DNA from: a virus
Strand: one strand, 5' to 3'
Length of the DNA stretch: 64,000 nucleotides
Virus record (IMG/VR): IMGVR_UViG_3300037843_000280
Location: 1-64,000 of that record
In this document: positions 1 through 64,000 of the stretch, piece after piece
Layout: each line of letters starts with the position of its first letter
Position numbering within the stretch: position 1 is the first letter of the stretch
Notes under the pieces: generated by a model
Told to the model about the DNA's origin: nothing
Database searches by the model: none
Seen by the model: the letters and a program-made list of their open reading frames with translations, nothing else
Position numbers and translations under genes: made by a program

Positions 1-354
1 ACATGGACGACCTGTATGTCGTGGGAGGCGGCGTTCTCGCTCGGCTTCACGACGCGGGTCTGGACGACGACCGGGGTCACGCTGTCCGCGAACGGGCGCA
101 CGAAGTGCGGACCGGGTGCGAGTTGCCGCACGGGGTCGCCGAAGCGCATCACGACGCCGACAGTGCCGGCCTTGATTTGCGTGAAGGACAGCATGAGGAA
201 GAAGAAGAGCGCCGAGAGCGCGAAGAGCGGGACGCCCCGGAGCGGACGCCACTTAAAACTCAATTCTGAGTCACGGGTTCCTATGTCTACCATCGAGAAG
301 CCGAGACCGCCGAGCAACGAGGCAAGAAAAAACAGAAAGAACAGAAATCCCATT
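1..354 (-). CDS. SPFH/band-7 (HflC/stomatin-like) membrane protein, N-terminal 118 aa; gene runs off the window start
   Basis: Own minus-strand translation from ATG 354..352: MGFLFFLFFLASLLGG (TM) ...IKAGTVGVVMRFGDPVRQLAPGPHFVRPFADSVTPVVVQTRVV matches the SPFH N-domain pattern. AGGAGA lies 5 nt upstream of the ATG. Not in the ORF track because it is partial. Confidence 0.55.
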
Positions 355-370
355 GGGTTCTCCTATAATA

Positions 371-402
371 TGCGCGGGGGGAAGCAGCGCCGCTTCCCCC
401 CA
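371..402 (-). other. Perfect 10-bp GC hairpin (ggggggaagc/gcttcccccc, 6-nt loop) in the leader of the SPFH gene; possible terminator/attenuator or module boundary
   Basis: Inverted repeat seen directly in the sequence between the 547..801 gene and the SPFH RBS. Confidence 0.4.
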
Positions 403-546
403 CATAGCTCAACCAGCGCTCAATCCCTGACCCGCACCGGAGGACTCACGTGACATTCAACCCTGCCGGAATATTGGCGGAATCTATTGGCTGATATTGT
501 TGCCGATCTGATAATACCGCTGGCGGCGGGATTTTGCAAGTGCGGC

Positions 547-801
547 CTATTGCGTGAATGGGACGTCGCAGGCCTCGCCCTCGTCGTACTCGGAGATGAC
601 GCCGTCGCCCAGCACCATGTCAAGATGCCTCGCGCACAGGAATACCTTCTGCCCACTAGGGGCGATGATGTAGTCCACTGCCGGGTCGGGGCAGCGGTCT
701 TTTTCGTCCTGCTTAAATTCCCCGTTGACGCACGTGAACATGTCTTCTACCTCCATGCCGCCCACAGAGATGCTGACAAAGTATAGCTCGCATTGCCTCA
801 T
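547..801 (-). CDS. Small protein, member of a 3-copy paralogue family (EPAVDY ... FLCARHLD motifs)
   Basis: ORF track. It shares PAVDY(I/V)I and (W/F)(L/Y)CxxH(Y/L)D motifs with the proteins at 3812..3979 and 7706..7876. Confidence 0.5.
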   Translation of the reverse strand: MRQCELYFVSISVGGMEVEDMFTCVNGEFKQDEKDRCPDPAVDYIIAPSGQKVFLCARHLDMVLGDGVISEYDEGEACDVPFTQ

Positions 802-806
802 AAGCT

Positions 807-893
807 TGGTACGCGGGGAGGACTTGAACCTCCCCCTGCTTCACCTACCTCACAGCGGGCGAGCAGGTGCTCCTTCTCTGAGCTACCCGCGTA
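807..893 (-). tRNA. tRNA-like gene (87 nt, type-II length) with intact acceptor stem, D-arm, T-arm (GGTTCAAGTCC) and CCA, but no foldable anticodon arm
   Basis: The reverse complement folds with acceptor tacgcgg/ccgcgta, D-stem gctc/gagc and T-stem ggagg/cctcc. No 5-bp/7-nt anticodon stem-loop exists at positions 27-43. Confidence 0.4.
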
Positions 894-967
894 TGGAACC
901 CCGAACGGGACTTTTACCCGCAACCTCTCGGACTAGAGCCGAGCGCTCTGCATTGAGCTACCGGGGT
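894..967 (-). tRNA. Amber suppressor tRNA, anticodon CUA (74 nt)
   Basis: Reverse complement accccggta-gctc-aatgca-gagc-g-ctcgg-ctCTAgt-ccgag-aggtt-gcggg-taaaagt-cccgt-tcggggt-t-cca. Perfect 5-bp anticodon stem, U33, anticodon CUA, G37. D-loop and T-loop are atypical. Confidence 0.65.
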
Positions 968-969
968 GC

Positions 970-1045
970 TGGCAATCCGGGCGGGCATCGAACCCGCATC
1001 TCAGGTTTTAGGGACCCGGCTCTAGCCACGTTGAGCTACCGGACT
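970..1045 (-). tRNA. tRNA, probable anticodon CUA (76 nt)
   Basis: Standard acceptor and D-arm with T-loop ttcgatg. The only foldable anticodon stem (cgggt/acctg, one GU pair) gives loop ccCTAaa, with C33 and the residue at position 26 missing. Confidence 0.45.
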
Positions 1046-1068
1046 GTATTGTGACTGATACTGGAGGC

Positions 1069-1144
1069 TGGTGCGCCCGGTCGGATTCGGACCGACGATC
1101 CCTGATTTAGAGGCAGGAGCTTTAGCCCACTAAGCTACGGGCGC
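1069..1144 (-). tRNA. tRNA, anticodon CUA (76 nt)
   Basis: Perfect acceptor gcgcccg/cgggcgc, D-stem gctt/aagc and T-arm gtcgg-tccgaat-ccgac. Anticodon stem cctgc/tcagg has a C-U mismatch at 31-39. Loop ctCTAaa has U33 and A37. Confidence 0.55.
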
Positions 1145-1165
1145 ATGTCCTTAGTATACAGTCTG

Positions 1166-1849
1166 TCAAACATTTTCGTCCATTTCCTCGAACTGCTTTT
1201 TCAGCTTGAGATACAACTCCTTGTCGCGTTCCGCATTCGCCTTCTTTTTCTTCTTAGCGGCTTCCGCTGCCTTTTCCGCCTTTTCCTTGGCTTCCTTCTG
1301 CTTCGCCTCGAAGTAGCGGTCGAGGCGCTTCTGTACTTCCCTCGCAATCGCATCGTCGAGCGCGTCGTCCTCAAGCCCGAGCAGGTACGACGGGAAGCTT
1401 TGCTCGTATGTCACGTACTCTGGGTGGCAGTGGCAGGCGTCGTTGTACTCGTACGAGAGTGTGAACTGGCTCTCGTCGAACGACTCCAGCTTTTCGAAGC
1501 TCCCGTGCGTTCGGATTCCGGGAAGGTTCGCGATCTTGAGCCGCTGAAGCTCCCTTCCGAGGGCTTGGTTATATTGGTCCGCGACCGCGAACGTCTGCTG
1601 GTGAATCCACTCGTATGTCTCTGCCGCTTCCTTAACGTCCTATGTCATCTCAGTTCTCCTTTGTCTTAGTTTTTGGACTTCCTCGATCAGGCTGCGTATG
1701 AATGAGCACAATTCGGGGTTGTCCGTTCCTCCGTAGTATTCCCCGTCCACGTAGAACTTGTCCTGGTTGCAATGCCCGGAACAATGGCAGGGAACATGCT
1801 CCCAGCCGTACTTGGTGCCGTCAATCTCGATCTCCAGCATTGTCATCAT
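1166..1849 (-). CDS. Amber-interrupted early gene: one frame from about 1849 (or ATG 1840) to TAA at 1166, with a single in-frame TAG at 1640..1642; ~227-aa readthrough product with duplicated CHC motifs
   Basis: ORF-track entries 1640..1849 and 1166..1414 are in the same frame. Own translation of the 75 codons after the TAG (DVKEAAETYEWIHQQTFAVADQYNQALGREL...NDACHCHPEYV) shows no stop and no ATG/GTG/TTG start. Both halves carry CHC motifs. Confidence 0.6.
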
Positions 1850-2114
1850 CCTCGGCGCAGTAGCCGCAGTGCGGGCACGTGACGCCGTATAGAATTCCCC
1901 AACAGAACTGCTTGCCGCACTTTTCGCAGCACAGAACGTGAGAGCCGGGGTTTAAGCTCCCGCAGCAGCAAACTCTTTTCGCGCCGTCCACAAACTCCGC
2001 TTTCGGGCAGCGAGCACAGAATCTCCGGCATTTCCATTCGTCAGTCGCAGGCAGCCAATGGCCCCATTCGTGGAGACCTAACAGGCATTTGACTGCGCTC
2101 ATCAATTCGCTCAT
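1821..2114 (-). CDS. Cys-rich zinc-finger-like small protein (97 aa)
   Basis: ORF track trimmed to internal start MSELMSAVK, which overlaps the upstream stop as ATGA. Contains CxxC and CCC clusters. Confidence 0.5.
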   Translation of the reverse strand: MSELMSAVKCLLGLHEWGHWLPATDEWKCRRFCARCPKAEFVDGAKRVCCCGSLNPGSHVLCCEKCGKQFCWGILYGVTCPHCGYCAEDDDNAGDRD

Positions 2115-2296
2115 GAGACGTCTCCCTCGGGGTCGCCCTTCCTGCGGATGCCCCAGCCGCCGCGCCAATACACATCTAAGGTGTCGTCCCACATCGCCTC
2201 GCGACGGTCGTTCCAACTGGGCCAGACCTCGTATTCCTTCCCGCCGATCCCGAGGAAACCGCCCGTCTTCTCCTTCTTTGGCGGCAGGTCCTTCAC
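2111..2296 (-). CDS. Hypothetical small protein (61 aa), GTG start overlapping upstream TGA
   Basis: ORF track. The in-frame upstream sequence is Arg-rich junk back to a TAA. Confidence 0.4.
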   Translation of the reverse strand: MKDLPPKKEKTGGFLGIGGKEYEVWPSWNDRREAMWDDTLDVYWRGGWGIRRKGDPEGDVS

Positions 2297-2778
2297 TGGG
2301 TCTTGGGGCTGAGGCCGAGCTTCTTGTAGGCGTATTCCGAAGCGCCTTGGCAGGCGTCGCTGTTATCCGGGCGAATCCTATCCGCCTGCTTCTTTACCCA
2401 CTCGTGGAAAGCCCCCATATCGACCCTCAGTTCCACGTCGCGGGCAGCTTGCCGGGTAACATCGTCGGACTTGCGGTAGCAGTCGGCGGTCGCACCGCTG
2501 AAATCCCCGTAGTCAATCTCGGCGTCGGGGTTGTCCCACAGCACATCGGTGATGCTCAGCGGCGAGATCACGACCTTGTGCCCGCTGGAGACATACCTGC
2601 CGCCCACGATGTCGTAATAGGGCTTCTTCGCGGGGTCGCGAATCAGCAGTTGCAGCCGCCCGTCCCAGTACGCAGGCTCGGCCGTCACGGTGAAGATGTC
2701 GATGTTATCGACGCAGACCTCAAGCTCGCCGCTCGGGTCCGCCTCTTGCAATTCTTGGATCAGGTCCTTAGTTTTCAT
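2293..2778 (-). CDS. Hypothetical protein (161 aa)
   Basis: ORF track with ATGA overlap to its neighbour. Confidence 0.55.
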   Translation of the reverse strand: MKTKDLIQELQEADPSGELEVCVDNIDIFTVTAEPAYWDGRLQLLIRDPAKKPYYDIVGGRYVSSGHKVVISPLSITDVLWDNPDAEIDYGDFSGATADCYRKSDDVTRQAARDVELRVDMGAFHEWVKKQADRIRPDNSDACQGASEYAYKKLGLSPKTQ

Positions 2779-3227
2779 TGCACTGCTCCTTCGTATTTAG
2801 ACTTTAGTTCGAGGTAGCGCTGGCGCTCGGCTTCCTCCGCCTCACGCTGCTCCTCGGCTTCCTTTGCTGACACACGCTCAAGGCGCTTGCGCTCGTGCTC
2901 GTCGTACGCCTTTTTCTGCGCTTCGATCCAGTCGTCGATGTTGTCGAGCCAGTCGTAGGGGATGACGATGGATAGGTAGTCGTATTCGCCACCGCCGCAA
3001 TACTTGCGACCCCTGAGAGTGATACTGTTTTCCCCGAACTCGTAGCCGTCGTCGTCGGATGCCCTAAACTCGTAGCCAGTGCGTGGAACCCACTTGGGTT
3101 CGTGGTCTTCGTAGATTTCCTCCCGCAGAAGTCCGGCGTTTTGGGCTTTCGCGAAGGCTTCCCGCATGATCTCGTGGAACTGCCCCTGCAACTGCTGAAG
3201 CTGCTTGCCCATCTCCCTAATCATCAT
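2775..3227 (-). CDS. Hypothetical protein (150 aa), charged C-terminal helix
   Basis: ORF track with ATGATGA overlap to its neighbour. Confidence 0.55.
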   Translation of the reverse strand: MMIREMGKQLQQLQGQFHEIMREAFAKAQNAGLLREEIYEDHEPKWVPRTGYEFRASDDDGYEFGENSITLRGRKYCGGGEYDYLSIVIPYDWLDNIDDWIEAQKKAYDEHERKRLERVSAKEAEEQREAEEAERQRYLELKSKYEGAVQ

Positions 3228-3628
3228 TGTAGCTCTCCTATCAAGACAGAATTTGCTTGCGTTGGCACTACAGGATTTGCTTGCGTTGGCTCAGGTTCCC
3301 GCCAGAGGCGGTAATTCGATAATATTTGACGCTGGTGCTGTTCGAGCGGGACGGTGGCCACGGCGGACAGGCCCATGTTGAAGTCCGGCTCGTAGAACAC
3401 CTGATGACCGATGTCCTTGGAACGGAGCTTCTCGATGGCGCGGAAGAGCGCCTGCTTGTCGGGTACGCCGATGACTATGCACGACGGGATTTCGTCTATG
3501 TCTAGGTCTTGGGGTTGCAAACGGCGGGCAACTTCGAAGGTCGCGTGGTTGGACTGAACGACCTGTTGTGCGAGGGGGATGTCTGTCCTTACGAAAACGT
3601 AAAAATAGGGGTGCTGAACCTATGCCAT
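3224..3628 (-). CDS. Amber-gated early gene: AGGAGG-N9-ATG GCA TAG followed by a 131-codon open frame (TAG at 3620..3622)
   Basis: Own minus-strand translation: ...AGGAGGctcaaaaacc ATG GCA TAG GTT CAG CAC... runs into ORF-track 3224..3520. The track start is a TTG with no RBS. There is no other start between the TAG and that TTG. Confidence 0.55.
3251..3290 (-). repeat. Tandem 16-nt repeat atttgcttgcgttggc x2 (period 24) inside the 3' end of the amber-gated gene; encodes PTQANxV x2
   Basis: Seen directly in the sequence. Confidence 0.6.
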
Positions 3629-3811
3629 GGTTTTTGAGCCTCCTAGCTCAATACTGCTATACGGTCTGAAAGTTCGAAAAGTATGGAGAACAGCCAGTGC
3701 CGATCCCGGCCCGAAGACCAATTGCTCTGTCCTCAGTCCAGTTGGCTTTCACCAACCCCTCCGGCTTGCCCTCCAATATCAAGCATATTGTCTCACGAAA
3801 TTTCCGGCCTG

Positions 3812-3979
3812 TCAAGGTCTATCTTCCGTCAGGGAACGACATAGCACCGCGTCGTAGTGCTCGGTGCAGAGCCACACTTGGTTGAACTTGATGGGGGCGG
3901 GTTCGTCGCAAAAGATCGGGTCGCCGTCTTCGCCCGGCTCCGTGTGGAAGTCCACGATATATTGGCAGCTATGCGCCAT
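3812..3979 (-). CDS. Small protein (55 aa), paralogue family member (DEPAPIKFNQVWLCTEHYD)
   Basis: ORF track trimmed to ATG 3979 (MAHSCQY). Motifs shared with 547..801 and 7706..7876. Confidence 0.45.
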   Translation of the reverse strand: MAHSCQYIVDFHTEPGEDGDPIFCDEPAPIKFNQVWLCTEHYDAVLCRSLTEDRP

Positions 3980-4193
3980 CTTGTTTCTTACACGTCGCAT
4001 CCATAATTTCGGGCGGCAAGTACATTGCACATTTGTGGGTTTCTAGGCAACGCCTGCACGTGTAACGTTTTAGGCCGCAATAGCCCGTTGGGTTGTGGTA
4101 GCAATCCTCAGTGATCCAGTCATGTTTTCGTAGTACAGTCCTGTTCCCGAAACGCCGAACGCCGTGGCGCTTTCCGATGTTGGTTTTAGCCAT
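3969..4193 (-). CDS. Hypothetical basic small protein (74 aa); ends in TAG
   Basis: ORF track. ATG overlaps the upstream TAA. Confidence 0.45.
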   Translation of the reverse strand: MAKTNIGKRHGVRRFGNRTVLRKHDWITEDCYHNPTGYCGLKRYTCRRCLETHKCAMYLPPEIMDATCKKQDGA

Positions 4194-4198
4194 TAAAG

Positions 4199-4606
4199 TT
4201 ATGCCTTAGTAGGCACAGACCATTCCAAGACCACATCGTCCGGTTCGAGCGGCTGCGTCCACCTCCAAGAATTGTCGTTGGTGATAATCCGCTCATAGCC
4301 GTTGATTTCCATGTTGCTGACTAGGATGCGGTCATCCTTCGTGGCTCTTGCCTTCACCTGCTCCAGCGTCTCGACCTTTCCCCCGAGGTAGTACATGGGG
4401 CTTGTCGCCGTCACCTTGGAATCCAAGTCCTCATAGCCCCGCGAGCGCGTCGTGAAGCGGAAGCCGTAGGGTGTAGCGCCGTATCGCTCCGTGATCTCGG
4501 TCGCCATAGCCTTGGCTGCCTCTACGTCCCAGGAGTCAATCGGCTTCGTGGTGTCCTCCGCCACGAACGTGCCCGGACTGAAAAACGTCACGAAATGCTT
4601 TTTCAT
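4199..4606 (-). CDS. Hypothetical protein (135 aa)
   Basis: ORF track. AGGAG 5 nt upstream of the ATG. TAA stop. Confidence 0.6.
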   Translation of the reverse strand: MKKHFVTFFSPGTFVAEDTTKPIDSWDVEAAKAMATEITERYGATPYGFRFTTRSRGYEDLDSKVTATSPMYYLGGKVETLEQVKARATKDDRILVSNMEINGYERIITNDNSWRWTQPLEPDDVVLEWSVPTKA

Positions 4607-4671
4607 ATGTTCTCCTCTGAAACTCTAATACTCGAATACTCGCCGTCCTGCCCGTCGCCGGTTTCCTTATT

Positions 4672-4699
4672 AGAAACAAAAAACCCCGCTTGCGCGGGG
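4672..4699 (-). terminator. Rho-independent terminator on the minus strand (ccccgc-gcaa-gcgggg followed by TTTTTGTTT)
   Basis: Hairpin plus T-tract seen in the sequence, ~70 nt upstream of the 4199..4606 start. Confidence 0.55.
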
Positions 4700-4897
4700 T
4701 CGTCTGTCGTGTTGAGGTTCGTTCCCACGGGGAACGTGCAGGCCGTTTTTCAGGCGGCTGCTGCAAAAGCCATTGCCTTTGGGGCAGTGACGTTTATGGT
4801 TTTGCTCATTTACGGAAGTTTGCTCTCCGGCTCGCGTGCAACTCTCATCGACCAAATGTCGAAACCAGTTCACCCACATGGTTTTGTGGGGAAATGA

Positions 4898-4929
4898 TGG
4901 TGTAGGTGGGGGGATTTGAACCCCCGTCC
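4898..4929 (-). other. Orphan tRNA/tmRNA-like 3' fragment: GGAC-GGGGGTTCAAATCCCCC-CACCTAC-A-CCA, with no 5' acceptor partner
   Basis: T-arm, 3' acceptor strand and CCA seen in the reverse complement. The 3' end resembles tmRNA termini, but a CDS occupies where the tmRNA body would lie. Confidence 0.4.
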
Positions 4930-5021
4930 ATCTGGCGACCTAAGCACCCAACTCCCCTTGCGGGGTTGTTACGAGCGTGTACATATATTACTTGAAAAGC
5001 CAGAAATGTCAAGTGATTGTT

Positions 5022-6392
5022 TCAGGGTTTGCGGCGATAAGCACTTTGGAACTTGCGCTCTTCCTTGATCATGTCCCGCACTTCATCGTAAACCTGGCCC
5101 TTTGGGTCTAGGCCGAGTTCCTCGATCCACGCGGCCAGCTTCTTGCGGCGGTAGGTGTCCGCCCTGGTCGCGGCAGTCGGGCGCAGACCGGGAAACTGCC
5201 TGTGGGGTTCCCAAGGCGGCTCCCCCTTTTCCCGGCGCTGCTGTTCGAACGACTTGTCGCTGAAGAACCCCTCTGGCAGGTCCTCGTCCGTGATCTCGAC
5301 GGGTTTCTCCTCGGCGGTCTTCGAGCCGCCCTCCAGAAGCTCGATCTCGTTCTCAAGCTCAATCCTGCGAAGTTTCGGGTTCTGCCACTCGTTGAGATAA
5401 CCCTCATCTTGTACCAGCGCGAACGCGATCTGCCGCGCCCGCTCGCGGTATATGGGCGGCACCGGGGAACCGTGGGTCACGAGGAATACGATGACGCCGA
5501 GATAGTGCTGGTCGTCATCTGCGCCTGTAGGTTCCATATCAAGCTCATCCAGCAAGGTCTGAAGCTCGCTGTCTGGCACAGGCTCGTCGAAGCCCTCTCC
5601 CTCGTCGCCCTTCGGGCGGTGGCTGTCGAGAATGTCGTGCACTTGGTCGCTGTCGTAGGAGCGGTCGCCCCACTGCCCGGCGAACTTGCCCTGGCTCCGC
5701 GCCGCCCACGCCGACTCCTGCTCGACGCTGGCGACGTACTTCGACGGGTGCAGTTCGCGCTCGCCCTTGACCTGCCTCGGGTCGTGCGTCTCCGCCCACA
5801 TCGCCCACAAGCCCTTCCGCGCCCTGATCTGGTCGGCAAACTCCGCCTTGACGATCTCCTCGGCGACGTGCATCTCCGGCTCGGTCGGAAACTGGAACAC
5901 GGAGAACTCGTCCTCCTCGTAGTGCGTGACGTCGAAGTCCTTCATCCCGGCCTTGGCGAGGTGGAACGCCACGGGACCGGCGGCCTTTGTGGGCACCGTG
6001 AAGCTGAAGCGCGGCGGCTTGCCGGCCAGCTTTTTTGCGGTGCGCCAGCGCCCCACTATACCTATGCCGACAGACCTCAGGAACTCGTCGTCTTTCCTCT
6101 TCGCTTCCTCAGGGCTTAGCTGGGGCGGCTCCTCTTCCTTCGGCTCGACGATGCTCTTCAGGGTCTCGGCGTCGGTCCACTTGGCGCTGCGGGTACCGTC
6201 CTCGGTGACGACCTGGTAGTACGGCTCCTCGGTGTCCCTGTCCACGTCGATCTTGACCTTGACGCCGCTGCGCGGGCTGCGCCACACCTCTTCCGTCGCG
6301 CCGGATGGGTGGAAGCCGTTGGCGTTTAGAATCTCGCGCCAGTCGTCGTCCGGGAACTTGCCCATGTCGCCCTTCTTCAGCAGGTCTGCCAT
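5022..6392 (-). CDS. Hypothetical acidic protein (456 aa)
   Basis: ORF track. GAGGG RBS. TGA stop. No recognisable motif. Confidence 0.6.
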   Translation of the reverse strand: MADLLKKGDMGKFPDDDWREILNANGFHPSGATEEVWRSPRSGVKVKIDVDRDTEEPYYQVVTEDGTRSAKWTDAETLKSIVEPKEEEPPQLSPEEAKRKDDEFLRSVGIGIVGRWRTAKKLAGKPPRFSFTVPTKAAGPVAFHLAKAGMKDFDVTHYEEDEFSVFQFPTEPEMHVAEEIVKAEFADQIRARKGLWAMWAETHDPRQVKGERELHPSKYVASVEQESAWAARSQGKFAGQWGDRSYDSDQVHDILDSHRPKGDEGEGFDEPVPDSELQTLLDELDMEPTGADDDQHYLGVIVFLVTHGSPVPPIYRERARQIAFALVQDEGYLNEWQNPKLRRIELENEIELLEGGSKTAEEKPVEITDEDLPEGFFSDKSFEQQRREKGEPPWEPHRQFPGLRPTAATRADTYRRKKLAAWIEELGLDPKGQVYDEVRDMIKEERKFQSAYRRKP

Positions 6393-6426
6393 AGAACCCT
6401 CACCAAAGGGAGAGGAAAACGACTAT

Positions 6427-6669
6427 TTAATGGGGTTTGCTGAACATCGGGCGTTCCAGTTGGCCCCTGTCGATTTTCTCCTCGATGATGTCGGCGTACT
6501 CGCGGAGAAGCCGGACAAACTCGTGCCCCTTTTCGGTAACATTGCCTATGACGAGGATCGACGGGGGGTCGGCGCTCATCATCACGCCCGCGAAGGCGAA
6601 GCCGTATTTTGAGGCGAGCAGGGTGAAGTTCTGGTACGCGATAAGCAGGTCGTCCGGTTGTTGTGTCAT
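6427..6669 (-). CDS. Hypothetical small protein (80 aa)
   Basis: ORF track. Confidence 0.45.
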   Translation of the reverse strand: MTQQPDDLLIAYQNFTLLASKYGFAFAGVMMSADPPSILVIGNVTEKGHEFVRLLREYADIIEEKIDRGQLERPMFSKPH

Positions 6670-6701
6670 ACTGCTATCTTAGCAAATTTGGCCGGACTAT
6701 A

Positions 6702-7265
6702 TCAACAAGTCTGCGGCGGAATCTTTGGCGGAGTGCCTGAGCCGGGCGTCCCGCCACCGGGATTATTGCCCGAGGGCTGAAACCCGAGAGCCTTGGGACC
6801 GTCCTTGATCACGTTAGGCCAGTTCTTGAAGAGCGGGAACCCGAGGTAGTAGTTTCCCGCGAACGCGATCCAGTACCCGCGCAGCGGGTCGAAGCCCGCG
6901 TCGAGCATGGTCACCCTGCCCGTCGCGATAGGGGGAACCGGGGGCGGGATCGGGAGGCCGGGATACCTGTTGTACAGGGCGGGCGTCGCCGCGTAGGGCG
7001 GGCGGTCAAGCTGCGCGGCGGGGATGGAAGCGCCGAACCACGGCCTGAGGAAAAGCCGGAAGCCGTCCTGCCGCGTGAGTTGGCCGATGTCGTACCAAAT
7101 CATATACAGCGAGTTGCCGAACAGCACGGTGGTCTGGGTTTTCGCCCAGATCGTGGTGACGGACAGCATGGCGCGGAGGCCCGAGTCCCACGGGATGCCC
7201 GAGACCGGGAGCACCTCTTGCGGCTGAGGCTGGCTAAGCTGCAACGCGAATATGTTTTCGCCCAT
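6702..7265 (-). CDS. Hypothetical protein with Pro-rich C-terminus (187 aa; start trimmed to MGENIF)
   Basis: ORF track 6702..7310 trimmed to an ATG that overlaps the ferredoxin stop as TAATG. Confidence 0.5.
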   Translation of the reverse strand: MGENIFALQLSQPQPQEVLPVSGIPWDSGLRAMLSVTTIWAKTQTTVLFGNSLYMIWYDIGQLTRQDGFRLFLRPWFGASIPAAQLDRPPYAATPALYNRYPGLPIPPPVPPIATGRVTMLDAGFDPLRGYWIAFAGNYYLGFPLFKNWPNVIKDGPKALGFQPSGNNPGGGTPGSGTPPKIPPQTC

Positions 7266-7438
7266 TATTGTACCAGGTGGATGGCCTGAGTCTCGCACAC
7301 CGGCTCGCAAGCCCCGCAGTCAATGCAGTCCTCATTGACGCAGAACGATCCATCATCCTTTTTTATGATAGCCGCGACCGGGCAAGCCTCGACGCAGTCG
7401 CCGTCCCTCTTGCATTTCTCTTGGTCGATTTCGTACAT
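7265..7438 (-). CDS. 7Fe-type ferredoxin-like protein (57 aa; CKRDGDCVEACPV ... CIDCGACEPVCE)
   Basis: Own translation MYEIDQEKCKRDGDCVEACPVAAIIKKDDGSFCVNEDCIDCGACEPVCETQAIHLVQ. It closely resembles Azotobacter-type FdI cluster motifs. Not in the ORF track because it is under 60 aa. Confidence 0.65.
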   Translation of the reverse strand: MYEIDQEKCKRDGDCVEACPVAAIIKKDDGSFCVNEDCIDCGACEPVCETQAIHLVQ

Positions 7439-7444
7439 CAGCTT

Positions 7445-7696
7445 TCACTCTTCGTCATAAGCCTTCATCGGACAGTCAAACTTGTGCGGAAACGGCTTCT
7501 CGCGGATCGAGGCTATTCTGCCGCACTTGCCGCACTTGAATGCAAGACCTTCTTCGCCGTCCACCATTTCGTAGGCGAAGCCCATCATTACATCCTGGTC
7601 CCCGCGCTTGATCTCGGCGATCTCTTCCGGGGTAAGCTCGTCGTTTTCGTCGTCGAAGTCGCACTCGTCTTCAAAATCCTCGAAATCGCTTGCCAT
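7445..7696 (-). CDS. Acidic Zn-ribbon small protein (83 aa)
   Basis: ORF track. GAGGG RBS. CGKCG...C...C motif. Confidence 0.55.
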   Translation of the reverse strand: MASDFEDFEDECDFDDENDELTPEEIAEIKRGDQDVMMGFAYEMVDGEEGLAFKCGKCGRIASIREKPFPHKFDCPMKAYDEE

Positions 7697-7705
7697 AGGA
7701 CACCC

Positions 7706-7876
7706 TCAAAAGGAACGTATATCAAAGCGGTCGTAGTGCGCCGCGCAGTACCACAGCCTGCCTTTGTCATCGGCGAGAGGGTGACGGCGGTAGTTTATGA
7801 CGTAGTCCACGGCTGGCTCGCCGCAAGCTTCCCATTCGCCGCCAGGCAACTCTATGCGCCAGACGCACGCTTCCAT
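7706..7876 (-). CDS. Small protein (56 aa), paralogue family member (GEPAVDYVINY...RLWYCAAHYDRF)
   Basis: Own translation. Not in the ORF track because it is under 60 aa. Confidence 0.45.
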   Translation of the reverse strand: MEACVWRIELPGGEWEACGEPAVDYVINYRRHPLADDKGRLWYCAAHYDRFDIRSF

Positions 7877-7879
7877 ATT

Positions 7880-8176
7880 TTACGCCCACCCCGTGCCGCC
7901 GCAAGCTTCGCAGCCCTTGCCGCCGCACTCCTTGCAGCGCAGCATCTTCTCAAGCTCCGGGTGCTTCTCCGCGATCTGGGCGTCCTTCTTGGCGCGGCTT
8001 TCGTAGAACGCCTTGAAGAAAGTCTGGCCAGCAGGCGTCTGCTTGAAGCCCGCCTTGAAGCTGAGCAGAAACGCCGTCCAAAACTTGCTGAGGTACCAGT
8101 CCCAAAGCATCTTGAGCGGAAACACCACGGCCGCGCCGATGCCAGCCCAGACCCAATGTGACCAGTGCCCGCTCAT
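7880..8176 (-). CDS. Small membrane protein with C-terminal Zn-ribbon (98 aa)
   Basis: ORF track. Hydrophobic stretches. CKECGGKGCEACGG. Confidence 0.5.
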   Translation of the reverse strand: MSGHWSHWVWAGIGAAVVFPLKMLWDWYLSKFWTAFLLSFKAGFKQTPAGQTFFKAFYESRAKKDAQIAEKHPELEKMLRCKECGGKGCEACGGTGWA

Positions 8177-8179
8177 ATC

Positions 8180-8785
8180 TCAGAAACTCTCCTTGAATGC
8201 TAGCAACGGAGTAATACTATTAAGAGAGACAGCTAGTTCAACCGCCTCCCAGATTTCGTGTGGAACTGCCACATATTTTCTCTGATTATGCGATTGAACA
8301 GATTTGGTTGCCCATCGGCAATTCTTCGGTTCATAATTTCCATTGACTTGCTTTCTGTCAATAGAAAATGTCTCACCAGGTTTCGGCCCCAAGTCAGCGA
8401 AAAAATTTTGAAAGGAGCCACCTTTCTCTGGATTCCAACGGTCGCAGACTGTGATGCCACGCCCGCCGTAACCCGAATAATGTGAATCGTTGGAATTAAA
8501 GCATCTCTGAAGAAGCCCTTCCCATGCGCGATATTCTGAACTTGGCTTTCCTCCAATTGCGTGCCCATGTTTAAGGTTGGCTTGACCCATTCGTTGACTG
8601 TTTTCACGGAGTAAACATTTGCAACTTAAAGTTCGACCGTCTTTAAGATGACAAGCACTTTTGGTGACTACGTTTCCGCAATCACAAAGACATAACCATA
8701 GTGCATTTCCGTGCTTATCCGAACCTTCTCGATTTTGAACGAGAAGGCGACCGAATCTTTGACCCGTTAAATCTGATGATCGCAT
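8180..8785 (-). CDS. HNH homing endonuclease (201 aa)
   Basis: LTGQRFGRL N-terminal motif, a Cys cluster, and NCRWAT...N, typical of the phage HNH_3 family. Confidence 0.6.
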   Translation of the reverse strand: MRSSDLTGQRFGRLLVQNREGSDKHGNALWLCLCDCGNVVTKSACHLKDGRTLSCKCLLRENSQRMGQANLKHGHAIGGKPSSEYRAWEGLLQRCFNSNDSHYSGYGGRGITVCDRWNPEKGGSFQNFFADLGPKPGETFSIDRKQVNGNYEPKNCRWATKSVQSHNQRKYVAVPHEIWEAVELAVSLNSITPLLAFKESF

Positions 8786-8830
8786 ATACCCTCACTATAT
8801 AATACTTTCAAAGTAGGTATATTGTGAGGG

Positions 8831-9493
8831 TCAGAATGATAAAATCCAAGAAAAAATTATATCAACTCCGGCAGGCAAGATGAGCGGCGGTAAAGTCTTA
8901 TAATTCACTAAGATAACCGAGTCCGCCGGGCCGGGAGGCGTGGCGCTTGGATTGAAGAACGGCGCGGTCACCATGTTCGTCGGCTGCCCGCCAGCGCCGA
9001 CCAGCGTTCCGCCGCCAATCAATCCCATCTCGCGGATGCTCTGAGTGATGTTGTCGGTGGTGGCGTTGACCGTGGTCTGGAAGTCCACCATCGTGCTGAA
9101 CTGATTGACTGGGTTGAAATTGGCGTCCACGAAGTTGATCTGCGAAAGCGGCTTGCGCAAGAACTGAGAGATAAGCGCCGTTTGGACGGGGGAGGGGTCA
9201 GGCTGCGTCTCGGGTGCCCAGCTTGGGGAGCCAGCGCCTAGCGCCAAGCCCCACACGCCGTACAGCGGGTCCGCGCTGACGCCCGCCTGCCCGAGGGTAT
9301 AGGGCACGGCGGGGGAATTCGGCAAAGCGTTCGCACAAAGTCTTGAAAATAAAAATTTCACGACGTTCACGATGATGTTGTGACCCGTCCAGAGCATCTC
9401 GCCGTTGTCCGCCCGCATGACGCGGATGTTGATCCTGGCGGGCTTCATGTCCACGATGTCCGTGCCAAGCTGTATTTTCCTGATTTCATTCAT
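8831..9493 (-). CDS. Virion structural protein (220 aa)
   Basis: ORF track. Last gene of the fibre operon. AGAGG RBS. Confidence 0.5.
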   Translation of the reverse strand: MNEIRKIQLGTDIVDMKPARINIRVMRADNGEMLWTGHNIIVNVVKFLFSRLCANALPNSPAVPYTLGQAGVSADPLYGVWGLALGAGSPSWAPETQPDPSPVQTALISQFLRKPLSQINFVDANFNPVNQFSTMVDFQTTVNATTDNITQSIREMGLIGGGTLVGAGGQPTNMVTAPFFNPSATPPGPADSVILVNYKTLPPLILPAGVDIIFSWILSF

Positions 9494-9504
9494 AAATTCG
9501 CCTC

Positions 9505-10947
9505 TTAAATGGCTCCCTTAGCCTCAATACCAGATTCCACAGGCTTTGCCTCGGTGAAGTCCTTGTCCGTGATGGCGCGGAAGCCGACGCGCTGCACGCG
9601 GCCGTCGCTGCGCAGGTGGTACACCTGCCAGTTGCCGTCGTCCAGCTTGACACCATAGCGGTGGATGAAGTAGTTCGGGATGATGATAACGTTCTTGCCC
9701 TCGAACGTCCCGTAGTAGCCCACGCGGTCGATCACCATCTTGCCCTCGAAGATCGGCTTCCCGGCGAGGCCGTCGCGGATCAGGCGCTTCTGGAGCTTGT
9801 CGAGCGGCACGAGGTCGTCGTATGTCTTCTCCGGCTTCTTGTAGACCATCTTGCCGTCTTCGCTCTTGTGCCAGACCTGGTCCGGTCGGATCGAGTCCTT
9901 GCGCACCTGCGTGTTCGGCTGCGGGGCTTCCGGCTCGGCGGCTTCCTTGACTTCATCCTTCGGAGCCTCCTTCATGTCCTTTGGCTGCTCAAGAATCTCC
10001 TGCGGGATCATCGTCCACTTGAAGCGATTGCGCGGCACGGGGAAGTTCAGCAGCCGCATCTTGCGGAACGTCGGGCGTCCGGGGAAAATCTGCGAGCGCC
10101 CGTCGGGGAACTTGGCGATCCAGTCCTGCGGACCGTGGTACAGCGCCATATCGCCGCCCGCGACCGCCTCGGGCTGGTACGTCATGCCTTCCACGGAAAT
10201 CGCACGCGGGATGCCGTTGAGCGGGGCGGCCTTCATCTCCTGCTCGTTCACGAAACTCACGGGCGCGGTGAAGTCCACGTTGCCCTTCTTGAGCGCCTTG
10301 AGAAGCTGGTTCTTGAACTGTTTTCCCGTGCCTATCGGGATCGTCCCCGTGGCGCGGCCAAGCTGGTCGTACACGATCACGAACATCGGCTTCGGTTGCT
10401 GCCTGAGCGAGCGGTTGCGGTACTGCCTGATCACGCGGGCGGTGTCGCTCGGCTTCGTCTTCTGCTTCGGCGAGTACGTAAGCTCGATGTGGCGGATTTT
10501 TGGCTCGCGCTTGATCTTCTTCGCAGACCCGGTCACCACGTGCTCCTGCGTCGCGTTGATGAAGTCCATCGGAATCTCGAACGTGCCCTCGTAAATTTGA
10601 ACGGTTGGGTCTTGTCCTATGGAGTCCTGCTCCTTCGCCGTGTCCGCCTCGGTACTCATGCCCTTGAACGCGGACAGCACAGTCTGGTACATCTTGACAA
10701 TCACAGGCTCCTCATACTGTTGCGCGAGCATGAACGCGGCGACCTCGTCGCACAGTACGTTGATAGCCTCGGCGATAAGCTCGGACATGGCGCGAGGCCC
10801 GCCCTCGGCGAGCGGCAGGTTCATCGAAAACACAGTAAAATTGGGAATTCCGAGGTCAAGATTTAGAGATACTCTTGGATGTGCGTCTCGGATTATGGCT
10901 ATTTCCAAGATACCGTGTGGCGGTGAGACATAAGAATGTTTTTCCAT
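9505..10947 (-). CDS. Virion structural protein (480 aa)
   Basis: ORF track. Sits in the late operon. Confidence 0.5.
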   Translation of the reverse strand: MEKHSYVSPPHGILEIAIIRDAHPRVSLNLDLGIPNFTVFSMNLPLAEGGPRAMSELIAEAINVLCDEVAAFMLAQQYEEPVIVKMYQTVLSAFKGMSTEADTAKEQDSIGQDPTVQIYEGTFEIPMDFINATQEHVVTGSAKKIKREPKIRHIELTYSPKQKTKPSDTARVIRQYRNRSLRQQPKPMFVIVYDQLGRATGTIPIGTGKQFKNQLLKALKKGNVDFTAPVSFVNEQEMKAAPLNGIPRAISVEGMTYQPEAVAGGDMALYHGPQDWIAKFPDGRSQIFPGRPTFRKMRLLNFPVPRNRFKWTMIPQEILEQPKDMKEAPKDEVKEAAEPEAPQPNTQVRKDSIRPDQVWHKSEDGKMVYKKPEKTYDDLVPLDKLQKRLIRDGLAGKPIFEGKMVIDRVGYYGTFEGKNVIIIPNYFIHRYGVKLDDGNWQVYHLRSDGRVQRVGFRAITDKDFTEAKPVESGIEAKGAI

Positions 10948-10949
10948 AC

Positions 10950-11588
10950 TTACACTTTCAAAAGCTGGCAGAACTCACACTTTGGACTGATGACTGCTCG
11001 ATCTCGATGATAACGGTTATGCCCGCTCAGTCGCCCATAATAACTTGCCATTAGCTTAACTTCTTCAGCGTGATGTTTTCCAAACATAGGATTTTTTGCG
11101 CCCAGCGTTCTAACTGATAATGCTCGGTGCCGATCTTTAGACGAATTAGCCCAAGATTGTTTGCTTCCCTCTCCGACTCTTTGACGATGTTGAGTTGAAA
11201 GCTTTCGACCCGTCATTTTTCTTCGCTGTTTTAGCTTTTGCTCCTCACTAGCACGTACTCCTAATCGACTTCTTGCTCGCGGGCATATGTTGTATCCGAC
11301 TTTTCTATCAAAGGATTTGATTTGATCAAGCCAAACTTGTTCATGAGGTATCAACAAAGCATAATCCGGCACCTTTTCTACTACTTCAAAAGAAAAAGCA
11401 GATTCCCCATATTTATTCCAAGCTCGTTGCAAATAGGGATTTTCATGAACACCTCGCTGAAGAGACGATGAATGATCCTGCCATCGTCTCTTAATGTCCA
11501 CGGCTGAGCCGATGTACACCTTGCCGTTGACGCCATTCTTGATGGCGTAAATGCCGCTGACTCCGTAGTTTAAGTCTAAGTGTCTCAT
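10950..11588 (-). CDS. GIY-YIG homing endonuclease with NUMOD3-like repeats (trimmed start MRHLD)
   Basis: GIYAIKNGVNGKVYIGSAVDIKRRWQDH motif. Free-standing between structural genes. Confidence 0.7.
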   Translation of the reverse strand: MRHLDLNYGVSGIYAIKNGVNGKVYIGSAVDIKRRWQDHSSSLQRGVHENPYLQRAWNKYGESAFSFEVVEKVPDYALLIPHEQVWLDQIKSFDRKVGYNICPRARSRLGVRASEEQKLKQRRKMTGRKLSTQHRQRVGEGSKQSWANSSKDRHRALSVRTLGAKNPMFGKHHAEEVKLMASYYGRLSGHNRYHRDRAVISPKCEFCQLLKV

Positions 11589-11592
11589 GCTA

Positions 11593-14061
11593 TTAGTATA
11601 ACCCAAAAATGAACAACTCGTCGCCGCCCGAGATTTCCCAGCACAAATCCAACCTCGGCGCGACGAGACCGTACAGGTGGTTCGGGTCCACGTTGCCGAC
11701 CTCGCCTGTTGGAGGCGGGGGCGTGCTCCCGGTGCCCATGTTCAAAATCTGCACCCAGCCGGTCGGGGCGCTGAAGGTGTTCTTGCCGATGTTGCGCCAC
11801 ATGACGGTGCCGTCCGTAGTGCCGCCGTTCGCCGACTGGCTCCAAGATGGCGCAGGCGACGCCTGCGACACCCCGGCGTTCAGCGCAAGCTGCTGGTTGC
11901 CGTTCGAGTCAACGACGATCTGGCCTTGGAACACGGTGCCGCCCGGTACCCAGCTTGACCCGATGCCAACACCGGACACTGCGATGGGCGGTTGCCCGAG
12001 GACATACGCGCCATTGCTGAGGTAGTAGGCGGACTGGAGGGTCGGCGAGAGCATGCCAGCGTTCGCTTGGACGCTCGGCGATTGGAGCGCCGCGACGGCG
12101 GCGTTCGCGATCTGGAACGTGGACACCTCGGCTGTGCCGGCCGCCGACACAACATTGATGTTCGGGGAGGTGAAATTCGCCGTGAATGCTATAGGCGTGG
12201 TCGAGAGGACGACCAATGTCTGACCGTTCAGGGATGGGATGCCGGTGTTGGCGAATGTCACCAGCATACCGGGGGCGAAGCTGTTCGGGGAAGTGACGGT
12301 GAGGACGTTCGCGCTGACTTGCAGCGCGAGCACGTTGGCGACAAGGTTGTACACGTCGTGGATCGGGGCGGTGACGTTGAGCGGCGGCGCACTGAACCCT
12401 TGAATAGTGACATATTCGCCCTCGTGGAGGAACTGCGTCGTCGGCACGTAGGTGTACGTGGCGTTCTTCCCGTCCGACATGCCGTTGATGATGTTGACGA
12501 ACACCGTGGGGAGCGCCTGCCACTGCGGGGGCGTAAGCTGCGCGGAGAGCCTCCTGCCGTATGCGGCGACGGTCGTCTTCGGGTTCGCGGGGTCGAGCGG
12601 GATCGGGGTGCCCTTGCTGTCCTTCGCCACGGTGCCGTCCGGGTTGAGCTTGAAGTTGGAGAGCGGCGCGATCCACAGCATCGGATTGAGAAACGGCGGC
12701 GGCTCGATCTGCTTCACGAATATGCGCAGTGTGTCGGTTATGCCCGAGGGCACGGTCTCGCAGGGCACGCAGCAGAGGTTGGTGTAAAGCTGCTGGTACA
12801 GGGCGCTCCACGTGGGATTGAGGGCTTGGAACTGCACGGTCGTGATGTCGGCCGGCAGACCGAACGTCGCCGTTCCTGTGGTTTCTGCCTGCGTCGGGTA
12901 GTTCGAGTGGGCGAAGCTTGCCGTGAATGTGCTGCCGGACACGCTGGTCACCGTGAGGGGCACGCCGTTCAGGAACGTCGATACCCCGAGGTTGACGAGC
13001 TTGACGACCGTGCCTGCCGATAGCGGGACGGCGAAGCTGAGGTTCACCGTGAGAACATTGAACGTTACGGAGGTGCTCACCACTGCCGGGGAGACGCCCG
13101 TCCACGTAATCTGATTGTCGGCTGTGGTCGTGCCGATTAGATTGCCGTGGATGTCCAACGTCGCGCCCACAGTGCTCCAGGTCGGCTGCAAGGCCCCACT
13201 GGTGTTCGGGAACGCGCCTATGCTGGTGGCGATCTGGAAATTCCCGTTGGAGTCGCGGAGCAAGCTGTCCAAAGGAAACATGGTGGTCTTTTGCCAGTAC
13301 TGCGCGGGGTTGATCTCCGTGTACCCCGTGAACTGGAAAAACGCCTGCTCGTCCGTTGGAAGCTGGACGAACTGCTGCTGCGTCACGTTCTGCGGCGCGA
13401 GGATGCACTGCAAGTCCTCGCCCTCGCCGAAGATAGTCGTGAACTCCAGCCCGACGTGCGCTGGCTTGGCGAGCGCGATGGCGTTGTAGAGGCTGTGAAC
13501 GATGGCCTGAAGCTGGAACAGCGAGGTGACCGTGGTCAGGGGGTTCGACCCAGTACCCCCAACCTGCACGGACACGCTGATTGCGTTGCGGTCGGACTGG
13601 TCGTAAACGCCGTTCCCGATCAGTTTGTAAAGCTCGACCACGTTGATGGAGATTCCCGTGTACGCAAAAATAACGTCGTGGATCGCCTTGACGGTCGTCC
13701 CCTCCAGGTACGCGGAGATAAGCTCGACAAGCATTTGCTTATACTGCGTGTCGAACTGCCCCAGCGAGGGCCAGTTCGAGGAGATGTACAGCGGTGCTGC
13801 CCAGCGGCGGCGTATGTCGGGGGGCGTCAGCAGGCTCGGGTCCTTGTTGACGAGGTCGTACGAGTAGTCGTAGTCGAGCTTCGCAAGCTCGATTGCAAGC
13901 GCCCTGACGAAGTTCCCCCAGATTGACTGATCATTCCTGGTTGAATAAAAATCAGCCACAGCTTGCAGTAAAGAATTCAGCCTAGCATCTTCGTATCTCA
14001 ACAAGTCTTCGCGACTGCGGAGATAGAGCAGGTCTGGGTTGTTGTTGAGCGGGTTAGCCAT
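11593..14061 (-). CDS. Large structural/fibre protein (822 aa) with FLNGQ-type repeats; ends with TAA TAG
   Basis: ORF track. Contains repeats STFLNGVPLTVTS...FTASF and PSLNGQTLVVLSTTPIAFTANF. Confidence 0.6.
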   Translation of the reverse strand: MANPLNNNPDLLYLRSREDLLRYEDARLNSLLQAVADFYSTRNDQSIWGNFVRALAIELAKLDYDYSYDLVNKDPSLLTPPDIRRRWAAPLYISSNWPSLGQFDTQYKQMLVELISAYLEGTTVKAIHDVIFAYTGISINVVELYKLIGNGVYDQSDRNAISVSVQVGGTGSNPLTTVTSLFQLQAIVHSLYNAIALAKPAHVGLEFTTIFGEGEDLQCILAPQNVTQQQFVQLPTDEQAFFQFTGYTEINPAQYWQKTTMFPLDSLLRDSNGNFQIATSIGAFPNTSGALQPTWSTVGATLDIHGNLIGTTTADNQITWTGVSPAVVSTSVTFNVLTVNLSFAVPLSAGTVVKLVNLGVSTFLNGVPLTVTSVSGSTFTASFAHSNYPTQAETTGTATFGLPADITTVQFQALNPTWSALYQQLYTNLCCVPCETVPSGITDTLRIFVKQIEPPPFLNPMLWIAPLSNFKLNPDGTVAKDSKGTPIPLDPANPKTTVAAYGRRLSAQLTPPQWQALPTVFVNIINGMSDGKNATYTYVPTTQFLHEGEYVTIQGFSAPPLNVTAPIHDVYNLVANVLALQVSANVLTVTSPNSFAPGMLVTFANTGIPSLNGQTLVVLSTTPIAFTANFTSPNINVVSAAGTAEVSTFQIANAAVAALQSPSVQANAGMLSPTLQSAYYLSNGAYVLGQPPIAVSGVGIGSSWVPGGTVFQGQIVVDSNGNQQLALNAGVSQASPAPSWSQSANGGTTDGTVMWRNIGKNTFSAPTGWVQILNMGTGSTPPPPTGEVGNVDPNHLYGLVAPRLDLCWEISGGDELFIFGLY

Positions 14062-14863
14062 TAGACACCGCCCTTTTTGCTAGTCGGCATTCAACCATAT
14101 GACGGATGTGTTCCGCAGAAACACCACGTTTCTTGGCGGCTTCGCTCATGCGCTTCTTAGTGTCTTCGGTGCGCTTCTTGCCTTTCAAAGCGGCAGAACG
14201 TTTTTGTAGTGTTTCTACAGACGGGTACCTGCCAGTAAGAGCCTCGCTCATTTTTCGACGCGATTCTTCTGTATGTCTCTTACCAAAGAACGGATTTTTG
14301 TCGCCAGAAATAGAGACGCTTACTGACTGGCTAATTTTTTCTTTTGTCTCTTCGGAAAGATGCCTACCGAGCATCCAACGTGGGCTTGCCAAGCTTCTCA
14401 TGCGTCGTTCTTCTTCGGATTGTTTGCGGCCGAGGCAGTTTGTATTCCCAATCATGGCTTTAGATCGTTTAGCGACGTGTTCAGGAGATTGCTTAGTGCC
14501 CAGCTTGGCGGCGCTCATTTTGGCTCTGTCTTCCGAAGAACGTTTTTTACCGCTCCAGTAATCAGCCCCCTCCCCCCCTGAAGTCAAGTTATAGCCGAAT
14601 TGACAATCATTGGCTCTGTGCTTGGCGATATAGTATTTTTCCTGAGTAGAAAGGTCTTCTCTGGAAGTTGCATAACCAGACAACATACAAACTTCAAAAG
14701 CGTCCTTACCGTACATTCGTATGGCGTTGTACAGATATGGGCAGTAGTTTTTGCCCGCAAGGGCGAACTTGAAGTGCTCGTTTTCTCGCAACCCGAAGCG
14801 GCGAAAGCTCTTGCCAACGTAAATCTTACCGTCTAGCTTGTTAATGATGACGTAGATATGCAT
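14054..14863 (-). CDS. GIY-YIG homing endonuclease with three NUMOD3-like repeats (269 aa)
   Basis: IYVIINKLDGKIYVGKS motif. Repeats HSEETKEKISQS, HTEESRRKMSEA and RTEDTKKRMSEA. Confidence 0.7.
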   Translation of the reverse strand: MHIYVIINKLDGKIYVGKSFRRFGLRENEHFKFALAGKNYCPYLYNAIRMYGKDAFEVCMLSGYATSREDLSTQEKYYIAKHRANDCQFGYNLTSGGEGADYWSGKKRSSEDRAKMSAAKLGTKQSPEHVAKRSKAMIGNTNCLGRKQSEEERRMRSLASPRWMLGRHLSEETKEKISQSVSVSISGDKNPFFGKRHTEESRRKMSEALTGRYPSVETLQKRSAALKGKKRTEDTKKRMSEAAKKRGVSAEHIRHMVECRLAKRAVSNG

Positions 14864-14874
14864 ATACTTAGGGA

Positions 14875-17800
14875 TTACGAAGTCGGATTGCTAACATAAT
14901 TGATGGTGATCGTGCCGGGGGCAAGGTACTCGGTCGGCGACACCGTCACGTCCTTTGCTCCGCCCTCGTTGAAGACTTGGTATGTCACAAAAAAGCTTAA
15001 TTGCGCCGGGGTGGGCACGTCGAGGGGAATCGTCAACGCGACCTTCCCGCTGTTGACCGGATCGTCCGTGCCGTAGATGTAGAACGAGCCGGGCGAGGCG
15101 TTCACGACGCCCGGAGCAACCGCAAGATGCGGCACGGCCGGGCTGTTGGTCTGGAAGTCCAACAAGGACGTGGCACGACGGAAGACCTGGCCTTGGTAGA
15201 GCAGGTCAACGATTGCGGTCGGCTCGCCCCCGGTCGGGATGGTGCTGTCGGGCAGCACCGAGTTGGTGCTGATCCACGCGTTGTTCGAGGTATTCGTCTG
15301 CGTCCATACCGTCCCGGTCGGAATGACGATGCCGATGTCATATGAGCCGTTGCTCTTCGCGCACTTGATGAGCGGAAGCTCCACGCTCTGCACGCCCGTG
15401 ATCGCCTGCACTTGGCTCACAAGCTCGGACTGGTACAGCGTCGTCGAAGAGTTGTCGAGCACCACGTTGATCGCGGTGCGGATGACCGGATCGACCGTCG
15501 CGGCGTTGGCGTTTGCGTCGAGCGTGACCGTCATGGTGATGTCAACGTCGTTGGCAATCTCCGCCTTGATAAGCACGTCCGCAGCGGCCGATTTCGTCTG
15601 CGCGATGGTGTTCGCGAGAAGCTCGACGAACGTCGGGTACTGCGTGGAGACCGTGAAGGTCTCGGTCACAAAATACGACACCGACACGGTGCCGCCGTCC
15701 GGGATGCGCCCCGTCAAGATACGTGCAAGCGTGGCGGAGCCGGAGACCGGATCGACCGTCAGCGTGAAGTCGATGTTCTCCTTCATCACGACGTTCGAAA
15801 CGCCGTTGTAGTACACGACCTTGATGTAGCGGCTGGCGTAGGGAATCTGGTTGCCGACGAGACCGCTCGGGTCGAACGTGGCGGAGCCGACCACATCCAG
15901 CCCCCCGTCGTTGCCGAAGTTCCCGTTCCATCCGTCGAGAATAAGCGCCAGAGGATTGAAGCTGAACGGGGGCACGGCAGGAAGATTGCTGGTATTCGCT
16001 TGGCTTGAATTGAAGACTCCGGTGCTGTAGCTTTGCGGCAGCCAGGTGTTCTGCACGAAGCCGTCGTTGTCCAGTGTGGTGGGCAGCGTCCCGCTGAGCA
16101 CCTGCGACTCGCCGGAGACAAAGGACAGCCGCTCGTAGAGAACGTATTCGTTGTAGGAAACGATGACCTGCTGCCCGGCTTGTATCGCGCTCCCGGTGAC
16201 GACGCCCGAAGTCAGCGTCGGGCCGGTGTTCGCAAAGTGGAACGTGGCCGTGAACTGGGTCGGCGAAGCCGTGCCGATCACGACAGTTTGTCCGTTGAGG
16301 ATCGAAGCGAATGTGGGATCGACAATTCCGCTAAGCTGCACAGTTGCACCCACGCCAAAGTCATTGGGCACGGTCACAGTCAGGACATTGTTCACGATCT
16401 GAAGCTGCGTCAGCGTCACGGATGACGTGAGCGGCTGGATGCCATACTCGCGGTACGGGCCGTAGGCGACGATGCTGTAGTCCGTGCCAAACTGGTAGAG
16501 AGTGGACAGGTCGAGGCTTCTCACGCTCAACACGTTCAGCGGAACCCCGTTCGGGCCGAGGGGCTGGTTCATGCCGATGTCGATGAGCGTCGGCGCGGTC
16601 AGCGGGCCGATAGTGACGGTGGACTGGGTCGGTGCGCTGGTCAACAAGACCTGCACGATGTCACCCGCGTCGTTCGACCCCCCGTACAGGAGGAAATCGG
16701 ATGTGTGAATCAGGGTCACGTCGCTGCTGGGCAGGACGCCCGATTCGGTGGCCGACCCCGTGACGGAATAGACCTGAAGCACGGGCTGGAGCGCAGGGAC
16801 ATGCAAGAACGGCGACGCCAGCCTCATGAAGAGCGCAAAAGAATACGTGCCGGTTGAAGCGCCGGACAGCGCGGCAAGGGCAGCTTGGTTGGTCGCCGGA
16901 ACGCCATTGAGCAGGAGGGGGACTTTCGCCTGCGTGACCGAGTTGCCGACATACTGGTAGGCGATGTCCCCGTTATTGAGGATAATCTGTCCCGTCGTGA
17001 CGTTGAACTGGGCGCGGTCGAGGGACAGGTAGAAGCTGTTGGACGAGCGGCTTACGAAAAGTTCCACGCCGTCGTATGGCGGGAAAGCCAAGGTGTTGTA
17101 GTTCGCTATCTGGAACGTGTTGCTGCCGATATATGCCAGCGTTGAGTATGTGTTGGTGGTTCCGTACACGCCGTTGTTGGCGTATGAGAATGGGACGAAT
17201 TCGTCCTGTTGCGAGAAGGTCGTACCCCTCGCGTAAATGTCAACCGCGCCGAATACGTGCTTTAGGCGGGTGGGGTCCCAGTCGCGCAGCATATAAAGGT
17301 CGCCCGCCGCGACAACTTGCGCGGAGATGACGCCGGGCGTGCTGAGGGCGGTGACGAGGTAACCGTTGGCGGAACTGCTGTCATTGCCCGTGAACTTACG
17401 AGCTTGGATGCGGGCGGCGAATGCGGAGTTCGATTCCTGGTCCTGACCAAACTGAGCGCCCACGAGGTTCGTGACGTTGATCCCGGAGGGGACGCCGCTC
17501 ACCGTTTGCCTGATGGTACCTGCGCCGACATTGCCCACGGAGCCGGGCTGCGTGCATTGGGCTGGCACGCTGACGCCCCACCATCCCGCGTTCGAATTGA
17601 AGAACGAAGCGAGGTTGGCGATGTTGATGGTGCCCTGACCTTGCGTGGTGAACACTAGCGCCGACGTTGCGCTGTCGGGAACCGTGGACACTGTCGCGCC
17701 CTCCGGTATCGTGATACTGGACGTCGGCTGCTGGTACGTGTAGAAGGTCAGCACCACTGTCGCCTGCTCCGAGCCGAGGCGGGTCAGCCCCGCGCCCTCG

Positions 17801-19977
17801 CCGAGGAGGTCGAACTGCTCATTGATAAGGTTCTGCGTATTCTGCGGCGACAGACCGTAGGCGCGTGCGATCTGCTGCTTGTACGGGCTGGACTGGAACG
17901 GGTCTGACAGACCGTTACCGCTTGCATTGTCAACCTGCGAGATGGCCGAGATCGAAGTGGACACGCGTGCGAACCATTCTCGAACGGACATGTTCGCGGC
18001 TTCGATGGAAAACGGGTCGATGAAGATGTCGCGAATCTCGGAGCGCGGCGACAGGTCGAGGTTCGGAAGCTGCTTGTTGATCTGCGCGATGAGGCGTCCC
18101 GCGATGTCTTCCTTGCGTTGGAGCACCGGGAAGTCGGTCGGATTTGCAACCTGAAGGTTGACGTAACCACAAAGCAGCGGACCATTCTCGACAGACTCAT
18201 ACACAATGTTTGTAGTCGGGTCTTGGATAACCGTCGAAAACATCGCGTAAAACGTGGTTGCATTGATAGTGGAGAACGGGATGTCTACCGTGCTATAGTT
18301 CGTCAGCATCGAGGTGTTCGCCGTCGATGTCGTGCTGGTCGAGATGACGCTGGTGGCTATGCCATTGTCTCCGATGGAAGCGAACCCGATGTCGCTAGGG
18401 TTGCTGTAGTTCGCGTGTGTGAAAGCTGCCGTGAAGTAGAACGGACTGGCTGTCGCCACGACCAAGACCTGGCCGTTCAGGAAAGGCTCGGCAGTGCCGC
18501 TGATGACGACCTGTTGACCGATGGTATAGCTGTTTGTCGCTGTCACCGTGAGGATGTTACCCGAGACTTGAGTCGCGGTGATCGAGTTACCATAATTTTC
18601 GGCAGTAAACAGCGACGTAAACCCGGACGGGGTCGCTGCCAGGATTGTCAAGCTCTCGCCGTTCAGGAAAGTCGCGTTGACTAGGCTTTCGACATTCACC
18701 ACCATGCCAGGAACGAAGCTATTCCGCGCTGTGATGGTAGCGAGGTTGTTTGCAAGCACAACATTCGAGATGATCGCAGTCGGCACGTTGACCGATGTGT
18801 TCGAGGACGACGTGATGACCGTCTCGGCAGAACTGGAGATCGCGGTCACGAGGTCTCCATACTGCGTGAACGGCGGGTTCACGCCAGCCGAGTCGGTGGA
18901 AATCTGCACCCTGACGCCGATGAAACCTGGATAGTCCGGGGTCACCCATTGCAGAGTGCAGTTACTTTGGTCTTTCAGCGCGGAGATGCCGGACGGCGGT
19001 GCGATGGCGACCGAGAGATTGCTCTGCGCGAACAGCAGAGAGAATCTGATCGTGGGGGTTACCGCCTGCGACCCGATGTTAGCCCACACAAGCTGGTTGT
19101 CCAGCGTGGCCGCCTGCACCGTTCCCGAATCGGAAGCGGCGGCATAGTTCGCCTGGGTGATCGGAGCGGTGAATTCTGTCGGGTCTGCGAAAGACACCGT
19201 GACGACCTGACCGTTCAGGAACGAGGCGTTGACGAAGCCCGTGAGATACACGGACTGTCCCGTGGAAAAACTATTGGCGCAATTTACCGTGAGGAGATTG
19301 CCCGATATGCTGACGCTCGTGCCGACAGTCGGCGACAGCCTGCTCCACCTGGGCTGCGGCACCGCGCTGCCCGTGTCCGCGCTGTTCGTGTAGTTGTTGG
19401 CAACGAGCGTCGCCGTAAAGCCAATTTGGTTCCCGCCTGAGGTGATAAGTGCAGCTACCAGCACAGTCTGACCGTTGAGCGCGGCTTCAGCCGTTCCCGT
19501 AAGGACAACCGGCTGCCCCACGGCAAAAGTGTTGGAGCACGTCACGGTGAGGACGTTGCCGACGACAGACGTGGCTGTGATCACCGACCCCGTCGAAGAG
19601 GACGTCCCAGACCCGGTGGATTGCACCACGACTTCCACGTTGCCGTTCGGGTCGGCGAACCTCTCGCTCATAGAATAGTTGGTGCCCGGCTCCCACATGG
19701 ATGCTGGGTCATAATTGCGTCCGATGATCGTGACATTGGTCTCCAGCACCGAGGGGGCCAGCGGAATGGACTGGGCAAATTGATTGTTGGCTCCGACGAG
19801 CGAGAACGTGTCGATGGCGTAGGAAGTGTTGTAGATTCCCACCTCGACTCGGGTCGTGTTCGTGTCGGCGTTGACCACGAGGGGTAGGACGGACGAGTCA
19901 ATAGAAATCACGCTCGTTCCGGTCGGCAGAACCGGGATCACCAGTTGAAGGGGCGTTAATGTTGACGATGGTGCCAT
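14875..19977 (-). CDS. Giant fibre-like structural protein (1700 aa), S/T/N/V-rich with at least 5 FLNGQ repeats
   Basis: ORF track. Contains repeats LTGTAEAALNGQTVLVA..., FLNGQVVTVS..., FLNGESLTI..., PFLNGQVLVVA... and ILNGQTVVIG... TAATG overlap to its neighbour. Confidence 0.65.
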   Translation of the reverse strand: MAPSSTLTPLQLVIPVLPTGTSVISIDSSVLPLVVNADTNTTRVEVGIYNTSYAIDTFSLVGANNQFAQSIPLAPSVLETNVTIIGRNYDPASMWEPGTNYSMSERFADPNGNVEVVVQSTGSGTSSSTGSVITATSVVGNVLTVTCSNTFAVGQPVVLTGTAEAALNGQTVLVAALITSGGNQIGFTATLVANNYTNSADTGSAVPQPRWSRLSPTVGTSVSISGNLLTVNCANSFSTGQSVYLTGFVNASFLNGQVVTVSFADPTEFTAPITQANYAAASDSGTVQAATLDNQLVWANIGSQAVTPTIRFSLLFAQSNLSVAIAPPSGISALKDQSNCTLQWVTPDYPGFIGVRVQISTDSAGVNPPFTQYGDLVTAISSSAETVITSSSNTSVNVPTAIISNVVLANNLATITARNSFVPGMVVNVESLVNATFLNGESLTILAATPSGFTSLFTAENYGNSITATQVSGNILTVTATNSYTIGQQVVISGTAEPFLNGQVLVVATASPFYFTAAFTHANYSNPSDIGFASIGDNGIATSVISTSTTSTANTSMLTNYSTVDIPFSTINATTFYAMFSTVIQDPTTNIVYESVENGPLLCGYVNLQVANPTDFPVLQRKEDIAGRLIAQINKQLPNLDLSPRSEIRDIFIDPFSIEAANMSVREWFARVSTSISAISQVDNASGNGLSDPFQSSPYKQQIARAYGLSPQNTQNLINEQFDLLGEGAGLTRLGSEQATVVLTFYTYQQPTSSITIPEGATVSTVPDSATSALVFTTQGQGTINIANLASFFNSNAGWWGVSVPAQCTQPGSVGNVGAGTIRQTVSGVPSGINVTNLVGAQFGQDQESNSAFAARIQARKFTGNDSSSANGYLVTALSTPGVISAQVVAAGDLYMLRDWDPTRLKHVFGAVDIYARGTTFSQQDEFVPFSYANNGVYGTTNTYSTLAYIGSNTFQIANYNTLAFPPYDGVELFVSRSSNSFYLSLDRAQFNVTTGQIILNNGDIAYQYVGNSVTQAKVPLLLNGVPATNQAALAALSGASTGTYSFALFMRLASPFLHVPALQPVLQVYSVTGSATESGVLPSSDVTLIHTSDFLLYGGSNDAGDIVQVLLTSAPTQSTVTIGPLTAPTLIDIGMNQPLGPNGVPLNVLSVRSLDLSTLYQFGTDYSIVAYGPYREYGIQPLTSSVTLTQLQIVNNVLTVTVPNDFGVGATVQLSGIVDPTFASILNGQTVVIGTASPTQFTATFHFANTGPTLTSGVVTGSAIQAGQQVIVSYNEYVLYERLSFVSGESQVLSGTLPTTLDNDGFVQNTWLPQSYSTGVFNSSQANTSNLPAVPPFSFNPLALILDGWNGNFGNDGGLDVVGSATFDPSGLVGNQIPYASRYIKVVYYNGVSNVVMKENIDFTLTVDPVSGSATLARILTGRIPDGGTVSVSYFVTETFTVSTQYPTFVELLANTIAQTKSAAADVLIKAEIANDVDITMTVTLDANANAATVDPVIRTAINVVLDNSSTTLYQSELVSQVQAITGVQSVELPLIKCAKSNGSYDIGIVIPTGTVWTQTNTSNNAWISTNSVLPDSTIPTGGEPTAIVDLLYQGQVFRRATSLLDFQTNSPAVPHLAVAPGVVNASPGSFYIYGTDDPVNSGKVALTIPLDVPTPAQLSFFVTYQVFNEGGAKDVTVSPTEYLAPGTITINYVSNPTS

Positions 19978-20771
19978 TAGCCGTTCATCCTAAGAGTAAA
20001 TCCCAAGGGCGCGGACTGCCCGCTGTAGTTGGACACTGTCGCGCTGACCCTCACGACGGTGGGGTCTTGCTGGTCGATCACCGCCGTCACGTTCACGATG
20101 TCCTTGAGAATCTCCTGCGGGTCTAGGTTCTGCACGGTGCTTTGCGCCTGCTGCACTTTCTGCATGTTGGTCAGGGCGTTGACGACCGCCGTCTGTATGT
20201 CCGTGTCTGTGATCTGAATACCGAGTTTGCGACCAATATAGCTCTTTACGGCGCAGACGAAGGTCGGGTAGAACGGGCAGCGGGAGGTGAGAATCCATTT
20301 CAATGCCTTCTGCGCCAGCTTAGTGGTCTGCGTGACCTCCGCGAGCGGGTCGGCTCCGACGCCCAGCTTGACGTCGTTGAGATACCCCGTGGCGCTGCAC
20401 TTCAGGCAGTAGTCCTGCACGGACACGTAGGAGACCTCGATCAGCGGCAGCACCAGCCTCACGGGGTTGTTGAAAACAATTTTATAAAAGATGTTGTCGG
20501 TCGTGAGGTCGATGCGGTCCGGGTCAAGAACCACCTGCCAGCCGTAAACCGGATCGCTCGAATAGACCTGCTCGCCGTGAATCCATATCTGCACCAGGGA
20601 CGCGCCGTTGATCGGGGCACGCTGGTTGATGCTCGGCATGCCTGCGTAGTTGAGGGTGCGGAAGTCGTTCTGGTTGACGACATAGCGCTCGAACCACTGA
20701 TGGTGGTCGCACGCGCCGATGGGAAGTTGACTCATCGGGTCGAACATCAGGATGTTGTAATCGAAGCTCAT
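19977..20771 (-). CDS. Structural protein (264 aa; start trimmed to MSFDYNIL)
   Basis: ORF track 19977..20846. The internal ATG overlaps the upstream TAA as TAATG. Confidence 0.5.
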   Translation of the reverse strand: MSFDYNILMFDPMSQLPIGACDHHQWFERYVVNQNDFRTLNYAGMPSINQRAPINGASLVQIWIHGEQVYSSDPVYGWQVVLDPDRIDLTTDNIFYKIVFNNPVRLVLPLIEVSYVSVQDYCLKCSATGYLNDVKLGVGADPLAEVTQTTKLAQKALKWILTSRCPFYPTFVCAVKSYIGRKLGIQITDTDIQTAVVNALTNMQKVQQAQSTVQNLDPQEILKDIVNVTAVIDQQDPTVVRVSATVSNYSGQSAPLGFTLRMNG

Positions 20772-21859
20772 TAGCTGCTGATTTCCTTCAAATCCACAGA
20801 CCCGCCTGTGCCAGCGGGGGCAGAGGTCATCTGCTCGATCTCCCACTGCGTAGGGATGTCAAGCTGGTGCACGCGAAACCTCGGCTGCGTGGTTCCTGCC
20901 GGGTAGACGTCCGTTTGGTCGTTCACTAGAACAGCTTCGTATTCCGGTTGGCTGAAATAGCCGTTTATGCGGGTGATGAGGCTCTCCACGGTGTTATCTT
21001 TATCGGTGAACTGTGTAGGGTTCATCGCTTGGTATGCCTTTTCCGCCTTATCTTCCGCCTTTTCAATGATGTTGCGGAGATAGTTCATGGCGAACACACC
21101 TTCGTCTTGTCGCTGGAACTGCTCCTTCATGTAGTCCTTGATCTGGTACGTGGCGACCATCGGAAGCTGGTCGTCGCGGTACGGGTAGTTGAAGGCTCCC
21201 TGAGAACCGGGCTTCCACGGCTCCTTCTTGAAAGTTGGAGCTAACGCCTCGTCGTTCAGCGTAGAGTAGAACTGCTCAAGCACGCCGGCCGTCTTGCGGA
21301 GCACGGCGGCACGAATCTGAAAGTGCTGCTGGAGCGCGGGGAAATTATTTTCTCGCGCCCGGACCCACGCGTTGAACGCGTTCTGCTGCGTCTTCGAGAA
21401 GTGCCCCAAAAAGTTAAACGGAGGTCCCGTGTAGCCGTATACGTACCCATTAGGACCCAGAGACGTCTGCGGGTTAGAGATTGGGTTAAACGAAACCGGC
21501 ATCATGGAGTACGCCGAGGAGCTACCGCCCGAACCGGGGGGTAGGTATTGAGCGTAAGCCCCGTTTTTGTAAGTTGACCACGGGGTGAATGAGTACCCCG
21601 CCGCCTTGTATATGGCGTAAGCGGCCTGGGCGTTGGTCAGCGGGTTCATCAACTGCGCCGCCGTGTACTGCGGGTGGGCTACCAGGTTAATTTGCCAGAG
21701 ACCGACCGAACCTCCCGGCGTCAAATTCAAGTCCCCGACAGCCGCAGGGTTGCCGCTGGACTCGGCCTCGGCGATTGCAGCAGCAGTGTTTATATCCGAC
21801 CCTTGGAAGCCCGCTTGCTGGGCGAGTTGTCTTAGACTGTCCTGCGTCAAGTCAATCAT
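20771..21859 (-). CDS. Lytic transglycosylase (SLT) domain protein (362 aa; start trimmed to MIDLTQDS)
   Basis: AIAEAESSGNPAAVG...GLWQIN motif. The first 125 aa of ORF-track 20771..22273 are Arg-rich frame junk. GAGGA RBS before the trimmed ATG. Confidence 0.6.
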   Translation of the reverse strand: MIDLTQDSLRQLAQQAGFQGSDINTAAAIAEAESSGNPAAVGDLNLTPGGSVGLWQINLVAHPQYTAAQLMNPLTNAQAAYAIYKAAGYSFTPWSTYKNGAYAQYLPPGSGGSSSAYSMMPVSFNPISNPQTSLGPNGYVYGYTGPPFNFLGHFSKTQQNAFNAWVRARENNFPALQQHFQIRAAVLRKTAGVLEQFYSTLNDEALAPTFKKEPWKPGSQGAFNYPYRDDQLPMVATYQIKDYMKEQFQRQDEGVFAMNYLRNIIEKAEDKAEKAYQAMNPTQFTDKDNTVESLITRINGYFSQPEYEAVLVNDQTDVYPAGTTQPRFRVHQLDIPTQWEIEQMTSAPAGTGGSVDLKEISS

Positions 21860-21879
21860 AGGGGTTGGTCCTCGACACC

Positions 21880-24747
21880 TTAGGAGACGACGCCTTTCAG
21901 CCTGAAGGCTACCGTGTTTCCAGCGACATCGACGCTGCCAGACCACACCGGGCTGTAGCTCCCGGTTGCGCTCACCACCTGATAAGCCAAGGCGTCCCCT
22001 ATGCCGTCTTCCGCCGACGCTTCGACACCGATCAAGATAAAGCCCGCTGGCGTGGATGGGACGGAAGTCTCTATTCCCATGTTGCTGAAGATCACATCGT
22101 TTGCGTTGCTTGTGGAAATCGTGCCTGAGGAAATCGAAGATTGCCCCCCAGAGAAGGACGTGGAAGCCGAGGCATCCACGACAGCCGGGGATAGCAACCC
22201 GGCCATTTCCGCCGCCACGGCGGCGATGACCGAATTGAAAGATATGCCGGGGAAAGTCATCGTGATCGTGCAACTTCCTCCCGTCGTCACATTGGCGTAA
22301 TAGAAATCGGTGTTCCAGGTAATGCTGTTGGTAGCCCGAGTCACCAAGGTATAGGTGTTCCCCAAGTTATCGTTGATTGTCTGCCCTGACTGGCTGTAAT
22401 CGAATTCGGTGACGCCGAGAATGATGGTGTCCCCGACAGCGATGGGTCTTGGGAAAGAGACAGTGAGGGTGCTCGACGTCCCGTTTGCAACAGCGCCCTT
22501 CGCGACCTGGACAGGGGTCGCGCTGTACGTTGTGACAGTTTGGAACGTGTATGTCGTCGCGCTGAAGTAGGTCGTGCTCAGACCGCTGACTGTGTCCGTT
22601 GCGCTGAAGCCGAGAAGATCGGTGTTGCCTCCGGGCTGATCAGGCGGGACGAACGTTTTAGTGAACGTGCTAAAGTACACGGTCTGTCCGCTGACCGTGC
22701 CCGCAGTCGGCCCGCTTAGCCGCGTGCCCGCCCCGATGAGCACGGCGGGCGACCCGGAAATCGTGTTCTTGTAGTAGAAGTTCATCGTCATCGGGTTGTT
22801 GTCGAATGTGTACGCGGTGCCGGTAAGCGTCACGTTGCTGCCCGTGGTGAGCGATGTCGTGTTCGGGTTGGTCGAGAACGAGTACGCCACCGGGGGCGAG
22901 AATCCCAGCCCGGTTGTCGAAACAGTCTTCGACTGATTGGAGAAGTACGTCACGGGACCGTGGATCGTGAACGCCGTGCCATTCAGGTAGTCCAAGAAGC
23001 CGGTCAGGCTCATCGTCAAGTTGAAGCTGCCGTTGGTTTCGGACACCGGCACGGTGATGGGCACGGTGTACCCCGTGAGAAAGCCAGAAGTATTGAGTTG
23101 CTGCGCGATGCTGCCCGTCGCGATGGTAGTGCCGCCGTTTGAGGTAAACGAAGCGGTCACGTTGTTGTTTGTCTTGCCGCCCGCGCCGATCTGCTGCGGG
23201 GACATCGGCTCGGTCAGCGTGACCGTGAACACGTGTTGGTTGCCGTCAGCGGGCACGCTCGTCGGCGAGACAGTGTATCCGCTGGGGTTGACCATGTAGT
23301 CCACCTCGACGCCAAACGAGATGCCTCCCGGTCCGCCCGGCGACGCCGGGGCGAACGTGTCGTAGTTTTTGTTGACGGAGTCGAACCATGCAATGTCTTC
23401 CGCCGTGACGGTAAGCTGCGTGGACGCCGCGATGCCTGCCGGGAACGGGGTGCCGCTGTACTTAAGGCTGAACTGCCCGTCACTTGCGTCATTGTACACG
23501 ACGTTGAGGAGGCTCTGCGTGTTTCCGCTGAGCTTGAACACCGTAGTCGCCGCAGTCGGCTTGTCCACTGGCTGACCGTTGTAGGTCTGGAAGTTGAAGA
23601 CGTGGGTCGGGTCGTTATAGATGAACAGCTTTCCGGTCGTACCCTCCAGCAGCGGGATGTACTGCTTATTCGGGTACACGATGCCGCTCACGTTGACGTT
23701 CAGAGTCATCTGATTGCCTTGAATCTGCGTGTTTGGCTGCGCGAGGCTCAACTGCAAGTTGCCCGCAGGCGTCGTCGCCGGGGGAGCGGGCTGTAAAGCG
23801 ACCGGCTTGATGACGCCGCCAGACTCGCCGTTGCCGGAAGCGGGAGGGATGGCGCTCGCGCCTGCGGCGTAAGTCCACTGGAAAAACGTCTGGCTGTCAG
23901 CGTTGTTCACGAACCACGCCAGGAACGGATAGATGCCGGGGGCCGGGAAGTTGACGTACACGTAGTCCGTTGGCTGGACTTCCACAGCCGCAGTGTTGCG
24001 CGTGCCCAGCAAAGGCCACGGGCCGACTCCGGCAAGCGAGGTGCCTGTCGTCGCAGCGGAAGCAGTGCTGGGGGAAACCGGGGAACCCGTGGTGAAAGCG
24101 CCGGACACGTAGCTTGCGCCACCGCCGATATAGAGCGCCCAACTATCGTCAACGAGGAAGTAGAACGTTTCGATACCGCTCTGGGCGACTACGATCTGGC
24201 CTTGGAGAAACGTGACGAAAGAGCCGTCGCCCTGTGCGCCTTGCCCCCAGCCTAGCACCGACCCGAGAGAGGTCAGCGCGGTGCCGTCCGACTTGACGTC
24301 GTCCAGGAGCGGCGGGACGTGTTTGTATTGCCCCGAGTTTCCGTCATCTGTGGTAAGCCCGGTGATCGGAACTCCGTTTCCCACAGCGCCGTTTGTGTAG
24401 ACTTGGTTGATGACGACGGTGTTCTTGCCCGTCAGAATGGGGGGAAACGCTGCTCCGACGCCGTGCCATGTGGGGTTCTCGCCGGGGTTCGCGTACCCGG
24501 CGATGGTCACGTTGCTGGCGAGGGACACAGTGCCGTTCGTTGGCTGCCATGCCACGAAGGCGCTGTTCGAGGTGTAGAGGGTGCTGGCAATGGTCGCCGT
24601 CGCGACGAGCGTGTCCTGACCGCTGTTCACGCCTGTGAAGGTGAAGCTGGTCGAGCCACTGCCCGTGGTCGGATCGACATTGACCGAAACCGTCTTGGTC
24701 TGCGGGTTGGCCCCGGTTGTCGTAATCTGTATGGTTTCAGTAGGCAC
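21880..24747 (-). CDS. Large structural/fibre protein (955 aa), GTG start
   Basis: ORF track. T/S/G-rich. Confidence 0.55.
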   Translation of the reverse strand: MPTETIQITTTGANPQTKTVSVNVDPTTGSGSTSFTFTGVNSGQDTLVATATIASTLYTSNSAFVAWQPTNGTVSLASNVTIAGYANPGENPTWHGVGAAFPPILTGKNTVVINQVYTNGAVGNGVPITGLTTDDGNSGQYKHVPPLLDDVKSDGTALTSLGSVLGWGQGAQGDGSFVTFLQGQIVVAQSGIETFYFLVDDSWALYIGGGASYVSGAFTTGSPVSPSTASAATTGTSLAGVGPWPLLGTRNTAAVEVQPTDYVYVNFPAPGIYPFLAWFVNNADSQTFFQWTYAAGASAIPPASGNGESGGVIKPVALQPAPPATTPAGNLQLSLAQPNTQIQGNQMTLNVNVSGIVYPNKQYIPLLEGTTGKLFIYNDPTHVFNFQTYNGQPVDKPTAATTVFKLSGNTQSLLNVVYNDASDGQFSLKYSGTPFPAGIAASTQLTVTAEDIAWFDSVNKNYDTFAPASPGGPGGISFGVEVDYMVNPSGYTVSPTSVPADGNQHVFTVTLTEPMSPQQIGAGGKTNNNVTASFTSNGGTTIATGSIAQQLNTSGFLTGYTVPITVPVSETNGSFNLTMSLTGFLDYLNGTAFTIHGPVTYFSNQSKTVSTTGLGFSPPVAYSFSTNPNTTSLTTGSNVTLTGTAYTFDNNPMTMNFYYKNTISGSPAVLIGAGTRLSGPTAGTVSGQTVYFSTFTKTFVPPDQPGGNTDLLGFSATDTVSGLSTTYFSATTYTFQTVTTYSATPVQVAKGAVANGTSSTLTVSFPRPIAVGDTIILGVTEFDYSQSGQTINDNLGNTYTLVTRATNSITWNTDFYYANVTTGGSCTITMTFPGISFNSVIAAVAAEMAGLLSPAVVDASASTSFSGGQSSISSGTISTSNANDVIFSNMGIETSVPSTPAGFILIGVEASAEDGIGDALAYQVVSATGSYSPVWSGSVDVAGNTVAFRLKGVVS

Positions 24748-25283
24748 TATTCGTTACCCCATCTTTTATTTGCCATGCGACGAGCTTGCTCTCTACCTTC
24801 GGGGGAAGACATCCGAAACTTTGTCTTTTGTTGCACTTTGACTATATGTTCCGCGCCCAACTTGATCCCACGTCTTGGATGCGTTCTGTGCTTTTTCCCG
24901 GCTGTATGCGTATTTCCCATCATGCGCTGCCGTGCAGCCTCTTTCCACTCATCTGTATGTGTGTAACCAACGGCATTCTTGTTACCCGGTGATGCGCCGT
25001 CGCCTCCCAGCGTCATGTTGTAGCCGTACTCTAGTTTATGGGACTGATACAGAATGATGAAGAAAGTTTCCATCGCGTTGAGTTCATCGAAAGATTTCGC
25101 TTCGTGGAGAGTATTAGTCTCGAACGCTTCAGCGCCATGCTTACGAATGGCTCTGTGGAAATAAAGTCTGCTACCCTTGTGTACCGCCCTAAGGTGCTCC
25201 TTCCATCTTGCGGTCAAAGTATTCTCTGTCTTACCGATGTATACCTTACCGTTGATTTTGTTCGTCGCTTTGTAAATAACCAT
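24747..25283 (-). CDS. GIY-YIG homing endonuclease (trimmed start MVIYKAT; TAG stop)
   Basis: IYKATNKINGKVYIGKTENTLTARWKEH motif. Starts 9 nt after the stop of the upstream giant gene. Confidence 0.65.
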   Translation of the reverse strand: MVIYKATNKINGKVYIGKTENTLTARWKEHLRAVHKGSRLYFHRAIRKHGAEAFETNTLHEAKSFDELNAMETFFIILYQSHKLEYGYNMTLGGDGASPGNKNAVGYTHTDEWKEAARQRMMGNTHTAGKKHRTHPRRGIKLGAEHIVKVQQKTKFRMSSPEGREQARRMANKRWGNE

Positions 25284-25291
25284 AATGTCTC

Positions 25292-28200
25292 TTAGCTGAG
25301 CAATTGCGTCGGGAAAGACCCGGAGGATGGCGTCACGATCAAGTTGCCGTCCGTGTAGACCTTCCACTTAAAAACTGCCGTAGCCTGAACACCGGAATCC
25401 GTTACCGACACCACCAAGTCGTTGTCGCCCGGCGACCCGGCGTTGAACGGGCCGAGCAGCGGGATAAGCGCCGTCCTTGTCCCCGTGTTCAACTGGATGG
25501 TGCCCACCGAAAGCGCGGAGTTGCTCAACGAAACCTGAATGGTGCTCGTGGAGGTGCTGACCACGTTCGTGGCGACCACGTAGAAGGACAGGTTGGGAGC
25601 GGGGTTGATCGTCGCCACGTTCCCGGCGTCCACGTAACCAAGGTACGTGGTGCTTGTCCCGTCCTCGAAGTCGATTCCAGTCTGAAGCGCAAGACCGACT
25701 CCCACGGTCACCGTGAACGTCTGGTCAGAATAGGCATTAAGCGTGTCAACCACGCGGAAGAGCACGGACTTGTTGTATCCCGACTGGGTCGTTATGCCGC
25801 TCACCAGACCGCTAGACGAGACCCCGATGCCCACCGGCAGCGAATTCGTGTTGTTCGGCGAAAGCTGGAACGTGTACGGCGTGTTCGCGCTACCCGTCGC
25901 CGTAAGCTGGTAGCTTTCCGATATCCCCGAGACAATCGGGATTGTGAATGGCGAGTTGGTGAAATGCAGACCGGACGGCTGCGACGTGATCGAAAGAGTC
26001 TGGGTCGTGAATGTTGCGGCGACACTGTCCGTCACCGTGAAAGTGAACGTGGCCGGGTTAGGGCTGAAATTGGCCGGAACGGTGCCCGTAATGAGACCGC
26101 TGCTCGCCAGCGACAGGTTCGGAGCCGTTCCGTTCATGGGCGATGGGGTGCTCGTGAATGTGTACGGTGCGACCCCTCCGGTCGCCACAAGCTGCACGCC
26201 CAGAGCGGACGGTCCGTACTGCCCGCCAGCGATGAGTGCGTTGGGCAGCGTATTGCCGATGAACGAGTTGATGACTGTCCCGGACGCGCCGTCCTTCCAC
26301 CCGACAATGGTCAAAGCAGTGTTGGGGACGACAGTCGAGATGCGGTGATACACGTAGGCGTGCTGACCAGTTGTGGATGTGCACGAGAACCAGCAGTCGA
26401 AATAACCCGCTTCGATAGGCGTGCCAGAAATAGTGATGTTGTTGCTGCTGGCCCCGACTGTAAGACCACGAGGCAGCACTCCGTACAACAGAGAGGCGGA
26501 TTGTAGTGAAACTCCCACTGGCGCGGTGAACGCAGTAGCGCCATTGTACGGGGAGCCGACAGGCTGTACGTCAACCACGTTGTCGATAAGCTGGAACGCG
26601 CTTTGGTACAGCGCCCAGTTGATCGTCGCCGTGCCGTGAACATTGCCCCCCGCGTCTATGTATTGGACCACGGTGGGCGTGCTCTGCGTGCCGACCAGCG
26701 TGCCGTAGATCAGGCCCGTGTTAGCGTCGAGCGACAGACCCGGAGGCAGGGTGGACGGAACAACCACCCGCGCTGTCAAGGGCGTGAAGAACGGACTTCC
26801 AGTGCCGCTGAGGGGGCCAAGCTGCGGGGCGTTGTAGTAGGACTTGCGCGGGTTGGTGCCGACCCCGTCGCCCGTTATATATGGATGCGGATACGCAACG
26901 ATGGTTCCGATGTCCCCGGTTGCGATAGCGACTACGGACGATTCCCCAATGGCGTTCGCATTAGCGAGCGTCAATGTGCCCACTGTGGAAGCCGTGCAGA
27001 GAAAATAGCCATTGTTTTGTGTTGGGTTGGTAACAAACCCGGTGACTGAGAACGAATACCCGGCGAAAGCGTTGTTCGCGCCGCCGATGATGTTTCCGGT
27101 GTAGACGGCTGTTGTACCCACCGAAGCCGCCACATGAGTCAGGTTGTAAGTCGCAGGGTCGTTGTGCGCCAGCGACGTGTACTCACGGGAAATGCTTTCG
27201 CTGCCCGACACTGCGGGGATGTAAGTTGTGACGGCGTTCGCGAACGGCTGCGGCGTAATCACGATGGCAGTTCCAGGTTCGGAGGGATTGCTGTAGTCGC
27301 CGATGGAGAACAGCGTCGTGAACGAAGTCGAGGGTCCGGACGGCGGGTTGTCCACGGTAGAGACTTGAAAGAGTCTTTGAGTGTTGATCGTTGCTTCTGC
27401 CGTACCTTGGATGTATACCTGCTCCGCGTTCGTGGGGGGAAATGGGGCAGGGGCAGCAGTAAACGTGTTGAGCGCGTTGACTGAAACGATACCTCCCGTT
27501 GCCGCTGTTGCCGTGATCTGCGAATAGGTCGCCACGCCGCTCGGGTTGTTCAAAGTCAGGGTCGTAGTCGTGGACGCCACGCACATGAACGTGCCGTTGT
27601 TCGCGGGGTTTAGGAATCCGGTGACGGTGAACTGCGCGTTTTGGAAAGCGTTGCTCACCGACTCAGGCTGGGGGGTCGCGTAAGTATAGACGGTGTTGCC
27701 GCCAGAGTTCTGCGCGGCATATGCGAACGCAAGCTGCTGGTTGACCTGCATCAGGACGCGGGTCTGCGCGTTGCCGTAGTACGCATTCGCGATGGCGGCG
27801 TTGTTGCCCGGAGGACCATACCACTCCGAGTCTGGCAACTGCACGACGACCGGGCTTGATAGCGTGGCGGACGTCGGGTCTATCGCCGTTGCGATACCGT
27901 TCCCAAGGAAGACACCCTTGAGAGCCTTGCCCAAAACCTCGGTCGCGGTCGCGGACGGCGGGGAGCCGGTCAGGGTCTCGGCAGCGCCGTATGGGTTAGC
28001 CAGCGTCAGCGTAGTGCCGGTGGACGCCGTGCAAAGGAACGTGCCGTTATTCTGCGGGTTGAGCACGAAGCTTGAGATGACGAAGAACTGCCCGGCATAG
28101 AAGTTCGCGGTCGCATTGAACCCGACCCCAGTGTAGACCGTCGTGCCGGACGATGCGTTGGCGGCTGCGGATAAAGCGAACGCCGATGCTGCCGTCAACA

Positions 28201-30712
28201 CGCCGTTCGGGTTGTTCAGCGTGATTGTGCCGGGGTTGCCTGGCGTGGAGGCGACGTAGTTGAATGTCCCGTTGTTTCCAGAGGCTAGACCGGAAACGAT
28301 GTACACGTCTGACGTCGAATACGGGACCGCCGGGACAACGCCCGTGTACACGGTGTTTCCGCCGGAGGTGCCAGCATTGGAGACGATGTTGATCCTGACG
28401 CCGTTGAGCGAGAACCCGGATAAGGAGCCGGAAATCGCCAGCCCGGAGTGCCCCGCAGTGCCACTTCCGGGCGGAATGTTGTCGAAGGCTTGCGTGGCGT
28501 CGAAGATGCCCCAGCTTCCATCAGTCGGGTGGACTTCGTTCGTCAAGAAACCCGGAACAAGGCGAATGCTGCTCAGTTCCGTCTCCACGTTCACGGTGAC
28601 CTGCGCCGTAGCTGTGTGCGAAGCGCTGTCCGAAATTGTCAGGGAGAACGTGCGGACGCCTGTGGTCGGGAACCCACCCGGTATGGAGGCTGTCGAGCCG
28701 CCTATTGGGATTTCAATCTGACCGTCCACGAGTGCCACGGTGCCGAAATAGGGAGCATCGACCGGATTGGCACCAAATAGCAGTCCGTGGTACGGTGACT
28801 GCCCGCCGAACACCGGGACGACGATCTTGAATTCCTCGAACGTGTAGACCGTGGTCTGGTTGGCGGCGACGTGGTAGCCGAAGCCGAGCGCCGCTGGCTC
28901 CAGAGTCATGGTGTAAGTCTGGGTTGCCTTGGCACCGATGGAGTCCGTGACCTGGATCGTGACGCTGTAGGTCGTCGTGAAATCTGTGGTGGAGTTGTAG
29001 GTCTGCGGCGTGCCTGTGACCAGGCCCGTGTTCTGGTTGATGCTCAGACCGGCGGGGAACGCGCCCGCTGGTGCGCTCCACTGGTACGGTGCCAGGCCGC
29101 CCGGCTGGGTCGAGTTGCCGTTGATGTTGCCGACCTGCATCTGCACGTTGTACACGGTGCCGACCTGCGCCACGCCGAGTGAGGTGCCAGTCGTGACGAG
29201 CGGGTTGCTGTTCGCGTCCGTCTGGTTGGGCGCGATCTGCACCTTCATGTCCGTCTCGACCAGCATATTCAGGGTCGCGTGGGCGATGGACGGCGGAACG
29301 CTGGAGTCGGACACGGAGAAGTTGGCTGCGAAGAGACCGAGCACGAGCGGAGTGCCGTTGATGACGCCCGCAGTATTCATGGTGACGCCGGGCGGAAGCG
29401 GGTCAACGCTCCAGATAAACGGGGGGATGCCTCCCGCTGTTTGCATCTGGAACGTGCCGCCGAGGGCCTGCACGACCGACTTGCCAACGTACAGCGTCGG
29501 AAGGGTGGTCGTGGAGATGCCAACAGGGGTCAATTCCGTAGCAGACGTGGCCGTAAGCTCATAAGGCGGGAAGACAAGTTCCTTGGAGCGTGGGCGGCCC
29601 GAGATCGGAAATACGTCTACGGCCATCGTGCCGAAGAGCGAGCTTGCATTGCCGAAGCGCGTCGATGCGACGAGCAGCTTGAGTTCCTGCGTGACAGTGT
29701 CGCGCACGAGCACGCGTGCGAGGACTTCCCACGGGTTCGGCGACGACGCGCCCGTGGTCGCCGTCGTGATCTCGAAGCCCTGCTGACCGCCGATGCCGAG
29801 GCTCCCCGTCAAGCCCTGCTGGGCGGTCGAGGACGTGGCGGACTGCTGGTTGATGACGAAAATCTGCTGCTGAATCTGGCTGACCTGCGCGGACGGCGGA
29901 TCGTACTGAGCGCCATTGTAGTTCCGGCGTGTCTGGACGGTCACGAGGAACGTGCCCGGCGTCGAGAACGACTTGACCACAACGTTGTTCGCCAGAGGCA
30001 GCCAGCCTGTGGTTGTGTTGTCGGGCCAAAGTATCTGCCACTGATCCGCCCCGATGTACGCCGGGCTGAGCGTGACGGTAAGGGCTTGCCCGAGGAGCAG
30101 GGATGTGCTGCTGAAGACGATATTCGCCGCGACCAGCGGCGTCGGGAAGGGGCGCGATACGAAGGACGCGCCGGTTTCCCAAGGGTCGCTGTCGTAGGCG
30201 GTCGTTGGCGACATGGTCGCCGTGGCGGGGTTCGTCTCTGCTAAAGCTGCTGAGTTCTGCAACGTGAGAGTCGTCGTCGTCGAAGCGATGCAAAGGAACG
30301 TGCCGTTGTTCTGCGCGGCGTGGGTGCTGAACCCCGCCACGACGAAGGTTATGCCCGCGTAGCTGTTGTTGCCCCCGTTGATGGCTCCCGTGTACACGGC
30401 GGTAGTGCCAATAGCGAGCGCGACGCCGGTCAGCGTAAAGCTGTTCACGGCTTTCGCCGTCATCGTCAGCGAGTATGGGGTGGCGGACGGACCGAGAACC
30501 TGCGTGAAGAACAGGCTCGCGCCGCTGTAGGCGATGGGTGACAGGAAAAACTGTGTGGTCGCCGGGCCCCCGGCTTGGTACGTGATGTTCCAGCCCGAGT
30601 ACTGGTCGAAGGACCCATCGGGGCAGACAGGCGGCTGCCAGCTCACCGTCAGAACATTATTCTGGTCGATTGTGGCCATTGCCGGGGCGGATTGTAGTGT
30701 CAAGTTGCTCAT
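25292..30712 (-). CDS. Giant structural protein (1806 aa) with four ~60-aa Cys-containing repeats (VYTG...VTGF.NP.NNGTF.C.AST.TTLTL)
   Basis: ORF track. Repeats read directly from the protein sequence. Confidence 0.65.
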   Translation of the reverse strand: MSNLTLQSAPAMATIDQNNVLTVSWQPPVCPDGSFDQYSGWNITYQAGGPATTQFFLSPIAYSGASLFFTQVLGPSATPYSLTMTAKAVNSFTLTGVALAIGTTAVYTGAINGGNNSYAGITFVVAGFSTHAAQNNGTFLCIASTTTTLTLQNSAALAETNPATATMSPTTAYDSDPWETGASFVSRPFPTPLVAANIVFSSTSLLLGQALTVTLSPAYIGADQWQILWPDNTTTGWLPLANNVVVKSFSTPGTFLVTVQTRRNYNGAQYDPPSAQVSQIQQQIFVINQQSATSSTAQQGLTGSLGIGGQQGFEITTATTGASSPNPWEVLARVLVRDTVTQELKLLVASTRFGNASSLFGTMAVDVFPISGRPRSKELVFPPYELTATSATELTPVGISTTTLPTLYVGKSVVQALGGTFQMQTAGGIPPFIWSVDPLPPGVTMNTAGVINGTPLVLGLFAANFSVSDSSVPPSIAHATLNMLVETDMKVQIAPNQTDANSNPLVTTGTSLGVAQVGTVYNVQMQVGNINGNSTQPGGLAPYQWSAPAGAFPAGLSINQNTGLVTGTPQTYNSTTDFTTTYSVTIQVTDSIGAKATQTYTMTLEPAALGFGYHVAANQTTVYTFEEFKIVVPVFGGQSPYHGLLFGANPVDAPYFGTVALVDGQIEIPIGGSTASIPGGFPTTGVRTFSLTISDSASHTATAQVTVNVETELSSIRLVPGFLTNEVHPTDGSWGIFDATQAFDNIPPGSGTAGHSGLAISGSLSGFSLNGVRINIVSNAGTSGGNTVYTGVVPAVPYSTSDVYIVSGLASGNNGTFNYVASTPGNPGTITLNNPNGVLTAASAFALSAAANASSGTTVYTGVGFNATANFYAGQFFVISSFVLNPQNNGTFLCTASTGTTLTLANPYGAAETLTGSPPSATATEVLGKALKGVFLGNGIATAIDPTSATLSSPVVVQLPDSEWYGPPGNNAAIANAYYGNAQTRVLMQVNQQLAFAYAAQNSGGNTVYTYATPQPESVSNAFQNAQFTVTGFLNPANNGTFMCVASTTTTLTLNNPSGVATYSQITATAATGGIVSVNALNTFTAAPAPFPPTNAEQVYIQGTAEATINTQRLFQVSTVDNPPSGPSTSFTTLFSIGDYSNPSEPGTAIVITPQPFANAVTTYIPAVSGSESISREYTSLAHNDPATYNLTHVAASVGTTAVYTGNIIGGANNAFAGYSFSVTGFVTNPTQNNGYFLCTASTVGTLTLANANAIGESSVVAIATGDIGTIVAYPHPYITGDGVGTNPRKSYYNAPQLGPLSGTGSPFFTPLTARVVVPSTLPPGLSLDANTGLIYGTLVGTQSTPTVVQYIDAGGNVHGTATINWALYQSAFQLIDNVVDVQPVGSPYNGATAFTAPVGVSLQSASLLYGVLPRGLTVGASSNNITISGTPIEAGYFDCWFSCTSTTGQHAYVYHRISTVVPNTALTIVGWKDGASGTVINSFIGNTLPNALIAGGQYGPSALGVQLVATGGVAPYTFTSTPSPMNGTAPNLSLASSGLITGTVPANFSPNPATFTFTVTDSVAATFTTQTLSITSQPSGLHFTNSPFTIPIVSGISESYQLTATGSANTPYTFQLSPNNTNSLPVGIGVSSSGLVSGITTQSGYNKSVLFRVVDTLNAYSDQTFTVTVGVGLALQTGIDFEDGTSTTYLGYVDAGNVATINPAPNLSFYVVATNVVSTSTSTIQVSLSNSALSVGTIQLNTGTRTALIPLLGPFNAGSPGDNDLVVSVTDSGVQATAVFKWKVYTDGNLIVTPSSGSFPTQLLS

Positions 30713-33700
30713 TATCCTACCTGCGTCACTATATTCGAACTCGCGTCAACGGTCACACCACCGAGGAACGGAGTAACGCTCACGGTACGTGAAAGAACAC
30801 TGTTGGCTTGTAATACTGCCGTCCCGCCCGATTGGAAGTCGGTCGTCACCGAAATGCTGGAGTTCAACTGCGCCTCCGCCACGACCTGCGCGGCCGCCAC
30901 ATTCGTCTCGTTGGAAGGCAAGTGCGCCTGCAAATTCAGCGTGCCGTTGCGGCTGACTATGTAGAACGCGCCCGGCTGGTGGAGTGTGCCGCCCGCGTTC
31001 AGGTTCACGTTGGAGGCGGTCACGTTCGTCTGCACGGCGACGATCCCGGTACCGGCGTCCGGCACGTTCAGGAGACCGCCGTCGAGGATCACGGAGTCGC
31101 AGCCCACGAACGACCCCGCCTGCACGTTGTTCACCCACTGGCAGCCGACCATGTCGATGTCGCCGTTGTAGGCGAGGACGGCCGGGTTCAGGAAGCCCTT
31201 GAACTGGATGCCGTTCAGGATCACGCGGCTCGTGTCCATGTAGAAGGCGCACGTCGGGCCGTCGCCGAATCCGGCGAACCCGGTGGCGTCGATGACCACG
31301 GGGTTGGTAGCCCCGGAGGTCTGCGAGATCACGAGGCGTCCCTCGCCCTGGATGACTCGGGACAGGTTGGCGACGCAGTAAATCTTGGTTGAGCGGATGT
31401 CCCCGTCGCCCAACGCGACCGTATTGATGTTCGGGATCGTGGACAGCGAGTAAGGGATGCCGGTGTCCGCGCAGATAACCACGCACGGGAACGTGAGCAC
31501 GGGCGGGAACAGGGCGATTGCAGCCCCGAGGGTCGCCTTCTGCTCGACCAAGGACAAGCCGGAGTTGGCGTCGTTGCCCGTCGAGTTGTTCACGTACAGC
31601 GTGATGGGCGCGACGGTGGTCTGGAGGTTCTGGCCGAGCACGGTGCGCGGCGTCGGCGGGGCGATGGCGAACCCGATGTGCGGGATGGCCTGCCCGAACC
31701 CGCGCTGCGCGGTCTGCGTGAACTGGATCGTCTTGCGGGTGTCCTTGTTCACGGGCGGGATAAAGTCGTTTGTGTGCATCGGCGCGAGGAACGTGTCCTC
31801 GACGTTGTCGAACTGCATCGCGACGTAGTTGCTGTCGAAGAACGAGGCGAGGGGCGTGTTGGCAAGCTGCGCGTCGTTCCAGTTGAGCAGCGCTGGGAGC
31901 ATGGTGATAATCGGAAGCTCGCGGTTGTACGGGTACACGTCAGCTAAACCGACAACGGGAGCCGCGCCCGTGCCGTTCGAGGTGATGAGCGCGTTGTCCT
32001 CGGTGTGAAGGATTTCATACACGCGGTTGATGACGCCCTCACCCTGGTAGGGAACGTACTGCTCGCTGACGATAAGCGTAGAGGTCGGGGTCAGGGACGG
32101 CAGGATCGAGCCTACGAAGAAGAACGGCTGTGCGCCGCTTCCGGTAAGCTGCACGGTGCCCGGCACGACAATCGTGACCGTGCCGTTGATGACATTGGTG
32201 CTCGTCACCTGCATCGCCTGCGCGACGGCCGGGGAGACAGAGGTATTTACCACCCAAATGAAGTGGTTGACGTCGTCGCCTGCGAAACCCTTCGGCACGC
32301 AATTCTTGAAGCCAAGCACGATTGTAGTCGGCGTGCCTGAGCCGCCTACCTGCGACACATTCTCCACGACGACTCGCGGGTCCATCGGGAAGTTCGCGTC
32401 TCCAGCCCAGTTGCCGGACAGCACCGTCTCCTCGATCTCGGTGATGCCCTTGACCGGGGCGTTGTAATTCGCCTGGCACGTGTTGGCGCACAGGAGCGAG
32501 AAGATGACCGTCGAGCTTGACGGCACCGCCGCCTGGATCGTGACCACGGTCTGCGTTTGGATTCCCGCCGTAGTGCCCATGGTGCGCCCAGTGATCGTGT
32601 ACAGCGTTCCGGGTCCAGTCACCGAATCCCAGGCGGCTATGCAGTAAAGAACGCCCAGCGTGCCGCTGACACCGTTCGTCGGAATTGTGAAAGTAGTGAT
32701 CGTCTGCCCGCCGACAGTCGTCTGAACGCCAGCGGAGCCGGGCACGGCGAGCCAGAGCCTTGTGCCGATCACGGTGTCGGAGTACTCGGGGCTGACCGCC
32801 AGCAGGGCGTTGATCGTCGTCGGCTGACCGTTGACCAGAACGGTCGTCGGCAAGGCGACCTGCGACGACTGGACAAGGTACTCAGAAACGCCGTAAACGG
32901 GGTACACGATGCCGCTCGCGATGTCCGTGAGGACGCCACCGTCCACGGAAAACGGAATCACGCGGAGATCGACGCCGGAGCCGGATGGGTAGGTCACGCC
33001 GACCGTGACATAAAGGTTGTTGGTGCCAGGATCGAAGGCAGTGCTCGCGAGGTTGACAACGAACTGCACCGAGACCATCGCGGTGCCAATACCCGAGACT
33101 TCGAACTGCCCCTGAAGCAGGGCCGCCGGAGTTTTCGTGCCCGCCTGGCTGTTGCTGACTAGAGCGGTAACGTCCACGGCGGTAATCTTGCCGCTGGACG
33201 ATGTCGGTAAGTTCACGGCGAACGTGTCGCCGTTGGTCCAAGCCGTGTTGGTATTTCCCGAGGTCTTCTGGGAGATCGGAATCGAGACGGTGGTGAAGTA
33301 GGTGCGCGTGTCGGAACTGAAGCCGTTCTGGAAGCCATCCCACTGACCCACCGTGTTTGTGTTGGCGACGTTCGCCGGGGCGACGGACACGCTGTACTCC
33401 AGCGTGCTGCCGAGCGCCCTCGGGTCGTTGCCCGGAGACAGACCGCGAGAGATGGCCAGCCTGGTGTTGCCGGTCACGAGGTCGCCGAAGCCGAACCGCA
33501 TGTCGGAGTCCAGGTCGTCGCCCTGGAGGCGCACGACCGAGCGCGTGTCAACCGCGTCGCCCGGAAAAACCTGGTCGGCTAGCTCGTTATCAAAGCGTCC
33601 TGAGATGCCTGTCGCGGTGGTGCCGGAGCCGGGAACACTGGGGGAGGCGCAACCGAAAAGGTTCTGAACGACGTCGAAGTTGCCCGTGTTGCGCTGGAAC

Positions 33701-34746
33701 ACGACGGCGAGCGGCATTGCGTAGCTGTAGCCGTCCATGGTGCCGAGCGAGTTGTTCGTATTGCCGTCCCCGGCGACCCAAAGACCCGTGTCACCGTTGA
33801 TCGGGTATGGGTTCCAGTACGCGCTGTTCGTCTGTTTCGTGACCGGATCGACCGGGGGCACGCCAACCGGAACGGTGATATAGGCGATGAAGTACAAGTT
33901 GTTGTAAAACACCGTGCTGCCGTCGAAGTATTGCGTGGCGCTGCTCCAGGCGGGGATCGACGGGCTGCCACCCATGTACGTGAATCGGTAGGGCAGCAAG
34001 CCGTTGAGCGGCGAGAGGGCCGAGACTGGCGAGACATCGGGCAACGACGCCTGCGCGTATATCGCCATAGGCGCGTAGGGGTTCGTGTCGCTCGTATCCG
34101 GATCGAGACCGAACTTGTACTGGCTGAAGTTGTAGTTCAGACCTATGCGCTGCACGTTGATGCGCCATTGAATCTGTGCGCGTTCCGTGGTGAACAACCC
34201 CGCCGTCACGTCGATGGAATCGTCCGGCACGATCTCCGCATTCGATGGGTCGGGTTGGACGCCGCCGTAGGGGTAGAAGTAAAAGAGTTTCGTCATCGGG
34301 TCTTGGTAGTAGCCCTGCCCAGTGACGGGGTTGAGCGACTGGTACCACAGTTCGAGGAACACGACCCATACTCGGGCTGGTTCCTCAAGAGTCCCCGGTG
34401 CCCAAGCCGCAGGCGGGGGAATCTGCACCCGGTTCTGCGTGAGGTCAGCGGACATATTTCCCGCGACGGTGACCACCGTGCCGTTAAAGAGCACGTCGAA
34501 AGTCGGGACGGTGAAGACCAAGGGGTTCTGCGTGTTGAACGCCATCGGCGCGTATGTCAGGCTGCCCGACGAGACCATGTCGTTGAGAACACGCGCCCGC
34601 TTGAGGTCCTGCAAATCCTGGATCAGGTTTATGTCAGCATCGGAGATTTCGTGGTCGTGCAGTGAGACGATTGTACGGAGGGATTTCTGGGAAGGGTCTA
34701 ATGTTCGGCTCACAATCAACGGATATTGGAATGTGTTGTTCCCCAT
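30712..34746 (-). CDS. Giant tailspike-like protein (1344 aa) with a C-terminal parallel beta-helix-like region (putative depolymerase)
   Basis: ORF track. The C-terminal ~300 aa show periodic G/N/V-rich beta-helix-style repeats (GDIDMVGCQWVNNVQAGSFVGCDSVILDGG...). Confidence 0.5.
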   Translation of the reverse strand: MGNNTFQYPLIVSRTLDPSQKSLRTIVSLHDHEISDADINLIQDLQDLKRARVLNDMVSSGSLTYAPMAFNTQNPLVFTVPTFDVLFNGTVVTVAGNMSADLTQNRVQIPPPAAWAPGTLEEPARVWVVFLELWYQSLNPVTGQGYYQDPMTKLFYFYPYGGVQPDPSNAEIVPDDSIDVTAGLFTTERAQIQWRINVQRIGLNYNFSQYKFGLDPDTSDTNPYAPMAIYAQASLPDVSPVSALSPLNGLLPYRFTYMGGSPSIPAWSSATQYFDGSTVFYNNLYFIAYITVPVGVPPVDPVTKQTNSAYWNPYPINGDTGLWVAGDGNTNNSLGTMDGYSYAMPLAVVFQRNTGNFDVVQNLFGCASPSVPGSGTTATGISGRFDNELADQVFPGDAVDTRSVVRLQGDDLDSDMRFGFGDLVTGNTRLAISRGLSPGNDPRALGSTLEYSVSVAPANVANTNTVGQWDGFQNGFSSDTRTYFTTVSIPISQKTSGNTNTAWTNGDTFAVNLPTSSSGKITAVDVTALVSNSQAGTKTPAALLQGQFEVSGIGTAMVSVQFVVNLASTAFDPGTNNLYVTVGVTYPSGSGVDLRVIPFSVDGGVLTDIASGIVYPVYGVSEYLVQSSQVALPTTVLVNGQPTTINALLAVSPEYSDTVIGTRLWLAVPGSAGVQTTVGGQTITTFTIPTNGVSGTLGVLYCIAAWDSVTGPGTLYTITGRTMGTTAGIQTQTVVTIQAAVPSSSTVIFSLLCANTCQANYNAPVKGITEIEETVLSGNWAGDANFPMDPRVVVENVSQVGGSGTPTTIVLGFKNCVPKGFAGDDVNHFIWVVNTSVSPAVAQAMQVTSTNVINGTVTIVVPGTVQLTGSGAQPFFFVGSILPSLTPTSTLIVSEQYVPYQGEGVINRVYEILHTEDNALITSNGTGAAPVVGLADVYPYNRELPIITMLPALLNWNDAQLANTPLASFFDSNYVAMQFDNVEDTFLAPMHTNDFIPPVNKDTRKTIQFTQTAQRGFGQAIPHIGFAIAPPTPRTVLGQNLQTTVAPITLYVNNSTGNDANSGLSLVEQKATLGAAIALFPPVLTFPCVVICADTGIPYSLSTIPNINTVALGDGDIRSTKIYCVANLSRVIQGEGRLVISQTSGATNPVVIDATGFAGFGDGPTCAFYMDTSRVILNGIQFKGFLNPAVLAYNGDIDMVGCQWVNNVQAGSFVGCDSVILDGGLLNVPDAGTGIVAVQTNVTASNVNLNAGGTLHQPGAFYIVSRNGTLNLQAHLPSNETNVAAAQVVAEAQLNSSISVTTDFQSGGTAVLQANSVLSRTVSVTPFLGGVTVDASSNIVTQVG

Positions 34747-35160
34747 TTAAGCCGCGACCTCTCTCATGACAAATACTCCGGGTTCCGTATGACCGCAGGA
34801 TGTTTTCCCGCCCGCCAAAGCCTTGGCGCTAACCTCAACGACGACACCGCAGGTGCATTTACATGCCCAGCAGGAATGAGAGGAATGCCCAACCTTCTGG
34901 GAGCCGACCCTCCAAACAACAAGGAGGCTGCCGAAATGCTGGTTGACAAGATTGAACCTCTTTTCCATCTTTGCTTTGCGCATCTTGACGGAGGCGCATC
35001 CGCAACTTTTCGTACGTTCTGCCAAAAGGTGGTCTTCACGGACGGTGCGCTCTGGGGTGCCGCAGAGACAACGCACCCGCCACGTGGCGCGGGAGCCGAC
35101 AGGTTCGCCCCTGCCGACGACCGACAGAAGCCCGAAACGTTGCCCGGTGAGTTCTCTCAT
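34747..35160 (-). CDS. HNH-family homing-endonuclease-like protein (137 aa), paralogous N-terminus to 8180..8785
   Basis: LTGQRFGLL motif and Cys cluster shared with the other HNH gene. Confidence 0.45.
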   Translation of the reverse strand: MRELTGQRFGLLSVVGRGEPVGSRATWRVRCLCGTPERTVREDHLLAERTKSCGCASVKMRKAKMEKRFNLVNQHFGSLLVVWRVGSQKVGHSSHSCWACKCTCGVVVEVSAKALAGGKTSCGHTEPGVFVMREVAA

Positions 35161-35224
35161 CTATTATGGGAACGATAGTGGGTAATCGTGGAACAACTAG
35201 CGAACGCCTTTGTTAGGGGAAGAG

Positions 35225-36241
35225 ATGCCTTACGATTTCATAAACCAGAACATCGTGGCTTCGTGCCTGATCCAGCCGCACGACGATGATTCTTTTTACA
35301 ACCCTGTCAGGAATTTGCACACGGGGTTCGCTTTCGACGGCAACCATTATACCCTCGGCGTGCAGGACGGTCCAGCGAGCGTGTGGGTCGCGAACGGCGG
35401 GAACCTGCGGGCGACGTGGTGGTCGGAGGCGCAGTCCGGCAACCCTTACCGGGGCGACCAGCAGAACTTCCCCACCTACGGCATCGTCTTGCTTTCCCCC
35501 GTGTCGCTGGCGATCCTAGACCAGTCCACCCCGGTCTCCGTGGCGACGGCGCTACCCCTGTGGATGCAGTTCCTCCTCGGGGACACCAACGCGCTCGCGA
35601 ACGATTTCAACGGGGCGATCCAAGGATTCCTGCCGTCCGGTGTGTGCTACGCCGACGGGATCATCTCCGTGACCTACTCGCCTGACTCGGGTAACCAAGC
35701 CTCCTATACGTACCCCGCGTGGGACGCTGCTACTGCTTACACCCCCGGAACGCCCTTGGGCACGGGTTGGGTCAACGGGAGCATCGTCACGTACAATGGC
35801 GTCCGCTACCAAGCCATCCCATCAGTTCCCTCCCTAGCCAGCCAAGTTGTCGAAGTGAATACAGGCAGCCCGCCCGCCGACGTCGTGACCTTGACGGTGA
35901 GCGCGGGGTCGTGGGCGGTGGGGCAACAGGCTTCGCTCGCGGGCTTGAACGCAGCCACGTGGCTCAACGGTCAGACCGTGGCCCTGATCGCTGGCACAAC
36001 GACCACGTCGCTGGTCTTCGTCGATCCGACCTCGCACGGGGCTTTCGGTCCGGCGGCAGAGACGGCGGGCACCGCGACCGTGGTGAACGTCGGGTTTCCC
36101 CCGGCGTCCAACCTGAGCCTTTGGGTCGTAGAGATAACGAAGCCGTACCCCGCGCCGTACCCGACCATCGGCGCAAACTCCAATATGGTCATCTCGATAG
36201 ACTTCGCACAGGACACTGCCTACTTAGACGTGGCAGTGTGA
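35225..36241 (+). CDS. Fibre-like structural protein (338 aa) with a C-terminal FLNGQ-type repeat, on the opposite strand
   Basis: ORF track trimmed to ATG MPYDF with a GGGGAAGAG RBS. Carries the ATWLNGQTVALIAGTTTTSLVF repeat. Confidence 0.55.
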   Translation: MPYDFINQNIVASCLIQPHDDDSFYNPVRNLHTGFAFDGNHYTLGVQDGPASVWVANGGNLRATWWSEAQSGNPYRGDQQNFPTYGIVLLSPVSLAILDQSTPVSVATALPLWMQFLLGDTNALANDFNGAIQGFLPSGVCYADGIISVTYSPDSGNQASYTYPAWDAATAYTPGTPLGTGWVNGSIVTYNGVRYQAIPSVPSLASQVVEVNTGSPPADVVTLTVSAGSWAVGQQASLAGLNAATWLNGQTVALIAGTTTTSLVFVDPTSHGAFGPAAETAGTATVVNVGFPPASNLSLWVVEITKPYPAPYPTIGANSNMVISIDFAQDTAYLDVAV

Positions 36242-36288
36242 AGCGAGGTGCTGTAGCCTGTTTCCCAAAAACTGCGTATTACACCCTC

Positions 36289-36933
36289 ATGGCATATAAG
36301 TCATTCACATCTACGCAGTTCAAGTCACTGGAACCCGTCATACCTTGGGAGTTCCTCGACGAACTTATTGGCTTCTACTGCGAAAACCCGGCCCCCAAAA
36401 TTCTTGATGCCACAGTGAATAATGGCCGCATTTGGGGCCGTGGCAAGTCTCGCTACAAGTACACGGGCATGGACATCGACCCTTCTGTGAACCCGGACGT
36501 GGTCGGCGACAACACCAATATGCCGTTCGAGAACGAATCTTGGGACATCGTAGTCTATGACCCACCGCACTGCGGCGACCAAGGCAAGTCTGACACCGAA
36601 TTTGCCAAGAAGTACGGTACCGGCATGACGTCCAAAAACCCTGATGGCAAGTGGGGCAGTCTGGCTCACACCTATCCTCCGTTTCTTGCCGAGGCCAAGC
36701 GCGTCCTGCGCCCCAATGGACTCCTGCTTGTGAAACTAATCGACTACACGCACAGTGCCAAATTTCAGTTCGCTACGGCAGAATTCTGGTATGCTGCTAA
36801 AGAATTTGGCTTTGAGCTTCAAGGCTTAAATATCCTGCCACGCAATGGTGTCATCACTGATACCAAGTGGAAGAAAGCATATCATCCTCGGCAGAACCAC
36901 TGCACATGGATGACATTCAAGAAAGGGAAATAG
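36289..36933 (+). CDS. DNA N6-adenine/N4-cytosine methyltransferase (214 aa; TAG stop)
   Basis: DPPH motif (VVYDPPHCGD). The real start MAYKS lies inside ORF-track 35719..36933, whose first 190 aa are frame junk. Confidence 0.55.
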   Translation: MAYKSFTSTQFKSLEPVIPWEFLDELIGFYCENPAPKILDATVNNGRIWGRGKSRYKYTGMDIDPSVNPDVVGDNTNMPFENESWDIVVYDPPHCGDQGKSDTEFAKKYGTGMTSKNPDGKWGSLAHTYPPFLAEAKRVLRPNGLLLVKLIDYTHSAKFQFATAEFWYAAKEFGFELQGLNILPRNGVITDTKWKKAYHPRQNHCTWMTFKKGK

Positions 36934-37089
36934 TGGAAACCAAACTCCCCAAAAAGATGCAGGACAAATTGCGAAAGTTCATGCGGGTAGGCTACCATCC
37001 CGAAGGCATGAAAGTACATGATGGACCTGAGTGAGCACCATGACCATGGTTCTCTATCTTCCCGCCATTTACCACTGCTCTACGCTTAC

Positions 37090-37944
37090 CTAGTTCGTCT
37101 GCGCCGCGACCCGTGCCCGGTAGTTGTTGACCTCATTCAAGGCATCGGAAAGCAGCGTCTCGGCATGGTTAAGCACTGATGTCACCGCTTTTGGACTCCG
37201 TTTCCCCTCATTCATCTCAATGATGGCCGTCTTGAGAATGTGGTTCAGAGAAGTCCGCAACCCGCGCATACGAGCGCCGATCTTAGCATTGTCGTTTTTC
37301 GCCGGATTCTTGCAATCGAAATTGATATTCCGACGCTTGCGGTCCAGCGTGCCTTTGAATTGCTCGGGGTCAAGACCAAATTTCTTGGCCGCTGTCTCCG
37401 GTCCTACGTTGTGCTCGCTCATGTATTCCATGGCACAGGCCTTCTTGATCTTGAGTTCGGTCGCCTGTACGGTGTTGAGCAGCGTCTTTAAGTACGGGGC
37501 GGGGTAAGGGAGCATTTTAATTGCTTCGGCTGGTGGAATATTCAGACGATATAGCAGGTCTTTCAGAATCATCCGCAAATCGGCTTCGGTCGGGGGAAGC
37601 GGAGCCTTTCCGTTAGCTCCTGCGTTTTCCTTGATGCCGAGAGCAATAATCTCGGCTTCTGTCATTTTGGAATCTAGAATCTCAGCAAGAATCTCTTTGT
37701 CACCCAAGTTAAGGGCGACCTGACGACGGTGGTTGCCAGAGACAAGACGGTACGAGCCGTCTTTCAACTTGATGACCTTGACGGGGTCCAACTCGACTCC
37801 AGCAAGACGCAAGTGCGCCAATCTATCGAGATTCGAGGTATCCAGTACGACGCGGAATCCTGTGTCCACACTGATTTTGTTCAGGGCTACTGTTTGCAAG
37901 TCTTTTCCCATGTTCGTCTCCTCCTGTTTAGGTTTAGAACTCAA
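37090..37944 (-). CDS. ParB-like nuclease-domain protein (284 aa)
   Basis: N-terminal ParB-like motif ...KLKDGSYRLVSGNHRRQVA... Confidence 0.55.
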   Translation of the reverse strand: MSSKPKQEETNMGKDLQTVALNKISVDTGFRVVLDTSNLDRLAHLRLAGVELDPVKVIKLKDGSYRLVSGNHRRQVALNLGDKEILAEILDSKMTEAEIIALGIKENAGANGKAPLPPTEADLRMILKDLLYRLNIPPAEAIKMLPYPAPYLKTLLNTVQATELKIKKACAMEYMSEHNVGPETAAKKFGLDPEQFKGTLDRKRRNINFDCKNPAKNDNAKIGARMRGLRTSLNHILKTAIIEMNEGKRSPKAVTSVLNHAETLLSDALNEVNNYRARVAAQTN

Positions 37945-37969
37945 TCAACAATTACATTATACCGCAATT

Positions 37970-38758
37970 TCAGTAATTTGTCCATATGCATTCGTTGCGG
38001 ATAGAACCATCATTGCTCACGACGGATGTCGTTTGCTTTGTATAGATTGGCTCCCCTAAAACCTTGACGTACAATGGGAAGCGATCCCGATATTCAGTCA
38101 GCATCCACTTAAAGCGTGCCTTGGAAAGTAGCTTAACCATGTCCACATAATCCTGCTCGGGAAGCGGATCGTAGCAGCGCACATCGGCATTGTAGTACGG
38201 AGGATCGAGGAAGACGAGGTCGCGATGTCCGAACTTATTCCAAGGCAGATCACGCCACCCGTAAGCGGTAACAATAGGCCTCTTCTCACACATCAGATCA
38301 TGACAAGTCCGCAATGTGGCGGCAAAGGTTTCAGCTTTAGCGTTTCCCGTACTCGCAGGCCCACCACCACTATAGCCACCACCACCGCGACTCACATGGG
38401 GTTCAAGTAGCAAGCTCTCAATCGTATGTGGAAGACCGTCTTTTTTGATGCGGGTAAAAAAATTTTTGTATTGATGACGCATGGCGGGAATCGTGAGAGG
38501 AATCTCAATAGCGGCTCCGTGAGTTTGAATCGCCCGTAAAAAATCAGCCGTATAAAGGTCGTTCATCCACCACTGTTTGTACCCCATCCGACAAGTCATT
38601 GCGGCCCATGTCACGTTACCACGACCAGCGAAAGCATCTACAAACCAATTTCCTACGGGGGGCATCATAGACACGAGCAGCTTCCCCATACGTGCCTTCG
38701 CGCCCGAATACGCGATGGAGGGCAAGCGTCCGGTTGGAATCAAGACAGGTGTAAGCAC
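37970..38758 (-). CDS. Dam-like (D12 class) N6-adenine DNA methyltransferase (262 aa)
   Basis: FVDAFAGRGNV (motif I) and LDPPYY (motif IV). Confidence 0.7.
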   Translation of the reverse strand: MLTPVLIPTGRLPSIAYSGAKARMGKLLVSMMPPVGNWFVDAFAGRGNVTWAAMTCRMGYKQWWMNDLYTADFLRAIQTHGAAIEIPLTIPAMRHQYKNFFTRIKKDGLPHTIESLLLEPHVSRGGGGYSGGGPASTGNAKAETFAATLRTCHDLMCEKRPIVTAYGWRDLPWNKFGHRDLVFLDPPYYNADVRCYDPLPEQDYVDMVKLLSKARFKWMLTEYRDRFPLYVKVLGEPIYTKQTTSVVSNDGSIRNECIWTNY

Positions 38759-38782
38759 GAAGACAGTTTACTAGAATTTTGA

Positions 38783-39448
38783 CTAGCTGTCAAGTACAAG
38801 GTCTTCCGTGGTTTCGTCTTCTGGTGCGCCGTGCATCGTAACCTTGCCGAGTAGGCGGCGGTTGTAGGACAGCTTCGAGAGTTGGTACACGCCTTTGGAC
38901 ACGAGCAAACGTGGATTGAAGAACATGTGAAGGCGGGTATCAATATCGGCGATTAGCGGATCGGGGACGAAGATGTTGATCCAAAAGCCATGGGATTCCT
39001 CACCATCGCTCTTGCCGATTTGCAAGTAAGGGATGAGTTCTGGCGTGCCAGCAGCAGTGAGTTGCTTGATAGCTTGTGCCTCGTAAGATGGGTTGCAGCC
39101 GATTTTCATGGTACCCCTATCGGCGCAGATGGCGTCTAGGGCCTCGACTAATTCGGGTTCGACGGGGAGTATGTCGGCGAAGTCGCCGTCATGAAGCTTG
39201 GGGTCGTAGCGGGAATACTTACTCGCCTCGTAGGCTTCCTCAGTGACGAGTTGACGCTTGATGACACTGAGCGACTTGCCATTCACTGTGATAAAATTCT
39301 TGCTGGTTTCCGGAATGAGCTTCGACTCTTCGCCAAAATTGATGGAAAACAGCCCGGGCTTGGCGCACTGACGCTCAACCGTGCCGATGCCGAATTCGTC
39401 GTGGTCTACAGTATCGCCAACCTTGAGTTTGATCTGATGTCTAACCAT
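38783..39448 (-). CDS. Hypothetical protein (221 aa); TAG stop backed up by TAG and TAA within 5 codons
   Basis: ORF track. Confidence 0.5.
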   Translation of the reverse strand: MVRHQIKLKVGDTVDHDEFGIGTVERQCAKPGLFSINFGEESKLIPETSKNFITVNGKSLSVIKRQLVTEEAYEASKYSRYDPKLHDGDFADILPVEPELVEALDAICADRGTMKIGCNPSYEAQAIKQLTAAGTPELIPYLQIGKSDGEESHGFWINIFVPDPLIADIDTRLHMFFNPRLLVSKGVYQLSKLSYNRRLLGKVTMHGAPEDETTEDLVLDS

Positions 39449-39580
39449 ACCCTAGTATACAGCGGGGGCCTCGCGTTTGTCCACCCGCTTGAAAATATTT
39501 CCCACGACAGATGTACTTTTTACATAACGACAAATAAATAAGTAACTTACGGCAGGAATCATCGACATAGTGATGTGGCT

Positions 39581-40108
39581 CTACAGCCCGCCGTTGTCGG
39601 GGTAGACCAATCCTGCGCGGTGTAACCAGTTCTTCAGGTAAGGGGCGTCTCCGGGGTTGTTCGCGACGACCTCGCGGTCCCAGTTGGCGCGGGCGGTGCG
39701 CAGTTGCGAGGCGAGTGTTGGCTGGTCCGACTTGTCGATCAGGCTCAACGTGGTGGGACCGATCACGCCGTCCGCCGTGACGCCGAGCAACGCTTGGAGC
39801 ACTTTGACCGCACGCGAGCAGCCGGAGTTGATCCCAAAGTCCATCATCACGCTGGCCAGCCCGTCGTCGTTCACGAAGTCCAGGTGGAGCGGGTGCCAGT
39901 ATTCGCTGCCGTAAATTTGCACTGCCTCGGCGAGCGCCGTGGTGGTGTCGCAGGTGTAGAAGTCCGCAGGTATCTCGGGGTGGGCGTTGCTCGCTATCCC
40001 GAAGCGCGTCCTGCCCCCGATGTCGCCGGGCAGGGTCGTGACCTTGCCGGAAAGCGTGGAGTCCTCGAAGCGGATGACCCACTGGATGATGCCGTTCTTG
40101 TTTGCCAT
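39581..40108 (-). CDS. Endolysin: GH108 lysozyme-like domain plus PG_binding_3 (175 aa)
   Basis: GGRTRFGI and ALLGVTADGVIGPTTL motifs. Confidence 0.65.
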   Translation of the reverse strand: MANKNGIIQWVIRFEDSTLSGKVTTLPGDIGGRTRFGIASNAHPEIPADFYTCDTTTALAEAVQIYGSEYWHPLHLDFVNDDGLASVMMDFGINSGCSRAVKVLQALLGVTADGVIGPTTLSLIDKSDQPTLASQLRTARANWDREVVANNPGDAPYLKNWLHRAGLVYPDNGGL

Positions 40109-40143
40109 TTCAAACCCTCGCTAAAGGGCTTGAAATTAGGGTT

Positions 40144-40395
40144 TTATTCCCTGCGCCAGGTCTTCGCGTCGCCTGATGAACTGTAGGCTCCGCAGCACTG
40201 TGGGACGTTGGGGCTGTAACAGTTGGCGCAGACGGTGACGTTCTTGGTGGATGTGCCGCACATATGAGCGCCGTGATGCTTACACCAGATGCGGCGGACG
40301 AAAGCGGTACGCCTCCAGAAGAAGAAGTAGGCGGAAAACCAGACGTCTCGCCAGCGGAGTTCGCGTTCGGGCTTTATGTATTCAAGCTCGCTCAT
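40144..40395 (-). CDS. Small Cys-rich protein (83 aa)
   Basis: ORF track with ATGA overlap to its neighbour. Confidence 0.45.
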   Translation of the reverse strand: MSELEYIKPERELRWRDVWFSAYFFFWRRTAFVRRIWCKHHGAHMCGTSTKNVTVCANCYSPNVPQCCGAYSSSGDAKTWRRE

Positions 40396-40664
40396 CGCTT
40401 GAAATGCCTCGTTTGGAAGAGCGTATCTTTGACTTGCGACTCAGAGGTATACGTCTTGCGAAGTTCGAGCAGGGAGTCGAGCACGGCCGAGATGGTCCCC
40501 TTGCCGAGCTTCGTGTCGTCCGCGATGAGCGCCACGACCGCGCGGCGGTTAAGTCCGCCGTCATAGAGCCTCTTCACCGCGTCGCTGATGGAGACGATGG
40601 CGGTCGCGAGAACTTCCCTCTCGACCGGGGCTTCCTCGTCCTGCACAATTTTCGCCTTTGTCAT
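40392..40664 (-). CDS. Hypothetical small protein (90 aa)
   Basis: ORF track. Confidence 0.45.
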   Translation of the reverse strand: MTKAKIVQDEEAPVEREVLATAIVSISDAVKRLYDGGLNRRAVVALIADDTKLGKGTISAVLDSLLELRKTYTSESQVKDTLFQTRHFKR

Positions 40665-40665
40665 G

Positions 40666-40902
40666 TCAGCGCTCCTGCTCTGGCGCTGAGTCGCCAGCGG
40701 GGGTTTCTGTCAGTGGGCCGCCCCCGGCGACCGCCATCTTGCGGACCTCCGCGTCGTCGATGTGCGTCGCATTCTTGGTGACGGCTTCCCACAGCTTCGA
40801 CAAGGCAAACCCCTCCTCGGGGTGGATGCCCGACTCTGCGTGCTTCTCGACGACATGGACGAGGTAATCGTAAAGGACATCTGGAAGCTGAATCACACGC
40901 AT
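40666..40902 (-). CDS. Hypothetical small protein (78 aa)
   Basis: ORF track. GGAG RBS. Confidence 0.45.
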   Translation of the reverse strand: MRVIQLPDVLYDYLVHVVEKHAESGIHPEEGFALSKLWEAVTKNATHIDDAEVRKMAVAGGGPLTETPAGDSAPEQER

Positions 40903-40974
40903 TGGGTTTTCTCCGAAAGGTTAATACTGAGATGGGTAGCAGTTTGGCGAATCCAAACGATGAACTCAATTCGC

Positions 40975-41505
40975 TTAGTCTTGAGGAGCGGGGGGCGGCA
41001 CTGGGAGCGCCAAGCCGAGGTCCAACGGCGGGAACGCCACGTTCAAGGGCAGTAACGGTTCCGGGGTGTAGAGAAGCTCGCGCAGCCTGACGCTCGCCGG
41101 GACACTGAGTTCCTTGGTCACCATGCCGAGCCACGGACGCCAGTTCCCGGCATAGACGCGGGACGCTTGCGCCAGAGTCATGTCAGGATTGAATCGTCTT
41201 GACCGGCCGTCTACCATCTTGGACAGGTAGTCTTTGAGCGCCGCCCATCCGGCAGCATCGCTCTTGAACACGATGTGACCGCCTTTCCCCAGCGTTTTTT
41301 GACCGGGTAGCGGGTGGTAAATCCGGGCGGACTTGAGGTCGCCGGGATTGTGGTATCTCGTCGGGATCGCATGGCGGACCCCGAAACCTTCGGCATGCGC
41401 CACGGCGGCAGCAAAGGAGTCTAGCTTTTGCGCATCCAAAGTCTGGCTCTGCCCAATAGCTGGGAGCAGGGACAAGCCTAAGGCTAGCAACAGTTTAGCT
41501 TTCAT
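40975..41505 (-). CDS. Secreted protein with signal peptide (176 aa); candidate lysis accessory
   Basis: MKAKLLLALGLSLLPAIGQSQ signal peptide. GGAGGA RBS. A TGGACG-N18-TATACT promoter-like sequence lies upstream. Confidence 0.5.
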   Translation of the reverse strand: MKAKLLLALGLSLLPAIGQSQTLDAQKLDSFAAAVAHAEGFGVRHAIPTRYHNPGDLKSARIYHPLPGQKTLGKGGHIVFKSDAAGWAALKDYLSKMVDGRSRRFNPDMTLAQASRVYAGNWRPWLGMVTKELSVPASVRLRELLYTPEPLLPLNVAFPPLDLGLALPVPPPAPQD

Positions 41506-41597
41506 TGTTCCTCCGTTCAGGAATAGTATACGTTCGCTTTCGTCGTTTCGTCCACCCGTAATATGCAGATTAGGCGGGACTTATTTTATGTTTGCCT

Positions 41598-41645
41598 CCC
41601 AAAAACACGAAAGGGAGCATTTCGGCTCTATAGCTTGGATGCTCC
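41598..41645 (-). terminator. Candidate minus-strand terminator (gggagcat/atgctccc 8-bp stem, then TTTCGTGTTTTT)
   Basis: Hairpin and T-tract seen in the sequence. Confidence 0.35.
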
Positions 41646-41705
41646 CACTAGACACATAATACCCGAAAGTTGGGAAAAGGGCAAGTTTTCAGGATTTCCC
41701 CTTTG

Positions 41706-41767
41706 TTTTCAACAGGTTAAAACCAGACAAAACGGGCTGGCAGCCTGTATACTGTTGGCGGAGGAAG
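41706..41767 (+). promoter_or_regulatory. Copy A of the 62-nt promoter/operator/RBS cassette: -35 CAGACA (41724..41729), near-palindrome GGCTGGCAGCC, -10 TG-TATACT (41748..41753), GGAGGAAG RBS
   Basis: 59 of 62 nt identical to the copy at 57450..57511. Confidence 0.6.
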
Positions 41768-41773
41768 ACAACA

Positions 41774-42145
41774 ATGAAAACTTTTCTGGCAACGCTTGCG
41801 GCAATCCTGTGTTCCGTCGCCGTGCTGATCCTCGCGCAGGTTTTGTACGTCAGATACGTGGACTACACCCAAGCGCAGGAGCATGAACAGTGGTCGCAGC
41901 AGGAATCGGACAAGCTAGACCAGGCCATCAAAAAGAACGTGGTCGAAAACTGGAACTACAAAGCCTGCGCCGAGCTTCTGGGAACGAGGGACAAGGACGG
42001 GCTTGGATACCCCATGGAGGGCGACAACCTTCAATGGTTCCAAGACCACACCCACGAACTGACGCCCGTCACCGGCGTCACCTACTTCGGTGGCGGGATG
42101 AGCGACAGGGACATGGCTGCTTGCCGAGATAGAGCACGAGAGTAA
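41774..42145 (+). CDS. Small single-pass membrane protein (123 aa) driven by cassette A; possible holin/spanin-like or exclusion protein
   Basis: ORF track. N-terminal TM segment TFLATLAAILCSVAVLILAQVLYV. Confidence 0.55.
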   Translation: MKTFLATLAAILCSVAVLILAQVLYVRYVDYTQAQEHEQWSQQESDKLDQAIKKNVVENWNYKACAELLGTRDKDGLGYPMEGDNLQWFQDHTHELTPVTGVTYFGGGMSDRDMAACRDRARE

Positions 42146-42194
42146 GAGAAGCAGGATTGACCGCAAGGCACTAAGCGCGGCAATGCGCAAAAAC

Positions 42195-45100
42195 TTAAAT
42201 CATCGACGAGAAGCGCGTCGGGACATGCGGCTCGTAGACGAACGTCACCGTTTGGGTGATCGCATCGTAAGCAACGACGCGACCGATGCAGATGACCCAG
42301 CCGACTGGGCCGAACGGGGGACTTCCGGTCCCGGTCGTCAGCGAGGTGTAGTCCTGCGTCAGCCTGCCGTCCATGCCGACGTACAGCAAGCCTCCCACCA
42401 TGATCTGGTCGGCGGCGGTGACGGGAGACAGGAAATACTGCTCGCCGTAATACGATGTAACCTTCACCGATTGCCCCTGTGTGCCGGAAGTCAGCATAAC
42501 ACCGTCGGGGTTTGGCGCGAGAACAGCACCGGACGAGTCGATGGCGTAAAGGACGGACGAGGGCGGGACCTCCGCCGTAGGCCCGTAGTTCGCGTGGCCG
42601 GGAAAGCTGAAGGTGACAGAGGTCGGAGTTGCCGCCGTAGTGGTCACGACCTGACCGTTCAGGAACGACGCGTTCTGCAAGCCGGAAAAAGTGACGAGTT
42701 CGCCGCCGCCAGTTTGGAAGTGGTTTAGCGTCGTCGTGATCATGAAATTGCTCGATGCGTCGCTCTGCACGTTACTGATGGTCGGCACGATGGGGTCGAG
42801 CGGCGTGGCGTGTCCGTTGGCGTCGATGCTGACAGCCGTGAGCGCGGGGACGGGCGGGGCGAACCAGAACGGCACGTCCAAATTATAGTTCCTCGTGTTG
42901 CCTTGCGTGATCACCGTGTTGCCGCCGGGCGGGGACGTCACCTGCGACAGGATCATGCTGAACGTGCTACCTGGCTCGATGTCCGCCGTGCCGCCCGCCA
43001 GGTTGGTGGAGGCGAGCACCTCCACTCTGTCGCCCGCGCTGAATAGCTGGTTGAATGTGATGTTGGTCGTGGTCGCCCCGGCAGCCGCAGTGACGCTGGA
43101 CGCGGTCGCGATGGCTGTGCCGTTCTGCGTCACCGTGATCGTGTACGTCCCGGCGGACGGGACGTCCCACGCGAACGTGCCGATGCCGTTGTATGTCCCG
43201 GCAGCCTGGATGGTGAACAGGCCCGGCTGCAATGTGGTGACGTTCCCCGTGTAGTCGAAGTCCTGCGGAAGTTGAAGCACATCGAAGTTGACCTGCGCGT
43301 TGGTGCCGGGTGGCACCGGGGTCAGGGTCGTGTACACCGAGACGTGGAACCCGATCTGCTGCGTGGCTTGGAGCAGGGCGTTCGCGGTTGCCAATCCCTG
43401 CGCGATGGACGCCTGCATATTGCTCTTCCACACGTTGATCCCGGCGTAGCTGAGGTTCGTGCGGAGCATCGCGATCTGGACGGGAATCGGCTGCGCCTGG
43501 ATGTCCGGGCGGGAGAGGAACGCGACCGGGTTGAAGTCCATGTTGTTGATCCAGCCGTTGTCGTTGACGTTGGGGCTGAAGCCGCTGGGCGGGATCGTGA
43601 TCGGCTCCACGGGGATCGTCGGCAACGGCGTGCCGGGCGTCCACGTGCGGCTGCGCGACGCCACATCCAGGAGAAGCGAATTGTACGCGGTCGGGTCTCC
43701 CAAGGGGTTGACCGCGCCGTTGAAAATCTCCGGGTATGTCGCGGCTTGCTGCACGAGGTAAGGGTCTTGCGCAAGAAACACCGATAGGTTCGTCGCAAAG
43801 TCCCTCCAGAACTGGCTGAAGCGGTCAACCTGCGTCGCCTGCGCGAATTGATTGTACGTGAAACGGTTCGCGAGGCGCGGGGACAGGTAGGCAGTGTCGG
43901 CTTGGATGTCTGCCGAAGCAAGCTCGATGACGACGTTCATGGCGTTTTGGAACGACGTCGGGAACGTGATCGGCATGGGGAATTCCGCCGTACCTACGCC
44001 TAGCGTTAAGGTGGTGACCGACGTCGAGATCGCCGTCGATTGGTAGTCGAGGTCTGACCCGGTCGGCCCGGACAGGTACGTGTTGTCCTGGTACGAGTCC
44101 CACTGCGGGTTGCGCGTGTAGCCGAGCAGGGAAGCCTCGACGTAGGAAAGTTGCCACAGCAGGTGGTTAAGCTGGTTCGGTGTGAGGCTGGCGAATGTCT
44201 GGAGCAGCGGAATCTGCGGGACGTTCGAATAGATCGTATTCGCCGGGGCGGTTTCCCACACGGTCGCGTCCGTGCCGGGGACAACGTCCGTGTTAGCGGC
44301 GAGGGCAAGCCAGGTGCCGCCGCTGTACGTAACCACGTCGTTGGCGGCGTAGGTGGTGGTGGTGTTCCACGTACTCATCCATAGGAAATTTGTCAAGCCG
44401 AGGACGTCGTTCCACGGCACCGAAAGGGTCGTTACGGTGCTGACTGAGGGCTGGATGTAGTTTGTGTAAGCCGTCTGGAAATTCGGAATCCACACGCCGC
44501 CTCTGCCTTGGCGGTCGAGATTAAGATAGATCAGCCAAGCAGCGGTGAGCAGCGGGTCGAAGTTGGACGCGGCGATGTTTCCAAGGTTCACGAAGTGGAT
44601 CAGGTCCTTGCGAAGCTGGAGGTCGCGGAGCGCGTAGTTCGGGTTGCTGTAATCCGGGTCGCCGACGAAGACCGTATTGCCGCGCAGCGCCGGGACGATG
44701 CTCACGATGAAGTTGTCGAACACGTTCGCCGAAAGCTGCCAGTTTGAGATGACATAATGCGGGTCGGGCATCGCGCCCCACATGTTTTGGAGCGGGTTGA
44801 ATGCTGGTGTAGCCACCGATGGCGACATAGTCTGAAACACGGGATCGGCCGTGTTTGCCTGCATCGAGGCGATGAAGGCGGCGTTGGTCTGGTCTTGGCT
44901 CGGACTCACTACGCTCCCGCTGAACGGCGGTGTGAAGTAGCTCGCAGAGCCGAATGTCAGACCGCTGTAACTCGTTACGGACAGTGGGTCCGTGGTGAAT
45001 ATGCTCGACGATGACGATGTGCTCGGCGATGTGGGGCCAAGTGAACATTGGCTAAATGTGAAGTTGAAGTTGAATGACGTGTTCGACTTGAGTGCGGAGA

Positions 45101-45650
45101 ACAGTGCCAGCGGCGAGAACTGGAAACCGTTCCAGTTCCAAATCTGGTCAGGGAACAGGTTCGGGATCGAGGGCAGCGCCGGGATGCCCCAGTTGCAGAT
45201 GTTGTTCAGCAGGTTCGCTATCGAGTTCAGCACCGCCTGGACCATCGCGAGCATGGACTGCTCGATGGAGAGAAGCTGGGCGATGTTGCCTTGAATCGCG
45301 CTGACCAGACCGGCGATCTCCTGCTGGAGTTCCTGCGCCGTCTGGAGGATGCTGATCGAGTCGGCGATGTACTTAGGTATCCTTCCCGACTTGCCAAGCT
45401 GCCCGTCCACGGCGAGCGAATTCATGTGCGTGTACGAGGTGATGTACTTCTTGAGAAGCTGCATTTTCTGAAGAAGCAAATTGTTGGCATCGGCGATGCT
45501 CGACTCAAGAAAACGCCCCTGCTCCATCGCGTTGTGGTAGTACTTCTCGATGGTGGGATCGCCCAGCGGCGAGTGGCGGATCACCGCACCTTTGGCCTTA
45601 ATGGGCCAAAGCAACGCTGTCTGTTCCGCTGATGTGAGACTGTCTGCCAT
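42195..45650 (-). CDS. Large baseplate/fibre-associated structural protein (1151 aa) with a C-terminal FLNGQ repeat
   Basis: ORF track. Carries LQNASFLNGQVVTTTAATPTSVTFSF. Confidence 0.6.
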   Translation of the reverse strand: MADSLTSAEQTALLWPIKAKGAVIRHSPLGDPTIEKYYHNAMEQGRFLESSIADANNLLLQKMQLLKKYITSYTHMNSLAVDGQLGKSGRIPKYIADSISILQTAQELQQEIAGLVSAIQGNIAQLLSIEQSMLAMVQAVLNSIANLLNNICNWGIPALPSIPNLFPDQIWNWNGFQFSPLALFSALKSNTSFNFNFTFSQCSLGPTSPSTSSSSSIFTTDPLSVTSYSGLTFGSASYFTPPFSGSVVSPSQDQTNAAFIASMQANTADPVFQTMSPSVATPAFNPLQNMWGAMPDPHYVISNWQLSANVFDNFIVSIVPALRGNTVFVGDPDYSNPNYALRDLQLRKDLIHFVNLGNIAASNFDPLLTAAWLIYLNLDRQGRGGVWIPNFQTAYTNYIQPSVSTVTTLSVPWNDVLGLTNFLWMSTWNTTTTYAANDVVTYSGGTWLALAANTDVVPGTDATVWETAPANTIYSNVPQIPLLQTFASLTPNQLNHLLWQLSYVEASLLGYTRNPQWDSYQDNTYLSGPTGSDLDYQSTAISTSVTTLTLGVGTAEFPMPITFPTSFQNAMNVVIELASADIQADTAYLSPRLANRFTYNQFAQATQVDRFSQFWRDFATNLSVFLAQDPYLVQQAATYPEIFNGAVNPLGDPTAYNSLLLDVASRSRTWTPGTPLPTIPVEPITIPPSGFSPNVNDNGWINNMDFNPVAFLSRPDIQAQPIPVQIAMLRTNLSYAGINVWKSNMQASIAQGLATANALLQATQQIGFHVSVYTTLTPVPPGTNAQVNFDVLQLPQDFDYTGNVTTLQPGLFTIQAAGTYNGIGTFAWDVPSAGTYTITVTQNGTAIATASSVTAAAGATTTNITFNQLFSAGDRVEVLASTNLAGGTADIEPGSTFSMILSQVTSPPGGNTVITQGNTRNYNLDVPFWFAPPVPALTAVSIDANGHATPLDPIVPTISNVQSDASSNFMITTTLNHFQTGGGELVTFSGLQNASFLNGQVVTTTAATPTSVTFSFPGHANYGPTAEVPPSSVLYAIDSSGAVLAPNPDGVMLTSGTQGQSVKVTSYYGEQYFLSPVTAADQIMVGGLLYVGMDGRLTQDYTSLTTGTGSPPFGPVGWVICIGRVVAYDAITQTVTFVYEPHVPTRFSSMI

Positions 45651-48079
45651 TAGCTGTTCTCGTCGGACTGGTACAAGCCTTGGTTGTGAACAATGTCTGG
45701 TGCCTCGGTCGTGTCACGCACGAGGGATGCGCTGATCTTTTTCTGCTGCGTCTCGACGTTGTCCGTCTTAACGATCTGGCGGCGCGTGGTGTACTCAAGC
45801 GTGGCGTCGCCCGAGCAATAGTAGTTCAGGTTTCCGCGCTGGGAAATGTCGATGTCACCGTCGATCATGAGGCGCAGCGCCTTGCCCTGCTTGTTCGCCT
45901 TGATCGTGATCTCGACGCCGCCCTCCAGCGCCGCCGTAATGGAGCGCCCCTGGTTGTCCGTGCCGAGATCGAAGACGAGGCCGCCCGCCGTGTCGATCAG
46001 GATGGACTGGTTGGAGTCCGGGTTCGCGCCGACACGCAACAGGATGTCCCTCACGGCATGTAAGTCTAGGGACTGACCGTGCGAGTCCATCGGCGAGCCG
46101 GGCTGCGACTGGCTCGTGATCGGCGTGCCGGACCAGACATAGGGTGCTTGGAAGATGGACGGCAGGATAGGGGAGCCAGCCTGCGTGAGGTCGTGGAACT
46201 GGTAAACCGAGTCTCCGGCTCCGTAATCCGCCCTGTAGCTCTTCGAGTCCACGCGGGCGGCGTCGTTGATGCCGTAGGGGTGCTTGCCGGGTCCGTCTTG
46301 GTACCCGTTGTACAGGTGGCGACGCTTGGCTGACGGGTCTTTTGCACCGAGGCGGAGCACGGTGCCCCCGTCAAACGCGCCACGGAGCGAGACGCTCTCG
46401 CCCCCGGTCTTCATGGTCAGGCTGCCCGCGTCGCCCGGTTTGAGCGCGACGCCGTTTTGGCCCCAGAATTGGAGCGTGCGGTTGCCGACCAAATCTTTCC
46501 GGCTCCTGATCTGCGTTTGCGTCACGCGGCCGTCATTGCGCTGCGGGTTCGGTACCGACGTATCGTCCGATCCGAGGCGAAGCACGACTTGGCCGAGCGC
46601 CGTGAGGTCGAGTGACTCCTCTTCGTCGCGGTTCTTGCCGAAGACGACTTGCGCCGAGCCAACAATGTTTGCCTCAAGCGAGCGCCCGGCCCCGAACGAG
46701 TATTCGTACCCATTCGTCGGCATGAGCGGGATGTTCTCCTTGGGCAGCGTGGAGCCAATCTCCATCTGCACCAAGCCTTCCTTCGTGACGTTGAGGCGGG
46801 TCGTGTTCTGCTCGTATGGGAAGCGGATCGCGAGGCATGACGCCGCGAGCCTAGCCTCGGCATGGTCTGTCGAATCGACCACGGGGGCGTAGCCGGATTC
46901 CACACTTGCACCAAATTTGCCGAGATAGGGCATATTCGGCGTGCCAACAAAAAGCTGGGGTTTGAGCACCCTGCCGTATGTGCTCGTGTCGAAAAGGTTG
47001 TAGCCCACCAGCGTCCCGGCAGTGCTCTCCATGATGTAGCCCCGGCGCTGCGGCGTGACTCCCTCGTTCAGCAGCGGCCCGACAGCCTTGACGCGGTCGT
47101 CGAATGGGTCGTCCCAGCCTTGATTGATCTCGAACGATTCGCTATCGAACGCGGGAACGGTGCCGTTGGCCGGTGTGACCGTCGTGCGGAGCCATGGGTC
47201 AGCGGTCGTGCCAAGGATGGTATCGAGCAACGGGGTTTGCAACACCTCGTAGGGCACCGGGTAGTCAAGCGAGAACTCCTGCACAAGCTCCGTGTGCTCG
47301 CTGAACGGGATCACGTCGGGCTTCCCGCTGGTGTAGCGGTCGGACGGCTGAGCGCCTGGCTGCAAGTACGCGATGTAGTCGTTGGTGCCGTCCGGCAGTA
47401 GTGTTGGCACGATGCTCGAAGGCGCTGGGACGGGGTTCGCGGGCGTAGGGACGGTCGAGGGCGTCAGGACGGTGTTCGGGCTTGCCGGACGGCTGACGGA
47501 GCCTTGGTACGAGACCCCGGCGTCGCTATACGCCACTCTGCGCCCGGCGATCTGCGTCCACTGGCGTTTGTCGGAGTCCAGCTTGTCGCGGGAGAGGTCT
47601 GCCGTCTGCCTGTCCCACGCGGTGTCGATCCTCTCGGAGAAGCCGCCCGTGTAGGTCGAGGTCTTCGAGCCGGGGTACGCCTTGCGGTACGACAAGCGAG
47701 TGCGGTCAGTATACCCTTGGATGGAATCGCCAGTAATGGGACGGTTGGCAATGGCGTCGATGCCGATGTACACCTGAGACTGAACCCACGCCACGATGAT
47801 TGGAAAACGGAACGTCCCCTCGTAAGCCCAGTTGCACGCCACGCCTATAGCGCCTGGCTCGGGCATATTGATGTCTACGCTCTCAAACGACGCCGTATTG
47901 GCAGGAAAGACCGAGATGTCGCCGTAAATCAGGTTGTCTTTGATGTCACGGACGGTCAGCACCCTGCGCTCGAAGTCCACCGACAGAACCTCAACGAGAA
48001 ATACCTCATTCGCGATCCTAGTGTGTTCGCGCTCGAACGGAACTTTGGGGTAGTACTTTGTGTTTTCTCTGATTGCCAT
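45650..48079 (-). CDS. Baseplate/tail structural protein (809 aa)
   Basis: ORF track. TAATG coupling to its neighbour. Confidence 0.55.
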   Translation of the reverse strand: MAIRENTKYYPKVPFEREHTRIANEVFLVEVLSVDFERRVLTVRDIKDNLIYGDISVFPANTASFESVDINMPEPGAIGVACNWAYEGTFRFPIIVAWVQSQVYIGIDAIANRPITGDSIQGYTDRTRLSYRKAYPGSKTSTYTGGFSERIDTAWDRQTADLSRDKLDSDKRQWTQIAGRRVAYSDAGVSYQGSVSRPASPNTVLTPSTVPTPANPVPAPSSIVPTLLPDGTNDYIAYLQPGAQPSDRYTSGKPDVIPFSEHTELVQEFSLDYPVPYEVLQTPLLDTILGTTADPWLRTTVTPANGTVPAFDSESFEINQGWDDPFDDRVKAVGPLLNEGVTPQRRGYIMESTAGTLVGYNLFDTSTYGRVLKPQLFVGTPNMPYLGKFGASVESGYAPVVDSTDHAEARLAASCLAIRFPYEQNTTRLNVTKEGLVQMEIGSTLPKENIPLMPTNGYEYSFGAGRSLEANIVGSAQVVFGKNRDEEESLDLTALGQVVLRLGSDDTSVPNPQRNDGRVTQTQIRSRKDLVGNRTLQFWGQNGVALKPGDAGSLTMKTGGESVSLRGAFDGGTVLRLGAKDPSAKRRHLYNGYQDGPGKHPYGINDAARVDSKSYRADYGAGDSVYQFHDLTQAGSPILPSIFQAPYVWSGTPITSQSQPGSPMDSHGQSLDLHAVRDILLRVGANPDSNQSILIDTAGGLVFDLGTDNQGRSITAALEGGVEITIKANKQGKALRLMIDGDIDISQRGNLNYYCSGDATLEYTTRRQIVKTDNVETQQKKISASLVRDTTEAPDIVHNQGLYQSDENS

Positions 48080-48081
48080 CT

Positions 48082-50883
48082 TTATTGCCCCGACTTTGGC
48101 GGGTTCACGATCTTCACGATGTTGCCGTTCGGAAGCTGCGTCAGCGTAGCAAGCAGAGCTTCCTGAACAGCAGGCGTCGGCGACACGCTCCCAGAGACTA
48201 ATACGTTGACAAGTTGCTGCTGCGTGTTTTGGGTGTTCGCCAAAAGCTGCTGGGCAAACGCATTCTCAGGCTGCGCGGCGTTAAGCAGGCTGTTGACCCC
48301 GGTCGTCGCGGTCTGCGACGGATCATAGTGAAGGACGATAACCGTAGCATCGGGCTGAAAGTTGAACTTCTGCGCAGCTATTTGTTTCGGGGTTGTTACC
48401 GACCCCGGCATGGTGGTGGGGGGAGCGACGGCAGCGGTGTTACTGCCCCCAACCAAAGCGATCTGCTGGCTGAGCGCTGTCTGAAGAAGCTGTGTGGACG
48501 GGTCGCTCGTGCTTGTAGGGGTGCCTAGCCCAGCGAATATAAATGCGTTGGTGTTTTGCAACGTCTGCAAGTCCTGCAAGCTCTGCGAGTCGTTACCTGC
48601 CAAGTTTTGGTTCTTGACGATCCAGCCCTGCTCCGTGAACTCCTTGAGAGCGTCGGTCAAGTTTTGCCACCTTCCCCATGGGAACGGCGCTATCACCTCG
48701 TAGCCCTTGGTGTCGGTGAACGGCATGACGGAATTGGCGTGTGTGGTCTCATTTCCGCATATCATGTCGATGTACGCCTTATTCGCGTTCAGCCCCGTGT
48801 CCGGGAAGTACGCCTGCTTGGTTGCTGGATTGACCGTGCCTTGTTTGGGGTCTCCGTCGTTTTTTATCACGTAGGTCGCGTAAGGCGTACTGGGCTGGTT
48901 GCCCTGCCTCACTCCCGTTACCTGAGAGCGCAGCGAATCCACCTTCGCTTGCGCAGGCGTCGGGCCGTTTTTTGAGTTGTCCTTGTTTACACCAGGAATG
49001 GGCAAGGTCACGCTAGTACCGACAAGGTTAGTGGGGTTCGATTGGTCGTTGCTCACGCCCCCGCTGGTTCCGGTCGCGATCTGGGAGTAGGTATTGCCCC
49101 AATACTGGGAATTGCTAGGTGCCTGCGACGGGTCGGGCTGCGTCTGCGGCGGCGGATTATTCGTCCATTGGTAGATCAGGTTGGGCGCTGGAGTGAACAC
49201 CTGAAGCTCCGTTTTCTGCGAGTTACCAGTGCCACGAGACTGTGCCGTGCTGACCAAAACCCTACGGCGGATCGAATCGCAGGTTACGCTCATCGTGGCA
49301 GTAGCCCCAACTTGATAGTTGATCGAGATTGACTTAATGTAGGCATACATGTCGCGGTGCGGTATGAACACCGGGAAGCCCAACTTGAGTTCCGGGCGCA
49401 TCTGGGTCGTGAACGTGTAGGTGCGGTAGCCCCGGTTGGCTCGGGCGGTCTCAGCCGCCGCGTGGGCGAATAGCGTGTATTTGTCGGCATAGTCCAGAAA
49501 AGCCGCTTGGTACGAAGGCTCCTCGCGCAAGCCGAACTTCGCCAGCTTTGTGATGTCGATATACTCGCCGATTGCCTTAAGGTCCTCGCGGTACTGGATG
49601 CCGAAGGCACGCATAGCATTGCCCGTCAAGGTGGTGCGAGTTCTGCGGATCGCCGACTGGTCTTCGTTCTCCTGCTCCGTCAAAATCTCTGACAGGTGTA
49701 TGACGAACGGGTTGTTCTCGGGGAAAATGGCTGTAGCCGGGTTTGTCAGGCTGTTGTGCGAGCTACCGTCCAACGTCTGCGTAGCCCCGTACAAGGACAG
49801 CCTCGGCGCGAGGTTGACCACGTCAAGGTTGTAGAGCGGCGGCTTCACGATGATCTTGCCGTCGATGTCTTGGTAAGCCTCGAAGTCTATCTTGCGCACC
49901 ACCTCGCGGATCACGTCGAGGCGGTTGACGATCACGTTGTTGGTTACGTCGAGGGCGGTGATGTTCCTGAACGGAAGGTACTTCGTAATGTTGTTATAAT
50001 ACTCGTTGTACGTCCCCGTATCTGGGTTCGTCTTTTGCGCCTCGCTCTGACTGGAGCGCTTGCTCATGGATGCCGCGCCCTTCATTTTTGCCGGGTCTCC
50101 ATACGAAGGGTCTTTCACCATCGGGAGGGTGTCGCCAAGGTTGTCCTTGTACGGACCATACACGTGGACGTCCTTCACCATGTTCCACAAGATCGCCTGC
50201 CACTTAGCCATGTAGCCCCTGGTGATGGCGTCGTAGAACGGGTTGCCCGCAGTCATCGCCGCAGACTTGAGCGAGCTTATCTGGAACATGTCGGAGCGTA
50301 AGGCATCCAAAAAAACCATGGCGATAATTTCAAAGCAGTCGCCCGACGAATATCGCGACTGGAAGATCGTTGGCTCGGCGGCTGCCTTTTCCATCGCATT
50401 GGTGGAGGGGTGAATGTTCACTTGCATCTTTTCCAGAAGGTGGAGCGAGCCATGGCATTGGATCGTGATGTCCAGAGTTTTGCCGTTGTCCACGTAGCCG
50501 ATGTACGACGTGACGCCCTTGAAGACGCGGCGGTACACCGTGTCGCCGGTAGCGGACATGAAGTACGACTTGGCGTAGACCTGTATCTGCGCCATGGTCT
50601 GAATCAAGTTGTTTCCGCCCGGCATCTGGTAGAGGTACTTCTGGAAGTTCGGGACGACCAGCCCGATGGAACAGTCCGGCACCATTGCATCCGTGTCGTA
50701 GCTGGCGCTGAACGAAACGACATGGTCGTTGAAGTTGACAAGAGTCTTGTTCGCCCCCTTCGGATCGTTCACGAAAAAATTCGTCAAGTAAGGAAGTCCG
50801 TCGATGAACACGACAAGGTCGGGACAAGTTTTGATTATTTCACGTTCTTGGACCGTTTGCGAAACATTTCTAATCGTGTTCAT
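48082..50883 (-). CDS. Large tail/baseplate protein (933 aa)
   Basis: ORF track. ATGA coupling to its neighbour. Confidence 0.55.
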   Translation of the reverse strand: MNTIRNVSQTVQEREIIKTCPDLVVFIDGLPYLTNFFVNDPKGANKTLVNFNDHVVSFSASYDTDAMVPDCSIGLVVPNFQKYLYQMPGGNNLIQTMAQIQVYAKSYFMSATGDTVYRRVFKGVTSYIGYVDNGKTLDITIQCHGSLHLLEKMQVNIHPSTNAMEKAAAEPTIFQSRYSSGDCFEIIAMVFLDALRSDMFQISSLKSAAMTAGNPFYDAITRGYMAKWQAILWNMVKDVHVYGPYKDNLGDTLPMVKDPSYGDPAKMKGAASMSKRSSQSEAQKTNPDTGTYNEYYNNITKYLPFRNITALDVTNNVIVNRLDVIREVVRKIDFEAYQDIDGKIIVKPPLYNLDVVNLAPRLSLYGATQTLDGSSHNSLTNPATAIFPENNPFVIHLSEILTEQENEDQSAIRRTRTTLTGNAMRAFGIQYREDLKAIGEYIDITKLAKFGLREEPSYQAAFLDYADKYTLFAHAAAETARANRGYRTYTFTTQMRPELKLGFPVFIPHRDMYAYIKSISINYQVGATATMSVTCDSIRRRVLVSTAQSRGTGNSQKTELQVFTPAPNLIYQWTNNPPPQTQPDPSQAPSNSQYWGNTYSQIATGTSGGVSNDQSNPTNLVGTSVTLPIPGVNKDNSKNGPTPAQAKVDSLRSQVTGVRQGNQPSTPYATYVIKNDGDPKQGTVNPATKQAYFPDTGLNANKAYIDMICGNETTHANSVMPFTDTKGYEVIAPFPWGRWQNLTDALKEFTEQGWIVKNQNLAGNDSQSLQDLQTLQNTNAFIFAGLGTPTSTSDPSTQLLQTALSQQIALVGGSNTAAVAPPTTMPGSVTTPKQIAAQKFNFQPDATVIVLHYDPSQTATTGVNSLLNAAQPENAFAQQLLANTQNTQQQLVNVLVSGSVSPTPAVQEALLATLTQLPNGNIVKIVNPPKSGQ

Positions 50884-52004
50884 AGCATGGAGTTCCAGAA
50901 ATTGGGGTTGGGCGATAGCACGTTGTCCATCGGCACGGAGTCGTTGGCGTCTGGGCTGACCTGAGGCAAGAGGTAGCTGGCTCGGGCAGAACTCACCGCT
51001 GGGGGCACCGGGGTTGCCGGGGCTGCGGGCGCGACAAACAATTGCGGACTAAATGGGGGCGGAGGAGGGGGCGGCGGCGGCGCGAACGGAAGCGGTGTAA
51101 AAGCGACGGTGTTTGTAAGGCTCAAAGACTGCTGCATCTGCTGCACAGCAAGGGCGGTGGGCTTCCACGCGCCGTAGTCGTGCCCGTGCTTGACGTCGTT
51201 GTGTTTCGTGTCGGGCCACGGCGACCCCTTGCGGAAGCGCTCCTTCCACGCCACGAACGAAATCTGGAAGTTCATAAGAAACGGCGTCTGCGCATCCTGC
51301 GAGACGGTCAGGGAATCGAACATCCCGTACCACATAAAGTTCCCGACGATGAGTTCCACATCGGCGTGCATCTTGATGATGCGGCGGCTGAAGTCCGCAC
51401 CGCCGCCCAGCGGCCCTTCTACAGGCTGCTCACCCTCAAACCAGTAGCCATTGTTCTCAAATACGACCTGAAGCTGCTCAAGGTTGCGGTAGGACTCCGT
51501 GAAGGGCTGGTACCTGTCGGTCAAGCCAAACGCAAAATACTGTCCCGCCGTCTTCCCAGTAAGGTTGATCATCAGCGAATCCTCACCCCACACCCCAATC
51601 TGCCAGCCGGAGCGTGCGAATGACTGAGCGTCAATCGTAGATCGGTTGACCACGACCTGCGACGGATTGATGAGGAAACGATACACTGCTGGCAAACCGT
51701 CGCCTTGCCCGTTGCCGCCGAGACCTCGGTTGTTGAGGCGCACGATAACGTAGTCCACATAAGGCGAGATAGCGGCAGAGATGTCGAAATCTTTGTCCGA
51801 GACGATGGGTGTGTGCGGCGGCGGCTGACCCGACGCAAACCACTGGGTCTCAAACGCCAAGCTGACGTTGGAAGGAGCCACAGGGGACGGGATGATGCGC
51901 TTCTCCCCGCGAATGGGAAGCTGCTGCGGGGACACGGTGCCCTGCGTGCCCGCATCTGGTCTGACGTCGCTGAGGTTGTCGATGCTGTTGTTCTGGGTCG
52001 CCAT
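50880..52004 (-). CDS. Tail structural protein (374 aa), possibly distal tail; poly-Pro segment
   Basis: ORF track. Position just downstream of the tape-measure/SLT pair. Confidence 0.45.
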   Translation of the reverse strand: MATQNNSIDNLSDVRPDAGTQGTVSPQQLPIRGEKRIIPSPVAPSNVSLAFETQWFASGQPPPHTPIVSDKDFDISAAISPYVDYVIVRLNNRGLGGNGQGDGLPAVYRFLINPSQVVVNRSTIDAQSFARSGWQIGVWGEDSLMINLTGKTAGQYFAFGLTDRYQPFTESYRNLEQLQVVFENNGYWFEGEQPVEGPLGGGADFSRRIIKMHADVELIVGNFMWYGMFDSLTVSQDAQTPFLMNFQISFVAWKERFRKGSPWPDTKHNDVKHGHDYGAWKPTALAVQQMQQSLSLTNTVAFTPLPFAPPPPPPPPPFSPQLFVAPAAPATPVPPAVSSARASYLLPQVSPDANDSVPMDNVLSPNPNFWNSML

Positions 52005-52007
52005 GTC

Positions 52008-53600
52008 TTATCCTTCGCTTCCTGTCGGTGGGGGCGGGGGCTGCGGGTTGCCGAAGGTTGCCTTAAGCTGCGCGATATTCTGGTTAATCTGCGTCTGGAC
52101 GTTGGAGTAGTACAGTGCCGTGTATGTCTTCTCCACTTGGAACACGAAGTTGAACTTCCACTGAAACGGAGACTCCGCGTCCTGCGTCCAGCTAAGGCTT
52201 TTGAAATATCCGAGATAGGTGTTGTTCCTGTACCTCATAGCGACATACCCGCGAGTCATGACGTCGTTGTTGCGGGAGTGCTGCTGGAAGCTGGTCGCCC
52301 CGGTCTGCGGTGACCATGCGCTTGCGCTCATCTGCTCGTCGCCCGTCATCACACCATTGTAGTTCTGGTTGTAGTAGTAAACGGTGCCGTTCATTTGAAA
52401 CAGCTTGAGGAACTCGACGAATGCGTCCTGCGCAGCGACGCGGAAAGCCTCAGCCGGATTCGAAAGCTCTTTCCGGGCTACGGCCTGTCCCGCTACGGTG
52501 TTCAGAGCGTCTTGGTCCCCTGTTCTGGCGGTTATGGCTACCTGCCCCGTGGAGGTCTGCGGGTCCGTGTTGAAAGTCGGCAAGAACGTATGCTTGAACC
52601 CCTGCGTCAACAGCTTGGCGACATCGTCATTGACGCCCGCCGTGCTCATGAAATCCGTCAGACCGAACTGGTTCATGAACACGCCCGTCGTCCCCGTGCC
52701 GCTGATCAGGTCCGGCTGCATGCCCCACAGGGTGATATGCATGCCGGTGCGGGACGGCGTGCGGGTGTACACGTGCTTGCTCGTGATCTCGAACGTAGCC
52801 ATGGACGTGTTCAACTGAATTTCGATGGGCTGCTTGACCACCGCTTGGTCGTTCGTCGGCACCGACAAGAACTGGGTGGGGTCGTTTCTGTCGAGGTAGA
52901 CCATGAACGAGACCGGCTGGACGCTCGCACGGATGCGCGGATTTCCCGTGACGAGACCCGTGTCGGCGTACCAAGCCTGCGCCCCCAGCGTGTCGTCTGG
53001 AATCTGAAGCTGGGGCTGCAATGTCTGCCGGAGGGTGTTGAGGTTCTTGTCGGACTCAGCTTGGCTTCTGGCGCTGTCCAAATAGTTGATGCCCTGCGGC
53101 CCGGTGACCGCCGCTGATTGCGGTGCGGAGTCGTCCACTGTAGCCGCATTGCTGAGCGCGTACACTGCGGACACGGAGGGGCTGCCCGCCTGCGCCGCTA
53201 TAGTGGAAACGTTGTACACGAAGTTCTGTACCGGGGCGAGCGGCGGCACGCCGCCCGCAAACTGCACGGTGCCAACTGAGGTAATGTAGGCAGCGATAGA
53301 CAACGGATAGTTGCCCACGAATGCCTGCAAAAGCGAGGCGAAGAAGGCGGCACCGGCTTCTATGTTCTGGTTTTCGTCCGTGGCGTCGAAGCCGAAAGAG
53401 GTGGCCGTCGCCTTGCTGATGCCCATGACGCCCACGCCGAACGGGGTAACCACAAGCGATCCGTCAGAGTAGAATTGCTGCCCGCCCGACGCGATTTGTG
53501 CGATTGCGGATAGAACAAGGCTGTCAACGCTGTACTTGGAAGCGAAGCTGACAATCTGGCTCTGCACGCCCTGCGGCAGTTGGATGGAGTATGCTGGCAT
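52008..53600 (-). CDS. Tail-associated SLT-domain protein (530 aa)
   Basis: N-terminal AIAQIASGGQQFYSDGSLVVTPFGVGVMGIS transglycosylase motif. Confidence 0.55.
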   Translation of the reverse strand: MPAYSIQLPQGVQSQIVSFASKYSVDSLVLSAIAQIASGGQQFYSDGSLVVTPFGVGVMGISKATATSFGFDATDENQNIEAGAAFFASLLQAFVGNYPLSIAAYITSVGTVQFAGGVPPLAPVQNFVYNVSTIAAQAGSPSVSAVYALSNAATVDDSAPQSAAVTGPQGINYLDSARSQAESDKNLNTLRQTLQPQLQIPDDTLGAQAWYADTGLVTGNPRIRASVQPVSFMVYLDRNDPTQFLSVPTNDQAVVKQPIEIQLNTSMATFEITSKHVYTRTPSRTGMHITLWGMQPDLISGTGTTGVFMNQFGLTDFMSTAGVNDDVAKLLTQGFKHTFLPTFNTDPQTSTGQVAITARTGDQDALNTVAGQAVARKELSNPAEAFRVAAQDAFVEFLKLFQMNGTVYYYNQNYNGVMTGDEQMSASAWSPQTGATSFQQHSRNNDVMTRGYVAMRYRNNTYLGYFKSLSWTQDAESPFQWKFNFVFQVEKTYTALYYSNVQTQINQNIAQLKATFGNPQPPPPPTGSEG

Positions 53601-53601
53601 G

Positions 53602-56600
53602 TCACCGTCCCGCCAGCGGCGAATACATATCGCTCAGGGGACTCTCACTCGCGGTCTTTCCGACAGTATTAGGCGTCTGGAAGTTTTGTTTGACATCGCC
53701 TTGAATGTACTGCGTGTTACTGTTGTCGATAGTGGTAGGACCCTGCCCCTGCCGAAGATATGGGCTATTTCCGATGTCGATGCTGGTCATGGGCGGAAGT
53801 GTTCCTGCTAAATCAGTAAAGGCTTTGGAAAGCTCCTTCGTCGCTTTCATGGCCTCGTCCATCTCGTCCTGCGATTCAAATTGCCCCCGCCCCAATTCTG
53901 GAGCCATAATTTCTTGGACATGCTTCAAATGCCCAGCGATGTCGTCAAGCTTCTTGTATTGCTCTTGGTCTACATCAGACCACTGAGTCATGGGGACATT
54001 TTTGTTCTTTTGCTCAAGCTTAATCTGTTCCTCTGAAATCTCGGCCATTTTGTCGGGGATAGCTCCAACGCCAAAGCCGAAATCCTTGGACATCTTGTCG
54101 AAACTATCCTGCCGTTCGGCTGTTTCCTCCTTCATGGTTTTCACGCCGGGGATTTTGCTGTACACCTTCTCGAAAACACCGGCGATGTATTCCAACCACG
54201 AGATGATCTTAGTGAGCCACTTCGAGAACACCGCACCGACAGCGTCCGCCACGCTCTGGGTCTGCCTGCCGATCTTGCGTGCCTTGTCGAGTTCCAGCGC
54301 AAGCTCCGTATCGGAGACACTAAATTGGTCGGCGGCATGAGTGACAACTTGGGTCAGAAGACCGTTCGTATCCTCAAGCTCCCCCGCCATCTTGGGTGTA
54401 TGCCTAAGAAAATCAGCAACTTTTTCAGTATCATCACCCAAAGCGTCAAGCTGGCTGACCTGCGTGATGCCATTCTCTCTGAGCCACTTGTAGTTGGGCA
54501 CTGCCCCCTTTGCCTTCCACTTGGTGAACACTTCCTTGGTGAGCGCTTGGGCATCCAGCCGGGCTTGGTCGTCGCCGCCCGCCATCAGGTTTGTCGTCCT
54601 TTCGGTCATGGTCTCGGCGAACCTGCGACGCGTCTCGGCCGGGTCCATGTGGTAGATTTCGCTAAGCTGCTTCAGGAAACCAATAGCAGCGGTACTGCTC
54701 GCGCCCGGCCCGAAAGCTCCAGTTCCAGAAACAAGATCACTTACATTGATACCCCATTGCTGTGCCGCTGACCGCACCTTGGTGAGGTTTAGGGCTGCGG
54801 TACCAGCGGGGGTCACGATACCCGCCGCCCTGCCAGCAGCTTGCCCGTAAGCGTCGGAACGGGCGTTCCCTGCTGCGGTTATACTTTCACGCAAACTTTG
54901 CACCGATTGGTCAATCATTTGCGCTTGAGCTTTCGAGATTTTTCCACCGATAAGTGCGGTCTTGGTGTCCAATTCCAGCTTATCGACCTGCGTCACCGCC
55001 TTGGCGAAATCCGCCGCGCCGCCCTCGCCCAAGTTAATCGTCGGTATTTCTATGCCCGTGCCGCCTTTAGTTTTCCTGTTTATGTCCGCAACTTGACCAC
55101 GGACGGCGTCAAGCTGCTTGTCCACGCCAGCATCCGTGGCCTTAATCACAGCCTTTCTGTTTTCCGTGGTTTCCTGCGTCAGCGCGTAAATGTCCTCGGA
55201 AATGCCCCCCACGTCCGGCTTGGTCTCGGTGGTGAGGAATTCCATCATGTCCTTGAGAATCTCGCTACTTACCGCGCCGGAGCGGCCAAGCTCGCGCATG
55301 ATGCCCAAGGTCTGGTTGATTTCCTTGTTCATCTTATTGAAATGACCGCTCACCTCGTCGATGATCTTGAGGTACTTGGTCGTGGAGATTCCGGCAGCGT
55401 CGGTGTCCTTCTCGATCTGCGCAAGAAACTTTTCCGTGCTGTCCAAGGTCTGGGAGTATTGTTCCAGCATCTTCAAGACTTCCTGCACTCCCTCGACGTC
55501 CGTCATCCCGAGAACCCTGCCGATCCCGGTGACTATCCTCTGCACCTGACCGAACCCACCGCCAGCGAAGCCGGAGGTCAAGGCACTGACCCCCGTGGTG
55601 ATCGGGCGGGCGTCCGCCAAACGTTCCTCCCCGAGCATGCTTTTGATCCCGTAGCCTCCCTCTGTCAAAGCTGCGGCGATGTCGAGGTTGCGCTGCCACG
55701 TAATACCAAGCTCGTTGAGACCGAGACCGCTAGGAGTCAAGGCGCGTCGCGTCCTCGCGAACGCATCCTCGCCGCCCAGAGTCGTGCCACCGAGGCGGTC
55801 AAGCATGGCGCTTCCGGTGAACAGCCCGCCCTTGGCGAGCTTAGCCTCCATATCCTTGTTCTGCTTGACATACTTGTCAAACACCGCGATCAACGCTTCG
55901 ACCGCGATTGCAAGCCACCCCAACGGCCCGCTCAGTGCTTCCATGCCCACTTCCAACGCACCGACGCCACCTTCGATTGCGTCCACCACTCCGTCCATTA
56001 CTTTGTCCATCACTCCGCCTGCCGCGCCCCCCTCAGTCGCAGCCATGCGGGCGAGGCGGGGGGCTTGGTAAGCCTCCTTCATGGCTCCCCACTGCTCCCT
56101 CAGTTCCGGCACGTACCCTTTCCTGCGCGTCGTCGTAGCGCCGCGAATGAAATCCCCAAGCTTACCGATCTCGGACTTCTTTATGGACGAGGAAAAATCC
56201 TTCCCGGCCTTAGCGGTGCGCTCAGCAAGATTGGTCAGGTCCCTCATCTCGCCTGTGGTGAGGTCCCTAGCTTCGTCACCAAACTTCGAAAGGGCCTTTT
56301 CCCAATCACCAATTTGCCTGCGAATCGCAGCAGCACCAACAGAAAAAGATTTCTGGGAGGCAAGGGCGTCTTTCATGGCTTTCACCATGTCCTCAATCTG
56401 CTCCTTGGCTTCCTTGGTGTCCTTGATGTTGCGGATTTCGTGAACGAACTTCTTAGTGAACCTGTTGATCTCGGCGAGCTTGTTTTCGACTTTGTCGAAA
56501 AGCCCAACGATGAAAGAAAGCTTTTCCTTGTCAAGATTTTTGGTGACATTCTTGGCGTGCTCGGCCATAGCTTTGAGGTGCTCCTCCGACAACCCCGCCA

Positions 56601-56718
56601 CCCTGTTCGCCTCGCGCAGCGCCTCCATCATCCCCTCCATTTGGTTCGCTGTGCCGGGATCGAGGCCAGACGGGGGACCGCCCGCGCCTGTCGGATTCGG
56701 AGTTGTCGGGTCAGCCAT
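53602..56718 (-). CDS. Tape-measure-like protein (1038 aa, alpha-helical with hydrophobic mid-segments)
   Basis: Composition and hydrophobic segment GWLAIAVEALIAVF. AGGAG RBS. Lies downstream of the chaperone-like gene. Confidence 0.5.
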   Translation of the reverse strand: MADPTTPNPTGAGGPPSGLDPGTANQMEGMMEALREANRVAGLSEEHLKAMAEHAKNVTKNLDKEKLSFIVGLFDKVENKLAEINRFTKKFVHEIRNIKDTKEAKEQIEDMVKAMKDALASQKSFSVGAAAIRRQIGDWEKALSKFGDEARDLTTGEMRDLTNLAERTAKAGKDFSSSIKKSEIGKLGDFIRGATTTRRKGYVPELREQWGAMKEAYQAPRLARMAATEGGAAGGVMDKVMDGVVDAIEGGVGALEVGMEALSGPLGWLAIAVEALIAVFDKYVKQNKDMEAKLAKGGLFTGSAMLDRLGGTTLGGEDAFARTRRALTPSGLGLNELGITWQRNLDIAAALTEGGYGIKSMLGEERLADARPITTGVSALTSGFAGGGFGQVQRIVTGIGRVLGMTDVEGVQEVLKMLEQYSQTLDSTEKFLAQIEKDTDAAGISTTKYLKIIDEVSGHFNKMNKEINQTLGIMRELGRSGAVSSEILKDMMEFLTTETKPDVGGISEDIYALTQETTENRKAVIKATDAGVDKQLDAVRGQVADINRKTKGGTGIEIPTINLGEGGAADFAKAVTQVDKLELDTKTALIGGKISKAQAQMIDQSVQSLRESITAAGNARSDAYGQAAGRAAGIVTPAGTAALNLTKVRSAAQQWGINVSDLVSGTGAFGPGASSTAAIGFLKQLSEIYHMDPAETRRRFAETMTERTTNLMAGGDDQARLDAQALTKEVFTKWKAKGAVPNYKWLRENGITQVSQLDALGDDTEKVADFLRHTPKMAGELEDTNGLLTQVVTHAADQFSVSDTELALELDKARKIGRQTQSVADAVGAVFSKWLTKIISWLEYIAGVFEKVYSKIPGVKTMKEETAERQDSFDKMSKDFGFGVGAIPDKMAEISEEQIKLEQKNKNVPMTQWSDVDQEQYKKLDDIAGHLKHVQEIMAPELGRGQFESQDEMDEAMKATKELSKAFTDLAGTLPPMTSIDIGNSPYLRQGQGPTTIDNSNTQYIQGDVKQNFQTPNTVGKTASESPLSDMYSPLAGR

Positions 56719-56722
56719 TTAG

Positions 56723-57400
56723 TTACTCCTTGTTTTCCTTTTCAGACTCCGTGTCGTACCGCGCCGACACTTGCTCTTCGAGGATTGCCTTGTTCGCCTC
56801 GTCGATCTGCTTGCGTGCCCGCTCGAAAAGCCTGCGTTCGACTTCCGTGAGCGTGGCGCTGTCAGGGAACTGTTCCTTCAGGCGGTCTTCGATGTTCTGC
56901 GAGTGCGTCATCAACACCTTCCACAGAACCTCGACAAGCTCCTGACCCCAGCCCATGATTACATTGCGCAGCACGACCTGGCAGTCGCGCAGGGGCTTAT
57001 CCTTGTCAGTGATGTCCGGCAGGAAGCGCCTCTCCGGAGGCAGCCCGCGAAGGTCGATGCCCTCGATCCAAGAGATGGCGCGGGACAGAAGCTCGACCTT
57101 GACGCGCTTCGTCCAAAGATAGCCCTTGAACTCGTCCGCCGCCTGCACCGAAAGCATCTCGTCCGATGTCGGAATATTCGCGATCTTCACGCGCAAGTCT
57201 CTGTTCTTACATTTGATTGTCAGGATTTCCTCGAATTCCTCGATGCCGAACCCCTTCAGCCCGGAGATCACCTCTTCGAGCGACTTGGGAGGCTCCGGCT
57301 GCGGATCGGGCGGGGCGACCACTTTTAACTCATCCTGTGCTTTTTCAACGCTATCCATAGTGAATGTTCCTTCTTCTGTAAAGTAGATTTGCAAACCCAA
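56723..57400 (-). CDS. Putative tail assembly chaperone (225 aa)
   Basis: Position immediately upstream of the tape-measure-like gene. Acidic helical protein. Confidence 0.35.
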   Translation of the reverse strand: MGLQIYFTEEGTFTMDSVEKAQDELKVVAPPDPQPEPPKSLEEVISGLKGFGIEEFEEILTIKCKNRDLRVKIANIPTSDEMLSVQAADEFKGYLWTKRVKVELLSRAISWIEGIDLRGLPPERRFLPDITDKDKPLRDCQVVLRNVIMGWGQELVEVLWKVLMTHSQNIEDRLKEQFPDSATLTEVERRLFERARKQIDEANKAILEEQVSARYDTESEKENKE

Positions 57401-57449
57401 AAAGATGAAATCGCTGTTCTCTAATACTCGGGCACGGCATCTGCCTGTA

Positions 57450-57511
57450 TTTTCAATAGGTTAAAACCAGACAAAACGGGCTGGCAGCCTGTATACTGTT
57501 AGTGGAGGAAG
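57450..57511 (+). promoter_or_regulatory. Copy B of the 62-nt promoter/operator/RBS cassette (-35 57468..57473, -10 57492..57497)
   Basis: 59 of 62 nt identical to copy A. Confidence 0.6.
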
Positions 57512-57516
57512 CTCCT

Positions 57517-58080
57517 ATGGAATGGCTCATCAGGTTCATCGGAAAAGTGATAAGCAACATCATAGCATTCGTGGTGATTTGCATTGTCATCCTCTCTGCG
57601 CCGCTGGCCTCAATCGCGGTGGTGGTCCTGCTGGAAATCGACCCCATCTCCCGCTCTTGGGGGGACTCTAACCCCATAGGTTGGTTTGTATTCTGCCCGT
57701 TCTTCGTAGGCGTCTGGTATATGTTCATCGCGTCCATGACGCACCGTGCCAGAGCGAAGCATCTCGGCTTGACCCCCCACACTGGCATCCTTCGGTCTGC
57801 CGGACGCCACATCGGCGGGACGCTCCTGTCTTTCGCCGCTGTCCTAACCGCTATCTTCGCAGGGGAAGCCGTCCTCGGTCCGTATGCAGGAATGAGCGAG
57901 ACGGCGATTGCACTATCCATCCGAGAGCTTGCCCCCGTGCTTCTGCTTGCCGCATGGAGTCCGGTGCTGATCAACCTGACGCGACACTTCATGCGACGCT
58001 ACCCAAGCAAGCGGGAAATCTCTTCCGTACTTGATGGAATCAGCGGTACTTCCGAATCTTCTCCAGTTGCCGGTCGATAG
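57517..58080 (+). CDS. Polytopic (~4 TM) membrane protein (187 aa) driven by cassette B
   Basis: ORF-track 57502 GTG start lies inside the RBS. ATG at 57517 used instead. Confidence 0.55.
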   Translation: MEWLIRFIGKVISNIIAFVVICIVILSAPLASIAVVVLLEIDPISRSWGDSNPIGWFVFCPFFVGVWYMFIASMTHRARAKHLGLTPHTGILRSAGRHIGGTLLSFAAVLTAIFAGEAVLGPYAGMSETAIALSIRELAPVLLLAAWSPVLINLTRHFMRRYPSKREISSVLDGISGTSESSPVAGR

Positions 58081-59131
58081 GCGACTGCTCAAAGTCTTGA
58101 CGGCGCGGCACAACACCGGGCTTCTGCCCTCTCCGTAACGCTTCCTGCCGTTCCCTAACCTCAGCCTCGGTAAGGACTACGGTCGTTTCCGCCGTGATGC
58201 CGGGGGCTTGCACGCCTCTCTTCATCCTTGACTCCGCGACCGCCTTCTGCTTGGCTTCCGCCTCGGCCTGCATCTGCCCTGCCCACGTTTCCATCAGGCG
58301 TTCGTGCTTGTCGCCCTCGATCATGCCTTTCAATTCGCGCTGAAGGTCTTCCAGAGAGTCGCCGGGGTGCCCCCACCCGTCATTCACGTCCGCCTTCGGC
58401 TTAACCCTGACAAGCCGCGACCAAGGCTCTAAGGAGTCGGTCTCAAGCTGACGCCCCACCCTGCGGAGGTCGCCAGCGATGGGGTCGGCGCTCTTGCCCG
58501 CCCAGGGACGCACAATAAACAAGGCATTCATGTTTTCTTCCAAGCGTTTCTTGGCCTGTTCCCTGTACGTGCATAGGCTCGCCCATACCTTCGCGTGGGT
58601 GGGGGGAGCCATGATCTTGATCTCCTTGCCATCCGGCATGCCAACAACCTTCGTGTCGAACGACGCAAGCCTTTCGCCCTTGCTGTACCACAGCGACTCC
58701 GAGGACTGCGTCGTGACGTAGGCCGGAAGGAATGGGAAGAGCGAAATGTCGTACTCGCTCATTCTGCGCGTGACTTCGACCAGACTGCGGACCTCGAACG
58801 GTTGCAGCTTTTCTATCTCGTTCGCCGTTAGGGATGTGGCATGCTGAAGAAGAAGCGCGATGTAGTCGTTGGGTTCGCGCACCCAGCGCTTGAGCATCTT
58901 GCGCTCCTGCGGATGTAGTCCTCGCACCCAGCCAACTTGCACGCCTTCAATCAGCAACGGGCGTATGCGAGCGCCGATCTCGATCAGTTCCTCGCAGTTT
59001 TCGCTGATCTCCTGCCTAATCTTTTCCAGTTCTGCGGAAGTTGGGGCGTCCTTGATCCGGCCATCGTTAAGCTGGCGCATGATGTCCATACCGAGGGACG
59101 CCTCGCGTCCTCTAGTAAACCTAGTTGACAT
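58040..59131 (-). CDS. Hypothetical protein (363 aa; start trimmed to MSTRF)
   Basis: ORF track 58040..59191 trimmed to an ATG that overlaps the upstream TAG stop. Confidence 0.45.
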   Translation of the reverse strand: MSTRFTRGREASLGMDIMRQLNDGRIKDAPTSAELEKIRQEISENCEELIEIGARIRPLLIEGVQVGWVRGLHPQERKMLKRWVREPNDYIALLLQHATSLTANEIEKLQPFEVRSLVEVTRRMSEYDISLFPFLPAYVTTQSSESLWYSKGERLASFDTKVVGMPDGKEIKIMAPPTHAKVWASLCTYREQAKKRLEENMNALFIVRPWAGKSADPIAGDLRRVGRQLETDSLEPWSRLVRVKPKADVNDGWGHPGDSLEDLQRELKGMIEGDKHERLMETWAGQMQAEAEAKQKAVAESRMKRGVQAPGITAETTVVLTEAEVRERQEALRRGQKPGVVPRRQDFEQSPIDRQLEKIRKYR

Positions 59132-59657
59132 TCTTCTTTTTGCTCCCGATGACTCCCCCGACAGGTGGCGTGGCTCCGAACTTGTTTTCATCTGGCGTCG
59201 CTTTGGTTAGCCCGCGCATCTTGGAGTTTCTCAACATCTGGCGCTCGACTTCTTTCGTTTCCTCAAGTTCCTTGCTCCCGAATTTCTGCCTCATTTCCTC
59301 TTCGACCTTGTCCATGGTCTGGTCGCGCTTCTCCTCCTCTTCCTCAAAGAGCCTCGACACGTGATTAGGCTCTGGTGCCTTAAAAAGCCCTGTGGTGGTG
59401 AAGATTCGCGGCGGCGGGAACGAACCGCGATACACAATGAAAACGCGGTGGATGACAGATTCAGGCAGCGTCTTCATGACCTTGAGCGCGTCCTCCGGTG
59501 ATGTAACTTTTAGCCCGGAAACATCCGCGAGGGCATGCGCTAAAAGGGTGCAACGGCGGTCTTCCTTCTCGGGGAACTTGAGGGAAAGTTCCTCCCGCCA
59601 AGAAAGCTGGCGGAAGCGGAGAGTGTATTTGAGCAATTTGACTTCGACGGTTTCCAT
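59121..59657 (-). CDS. Hypothetical protein (178 aa); TAG stop with a second TAG 3 codons later
   Basis: ORF track. Confidence 0.5.
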   Translation of the reverse strand: METVEVKLLKYTLRFRQLSWREELSLKFPEKEDRRCTLLAHALADVSGLKVTSPEDALKVMKTLPESVIHRVFIVYRGSFPPPRIFTTTGLFKAPEPNHVSRLFEEEEEKRDQTMDKVEEEMRQKFGSKELEETKEVERQMLRNSKMRGLTKATPDENKFGATPPVGGVIGSKKKNVN

Positions 59658-59728
59658 GTCACTGAGAGGTTGCGTAGCCTATTCAAGAGGAAATACCGTC
59701 AAGTTGCCGCCAAGGGCGGTATTATTGG

Positions 59729-62719
59729 TTGTTCACCGTCTCCGGTCATTCCGGGCAGACGTTTCAGGACGGGGCGCGGACCTCTAGCCGCGCTCCCTGT
59801 CCACTAGAGGAAACTTTGATCCCTTCCGACAACTTGCAAGCTATAGAGATTCACAGCCATCTTTCCCGTCTTTTCAAGCTAGACGAATTGGTCGAATACC
59901 GCGCCCTGCTCTGGGGCGGGGGTGGACGGGGGCTTTACTTCACAGACTTGGAGCGCTTAGCGGTAGTCGTCGCCATGCTCGACCAAGACCCCCGAGTCCA
60001 GTCCAGTTATGTTGTCATTAACCCGTTGAAGGGACGCCTCATCCGCGAGCGCAAGCTAATAGTGAACCCGACCGATGAGCAGGTAGAGCAGGTCATCTCC
60101 GGTCCTGGCGGGCAGACTGCGCGTGACGAAGACATTGACATGCTGCGGTGGATGTTTGTTGACGTCGATACTATCCGCGTTCCGCACCTCAAGGAAACCG
60201 ACAAGGGGGAATTCGACCGCCTCCAGCACGAGTGCTCTACTAACGAGGAAAAGGCGAGAGCCAGGGTAGTGGCCCAGAAAGTGCTGAAGTTCCTCGAAGA
60301 AAAAGGATGGCCGCAGCCGATTCTTTGCGATTCGGGCAACGGATTCCACATCCTGTTCCGGGTAAATCTTCAGAACAACCCGACCAACGTCCACCACATC
60401 GCGGACTGCCTCAAGGCCTTGAAGGCGGAATTTGCAAGCGAACCTGACGCGGATATTGATGCCTCCGTGTACAATCCTGCCCGCCTCACTCGTGCCTACG
60501 GTTCTACCACGCGTAAGGGCACCGATATGCCCGAACGGCCGTACCGCCGAAACCGCATCTTCGAGATGAAACAGCCTGTCGGCGATGTCACACTTGACAT
60601 GATCTTGTTCCTCGCCACGGCATCCCCCGGCTACAGCAAGCACAATGACGGCGACCTGCCGGAGCTTGACCCGAGTTTCGACCCCAACGACTGGATCGAG
60701 CATTTCGTGAGACAACACGCTTTCTCCATCGAGGGTGAGAAGGAGTGGCAGGGCAACCCGATCTTGGCAACAGACTTCTGCCTTTTTGCCGGGCGTAAGC
60801 ACTCAGGCGACGAATATAAGTCCGGGTTTATCATCGGTGACACTTTCGGCTACAAGTGCTTTTCCGACGACTGCGAAGGCAAGACGATCAAGGACATTTA
60901 CAAATGGCTGCGGGAGGCCGTGAACGACGACGGCTCGCCGAGATTCATCCCCTATGACAAGCCAATCTACAAGACCGAGACCGTTGAAGAACTTCTCGAA
61001 ACTTTCGGGGCCGAGGACATAAGCCTCACTGACAAAGTTGAACCCACGCCCATTGATCCCTTAGAGCCGGAACCTATGGAACCCGATAAGGCTGATGGTA
61101 AAAAGAAGCGGCTTAAAATCGGAAGGATCAAGGATTTAGTAGGGTGGATGATAGGTGCCATCCTGCGCGACCCGGTGGGTGTACTCTCCAAATTCAGGCT
61201 GCTAAAATCGCATATTGATTTTTCGCTCAAAGAATTCGTTGAAATAGAAAACAGGCAGATATGGCTGATAGACAGCCCGATGCGGCAAGCGCTGACGTGC
61301 GTTCTCGCGTACTTCGAGGAACTGAACCTGCTGCCCAACAAGGGCGAGCTTTTGAACTGGATGGACGAATCCTCCTATGTCATAGCTCGAAAGGTGCGCA
61401 AGCTGGACGACTTTAGCGACATCCGGGCCTATATCACCGACCTCCAGGACGACCCTACCAAGGAGTTCGCTCCCATGGCGGCGGAGCTTGATCGTGCCAT
61501 AGAGCTTGTCTCGCAAAGACTCGTCACGAAGAGAGACCATGACAAATACTTGAAGACAGGGAGCGAGGAGGATGCACAGGCATTCAGGATCGCCCAGCGC
61601 AAGCACGCGCAGAAAAAGCTCTACAGCAGCGGTGACATCCTTCCCGGCCCCATCCAATTGATGACCGACAAACTCGACGAGGAGTTCCGCAAGTACTTTG
61701 ACGGCGCGAACGACGCCGAAAAATTCGAAACCGGATTCGCGGCAATCGACAACAACTCCCTGATCGGCCTCGGCCCGGGGCGCGAGCGGTTGATCTACAT
61801 ATACGGCGGCAACAGTAACTTCAAGACAACCATGCTGGTGACCATCGCTATTAACGCGGCTAAGAGGGGCAAGAACGGCCTCATCCTCATAGGCGAACAC
61901 GAAGCCCTGTCGATGATGCAGACACTTATTCTGATGCTCGGGCATTACGTGAAGGACAACCCTGAAATTGGTCAGCTTCCTTCCCGCACAGACTTGGAGA
62001 ACCGCAGGGTGACCGAGGAAGATTGGCGGCGCATCCGCAGGCTGCTCGACAAGGTCCACGACTACGAAATCTTGCCGGGGCACCTCGGCGTGCAAAACAT
62101 CAATGCCATCGCGCAGAACAACGAAGACAGGCTCGGCACGGTGGTGGACTACATCCACACGTTCAACGCAGACTATCCCTTGGATTTCGTCGTAATCGAC
62201 CCGCTCAGCCAACTCATGCCCCTCGGTGCCATGGGCAAAAAAGAGGGGTGGGGGTACGGCACTGAGTTGCTTATGGCTGTTCGAACCCTTAGCCACGAGT
62301 TCGAGGGGCGTGGTCAAGGTCTTATGGTCTTGATGGCAGCGCAGTTCGGGGTGGAGTACCAGCGCGAAGTCGAAAAGATGCAGGCAAAGAACGCAGCGGG
62401 AATGGATCAGCACGACGACAAGCTTATCGAGCTATTGTCGCAGCCCAGCAGGGTCGAGTTTTTCACCACAATATCCCACTTCTTCGATTTGGGGATCGGG
62501 ATCGTCACACGCGTCAAGAACGGCAGGGACGGGTACCTCGTGAAGGGCCGCGCCCGCTTCCTCAACACCTTTCAAAGCGTGTCCTTCACGGCCGACCCCG
62601 TGTCGAATGTCATCGTTGAGGGCAAGTATCCCACGGTTTCCGTGGGGGGGTCGTCCGCCCCGCCCGGCTCCAATCCCGGTAGACCGGAAGCCACCATGGG
62701 GGCTATCGACGAGCTATGA
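59729..62719 (+). CDS. Replicative primase-helicase: AEP-type primase-polymerase fused to a DnaB-like SF4 helicase (996 aa, TTG start)
   Basis: DIDMLRWMFVDVD and CDSGNGFHILFRV (prim-pol). GGNSNFKTT Walker A-like motif and VVIDPLSQLMP (DnaB H3-like). Confidence 0.65.
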   Translation: MFTVSGHSGQTFQDGARTSSRAPCPLEETLIPSDNLQAIEIHSHLSRLFKLDELVEYRALLWGGGGRGLYFTDLERLAVVVAMLDQDPRVQSSYVVINPLKGRLIRERKLIVNPTDEQVEQVISGPGGQTARDEDIDMLRWMFVDVDTIRVPHLKETDKGEFDRLQHECSTNEEKARARVVAQKVLKFLEEKGWPQPILCDSGNGFHILFRVNLQNNPTNVHHIADCLKALKAEFASEPDADIDASVYNPARLTRAYGSTTRKGTDMPERPYRRNRIFEMKQPVGDVTLDMILFLATASPGYSKHNDGDLPELDPSFDPNDWIEHFVRQHAFSIEGEKEWQGNPILATDFCLFAGRKHSGDEYKSGFIIGDTFGYKCFSDDCEGKTIKDIYKWLREAVNDDGSPRFIPYDKPIYKTETVEELLETFGAEDISLTDKVEPTPIDPLEPEPMEPDKADGKKKRLKIGRIKDLVGWMIGAILRDPVGVLSKFRLLKSHIDFSLKEFVEIENRQIWLIDSPMRQALTCVLAYFEELNLLPNKGELLNWMDESSYVIARKVRKLDDFSDIRAYITDLQDDPTKEFAPMAAELDRAIELVSQRLVTKRDHDKYLKTGSEEDAQAFRIAQRKHAQKKLYSSGDILPGPIQLMTDKLDEEFRKYFDGANDAEKFETGFAAIDNNSLIGLGPGRERLIYIYGGNSNFKTTMLVTIAINAAKRGKNGLILIGEHEALSMMQTLILMLGHYVKDNPEIGQLPSRTDLENRRVTEEDWRRIRRLLDKVHDYEILPGHLGVQNINAIAQNNEDRLGTVVDYIHTFNADYPLDFVVIDPLSQLMPLGAMGKKEGWGYGTELLMAVRTLSHEFEGRGQGLMVLMAAQFGVEYQREVEKMQAKNAAGMDQHDDKLIELLSQPSRVEFFTTISHFFDLGIGIVTRVKNGRDGYLVKGRARFLNTFQSVSFTADPVSNVIVEGKYPTVSVGGSSAPPGSNPGRPEATMGAIDEL

Positions 62720-63642
62720 GTCCAACCAAGCACAGGTCGGAGATCGAAAAGTTTAAGATGACAGGGTGGCATTGGTTCCCGTTCGATGTGGTGGACTGGC
62801 TGACCTGCGACGATATCATGAAGATGACATCGGCCGAGGAGGGCATCTACATCCGCCTTCTTTGTGTACAATGGCGGGATGGTTTCATCGCATCTCGTCC
62901 TGAACTCGCGGCGAAACAGTGCGGAAAGCGTCCTGAAATGCTCCGCAGATGGTTCGCAAAGTGGTCGCATCTCTTCCCTATCTCTTCCACAAACGCTGCA
63001 CATTTGGTGAACCCAAAACTTAATGAAATCGCATTAAAGAAGGGAAATCCTAAGGCTCAGGAGGGCACAGAGAAGAGAAGAGAAGAGAACAGGAAAGAAG
63101 AGGAAACAACAAGTAGCGCTGCTGCGCAGCGCGTGGGCGTCAAGGAGGAGGACGAGGCCGAAATTACTGCCCATACGACTGTAGTAAACAGCCCCAAGGT
63201 TAACATAGAAAAACCGTATGCCCAAGATGCTGATGACATCGACGCGAGCGCTGTCAGCCATGCGTTCATGGACGCTTTCGATTTGAAGATGCGCCCCGGA
63301 AAGCTCGGGTACAATTACGACGCCTGCAACATCGCCTTCGCGGAGTTTCTCAAGAGGCACGACCAAGGCGAAGCGCTCAAAGTCATCAAGGCATCCGGGC
63401 AGAACCCGCAGTACAGGCGCGGGGCGAAAAGCCTCAACCCGAGCAACCAACTTCCGTGGGACTGGTTCATCGAGAAGTACGAGGACATGAAGATCAAGAT
63501 GGAGGCCGACGAGGAATTCACGCAGAACGTGGCGAAGAAGGCTAAGGCGGCTGTGGGGGGGCATGCAGCCGTCAATCCAGAGCTTCACACCGGGCTTGAC
63601 GCACAGGGTAACAGTTGGGTGGAGGATAAAACCAAGCTATGA
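62716..63642 (+). CDS. DUF1376 (YdaU-like) replication-associated protein (308 aa)
   Basis: WFPFDVVDWLTCDDIMKMTSAEEGIYIRLLCVQW N-terminal motif. ATGA coupling to the primase-helicase gene. Confidence 0.5.
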   Translation: MSPTKHRSEIEKFKMTGWHWFPFDVVDWLTCDDIMKMTSAEEGIYIRLLCVQWRDGFIASRPELAAKQCGKRPEMLRRWFAKWSHLFPISSTNAAHLVNPKLNEIALKKGNPKAQEGTEKRREENRKEEETTSSAAAQRVGVKEEDEAEITAHTTVVNSPKVNIEKPYAQDADDIDASAVSHAFMDAFDLKMRPGKLGYNYDACNIAFAEFLKRHDQGEALKVIKASGQNPQYRRGAKSLNPSNQLPWDWFIEKYEDMKIKMEADEEFTQNVAKKAKAAVGGHAAVNPELHTGLDAQGNSWVEDKTKL

Positions 63643-64000
63643 CGAAAGAACAGTTTCTCGCAGAGCGTGTCGAACAGCAAAAACCGAAGTGTGTAATGTG
63701 TCACGGGTCGGGAACGGTGGATCACAACGCGTTCGGTGATACCAACATCAAGATAGCGTGCAGCCAATGTGCCGACTTCGAGTTTAGGCTCGATCTGTTC
63801 TGTCGGGGGTTCTTTAACCCGAAGTATGTGATGCCCCGCTACTGGGACGCGGTGTATCTCAACAGGTTACAGCCCAGCGAGAAGTCAAAGCTTGAACCTA
63901 AGAGTGGGTTGACCGGGTTAGAACGACAAGCGAGGCTCATCAACAAAATCGTATCGAACCCGGACCAAGGATTCGCGCTCTTTGGTCCACCGCAGATTGG
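63639..64000 (+). CDS. Partial DnaC-like AAA+ helicase loader with N-terminal Zn-ribbon; runs off the window end
   Basis: Own translation MTKEQFLAERV...CVMCHGSG...CSQC...FALFGPPQI (start of Walker A). ATGA overlap with its upstream neighbour. Confidence 0.45.
   Translation, partial: MTKEQFLAERVEQQKPKCVMCHGSGTVDHNAFGDTNIKIACSQCADFEFRLDLFCRGFFNPKYVMPRYWDAVYLNRLQPSEKSKLEPKSGLTGLERQARLINKIVSNPDQGFALFGPPQI

What the first reader, a model, noticed from the sequence alone, without database searches (positions are those of the whole stretch)
894..1144. Phage-borne cluster of up to three amber (CUA-anticodon) suppressor tRNAs
Three of four abutting minus-strand tRNAs fold with the 7-nt anticodon loops ctCTAgt, ccCTAaa and ctCTAaa. 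The first (894..967) has a perfect 5-bp anticodon stem with U33 and G37. The three have different acceptor stems and discriminators (U, G, A), so they would be charged by different synthetases. Natural amber suppressors in a phage whose genes otherwise end mostly in TAA/TGA are unusual. Amber-interrupted genes lie 0.5-2.5 kb away.
Basis: seen in the sequence. Interest (0 to 1): 0.85.

Follow-up and report, generated by a model that had tools for sequence, protein, structure and literature searches.

The report
Amber suppressor tRNAs gating phage genes
Three real stop-codon-reading (amber suppressor) tRNA genes sit in a giant-phage genome that otherwise uses the normal genetic code, and they appear to act as keys for two nearby genes that carry a UAG stop two codons after their start, a lock-and-key arrangement conserved across many giant phages whose suppressor tRNAs had no known target.

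Summary
ARAGORN and the Rfam tRNA model both call three minus-strand tRNAs with CUA anticodons at 894-967, 970-1045 and 1069-1144. A fourth abutting element (810-893) is tRNA-like but has no normal anticodon loop.

The genome is not recoded. The large genes have no in-frame TAG, and about 9 of 53 genes still end in TAG. Exactly two genes, 0.5 and 2.5 kb from the tRNAs, begin SD-ATG-NNN-TAG and continue as long ORFs with no start codon for 75 and 33 codons. One is a divergent PTH2-like peptidyl-tRNA hydrolase.

This early TAG occurs in 22 of 25 distinct relatives of that gene. These include cultured jumbo phages (Acinetobacter ME3, Cronobacter GAP32, Serratia BF, Yersinia fHe-Yen9-03, Ralstonia RsoM2USA, Salmonella Arash). 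The stop is always TAG, is always followed by a purine, and almost always has CUA tRNA(s) nearby. Two other gene families carry the same leader.

Best reading: a conserved suppressor-dependent translational gate. The papers read on XacN1 and RsoM2USA name no specific target gene for their CUA tRNAs. Amino-acid identity and the purpose of the gate remain inferred. I rate it a new variant of a known kind, interest about 0.7.

The parts
1069..1144 (-). Suppressor tRNA t3. Anticodon CUA, loop CUCUAAA, acceptor GCGCCCG, discriminator A73, CCA encoded, D stem GCUU/AAGC.
   Evidence: ARAGORN; Rfam 60.2 bits; layout; orthologues L009 8720, L010 7612 and L012 7636 at 76-78% identity.
970..1045 (-). Suppressor tRNA t2. 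Anticodon CUA, loop CCCUAAA (C33), acceptor AGUCCGG (A1-U72, G2-U71), discriminator G73, CCA encoded.
   Evidence: ARAGORN; Rfam 44.2 bits; layout; orthologues L001 2318 (88%) and L009 8931 (85%, also C33).
894..967 (-). Suppressor tRNA t1. Anticodon CUA, loop CUCUAGU (U33, G37), acceptor ACCCCGG (A1-U72), discriminator U73, CCA encoded. The elbow is atypical: D loop AAUGCA has no GG, and T loop UAAAAGU has no UUC.
   Evidence: ARAGORN; Rfam 54.1 bits; layout; orthologue L001 2395 at 96% with a compensatory C4-G69 to U4-A69 change. The same T-loop type occurs in L003 12415, L008 8002 and L019 8416.
810..893 (-). tRNA-like element (t4) abutting t1. It has tRNA-like acceptor, D and T arms, but a 23-nt extended hairpin replaces the anticodon loop, so it is probably not a decoder.
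   Evidence: Not called by ARAGORN or Rfam tRNA. It folds as a cloverleaf at -42.5 kcal/mol, z = -3.2. Orthologues in L001, L008, L009 and L010 have near-invariant acceptor and T arms and a variable anticodon arm.
1153..1158 (-). Promoter-like -10 hexamer TATACT, 8 nt upstream of the first tRNA of the cluster.
   Evidence: Consensus scan only; sequence checked.
1166..1648 (-). Amber-gated gene 2, function unknown. Layout: SD AAGGAG (1656-1661), ATG (1646-1648), ACA, TAG (1640-1642), then 157 codons to TGA, with no ATG/GTG/TTG for the first 75 codons.
   Evidence: The M-T-TAG leader is conserved in L003 (MT#SVKEAAEAYQW) and L032 (MT#DAKQLAETYEW). The same TAG also ends the upstream in-frame ORF 1640-1849.
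3224..3628 (-). Amber-gated gene 1, a divergent PTH2-like peptidyl-tRNA hydrolase. Layout: SD AGGAGG (3639-3644), ATG (3626-3628), GCA, TAG (3620-3622), then 131 codons to TGA. The first canonical start is 33 codons after the TAG, downstream of the most conserved motif VQSNHA.
   Evidence: More than 70 homologues. TAG leader present in 22 of 25 distinct loci. Pfam PTH2 scores 28.6 and 25.1 bits in the XacN1 and RsoM2USA homologues and 15.7 bits here. The top PDB fold hits are Pth2 proteins.
4750..4952 (-). Phage-encoded permuted (two-piece) tmRNA in the same gene block. It is a candidate functional partner (ribosome rescue), but nothing shows it belongs to the gate.
   Evidence: Rfam RF04321 at 91.5 bits. 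ARAGORN 4659-4990, tag VTAPKAMAFAAAA. Found at the same relative position in L003, L006, L008-L010, L012, L021 and L022.

Best explanation
The three genes encode functional amber (UAG) suppressor tRNAs of a jumbo phage that otherwise uses the standard code. Their job is not genome-wide recoding. They license translation of a small set of phage genes that carry a UAG codon right after the start.

In this window there are two such genes: a PTH2-like peptidyl-tRNA hydrolase (3224-3628) and a protein of unknown function (1166-1648). Both begin SD-AUG-NCA-UAG-G.

Proposed mechanism:
1. The tRNA cluster is transcribed, possibly from the TATACT element just upstream, and processed. CCA is already encoded.
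2. Host synthetases charge the tRNAs. Which amino acid is used probably does not matter, because the UAG lies in a short, sequence-variable N-terminal leader.
3. A ribosome starting at the AUG meets UAG at codon 3. Without suppressor, RF1 releases a dipeptide or the dipeptidyl-tRNA drops off. With suppressor, translation continues into the enzyme.
4. The gated proteins are therefore made only when, and in proportion as, phage suppressor tRNA is active.

Placing the UAG at codon 3 with a purine at +4 would maximise suppression and minimise waste.

What is shown: the tRNA structures and anticodons; the conserved early UAG; its exclusive stop type; and its co-occurrence with CUA tRNAs.

What is inferred: expression and charging of the tRNAs; actual read-through; and the purpose. 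I favour a timer or feed-forward coupling of tRNA-recycling functions (PTH2-like, and an HD-like enzyme in relatives, beside a phage tmRNA) to suppressor activity.
For: - The tRNAs are real and under selection. Two methods agree on CUA. Each of the three has orthologues in related phages. 20 of 21 cloverleaf pairs show compensatory changes in 27 CUA tRNAs. 21 of 28 have the loop CUCUAAA.
- The genome is not recoded. No in-frame TAG occurs in the large genes. TAG still ends about 9 of 53 genes, including genes with natural ends and tandem back-up stops.
- Only two minus-strand genes have a start codon within 2 codons upstream of a TAG that is followed by a long ORF lacking a start.
- The PTH2-like leader is conserved in 22 of 25 distinct loci down to about 40% protein identity, and the residues after the TAG (V/I-x-x-YFYVFVRxD) are conserved. 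In 10 loci there is no ATG/GTG/TTG for at least 20 codons after the TAG, and in Yersinia fHe-Yen9-03 and Serratia BF there is none at all.
- The interrupting stop is TAG in 30 of 30 leaders across three gene families, never TAA or TGA, and the +4 base is a purine in 30 of 30. The background purine frequency at codon position 1 is 0.63.
- CUA tRNAs lie within 0.3-3.7 kb in 20 of 22 TAG-leader loci. RsoM2USA has one elsewhere in its genome. RaK2 has neither a leader TAG nor a CUA tRNA in the region fetched.
- XacN1 fuses the HD-like and PTH2-like domains into one ORF that has ATG-AAG-TAG five codons upstream of its annotated ATG. This links two of the gated families.
Against: - There is no expression, charging or proteomic evidence. 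The promoter call is a bare consensus match, with 4 sites found against 2.0 expected.
- TAG remains a terminator for about 9 genes in the window, so efficient suppression would extend those proteins.
- t2 has C33 and t3 has a mismatched 31-39 pair, which may lower their activity.
- In several relatives a GTG or ATG lies 6-9 codons after the TAG, so those genes could in principle start there.
- L022 has a CUA tRNA but no TAG in its PTH2-like gene.
- The window protein itself scores below the Pfam PTH2 cut-off, and the structural model is of low confidence (pLDDT 61).
- The lineages are phylogenetically related, so the counts overstate independence.
- The biological purpose of the gate is not established by any result here.
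Confidence: 0.72

Rival explanations
1. The phage uses genetic code 15 (TAG reassigned to an amino acid) genome-wide or in a late-gene block, as in Lak, crAss-like and other recoded phages, and the tRNAs serve that recoding.
For: CUA suppressor tRNAs are the hallmark of TAG-recoded phages. Only 64 kb of a genome likely over 200 kb is visible here.
Against: None of the large structural and tail-region genes in the window has an in-frame TAG flanked by coding signal. Reading through TAG barely changes ORF coverage (0.984 to 0.999). TAG ends about 9 of 53 genes, some with natural C-termini and tandem back-up stops. The only in-frame TAGs sit at codon 3 of two genes. The cultured relatives with the same module are treated as standard-code in their papers.
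Confidence: 0.05
2. The ATG-NNN-TAG units are true two-codon mini-ORFs (minigenes or upstream ORFs) that terminate at TAG. The downstream ORFs are then translated by re-initiation or from a non-canonical start. The CUA tRNAs do something else, such as extending host or phage proteins that end in TAG, or disturbing host termination.
For: The leaders look like lambda bar-type minigenes: a strong SD, AUG, one codon and a stop. In some relatives a GTG or ATG lies 6-9 codons after the TAG. TAG-terminated genes exist that a suppressor could extend, for example lysozyme-like 39581-40108, which is in frame with the next gene.
Against: The stop is TAG in 30 of 30 leaders, matching the CUA anticodon, although TGA and TAA are 2.4 times commoner each as terminators here. 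The codon after the TAG varies (GTT, ATT, ATC, GAT, AAT, AAC, ACC, AGC, GAC), so no fixed non-canonical start exists. Conserved residues, including the beta-1 strand YFYVFVR and in the window the invariant VQSNHA motif, lie upstream of any canonical start. The XacN1 authors found no added similarity beyond terminal amber stops.
Confidence: 0.1
3. The CUA tRNAs do not decode. They act as tRNA mimics or decoys against host tRNA-targeting defences, or as processing or priming elements, and the CUA triplet is incidental.
For: The cluster also holds a clearly non-decoding tRNA-like element (t4), and relatives hold tRNA-like genes with 2- or 4-nt 'anticodons' beside the CUA tRNAs. t1 has an atypical elbow.
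Against: In t4, the anticodon arm varies freely while the other arms are conserved. In the CUA tRNAs, by contrast, the anticodon loop is CUCUAAA in 21 of 28 tRNAs picked only for their CUA anticodon, while the stems covary. The matching TAG leaders are unexplained under this reading.
Confidence: 0.05

Closest known systems
'Orphan' CUA suppressor tRNAs of standard-code jumbo phages (Xanthomonas XacN1, Ralstonia RsoM2USA, Cronobacter GAP32, Acinetobacter ME3, Serratia BF, Yersinia fHe-Yen9-03)
   Same: This is the same kind of element and, by gene context, the same module. These genomes hold a homologue of the PTH2-like gene with an early TAG: RsoM2USA ML#, GAP32 MAQ#, ME3 MT#, BF MTH#, fHe-Yen9-03 MSH#, and XacN1 MK# at the head of an HD-PTH2 fusion. 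Each also has one or two CUA tRNAs.
   Different: The papers read here treat the tRNAs as having no identified target. [quoted passage not shown] RsoM2USA: only a count of all TAG triplets. In GenBank the gated gene is unannotated or truncated in RsoM2USA, GAP32, BF and fHe-Yen9-03. This window has three divergent suppressors rather than one or two, and a second gated gene of a different family.
Stop-codon-recoded phages (code 15, TAG to Gln: Lak, crAss-like and others; Borges et al., bioRxiv 10.1101/2021.08.26.457843)
   Same: A phage-encoded CUA tRNA decodes in-frame TAG. That work also proposes that suppression regulates when certain genes are translated.
   Different: In those phages many genes, often late or lytic ones, carry multiple in-frame TAGs, and TAG is largely abandoned as a stop. 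Here only two genes of about 53 carry a TAG, always within the first few codons, and TAG still terminates other genes.
bldA tRNA-Leu(UAA) / rare TTA codon control in Streptomyces (own knowledge; discussed in PMC10732093, listed but not read)
   Same: A dedicated tRNA gates translation of a small regulon whose members carry a codon that is otherwise unreadable.
   Different: That system uses a rare sense codon and a cellular tRNA. This one uses a stop codon, a phage tRNA, and a fixed position next to the start codon.
prfB (RF2) autoregulatory in-frame UGA at codon 26 (own knowledge)
   Same: A conserved in-frame stop early in a translation-factor gene makes its expression depend on competition at the A site between termination and an alternative decoding event.
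   Different: prfB is bypassed by +1 frameshifting and senses RF2. Here the bypass would be by suppressor tRNA, in frame, and the gene encodes a PTH2-like hydrolase, not a release factor.
Lambda bar minigenes and Pth (Hernandez-Sanchez et al. 1998, PMC1170711; Heurgue-Hamard et al. 2000, PMC212743; reference entries seen, content from own knowledge)
   Same: Both have an SD, an AUG, one sense codon and a stop. Both have a functional link to peptidyl-tRNA hydrolase.
   Different: The bar minigenes are free-standing and toxic when Pth is limiting. Here the two-codon unit is fused in frame to a PTH2-like ORF, and its stop is always the one a co-encoded tRNA can read.
Synthetic amber-codon gene switches from genetic code expansion (PMC6412442, title and abstract seen)
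   Same: An early UAG combined with an orthogonal suppressor tRNA works as an on/off control on translation.
   Different: Those switches are engineered and depend on an unnatural amino acid. This would be a natural counterpart using host synthetases.

Membership tests
tRNA (Rfam RF00005) | Full-length match to the cloverleaf covariance model above the gathering score (29 bits) | tested here: met
   Scores of 60.2, 54.1 and 44.2 bits, each covering model positions 1-71. The fourth element (810-893) does not match.
Amber suppressor tRNA | CUA at positions 34-36 of a 7-nt anticodon loop | tested here: met
   ARAGORN and the Rfam alignment agree for all three.
Amber suppressor tRNA | Canonical loop context (U33, purine 37) | tested here: inconclusive
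   t1 has U33/G37 and t3 has U33/A37. t2 has C33/A37. C33 recurs in the orthologue L009 8931 and in L003 12311, so it is not a one-off defect.
Amber suppressor tRNA | An in-frame UAG to be decoded in a gene of the same genome | tested here: met
   TAG at 1640-1642 and 3620-3622, each followed by a conserved ORF with no start codon.
Amber suppressor tRNA | Expressed, aminoacylated and able to insert an amino acid at UAG in vivo | not testable with these tools
   I have only an encoded CCA end, a promoter-like hexamer and covariation.
tRNA-Pyl (the label ARAGORN prints for any CUA anticodon) | tRNA-Pyl architecture (own knowledge): 6-bp anticodon stem, 3-nt variable loop, one base between acceptor and D stems | tested here: not met
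   All three have 5-bp anticodon stems, U8-A9 between acceptor and D stem, and 4-5-nt variable regions. I did not search for pylS or pylBCD.
Code-15 recoded phage genome | Many genes with in-frame TAG, and clearly better ORFs or coding density when TAG is read through | tested here: not met
   Two genes of about 53 have an in-frame TAG. The large genes have none.
Code-15 recoded phage genome | TAG no longer used as a terminator | tested here: not met
   About 9 of 53 genes end in TAG, several with natural C-termini.
PTH2 peptidyl-tRNA hydrolase (Pfam PF01981), for gated gene 3224-3628 | Score above the Pfam gathering cut-off (23 bits) | tested here: inconclusive
   The window protein scores 15.7 bits (E = 0.018), below the cut-off. 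Homologues from XacN1 (28.6) and RsoM2USA (25.1) pass, and others score 16-20 bits. One GenBank record (Salmonella phage Arash) annotates part of the homologue as peptidyl-tRNA hydrolase.
PTH2 peptidyl-tRNA hydrolase (Pfam PF01981), for gated gene 3224-3628 | PTH2 fold | tested here: inconclusive
   The AlphaFold model has mean pLDDT 61. The top Foldseek PDB hits are Pth2 proteins: 2zv3 (prob 0.99, TM 0.51-0.58), 3erj and 1q7s (Bit1). All have E > 0.01.
PTH2 peptidyl-tRNA hydrolase (Pfam PF01981), for gated gene 3224-3628 | Hydrolysis of peptidyl-tRNA | not testable with these tools
   An enzyme assay is needed.
Lambda bar-type minigene | SD, AUG, one sense codon, stop | tested here: met
   AGGAGG-N10-ATG GCA TAG and AAGGAG-N7-ATG ACA TAG.
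Lambda bar-type minigene | Free-standing ORF whose expression causes peptidyl-tRNA accumulation and toxicity when Pth is limiting | not testable with these tools
   Here the unit is in frame with a conserved downstream ORF. Toxicity was not assayed.

The most novel reading that the evidence does not exclude
Jumbo phages from Acinetobacter ME3 to uncultured phages with contigs up to 463 kb carry a natural 'amber gate'. Dedicated suppressor tRNAs exist mainly to license a tiny regulon (PTH2-like hydrolase, an HD-like enzyme, and a third protein) through a UAG placed at about codon 3. This would couple tRNA-recycling and ribosome-rescue functions, which sit next to a phage tmRNA, to suppressor-tRNA activity or to the balance between RF1 termination and elongation in the infected cell. 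It would explain the orphan suppressor tRNAs reported in several cultured jumbo phages. It would also be a natural counterpart of engineered amber switches. Keeping several divergent suppressors (three here) would make the gate robust to which host synthetase, or which tRNA-targeting defence, is in play.
Probability: 0.5. Interest if true: 0.8.

Novelty: new variant of a known kind. Interest (0 to 1): 0.7.

Why it matters
Phage-encoded suppressor tRNAs are normally read as a sign of whole-genome stop-codon reassignment. In several cultured standard-code jumbo phages they have been reported with no identified target (XacN1; RsoM2USA).

The pattern found here gives those tRNAs a specific, testable target: a UAG at about codon 3 of a conserved PTH2-like gene and of two other gene families, always TAG, always followed by a purine, and co-occurring with CUA tRNAs.

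It also shows that the gated gene is missed or truncated in several GenBank records.

If confirmed, this is a natural stop-codon-based translational switch built from a dedicated tRNA. That bears on how recoding evolves, since a handful of tolerated in-frame stops could be a first step. It also bears on phage control of host translation and on the design of orthogonal gene switches. Because the module exists in cultured phages of Acinetobacter, Salmonella, Serratia, Cronobacter and Ralstonia, it can be tested directly.

Tried and rejected
- Megablast of window 1-12000 against 50,697 phage records gave no match.
- A codon-usage log-odds model trained on the large genes failed to score the small early genes, so it could not map frames there. 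GC3-GC2 periodicity worked better but produced many antisense shadow hits, which I discarded.
- Pfam on ten neighbouring proteins, including both gated proteins, gave nothing at E <= 0.01.
- PDB sequence searches with the protein and with its profile hit only a designed repeat protein, which is spurious.
- I tried to infer each suppressor's ancestry and identity by global alignment to about 176 sense tRNAs from related loci. The best non-CUA matches (Lys, Ile, Thr, Gln) were only 69-75% identical, which is not informative. Amino-acid identity therefore stays open.
- The exact-peptide scan of viral contigs for gated gene 2 found nothing. The 5.8-billion-protein search found one relative.
- The AlaRS-like (PF01411) and HD-like genes seen beside the CUA tRNAs in relatives are not present in this 64-kb window. 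The ORF at the left edge is an SPFH/Band_7 protein instead.
- I considered and rejected tRNA-Pyl and genome-wide code 15.
- Literature searches for an earlier description of the early-TAG/PTH2 link found none. The library does not hold most subscription journals.
Full report
**1. Observation**

ARAGORN finds three minus-strand tRNAs with anticodon CUA at 894-967, 970-1045 and 1069-1144, plus a tmRNA at 4659-4990. The Rfam tRNA covariance model matches all three over its full length (54.1, 44.2 and 60.2 bits; gathering score 29). Its alignments place CUA at positions 34-36 of a 7-nt loop.

In standard numbering:

| tRNA | Acceptor | Anticodon stem | Loop | Notable features | Discriminator |
|---|---|---|---|---|---|
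| t1 (894-967) | ACCCCGG | CUCGG/CCGAG | CUCUAGU | T loop UAAAAGU, D loop without GG | U73 |
| t2 (970-1045) | AGUCCGG (A1-U72, G2-U71) | CGGGU/ACCUG | CCCUAAA | C33 | G73 |
| t3 (1069-1144) | GCGCCCG | CCUGC/UCAGG (C31-U39 mismatch) | CUCUAAA | D stem GCUU/AAGC | A73 |

All three encode CCA. They are 61-66% identical to one another, so they are old paralogues or of separate origin, not recent duplicates.

The fourth abutting element (810-893) folds into a cloverleaf with a 23-nt extended anticodon hairpin. Neither tRNA method calls it.

**2. The genome is a standard-code jumbo phage**

- The window is 58% GC, with almost all genes on the minus strand.
- It has no close DNA relative among 50,697 phage records and few PHROG hits (a tail protein and a DnaB-like helicase).
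- Protein relatives lie on IMG/VR and metagenome contigs of up to 463 kb, next to Baseplate_J and similar genes.
- Reading TAG through barely changes ORF coverage.
- No large gene has an in-frame TAG with coding signal on both sides.
- TAG is still a terminator. A hand-curated list of 53 genes gives TGA 22, TAA 22 and TAG 9. The TAG-ending genes include a lysozyme-like gene, a gene ending TAG-3 codons-TAG-TAA, and a ParB-like gene.
- Genome-wide code 15 is therefore rejected for the part of the genome that is visible.

**3. The targets**

I scanned both strands for TAGs followed by at least 60 open codons with coding periodicity. Exactly two minus-strand cases have a start codon immediately upstream and no start downstream (sequences):

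- AGGAGG-N10-ATG GCA TAG GTT..., with the TAG at 3620-3622. It is followed by 131 codons, and the first ATG/GTG/TTG comes after 33 codons.
- AAGGAG-N7-ATG ACA TAG GAC..., with the TAG at 1640-1642. It is followed by 157 codons, and the first start comes after 75 codons.

A wider pattern scan across all fetched loci recovered the same two in the window, plus obvious antisense artefacts.

**4. Gated gene 1 is a PTH2-like protein**

- The ORF after the first TAG has more than 70 homologues in the metagenome protein collection, none with a precomputed Pfam domain.
- Their most conserved motifs (FVRQD, VQSNHA, IGVPDK, EPD, LSNY) begin right after the TAG.
- The window protein scores 15.7 bits against Pfam PTH2, below the cut-off. 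The XacN1 and RsoM2USA homologues pass at 28.6 and 25.1 bits against a cut-off of 23.
- An AlphaFold model is of low confidence (pLDDT 61), yet its best PDB matches are Pth2 proteins: 2zv3, 3erj and Bit1 1q7s, with TM about 0.5.
- I call it PTH2-like, not a proven PTH2.

**5. The early TAG is conserved**

I fetched DNA for 25 distinct loci that encode this protein. The sources were ENA/Logan/JGI contigs, IMG/VR and GenBank phages.

Twenty-two of the 25 have an in-frame TAG 2-8 codons after an SD-preceded ATG or GTG and 3-7 codons before the conserved YFY/FVR motif:

| Source | Leader |
|---|---|
| window | MA# |
| L001 | MA# |
| L003 | MQ# |
| L006 | MM# |
| L008 | MSQH# |
| L009 | MKLQLEGL# |
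| L010 | ML# |
| L011 | MH# |
| L012 | VA# |
| L013 | MT# |
| L016 | MH# |
| L017 | MT# |
| L019 | MT# |
| L020 | MSNEH# |
| L021 | MH# |
| L032 | ML# |
| Ralstonia RsoM2USA | ML# |
| Cronobacter GAP32 | MAQ# |
| Salmonella Arash | ML# |
| Acinetobacter ME3 | MT# |
| Yersinia fHe-Yen9-03 | MSH# |
| Serratia BF | MTH# |

The second codon varies freely, but the residues after the TAG are conserved. In ten loci no canonical start occurs for at least 20 codons after the TAG. In fHe-Yen9-03 and BF there is none in the whole ORF.

The three exceptions are informative:
- RaK2 has a plain ATG start and no CUA tRNA among the eight tRNAs in the 12 kb fetched.
- L022 (31% identity) has no TAG in this gene, though it has a CUA tRNA 130 nt downstream.
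- In XacN1 the domain is the C-terminal part of ORF364, fused to an HD-like domain. Five codons upstream of the annotated ATG lies ATG AAG TAG.

**6. Other gated families**

- The HD-like protein (motif HDCGKP) has its own leader in L001 (ML#INLCKLEAPM), L008 (ML#TNLCKLEEPM), L006 (ML#MNL) and RsoM2USA (MKS#ISKEELEAPM).
- The window's second gated gene has M-T-TAG in all three known members: window, L003 and L032.
- Across the three families the interrupting stop is TAG in 30 of 30 leaders, never TAA or TGA, although each of those is more than twice as common as a terminator in the window.
- The base after the TAG is a purine in 30 of 30 leaders. The background at codon position 1 is 0.63, which gives a naive p of about 1e-6, or about 4e-3 if only 12 lineages are treated as independent.
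- From my own knowledge of E. coli context effects (Bossi 1983; Miller and Albertini 1983), a 3' purine favours amber suppression.

**7. Co-occurrence with CUA tRNAs**

- CUA tRNAs (one to three per locus) lie 0.3-3.7 kb from the leader in 20 of the 22 TAG-leader loci.
- The RsoM2USA genome has one elsewhere. For L013 only ±6 kb was fetched.
- Twenty-one of 28 CUA tRNAs have the loop CUCUAAA.
- An RNAalifold analysis of 27 of them recovers the cloverleaf, with compensatory changes at 20 of 21 pairs.
- Each window tRNA has orthologues: t1 in L001 (96%, with a compensatory 4-69 change); t2 in L001 (88%) and L009 (85%, also C33); t3 in L009, L010 and L012 (76-78%).
- Three distinct suppressor lineages have therefore been kept over considerable divergence.

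**8. How it most likely works**

Shown:
- three structurally sound CUA tRNAs;
- two genes whose conserved coding sequence can only be reached by decoding a UAG at codon 3;
- strict TAG specificity, a purine at +4, and co-occurrence with CUA tRNAs.

Inferred:
- The tRNAs are transcribed. A TATACT hexamer lies 8 nt upstream of t3, but this is a consensus match only.
- They are charged by host synthetases.
- They compete with RF1 at the leader UAG. Only then are the PTH2-like protein and gene 2 made.

Because the UAG sits in a leader whose other residue varies freely, the inserted amino acid is probably irrelevant. That would allow several suppressors with different acceptor stems and discriminators to serve equally. 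Discriminators vary even within orthologous groups: t1-type has U, G and A, and t3-type has A and G.

By E. coli identity rules (own knowledge), t2 carries A1-U72 and G73. With a CUA anticodon that is the Trp/Gln-type set. I could not assign t1 or t3.

A UAG at codon 3 makes abortive products trivial, since only a dipeptide is lost. Work on minigenes (Hernandez-Sanchez 1998; Heurgue-Hamard 2000; reference entries seen, content from my own knowledge) indicates that termination is inefficient there and peptidyl-tRNA drop-off is frequent.

The purpose remains open. I favour a timer or feed-forward link. Suppressor activity risks read-through of the roughly 9 terminal TAGs and so non-stop ribosomes. 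The same gene block holds a phage tmRNA, and the gated enzyme is a peptidyl-tRNA hydrolase-like protein. Its output would thus scale with suppressor activity. This last step is speculation consistent with the layout, not a result.

**9. Rivals**

- Code-15 recoding: contradicted.
- True two-codon minigenes with downstream re-initiation: contradicted by exclusive TAG use, the variable codon after the TAG, and conserved residues upstream of any start.
- Non-decoding decoys: contradicted by the conserved CUCUAAA loop compared with the freely varying anticodon arm of the neighbouring t4 element.

**10. Comparison with what is known**

The tRNAs are ordinary members of the class 'phage-encoded amber suppressor tRNA'. 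They are not tRNA-Pyl, and the genome is not a code-15 phage.

The closest described cases are the orphan CUA tRNAs of XacN1 and RsoM2USA, and those of GAP32, ME3, BF and fHe-Yen9-03. I show here that these belong to the same module. The XacN1 authors looked only past terminal amber stops and found no target. The RsoM2USA paper lists only TAG counts.

Four searches of the held literature found no description of an early-TAG/PTH2 link. That library lacks most subscription journals, so prior description cannot be excluded.

In function the arrangement resembles bldA/TTA control, the prfB in-frame stop, and engineered amber switches.

**11. Verdict**

The finding is real and its interpretation is essentially right. 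It is less exotic than a recoded genome, but it points to a conserved suppressor-dependent gate that I did not find described in the held literature. Novelty: new variant of a known kind. Interest: 0.7.

Noticed in passing
window 810-893 (-); L001 2470-2557, L008 8188-8276, L009 8543-8620, L010 7009-7087: A conserved tRNA-like element abuts the suppressor cluster. Its acceptor and T arms are almost invariant (ACGCGGG...CCCGCGU-A-CCA) and the 5' half of its D arm is invariant. Its anticodon arm differs in every phage: a 23-nt hairpin here, a UUUUGAU loop (possible UUG anticodon) in L001 and L008, and 6-nt loops in L009 and L010. The window copy also lacks one C between the T and acceptor stems. 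It looks like a tRNA mimic whose function does not depend on decoding.
   Followed up: partly
window 4750-4952 (-) (ARAGORN 4659-4990): A phage-encoded permuted (two-piece) tmRNA with tag VTAPKAMAFAAAA. It is flanked by a TTGACA-16-TAATAT promoter-like site (5012-4985) and an intrinsic-terminator-like hairpin (4701-4682). Related phages carry one at the same relative position, with similar tags (AAPREMAFAAAA, ATAPKALAMAAAA).
   Followed up: partly
L003 12976-13830; L006 14706-15554 (absent from this window): In two relatives a roughly 284-aa protein matching only the N-terminal part of the alanyl-tRNA synthetase catalytic domain (PF01411, 87-96 bits) lies 0.5-2 kb downstream of the CUA tRNAs. 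None of the CUA tRNAs examined has a G3-U70 pair. I did not test whether this protein charges them.
   Followed up: partly
L024 (XacN1 AP018399.1 243756-244595, ORF364): XacN1 fuses the HD-like and PTH2-like domains into one ORF, linking two of the amber-gated families. ATG AAG TAG lies five codons upstream of the annotated start. A gene annotated glutamyl-tRNA amidotransferase (ORF360) lies about 1.2 kb upstream.
   Followed up: partly
GenBank records MG752970 (RsoM2USA), KY630187 (BF), LT960552 (fHe-Yen9-03), JN882285 (GAP32), OQ632216 (Arash): The PTH2-like gene is unannotated (RsoM2USA, BF, fHe-Yen9-03), truncated to its last 77 codons (GAP32), or split into two CDS (Arash), evidently because of the early TAG. 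In Arash the tRNA that ARAGORN calls CUA is annotated tRNA-Phe.
   Followed up: yes
window about 3650-3660 (-); the same position in L001, L003, L006, L008, L009, L010, L019 and RsoM2USA: A conserved GCAGTAT(T/A) motif lies about 20-25 nt upstream of the ATG of the PTH2-like gene in distantly related phages. It may be a phage promoter -10 element that gives this gene its own short-leader transcript.
   Followed up: no
window 38783-40108 (-): The lysozyme-like gene 39581-40108 ends in TAG and is in the same frame as the next gene (38783-39448), separated by 42 open codons and a second TAG. Suppression of both TAGs would fuse the two proteins. The second gene ends TAG-3 codons-TAG-TAA.
   Followed up: no
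L011 7047-7124; L009 8544-8617; L010 7010-7084 and 7405-7480; L016 6354-6504; L028 11838-11909; L032 5549-5623: Beside the CUA tRNAs, relatives carry a tRNA called with a UUA (ochre) anticodon (L011) and several tRNA-like genes that ARAGORN reports with 2- or 4-nt 'anticodons'.
   Followed up: no
window 8180-8785 (-): This 201-aa ORF has GC3 of 0.36 against 0.7-0.85 for its neighbours. It looks like a recently acquired gene. Relatives carry GIY-YIG homing-endonuclease genes in the syntenic stretch between the same structural genes and the tmRNA.
   Followed up: no
window 7265-7438 (-): A small 57-aa ORF with two CxxCxxCxxxC(P) cysteine motifs, ferredoxin-like, sits among the early genes.
   Followed up: no

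Follow-up and report, generated by a model that had tools for sequence, protein, structure and literature searches.

What is a single amber codon doing in the middle of a reading frame that is otherwise open? The question is raised by the window analysed here, a stretch of viral DNA of 64,000 nucleotides. On its minus strand, a frame stays open from position 1951 to a TGA at 1168..1166, except for one TAG at 1640..1642, around which it reads ...AGA ACT GAG ATG ACA TAG GAC GTT AAG.... Of all TAGs on the window's coding strand (64 kb), this one alone has long open frames with positive codon-usage scores on either side. The original prediction took the ORFs at 1640..1849 and 1166..1414 for two parts of one early gene, whose ~227-aa protein would be made only when a suppressor tRNA is active. 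Our reading of the frame bears out that the two ORFs share a phase and are separated by the TAG alone, and also that the 75 codons after the TAG contain no ATG, GTG, or TTG; the first such codon is the GTG at 1412..1414, 76 codons on. The label ‘early’ was dropped, as scans for promoters and terminators gave consensus matches only.

The prediction overlooked a Shine–Dalgarno sequence, AAGGAGA (1655..1661, minus strand), lying 6 nt 5' of an ATG (1648..1646) that stands two codons before the TAG. The gene that begins here, referred to as gene B (1166..1648, minus strand), has 160 codons: ATG, ACA, the TAG (1642..1640, followed by a G, i.e., a purine), and 157 sense codons, before the TGA. The same TAG serves as the stop codon of an upstream ORF, referred to as ORF-A. 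Since gene B has its own Shine–Dalgarno sequence and an ATG two codons before the TAG, and since the start ATG-ACA-TAG is kept in a diverged relative (L015, described below), gene B is the real unit, and the TAG does not split one protein midway but forms codon 3 of a gene in its own right. Judging from the sequence, we consider it likely that this codon acts as an ‘amber gate’, namely, that it is opened by tRNAs with anticodon CUA, tRNA(CUA), which the phage itself encodes.

The DNA 3' of the TAG had been described as protein-like, and this description holds. The codon-usage score of the 40 codons after the TAG is +10.3, and the score stays positive in the gene B frame across 1415..1600, ranging from +2 to +9 per 30 codons. 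A homologue of gene B is found in L015, L016, and L022, which represent a single independent lineage, with 72% protein identity over 152 aa and an identical ATG ACA TAG start, preceded by GAGGAGGA 5 nt 5' of the ATG. Between the two genes, codons 3–78 comprise 47 identical, 11 synonymous, and 17 non-synonymous positions, in addition to a 3-codon in-frame indel, a coding-type pattern of change. Metagenome gene callers report only a 66-aa and an 82-aa ORF at this locus, with a 225-nt gap between them, and the 82-aa ORF, starting at GTG 1414, is annotated in three contigs (L001, L002, and L004). This GTG is probably an internal valine codon of gene B, because L015 has GCG (Ala) in its place and the protein is conserved 5' of that codon. 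The product of gene B is predicted to contain an N-terminal helix, a β-hairpin around a CHCH motif, and a long Lys/Glu-rich C-terminal helix (low-confidence model, pLDDT 55); searches of Pfam, PHROG, NCBIfam, and the PDB gave no match.

With its TAG, the sequence recurs unchanged in four to five mutually independent metagenome assemblies (contigs L001/L012 from JGI 3300018019, L002 from ENA ERZ27249776, L004 from SRR13021902, L005 from SRR12951267, and L011). The original prediction had named resequencing and a comparison with homologues as checks: contigs from other samples carry the same TAG, and the L015 lineage has TAG, not a sense codon, at this site. A scan of genome contigs and a search with a degenerate DNA pattern for CHCHPEY returned no new lineage; with one independent homologous lineage, the conservation specific to gene B stands on a single comparison.

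Could ORF-A and the downstream frame nonetheless form one functional protein of ~224–227 aa, interrupted by a mid-gene TAG and made only under suppression? ORF-A (1640..1840, minus strand; 66 aa, MLEIEIDG...TEMT) lies in one frame with gene B, the TAG is their sole separator, and the two have in common a CHC motif and an EVQK stretch that are similarly spaced. Moreover, under suppression, ribosomes translating ORF-A must continue into gene B. Formally, the arrangement in this phage would fit a readthrough extension of the Q-beta A1 type, yet gene B has its own Shine–Dalgarno sequence and ATG and occurs independently in L015. There, it lies behind an ORF that is unrelated to ORF-A, is in a different frame, and ends in TAA. 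No homologue of ORF-A was detected in any collection searched, and the fused protein found no match in Pfam, PHROGs, a tblastn search of INPHARED, a 5.8-billion-protein search, or IMG/VR, while a metagenome scan retrieved identical copies only. The repeat of the CHC motif noted in the original prediction is indeed present in both halves, but the similarity between these falls short of significance (BLASTP E = 0.63), and the motif was rejected as evidence of an internal duplication. The codon score of ORF-A is weak, and its last ~13 codons score poorly, which would suit a ribosome-binding site better than a linker. Its beginning is a remnant of another gene's gated leader, as the Shine–Dalgarno sequence, ATG, and two following codons are homologous to such a leader in relatives (ATG CTG GAG here, ATG CTG TAG there). 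In a variant, L004, ORF-A contains another in-frame TAG (GAG to TAG, 1684..1682). A single conserved fusion protein is therefore unlikely: of the suppression-dependent ~227-aa product first proposed, the need for tRNA(CUA) remains most plausible, but the single interrupted protein does not stand. ORF-A is a lineage-specific ORF that ends at the TAG of gene B by happenstance, and the A–B fusion is a by-product. Because the two share this TAG, suppression should also yield some fusion, in this phage only; a 224-aa product may form here, though not as a conserved unit.

Gene B has a companion. About 2 kb away, a second gene (3224..3628, minus strand) has the Shine–Dalgarno sequence AGGAGG (3644..3639) followed by ATG (3628), GCA, TAG (3622..3620), and GTT, and ends with a TGA at 3226..3224. 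The next canonical start after its TAG is a TTG at 3520, 34 codons on and within the conserved domain; among 71 homologues, the conserved block begins with FVR(Q/T)D, 5' of this TTG. We weakly assign its product, from sequence, as a divergent protein resembling peptidyl-tRNA hydrolase 2 (PTH2-like), since 14 of 31 members of the gated family gave weak matches to the Pfam PTH2 model (PF01981), with a best E-value of 0.004, below the Pfam threshold. Gene B and the PTH2-like gene both have an in-frame TAG in a conserved coding sequence with no canonical downstream start as an alternative, and in both, the TAG occupies a homologous position in diverged relatives: the L015 lineage for gene B, and ~20 uncultured jumbo-phage lineages and at least nine cultured lineages (BF, fHe-Yen9-04, CBB, GAP32, XbC2, ME3, Arash, RsoM2USA, and pT24) for the PTH2-like gene. 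In GenBank, the gated homologue is missing from the annotation of Serratia phage BF, Yersinia phage fHe-Yen9-04, and Ralstonia phage RsoM2USA and truncated in CBB, GAP32, and Arash; CBB also has a separate canonical PTH2, CBB_392, besides the gated CBB_406. Relatives have, in gene B's position beside the suppressor tRNAs, a third gene gated likewise, which encodes a putative HD-motif protein of ~190 aa (HD-like) and in which the residues between the TAG and the annotated ATG are conserved. In XacN1 and RAS14, a single fused ORF encodes both the PTH2-like and the HD-like protein; XacN1 has AGAGGA-N8-ATG AAG TAG in frame ahead of this ORF, ORF364.

The leaders of the PTH2-like genes span 1–12 codons and always end in TAG, never in TAA or TGA, and across gated genes, the TAG is found at codons 2–13. 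A purine comes directly after each of the ~27 distinct gate TAGs examined. In most cases, the triplet that follows is not a start codon, GTT being the commonest; GTA, GTC, ATC, ATT, GAT, GAC, and AGC also occur. The pattern GGAG-N3-12-ATGNNNTAG occurs three times in the window versus 0.57 expected, and two of the three sites precede long conserved ORFs without a nearby start; the third (18357..18372) falls out of frame within a gene of 1700 aa. The 64-kb window contains only these two gated genes.

Directly downstream of gene B lie three minus-strand tRNA genes identified by ARAGORN, all with anticodon CUA. The first, sup1 (1069..1144), begins 22 nt past the gene B stop, scores 60.2 bits against the Rfam tRNA model, has an encoded CCA and discriminator A73, and has orthologues in L013, L015, and L020. 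It is preceded, 8 nt upstream, by a -10-like box, TATACT (1153..1158, minus strand), that is a consensus match only; a box of this type is also present 5' of sup1 in L015. The second, sup2 (970..1045; 44.2 bits), has A1-U72, G73, and a Trp/Gln-like acceptor end and is 88% identical to its L013 counterpart, and the third, sup3 (894..967; 54.1 bits), has U73 and an unusual T-loop, GUAAAAG, and is 97% identical to that of L013. Each of these tRNAs belongs to an orthologous family of its own, and none of the three families is close to the Gln, Glu, or Lys tRNAs of the phage; G3:U70 was not found in any of the three tRNAs. Two GAG/TAG correspondences, the L004 polymorphism and the window's ATG CTG GAG against the relatives' ATG CTG TAG, hint at Glu, too weakly to carry weight. 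Pyrrolysine decoding was considered and rejected: the three match the general tRNA model at 44–60 bits and have ordinary cloverleaf arms, the ‘tRNA-Pyl’ label given by ARAGORN reflects the CUA anticodon alone, and the proteins scanned, covering part of the window's ORFs, included no Pyl-related family. The neighborhood also harbors a permuted tmRNA (4750..4952, minus strand; Rfam RF04321, 91.5 bits), which is found in most relatives and belongs to the same conserved translation-related region. In general, gate loci have one to three tRNA(CUA) genes at a distance of 0.01–3.7 kb, the exception being L037–L039, where the gate is present and no tRNA(CUA) was found within the 12 kb examined. Conversely, the L033–L036 lineage has a plain start (MTHIYIFVRQD) and no tRNA(CUA) in the locus, which counts as one evolutionary event and not as a statistic.

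A second alternative is that ATG-NNN-TAG is a two-codon mini-ORF, that the main ORF is translated by termination and reinitiation at the next codon, and that the tRNA(CUA) genes serve otherwise. Two-codon minigenes with a strong Shine–Dalgarno sequence do exist, as in bar of phage λ. Immediately after the TAG, codons of the near-cognate types GTN and ATH are frequent, and a few genes have a canonical start at this place (GTG in L021 and ATG in the HD-like gene of L020), so reinitiation would fit there too. However, a mini-ORF could use any stop, whereas all leaders examined end in the one stop that matches CUA. The next codon in gene B is not start-like, being GAC in the window and AGC in L015, and GTT is no recognized bacterial initiator. 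In addition, gate and tRNA(CUA) are found together and, in L033–L036, are jointly absent, and leaders of 4–12 codons are kept as peptides (e.g., MRKAIGDL* and MRKAIVGDL*). We regard this explanation as very unlikely. The least credible reading, that a recent nonsense mutation, pseudogene formation, or assembly error created the TAG, or that the 82-aa ORF from GTG 1414 is the only real one, preceded by 225 nt of non-coding DNA, could appeal to the gene callers' split annotation and to the empty searches with the fused sequence, but it is largely refuted and highly improbable given that five assemblies from different samples share the TAG, a lineage of only 72% protein identity keeps it, the gap scores as coding and is conserved as protein (synonymous changes and an in-frame indel), and GTG 1414 is not conserved.

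Is the amber codon, then, reassigned throughout this genome? Elsewhere in the window, TAG is still an ordinary stop: it terminates a complete GH108/PG_binding_3 endolysin and three other ORFs, and no large minus-strand ORF of the window has an internal TAG. A genome using code 15, in which TAG is recoded, was rejected on these grounds, the presence of tRNA(CUA) being the only feature in its favor. Two further candidates for genes with an in-frame TAG were also discarded: 38768..40135, which contains several TAGs, turned out to consist of the endolysin, properly ended by its TAG, and a separate gene behind it, and 41717..42199 has an in-frame TAG in a frame that looks non-coding. Thus, the arrangement points to a gene-specific switch dependent on suppressor tRNAs, not to a genome-wide change of code. 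Suppression would also lengthen the phage genes that end in TAG, a cost for which the gate model does not account.

According to the amber-gate model, ribosomes would bind AAGGAGA, initiate at ATG 1648, and reach the UAG after fMet-Thr. With host machinery alone, release factor 1 would terminate translation or the dipeptidyl-tRNA would drop off, and no B protein would be made. Once the phage tRNA(CUA) is produced and charged, the UAG would be read as an amino acid, yielding the full 160-residue product. With TAG as its third codon, gene B is probably translatable only when the three downstream amber-suppressor tRNAs are active, and the same gate would control the PTH2-like gene (3628..3224) and, in relatives, the ~190-aa putative HD-motif gene. 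We infer that the tRNAs are expressed, charged, and decode the UAG and that the arrangement serves to make expression conditional or timed. Placing the gate at the very start means that no truncated protein is made while it is closed and that the inserted residue falls outside the conserved domain, which may be why three suppressors with different acceptor ends can all serve. It is possible, though doubtful, that the UAG gate, the tRNA(CUA), and the PTH2-like and HD-like proteins constitute one ancient jumbo-phage circuit, a translational sensor or feedback on the state of host translation. In such a circuit, tRNA-handling enzymes would be made only when the phage's own suppressors are functional or release factor 1 is outcompeted, and cassette genes, gene B among them, would come under this gate too. 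If true, this would explain why jumbo phages with the standard code have ‘orphan’ amber-suppressor tRNAs.

Many jumbo phages that use the standard code encode amber-suppressor tRNAs, and the targets of these tRNAs have so far been unassigned. The present analysis proposes a concrete, conserved class of targets, genes with TAG as the second to thirteenth codon, which gene callers miss or truncate. The idea is directly testable because the gate occurs in cultured phages of tractable hosts (Pectobacterium, Acinetobacter, Salmonella, and Xanthomonas). If confirmed, the gate would be a natural counterpart to engineered amber-codon switches and possibly an intermediate stage toward full stop-codon reassignment, and annotation pipelines for phages would need to permit stops just past the start.

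How does the gate compare with known systems? The bar minigenes of phage λ, SD-AUG-AUA-UAA, promote drop-off of peptidyl-tRNA, the substrate of peptidyl-tRNA hydrolase. The gate resembles them in combining a strong Shine–Dalgarno sequence, a start, one sense codon, and a stop, and one gated gene is PTH2-like. The bar minigenes use a UAA stop and are not known to have a conserved in-frame downstream ORF or an association with suppressor tRNAs. A minigene of this type was rejected here, as the gate frame runs on into conserved protein sequence.

Jumbo phages of groups 2/3 encode archaeo-eukaryotic-type peptidyl-tRNA hydrolase 2 (Iyer et al. 2021, PMC7824862), and the second gated gene gives weak matches to PTH2; in contrast, the gated family is a divergent paralogue, and its start-proximal amber codon is not mentioned in that study. 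In code 15 phages, TAG is read as an amino acid, and it has been suggested that phage suppressor tRNAs delay the expression of the late and lysis genes (Borges et al., bioRxiv 10.1101/2021.08.26.457843; Peters et al. 2022, PMC9523058). As in these phages, an in-frame TAG requires a phage tRNA(CUA), which makes the genes containing it conditional on a phage product. Unlike in code 15 genomes, where TAG is spread across structural and lysis genes, the window (G+C 58%) retains TAG as the normal stop of the endolysin and three other ORFs, its large genes are free of internal TAG, and gate TAGs are confined to two or three small genes beside the tRNA cluster; a search of one of these code 15 studies found no mention of start-proximal stops.

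An engineered amber codon combined with an inducible suppressor tRNA acts as a translational switch in E. coli, the ‘leak dampener’, in which one amber codon reduces leak ~3-fold and retains 40–69% of the signal in a strain containing release factor 1 (Ho et al., PMC7969014). Both systems use an amber codon in the target gene and a suppressor tRNA as a second, translational layer of control, but the phage gate is natural, conserved in many lineages, and placed directly after the start. Finally, the Xanthomonas jumbo phage XacN1, which uses the standard code, has orphan amber-suppressor tRNAs whose targets its authors sought and did not find (Yoshikawa et al. 2018, PMC5852040). It belongs to the same broad group as the phage studied here and also has a homologue of the gated gene, and each of its terminal repeats contains two tRNA(CUA) genes. 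Beyond that study, we can now name a candidate target in XacN1, ORF364 behind its ATG AAG TAG.

On the minus strand, the frame around TAG 1642..1640 (...CAA AGG AGA ACT GAG ATG ACA TAG GAC GTT AAG GAA...) is open from 1951 to TGA 1168..1166. An in-frame ATG (1648..1646) stands two codons ahead of the TAG, with AAGGAGA (1661..1655) 6 nt before it, opening a frame of 160 codons (gene B, 1648..1166). As the original prediction had stated, no start codon follows the TAG for 75 codons, the first ATG, GTG or TTG being GTG 1414, 76 codons on. The intervening stretch is indeed protein-like: a score of codon usage, trained on long ORFs of the window, stays positive across 1415..1600 in the frame of gene B. 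No other coding-strand TAG in the 64 kb has long open frames together with positive scores on either side.

A tblastn search with the post-TAG protein found a homologue in one other lineage (L015 = L016 = L022; 72% identity over 152 aa), where no gene is called. The L015 DNA reads GAGGAGGAAGACA ATG ACA TAG AGC GTT AAG GAA GCG GCA GAG..., with ATG-ACA-TAG identical to the window, and the ORF ahead of it is unrelated to the window's upstream ORF (ORF-A, 1840..1640), is read in a different frame and ends with TAA. Among the 75 codons past the TAG, 47 are identical between window and L015, 11 differ synonymously and 17 non-synonymously, with one 3-codon in-frame indel, a pattern matching that of the remainder of gene B; GTG 1414 is GCG in L015. 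Because L015 keeps ATG-ACA-TAG behind an unrelated ORF, and the post-TAG codons evolve as coding sequence, we take the conserved unit, with one independent homologous lineage, to be the 160-codon gene starting M-T-[UAG]. The original prediction had called for comparison with homologues, and L015 keeps the TAG at the same site. Of its interpretation, a real TAG stands, probably read through by a suppressor tRNA, while the single interrupted protein of 227 aa gives way to an independent gene whose third codon is the gate, with its own Shine-Dalgarno (SD) sequence and ATG. Nor does the CHC motif shared by the two halves count as evidence of a repeat, the similarity between ORF-A and gene B not being significant.

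An assembly error or a nonsense mutation had also been considered; the TAG is present in JGI, ENA and Logan contigs from other samples, recovered using a neighbouring protein (L001/L012, L002, L004, L005 and L011). The sole difference over 800 nt among these five assemblies is a GAG to TAG change in ORF-A (equivalent of 1684..1682) in L004 (SRR13021902), which thus has a second in-frame amber codon. A code-15 genome was rejected because TAG still terminates genes, namely the endolysin (39581..40108, minus strand; GH108 and a complete PG_binding_3 domain) and three further ORFs of the window, and the large minus-strand ORFs, of up to 1806 aa, hold no internal TAG. Behind the endolysin TAG (39583..39581), 42 open codons run to a second TAG (39454..39583, minus strand) and include the hydrophobic stretch MSMIPAVSYLFICRYV; with active suppressor tRNAs, the enzyme would be lengthened at its C terminus by this segment, which may act on membranes. 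The window (58% G+C) is almost entirely novel, and its few family matches are an SLT lytic tail protein, a DnaB-like helicase and the GH108 endolysin.

The decisive case for reading gene B is a second gated gene, a gate being an in-frame TAG shortly after the start codon that a suppressor tRNA could read. Scanning the window for the same layout (SD, start codon, a few codons, TAG, long ORF) returned exactly one other case, 2 kb upstream of the gene B gate: AGGAGG-N10-ATG GCA TAG GTT CAG CAC CCC TAT TTT TAC GTT TTC GTA AGG ACA GAC... (3644..3620, minus strand), with the frame extending to TGA 3224. Three copies of GGAG-N3-12-ATGNNNTAG are present in the window against 0.57 expected, the third lying out of frame within a 1700-aa gene. 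The protein past the second TAG (VQHPYFYVFVRTDIPLAQQVVQSNHA...) has 71 homologues in a large protein collection and weak matches to peptidyl-tRNA hydrolase 2 (PTH2). Its conserved block starts with FVR(Q/T)D, more than 20 codons 5' of TTG 3520, which is the earliest canonical start; translation must therefore start upstream, where the sole start is ATG-GCA-TAG.

In the DNA of relatives this leader is kept, with variation in the codon that separates ATG from TAG: ATG GCA TAG GTT in L013, ATG CAA TAG GTT in L015, ATG GCG TAG GTT in L018/L019, ATG ATG TAG GTT in L020 and ATG CAT TAG GTG in L021, with a two-codon in-frame indel right after the TAG in L013. Nearly all of the 25 PTH2-like loci found by scanning IMG/VR, on jumbo-phage contigs of up to 463 kb, have a TAG-ended leader of 1-12 codons right before the conserved block (e.g., MQ, ML, MH, MT, MSQH, MSNEH, MKLQLEGL, MRKAIGDL and MRKIDEGNITGL). 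None of the leaders examined ends in TAA or TGA, and a purine follows the TAG in all ~27 distinct gates. One lineage (L033-L036) has an ordinary start (MTHIYIFVRQD). Just 5' of the PTH2-like SD, the conserved motif GCAGTATTGAG (3650..3665, minus strand; equivalents in L013, L015, L018, L023 and L025) is a possible regulatory site or -10 region of a promoter. In L037 (~5940..5985) and L021 (~500..540) the gated gene has no SD, and a promoter-like TTGACA-N18-TATGCT/TATCCT stops 4 nt short of the ATG, an arrangement that would suit a leaderless mRNA whose first codon is the AUG of the AUG-NNN-UAG leader.

Cultured phages carry the same gate. A tblastn search of GenBank phages with the PTH2-like protein returned 37 records, mostly jumbo phages. 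With a slash for TAG, the gene begins MTH/NDKTWIYVFVRTD in Serratia BF, MSH/IDKTW... in Yersinia fHe-Yen9-04 and ML/ISDKTY... in Ralstonia RsoM2USA, all three with no CDS in GenBank; MAQ/NEKTW... in Pectobacterium CBB and Cronobacter GAP32, where the CDS is truncated; and MAH/NEKTW... in Xanthomonas XbC2 and MK/ITKNS... in Tenacibaculum pT24, where the CDS start falls inside the match. Acinetobacter ME3 (MT/IHENKKHTYVFVRRD) has a tRNA annotated 'anticodon CTA' 450 nt upstream, and Salmonella Arash (ML/NKHWIYTFVRYD) has a 50-aa 'peptidyl-tRNA hydrolase' fragment and, 1 kb downstream, a tRNA(CUA) labelled tRNA-Phe. The start-proximal TAG has left the gene unannotated in BF, fHe-Yen9-04 and RsoM2USA and truncated in CBB, GAP32 and Arash (records L049, L051, L053, L054, L057 and L060). 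In CBB, a tRNA with anticodon CTA lies 3.7 kb downstream, and a canonical PTH2 is encoded separately; the RaK2 gene has an ordinary ATG start.

Directly downstream of gene B lie three tRNA(CUA) genes found by ARAGORN: sup1 (1144..1069; Rfam 60 bits), sup2 (1045..970; 44 bits) and sup3 (967..894; 54 bits), all on the minus strand. They are non-orthologous, with differing acceptor stems and discriminators A73, G73 and U73, and a TATACT box lies 8 nt 5' of sup1 in both window and L015. Gated loci have one to three tRNA(CUA) genes at 0.01-3.5 kb, the exception being L037-L039, with none within the 12 kb fetched; the plain-start L033-L036 have none in the locus, so that gate and tRNA are missing together. 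The tRNA elbow of sup3 seems altered: its T-loop is abnormal and conserved (GGGUAAAAGUCCC not GGUUCGAAUCC; 894..967, minus strand; L013 2395..2469; L015 12415..12488), and its D-loop lacks the usual GG, alongside discriminator U73.

The suppressor tRNAs of relatives sit in a dense translation-related island: within a few kb lie a 260-284-aa AlaRS-like (tRNA-synt_2c) protein (L015 12976..13830, L018 15931..16716, L020 14706..15554), cold-shock proteins, a protein resembling ribosomal L7/L12 and Ile/Thr/Gln tRNA arrays (see also L018 12559..12969). The window has a permuted (two-piece) tmRNA (4952..4750, minus strand; Rfam RF04321, 91.5 bits), with a promoter-like TTGACA-16-TAATAT at 5012..4985 and, at 4701..4682, a strong hairpin of terminator type; most relatives keep a tmRNA whose tag is of the ...APKAMAxAAAA type. 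Small Cys-rich ORFs flank the locus (547..801, 3812..4030 and 1821..2216, minus strand). The first two resemble paralogues (FLCARHLDMVL / WLCTEHYDAVL). The third, CxxC-rich and ending ...CPHCGYCAEDDDN, is kept in L013 and L023; the SD of the next gene lies in its 3' end.

A third gated family lies just 5' of the suppressor tRNAs in L013, L018/L019, L020, L023 and L032. It encodes a ~190-aa protein with an H...HDxGK motif recognized by eye and no Pfam hit, starts ATG-(CTA/CTG/TTG/ACA)-TAG, and conserves the residues from TAG to the annotated ATG (xNLxKLExP). ORF-A had no homologue in any collection searched. Its start, gccGAGGAtgatgaca ATG CTG GAG ATC, is homologous to gccGAGGAggaagaca ATG CTG TAG ACC of L023 and ATG CTA TAG ATC of L013, and similarity stops beyond that point; ORF-A is therefore a remnant of this gated leader, with TAG replaced by GAG, joined to new sequence. 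L015 gene B uses the same leader junction directly; beside the tRNA genes there seems to be a slot for cassettes, with the gated leader as its conserved 5' end. The last codons of ORF-A score poorly as coding, as expected because they serve as the gene B ribosome-binding site. The two GAG/TAG correspondences, in L004 and at the third codon of ORF-A, weakly hint that Glu may be inserted at UAG, or that this locus tolerates TAG. Within the clade of the window, the putative HD-motif (HD-like) protein and the PTH2-like domain are encoded by two gated genes, but in Xanthomonas XacN1 (L055/L061) and Stenotrophomonas RAS14 (L058) they are fused in frame, which suggests that they act together.

Gene B and the PTH2-like gene are thus built alike, each with an SD and an ATG followed by a single sense codon, TAG and conserved coding sequence, and comparison across deep divergence shows the stop of gated genes to be conserved and always TAG. 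The tRNA(CUA) genes would be expressed, possibly from their own promoter (the TATACT box), and the charged tRNA would compete with release factor 1 (RF1) at UAG; gated proteins would therefore be conditional, appearing only once the suppressor has accumulated. A closed gate at the start would cost only a dipeptide, and the inserted residue would fall outside the folded domain, which fits the presence of three suppressors with differing acceptor stems and discriminators. The gate could serve timing, test whether the suppressor system works or, by way of the PTH2-like and HD-like proteins, feed back on tRNA handling.

Neither the Borges et al. phage-recoding preprint nor the two jumbo-phage surveys searched mention start-proximal stop codons, and the gate is one instance of a conserved, apparently undescribed arrangement. 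The finding carries more weight than the original prediction supposed: jumbo phages with the standard code carry 'orphan' amber-suppressor tRNAs, for which gated genes are candidate targets, and cultured phages allow a test. The XacN1 paper reports a pair of tRNA(CUA) genes in each terminal repeat and no targets on reading through 18 amber stops (PMC5852040); the fused XacN1 ORF364 has AGAGGA-N8-ATG AAG TAG in frame, four codons before the annotated ATG. In engineered circuits in RF1-containing E. coli, one amber codon and an inducible suppressor form a second layer of control (PMC7969014).

What the first reader, a model, noticed from the sequence alone, without database searches (positions are those of the whole stretch)
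3224..3628. Gene that begins ATG-GCA-TAG: amber codon at codon 3 behind a perfect AGGAGG RBS
The minus strand reads ...AGGAGG ctcaaaaacc ATG GCA TAG GTT CAG CAC... in frame with ORF 3224..3520. The ORF-track start is a TTG with no Shine-Dalgarno sequence. There is no other start between the TAG and that TTG. An amber placed immediately after the start codon would gate translation on suppressor availability. It could also be a start-stop minimal uORF.
Basis: seen in the sequence. Interest (0 to 1): 0.8.

Follow-up and report, generated by a model that had tools for sequence, protein, structure and literature searches.

The report
Amber-gated tRNA hydrolase gene in phage
A phage gene for a peptidyl-tRNA-hydrolase-like enzyme starts ATG-GCA-TAG, apparently needs the phage's own amber-suppressor tRNAs to be translated, and shows the same layout in about 95 distant giant-phage relatives, which would give those puzzling suppressor tRNAs a target.

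Summary
On the minus strand: AGGAGG (3644-3639), a 10-nt spacer, ATG (3628-3626), GCA, TAG (3622-3620), in frame with the ORF ending at 3224. No canonical start lies before the TTG at 3520.

The protein after the TAG is PTH2-like (peptidyl-tRNA hydrolase 2 superfamily). Its first strand and helix, with 5 of 10 family-invariant residues, lie upstream of the TTG, so the TTG start is untenable.

Three tandem tRNA(CUA) genes lie 2.1-2.3 kb downstream on the same strand. A permuted tmRNA lies about 1 kb upstream.

Among 140 unique homologs from cultured jumbo phages, IMG/VR and metagenomes:
- 95 have SD, a start, 0-11 further sense codons, then TAG just before the domain.
- 78 of those have no other usable start.
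- The base after the TAG is a purine in 93 of 95.
- A tRNA(CUA) lies within 10 kb in 50 of 59 early-TAG loci, against 7 of 17 normal-start loci.
- The background rate of the pattern is 1.3%.

A second gene in the window (1166-1648) has the same ATG-ACA-TAG start, as do both of its known homologs.

This is gene-specific amber gating, not genome-wide recoding. I found no description of it in the searchable literature. The XacN1 paper says it could not find targets for that phage's suppressors. There is no experimental proof, and the enzyme's substrate is inferred.

The parts
3224..3628 (-). Full coding sequence of the amber-gated PTH2-like gene: Met-Ala-[UAG]-131 residues, stop TGA at 3224-3226
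   Evidence: Pfam PTH2 covers residues 7-77 after the TAG. Family profile vs PDB Pth2: 24bt_A E=1.7e-6, 2zv3_A E=5.9e-6. Foldseek top hits 2zv3/1q7s.
3639..3644 (-). Shine-Dalgarno AGGAGG, 10 nt upstream of the ATG
   Evidence: An SD core precedes the leader start in 80 of 95 early-TAG homologs.
3626..3628 (-). True start codon ATG
   Evidence: Equivalent in-frame ATG/GTG in 95 homologs.
3620..3622 (-). In-frame amber codon (codon 3), followed by G (+4 purine): the gate
   Evidence: The TAG sits -4 to +4 codons from profile position 1 in 88 of 95 homologs. +4 base: A 57, G 36, C 2, T 0.
3518..3520 (-). TTG used by mechanical ORF calling; not the real start
   Evidence: No SD. It lies after strand 1 (res 7-11) and helix 1 (res 16-33) and after invariant R11, D13, Q22, H25, E29.
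1069..1144 (-). tRNA(CUA) no. 1 (G1:C72, discriminator A73, CCA encoded)
   Evidence: ARAGORN; Rfam tRNA 60.2 bits; sequence.
970..1045 (-). tRNA(CUA) no. 2 (A1:U72, G73; nearest neighbour a tRNA-Trp at 78%)
894..967 (-). tRNA(CUA) no. 3 (A1:U72, U73; unusual T-loop GGGTAAAAGTCCC)
1166..1648 (-). Second amber-gated gene: SD AAGGAGA (1655-1661), ATG 1646-1648, ACA, TAG 1640-1642, G, then 157 codons with no canonical start in the first 75. Function unknown. It ends 22 nt before the tRNA(CUA) array.
   Evidence: Homologs in L040 and L188 keep SD-ATG-AC[AG]-TAG-purine in three different upstream contexts. The database copy P0072 is called 42 codons short.
4659..4990 (-). Permuted (two-piece) tmRNA, tag VTAPKAMAFAAAA, tag ORF ends in TGA. 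Syntenic with the gene in all 9 closest relatives examined.
   Evidence: ARAGORN; Rfam RF04321 91.5 bits; synteny.
3787..3815 (-). Sigma-70-like promoter candidate (TTGACA-17-TG-GACAAT), about 160 nt upstream of the ATG
   Evidence: Consensus scan only. The leader is not unusually structured (z=-1.4) and has no Rfam match.
2775..3227 (-). Downstream gene whose ATG overlaps the PTH2-like stop (ATGA). Possible translational coupling to the gated gene; it also has its own GGAGA.
   Evidence: No Pfam or PHROG match.

Best explanation
The gene at 3224-3628 (minus strand) encodes a PTH2-superfamily hydrolase. It is translated from the ATG at 3628, behind the AGGAGG. Ribosomes reach UAG at codon 3. 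Without an amber suppressor they terminate or drop off after a dipeptide, and no enzyme is made. When the phage's own tRNA(CUA) genes (three in tandem, 2.1-2.3 kb downstream) are expressed and charged, the UAG is decoded, an amino acid goes into the disordered N-terminal tail, and the full enzyme is made. Enzyme output is therefore gated by, and roughly proportional to, amber-suppressor activity in the infected cell. The very early position may favour this in three ways. The failed product is tiny. The inserted residue lies in an unconstrained tail, so suppressors of any identity would work. Release-factor termination is slow on 2-8-codon ORFs, and a +4 purine favours the suppressor. Shown here: the anatomy, deep conservation of the TAG, its restriction to TAG, linkage to tRNA(CUA), the favourable context, and a second gene in the same island with the same start. 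Inferred: that the phage tRNAs are the decoders, and what the loop is for. My preferred reading of the purpose is that the UAG acts as a sensor of read-through. It would set the level of an enzyme that clears or limits ester-linked tRNA by-products of suppression and ribosome stalling. This fits the adjacent phage tmRNA and, in most relatives, an adjacent or fused HD-like gene.
For: Anatomy. PTH2 assignment with the domain starting before the TTG: Pfam (12 of 13 members, best 1.5e-8); PDB profile hits to Pth2 at E=1.7e-6 and 5.9e-6 over profile positions 6/7-104; secondary structure of the model; Foldseek top hits 2zv3 and 1q7s, prob 0.99-1.00. Conservation: 9 of 9 first loci; 95 of 140 unique sequences, 78 with no alternative start, leaders mostly 2-3 codons including the start; median identity 38%, at least 8 state changes on an NJ tree. 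It persists in fusion proteins with either domain order. Specificity to TAG and controls. tRNA linkage: 50 of 59 vs 7 of 17, Fisher p=7e-4, same strand, median about 1.7 kb; in 12 loci CUA tRNAs are the only tRNAs within 10 kb. Own terminator avoids TAG: 2 of 90 vs 6 of 35, p=0.006. +4 purine in 93 of 95; +4 purines raise amber suppression (PMC6266110). Shorter minigenes terminate more slowly and drop off more (PMC2490762). Database gene calls are ragged and truncated, and phrog_34073 is a 77-position stub. A second gated gene lies in the same island.
Against: There is no expression, proteomic or ribosome-profiling data for any member. 9 of 59 early-TAG loci show no tRNA(CUA) within 10 kb (it may lie elsewhere in genomes of 170-600 kb), and 7 of 17 normal-start loci do have one. 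The amino acid inserted and whether each tRNA is charged are unknown; isotype inference failed, and tRNA no. 3 has a non-canonical T-loop. The window protein alone scores below Pfam's PTH2 cut-off (16.5 vs 23 bits). The Lys of the Pth2 'GK' motif aligns to Gln, so the chemistry may differ from classical Pth2. The structure model is low confidence (pLDDT 58). Neighbouring phage genes still end in TAG about 12% of the time (4 of 39 in the window), so suppression must be partial or timed. The one stop/anticodon covariation case (TGA with tRNA-UCA, L077) is ambiguous because GTG and TTG follow the TGA.
Confidence: 0.8

Rival explanations
1. RF1-activity sensor without a dedicated decoder. The early UAG is read through by host near-cognate tRNAs whenever RF1 activity falls, for example through phage-induced changes in termination. 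The linked tRNA(CUA) genes serve another purpose.
For: 9 of 59 early-TAG loci lack a tRNA(CUA) within 10 kb, and 7 of 17 normal-start loci have one. Termination is intrinsically slow on 2-8-codon ORFs (PMC2490762).
Against: There is strong same-strand linkage to tRNA(CUA), often as the only tRNA nearby. The early stop is restricted to TAG, the codon these tRNAs read. The second gated gene abuts the tRNA array in 3 of 3 homologs. Near-cognate read-through in bacteria is usually very low (my own knowledge).
Confidence: 0.1
2. Start-stop minimal uORF (or lambda-bar-like minigene) followed by re-initiation at a non-canonical codon just after the TAG, such as AUU or GUU. No suppression is involved.
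For: The codon after the TAG is ATT in 24 and GTT in 23 of 95. AUU is a known rare initiator (infC, my own knowledge). Four members read ATG-TAG directly.
Against: Many members have AAC, AAT, GAA, ACC or CAC after the TAG, which are not initiators. A uORF mechanism would not require TAG specifically, yet TAA and TGA are absent apart from one TGA case beside a tRNA(UCA). It does not explain the tRNA(CUA) linkage, or the leaders of 8-12 codons in the window's close relatives.
Confidence: 0.05
3. Ordinary gene starting at the TTG (3520), as the ORF track has it; the upstream ATG-GCA-TAG is a coincidence.
For: TTG is a legal bacterial start and gives a 98-aa ORF.
Against: There is no SD. It would delete strand 1, helix 1 and invariant R11, D13, Q22, H25, E29. 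Homology to relatives begins at residue 1-7 after the TAG. Some relatives have no canonical start at all after the TAG.
Confidence: 0.02
4. Pseudogene or sequencing error: a nonsense mutation in a decaying gene.
For: An in-frame stop at codon 3 is the classical mark of a null allele.
Against: The same stop sits at the same place in 95 unique sequences from independent isolates and assemblies, while the flanking codons vary freely (25 different codons before the TAG). The downstream protein is under clear conservation.
Confidence: 0.01

Closest known systems
Stop-codon recoding in phages (TAG read as an amino acid via phage suppressor tRNAs: Lak megaphages, crAss-like phages; Borges et al. preprint 10.1101/2021.08.26.457843)
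   Same: A phage-encoded tRNA(CUA) decodes in-frame TAG in phage genes inside a standard-code host. This is proposed to act as post-transcriptional control.
   Different: There, 26-71% of genes carry in-frame stops, coding density collapses under code 11, and late and lysis genes are enriched. Here only 2 of about 40 genes in 64 kb are affected, each by a single TAG at codon 3. TAG still ends 4 of 39 genes in the window and about 12% of ORFs in related loci. The same gene family is the target across very distant phages.
PTH2 of jumbo phages (Iyer et al. 2021, PMC7824862); PTH2-like gene in cluster C mycobacteriophage tRNA arrays (PMC5966550)
   Same: The same protein superfamily in the same kind of phage, discussed as a ribosome-rescue or tRNA-recycling factor, sometimes alongside tmRNA.
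   Different: Neither paper mentions the amber codon or suppressor tRNAs ('suppressor' occurs 0 times in both). The gate and the tRNA link are the new part.
prfB (RF2) autoregulation
   Same: An early in-frame stop codon serves as a sensor of the activity that reads that codon, and it sets the output of a translation-termination-related protein.
   Different: prfB needs a +1 frameshift at codon 26 and is opened by a lack of RF2. Here the downstream frame is the zero frame and the gate is opened by a suppressor tRNA. Whether the product feeds back on UAG decoding is unknown.
bldA tRNA-Leu(UUA) and TTA-codon genes in Streptomyces (my own knowledge)
   Same: A dedicated tRNA whose codon occurs in very few genes, so that tRNA availability gates their translation.
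   Different: TTA is a sense codon and the system is chromosomal and developmental. Here the codon is a stop, it is placed at the extreme 5' end, and the system is viral.
Lambda bar minigenes and other toxic minigenes (PMC2490762 and references therein)
   Same: A strong SD, then AUG, then 1-3 codons, then a stop. Such ORFs terminate slowly and shed peptidyl-tRNA, the substrate of peptidyl-tRNA hydrolase.
   Different: Minigenes are stand-alone. Here the mini-ORF is fused in frame to a hydrolase gene and appears designed to be read through.
Programmed read-through in RNA viruses (Q-beta A1 protein, MuLV gag-pol; my own knowledge)
   Same: A single leaky stop gives a longer product.
   Different: Those extend a functional short product at low efficiency using host tRNAs. 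Here the short product is a 2-aa peptide, and a virus-encoded cognate suppressor is linked to the gene.

Membership tests
PTH2 (peptidyl-tRNA hydrolase 2, Pfam PF01981) superfamily | Significant profile match over the whole domain | tested here: met
   The window protein alone is sub-threshold (16.5 bits vs 23, E=0.01). However, 12 of 13 family members hit PF01981 (best 1.5e-8), and the family profile hits solved Pth2 chains 24bt_A (1.7e-6) and 2zv3_A (5.9e-6) over positions 6/7-104. Met at superfamily level, not for the single sequence at Pfam's curated cut-off.
PTH2 (peptidyl-tRNA hydrolase 2, Pfam PF01981) superfamily | Pth2 alpha/beta fold | tested here: inconclusive
   The AF2 model is low confidence (pLDDT 58, pTM 0.50). 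Its best Foldseek hits are still Pth2 (2zv3) and human Bit1/PTRH2 (1q7s): prob 0.99-1.00, TM 0.44-0.52, E about 2e-3 to 9e-3.
PTH2 (peptidyl-tRNA hydrolase 2, Pfam PF01981) superfamily | Conserved catalytic motif residues of archaeal/eukaryotic Pth2 (the Lys of the 'GK' motif and the acidic residue of 'RDAG') | tested here: not met
   In the HMMER alignment to 2zv3, the GK lysine aligns to Gln (window Q18) across a 2-residue deletion. The acidic position is kept as invariant Glu77. The catalytic role of these residues is from my own knowledge. The chemistry or substrate may therefore differ from classical Pth2.
PTH2 (peptidyl-tRNA hydrolase 2, Pfam PF01981) superfamily | Hydrolysis of peptidyl-tRNA ester bonds | not testable with these tools
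   Needs enzymology.
Genome-wide stop-codon-recoded phage (code 15-like, TAG sense) | Phage-encoded suppressor tRNA(CUA) | tested here: met
   Three in the window.
Genome-wide stop-codon-recoded phage (code 15-like, TAG sense) | Many genes interrupted by in-frame TAG; gene calls fragment under code 11 | tested here: not met
   Giant ORFs of 800-1800 codons have no internal TAG. Reading TAG as sense gives no special gain in ORF length compared with TAA or TGA. Only 2 genes have the gated architecture.
Genome-wide stop-codon-recoded phage (code 15-like, TAG sense) | TAG no longer used as a terminator | tested here: not met
   4 of 39 putative genes in the window end in TAG. About 12% of ORFs of at least 120 codons do so in related loci.
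prfB-type autoregulatory recoding | Early in-frame stop that must be bypassed to make the protein | tested here: met
   TAG at codon 3.
prfB-type autoregulatory recoding | +1 frameshift with a slippery codon and an internal SD | tested here: not met
   The domain is in the zero frame of the ATG. The +1 frame hits TAA after 11 codons (read).
Minigene (lambda bar-like) | Strong SD, then AUG, then 1-7 codons, then a stop | tested here: met
   AGGAGG-N10-ATG GCA TAG. Leaders are 1-5 codons including the start in 91 of 95 homologs.
Minigene (lambda bar-like) | Causes peptidyl-tRNA accumulation and toxicity when Pth is limiting | not testable with these tools
   Needs a pth(Ts) host assay.

The most novel reading that the evidence does not exclude
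The amber codon, the suppressor tRNAs and the hydrolase form a closed control loop, a viral counterpart of prfB. UAG read-through both licenses and is measured by synthesis of an enzyme that acts on the suppressor pathway itself. The enzyme would either hydrolyse charged or peptidyl suppressor tRNA, or clear the peptidyl-tRNA and stalled-ribosome by-products of read-through together with the phage tmRNA. The phage could then run a partial, self-limiting amber-suppression regime inside a standard-code host. Such a two- or three-gene module (tRNA-CUA, gated PTH2-like gene, HD-like partner) could also be the seed from which full TAG reassignment evolved in other phage lineages.
Probability: 0.3. 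Interest if true: 0.9.

Novelty: new variant of a known kind. Interest (0 to 1): 0.85.

Why it matters
1. It would give a target to the amber-suppressor tRNAs carried by many standard-code jumbo phages. [quoted passage not shown] XacN1's ORF364 carries the ATG-AAG-TAG start.

2. It shows that stop-codon read-through in phages can be a single-gene switch conserved over deep divergence, not only a genome-wide code change. This gives a plausible intermediate on the path to recoding.

3. It corrects annotation. In GenBank, IMG/VR, PHROGs and the 5.8-billion-protein collection this family is missing or truncated at ragged internal starts.

4. It offers a natural, compact, tRNA-operated translational switch: SD, ATG, one codon, TAG, purine.

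5. It ties suppressor tRNAs, tmRNA and a tRNA-ester hydrolase into one island. That makes how phages manage termination and ribosome rescue directly testable in cultured phages (ME3, CBB, GAP32, fHe-Yen9-04, XacN1, Arash).

Tried and rejected
- **No close relative in GenBank phages.** Megablast of window 1-8000 found nothing; only protein-level searches worked.
- **Structure prediction.** The allowed alignment of close homologs gave only pLDDT 58, so I rely mainly on profile matches for the fold.
- **Suppressor tRNA isotype.** Nearest-neighbour comparison with 474 ordinary tRNAs was uninformative, with all best identities at 0.68-0.81 and mixed isotypes. All that can be said is that they are class I (73-80 nt) and heterogeneous.
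- **Frame 38768-40135 (minus).** It has two internal TAGs and looked like a read-through gene. Rejected: it is a GH108-like lysin ending in TAG, a 44-codon spacer, and a separate gene.
- **Genome-wide recoding.** Rejected.
- **5' leader as a riboswitch or T-box-like element.** No Rfam hit; folding z=-1.4.
- **AGCAGTATTG motif.** It lies upstream of the SD and is conserved in relatives, but it is not a repeated promoter motif in the window: 1 exact copy, and near-matches at chance level.
- **HD-like partner gene.** It is adjacent or fused in many relatives, but there is no copy in the window even with a profile.
- **Neighbouring genes.** Pfam and PHROGs gave essentially nothing.
- **TGA/tRNA(UCA) covariation (L077/L108).** Kept only as suggestive, because GTG and TTG follow the TGA.
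- **Read-through extension for the second gene.** Its upstream ORF shares the frame in the window, but this reading is disfavoured: the three homologs have different upstream genes or frames, and only SD-ATG-ACR-TAG is conserved.
Full report
**1. The observation.** The minus strand reads AGGAGG (3644-3639), ctcaaaaacc, ATG (3628-3626), GCA, TAG (3622-3620), GTT CAG CAC. This is in frame with the ORF that mechanical ORF calling starts at TTG 3520 and ends at 3224. After the TAG, the first ATG/GTG/TTG is that TTG, 33 codons later, and it has no Shine-Dalgarno core in front of it. ARAGORN finds three tandem tRNAs with anticodon CUA at 1069-1144, 970-1045 and 894-967, and a permuted tmRNA at 4659-4990, all on the same strand. 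Rfam confirms them: tRNA at 44-60 bits and tmRNA_permuted at 91.5 bits.

**2. What the gene is.** The 131 residues after the TAG match Pfam PTH2 weakly on their own: E=0.01, residues 7-77 against profile positions 4-81. A 13-member family alignment makes the assignment firm. 12 of 13 members hit PF01981 (best 1.5e-8). The family profile hits solved archaeal Pth2 chains over nearly its full length: 24bt_A at 1.7e-6 and 2zv3_A at 5.9e-6. An AlphaFold model is only pLDDT 58, but it places strand 1 at residues 7-11 and helix 1 at 16-33, and its best PDB matches are Pth2 (2zv3) and human Bit1/PTRH2 (1q7s). The TTG corresponds to residue 34. Starting there would remove strand 1, helix 1 and five of the ten family-invariant residues: R11, D13, Q22, H25, E29. 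One caveat: the lysine of the Pth2 'GK' motif aligns to Gln here, so the chemistry may not be classical. That this lysine is catalytic is from my own knowledge.

**3. The arrangement is conserved.**
- tblastn against GenBank phages found homologs at 27-47% identity in jumbo phages of Acinetobacter, Erwinia, Yersinia, Serratia, Pectobacterium, Cronobacter, Salmonella, Ralstonia, Xanthomonas, Stenotrophomonas and Tenacibaculum, and in a 595-kb uncultured phage.
- In many records nothing is annotated under the match, or the CDS starts well inside the homology.
- Reading the 5' ends showed the same layout each time:

| Phage | 5' end |
|---|---|
| Kaldavass, XbC2 | ATG GCT CAC TAG |
| ME3 | ATG ACT TAG |
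| LR756511 | ATG ACT CAC TAG |
| fHe-Yen9-04 | ATG TCT CAC TAG |
| Arash | ATG CTG TAG |
| RsoM2USA | ATG TTG TAG |
| XacN1 | ATG AAG TAG |
| pT24 | ATG AAA TAG |

- fHe-Yen9-04 and Serratia BF have no canonical start anywhere after the TAG.
- In XacN1, Xoo-sp13, CM1 and pT24 the domain is fused to a second, HD-like domain in either order. The TAG stays at the extreme 5' end of the fused gene.

**4. Survey and controls.** With IMG/VR and one metagenome scan I collected 185 loci holding 140 unique domain sequences. 95 (68%) have an in-frame start, 0-11 further sense codons, then TAG, sitting -4 to +4 codons from profile position 1 in 88 of the 95.
- 78 have no canonical start before strand 1. 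The other 17 have one without an SD.
- 80 of 95 have an SD core before the leader start.
- Leader length including the start codon: 2 codons in 51, 3 in 19, 4 in 10, 5 in 7, 1 in 4, and 8-12 in 4. The long leaders include the window's close relatives.
- 25 different codons precede the TAG. The base after it is A in 57, G in 36, C in 2 and T in 0.
- Members with TAA or TGA upstream mostly have ordinary SD-plus-start arrangements instead. Eight are ambiguous or are weak non-TAG candidates.
- Control: of 1,580 other long frames in the same loci, 1.3% show a TAG pattern of this kind, against 2.5% for TGA and 1.6% for TAA.
- The early-TAG sequences have median pairwise identity of 38% (minimum 18%). 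A neighbour-joining tree needs at least 8 gains or losses.
- Eight of the nine single-base changes to TAG give a sense codon, and the position lies in a disordered tail. Its retention therefore implies selection for the stop itself.

**5. Link to suppressor tRNAs.**
- In loci with at least 3 kb on both sides, a tRNA(CUA) lies within 10 kb in 50 of 59 early-TAG loci, against 7 of 17 normal-start loci (Fisher p=7e-4). It is always on the same strand, at a median distance of about 1.7 kb. In 12 loci CUA tRNAs are the only tRNAs present.
- Early-TAG genes almost never end in TAG themselves (TGA 52, TAA 36, TAG 2), whereas normal-start members do so in 6 of 35 (p=0.006).
- One locus (L077/L108) has ATG GAA TCG TGA with a tRNA(UCA) 266 nt upstream. 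This is suggestive covariation, but it is ambiguous because GTG and TTG follow the TGA.
- The +4 purine preference matches the known context effect on amber suppression (PMC6266110).
- Termination slows and peptidyl-tRNA drop-off rises as ORFs shorten from 8 to 2 codons (PMC2490762). A very early UAG should therefore favour a cognate suppressor over RF1.

**6. Not a recoded genome.**
- The window's giant ORFs (800-1800 codons) have no internal TAG.
- Reading TAG as sense gives no special gain in ORF length.
- TAG still ends 4 of 39 putative genes in the window and about 12% of long ORFs in related loci.
- Over 2.35 Mb of related loci, the stringent architecture occurs 38 times with TAG: 29 PTH2-like, 2 of a second family, and 7 that look like non-coding frames. 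It occurs 9 times with TAA and 8 with TGA. The gating is gene-specific.

**7. A second gated gene in the window.** A whole-window scan found exactly two TAG cases. The second is AAGGAGA (1655-1661), ATG (1646-1648), ACA, TAG (1640-1642), G, then 157 codons to TGA at 1166-1168. The first 75 of those codons contain no canonical start. The gene ends 22 nt before the tRNA(CUA) array.
- Its only known homologs keep SD-ATG-ACA/ACG-TAG-purine and also sit directly upstream of a tRNA(CUA): L040 at 70% identity, and L188/P0072 at 62-67%.
- The three have different upstream genes or frames, so this is an independent initiation site and not merely an extension of the upstream gene.
- Its function is unknown.

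**8. Island context.** In the window and its 9 closest relatives the order is: permuted tmRNA, the gated PTH2-like gene, a variable middle, then 1-3 tRNA(CUA).
- In 44 of the 140 unique sequences (tblastn sensitivity), an HD-like gene follows the PTH2-like gene on the same strand, usually immediately. It is the same domain that is fused to it in XacN1, CM1, pT24 and L104.
- The window lacks the HD-like gene.
- The window gene's stop overlaps the next gene's ATG (ATGA), so the gate may also influence downstream genes.
- A sigma-70-like promoter candidate lies at 3815-3787.

**9. Mechanism and confidence.** I put 0.8 on this reading: translation starts at ATG 3628 and needs UAG read-through by the phage tRNA(CUA)s, so enzyme output tracks suppressor activity. 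The purpose is inferred. The sensor measures UAG read-through, and the product is a tRNA-ester hydrolase encoded beside a tmRNA. The most economical reading is therefore proportional control of an enzyme that clears or limits by-products of suppression and stalling. A closed feedback on the suppressor itself is the more novel version (probability about 0.3). Rivals: an RF1 sensor using host tRNAs (0.1), a start-stop uORF with non-canonical re-initiation (0.05), the TTG start (0.02) and a pseudogene (0.01).

**10. Prior knowledge.**
- PTH2 in jumbo phages has been noted as a putative rescue factor (Iyer et al. 2021, PMC7824862).
- A PTH2-like gene has been noted in mycobacteriophage tRNA arrays (PMC5966550).
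- Neither paper mentions suppressors or the amber codon.
- The XacN1 paper reports two CUA suppressors and states that no target could be found (PMC5852040).
- Papers on phage recoding and jumbo-phage surveys do not describe this arrangement.
- Within the searchable library the gate is undescribed. I cannot exclude a description in journals outside it.

**11. Verdict.** The finding is real, its main interpretation is supported by strong comparative evidence, and it extends well beyond the window. I rate it a new variant of a known kind (tRNA-dependent stop-codon read-through used as gene control), with interest 0.85.

Noticed in passing
window 1166-1661, minus strand: Second gene with the same start architecture: AAGGAGA-N6-ATG ACA TAG G, then 157 codons with no canonical start in the first 75. 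It ends 22 nt before the tRNA(CUA) array. Both known homologs (L040, L188) keep ATG-ACR-TAG. Function unknown; it has a CHCHPEY motif and a Lys-rich C-terminal tail.
   Followed up: yes
window 894-1144, minus strand: Three different amber-suppressor tRNAs in tandem, with different 1:72 pairs and discriminators (G:C/A73, A:U/G73, A:U/U73). The third has a non-canonical T-loop (GGGTAAAAGTCCC) that recurs in the copies in relatives L004 and L040. They may be charged with different amino acids.
   Followed up: partly
window 810-893, minus strand: A tRNA-like element directly after the third tRNA. It has an acceptor stem, D arm, T arm and CCA, but an oversized roughly 18-nt 'anticodon loop'. ARAGORN misses it. 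Rfam gives only a weak mascRNA-like hit (27.4 bits, E=0.016).
   Followed up: no
window 4659-4990, minus strand; L039-L052, L188: Phage-encoded permuted (two-piece) tmRNA (RF04321, 91.5 bits) with its own promoter-like and terminator-like sites. The tag is VTAPKAMAFAAAA and its ORF ends in TGA. It is syntenic with the gated gene in all 9 close relatives examined; their tags vary (for example ANAPKAMAAHA).
   Followed up: partly
L003, L006, L001, L039 and others; fused in L009-L011, L014, L104: A roughly 175-aa HD-like gene (motif HDIGKP...RHFPNHA; Pfam HD only E=0.027) lies immediately downstream of the PTH2-like gene in many phages, and is fused to it in XacN1-like phages and pT24. This suggests a functional pair acting on tRNA 3' ends. 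It is absent from the window.
   Followed up: partly
L047 12314-12393, L044 10525-10600, L188 6549-6623, L041 and L042: Next to the CUA tRNAs, relatives carry tRNA-like genes that ARAGORN reads with 8-nt or 6-nt anticodon loops (for example 'ctag', 'gcaa', 'ct', 'tc'). These could be quadruplet decoders or degenerate copies.
   Followed up: no
window 38768-40135, minus strand: A GH108-like lysin (39581-40108) ends in TAG. It is followed in frame by 44 codons and a second TAG, then a new gene. Amber suppression would add a 44-residue tail to the lysin.
   Followed up: partly
L016 (Mycobacterium phage Cane17, NC_054716 93158-94621): The annotated 'peptidyl tRNA hydrolase' reads ATG TAG GTG at its start, and a tRNA(CUA) lies 250 nt downstream. 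The GTG has the better SD spacing, so this may be a vestige or a codon-2 gate.
   Followed up: partly
L007 (Salmonella phage Arash, OQ632216 49176-49247): A tRNA annotated as tRNA-Phe in GenBank has anticodon CTA according to ARAGORN. Its PTH2-like gene is annotated as a 50-aa fragment, 'peptidyl-tRNA hydrolase' (gp84c).
   Followed up: partly
databases (phrog_34073; P0001-P0071): Public protein collections hold this family as N-terminally truncated calls starting at assorted internal GTG, ATG or TTG codons. One PHROG family (77 positions) appears to be built from such stubs.
   Followed up: yes
window 3649-3658, minus strand: The motif AGCAGTATTG just upstream of the SD is conserved in relatives L004, L040 and L041 and resembles 'tagcagtataac' in RsoM2USA. 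It is not repeated elsewhere in the window. It could be a locus-specific promoter or regulatory site.
   Followed up: partly
window as a whole: A very poorly charted phage lineage: no nucleotide match in GenBank phages, and most proteins, including ORFs of 1,700 and 1,806 aa, have no Pfam or PHROG match. Related IMG/VR contigs range from about 26 kb fragments to 463 kb.
   Followed up: no
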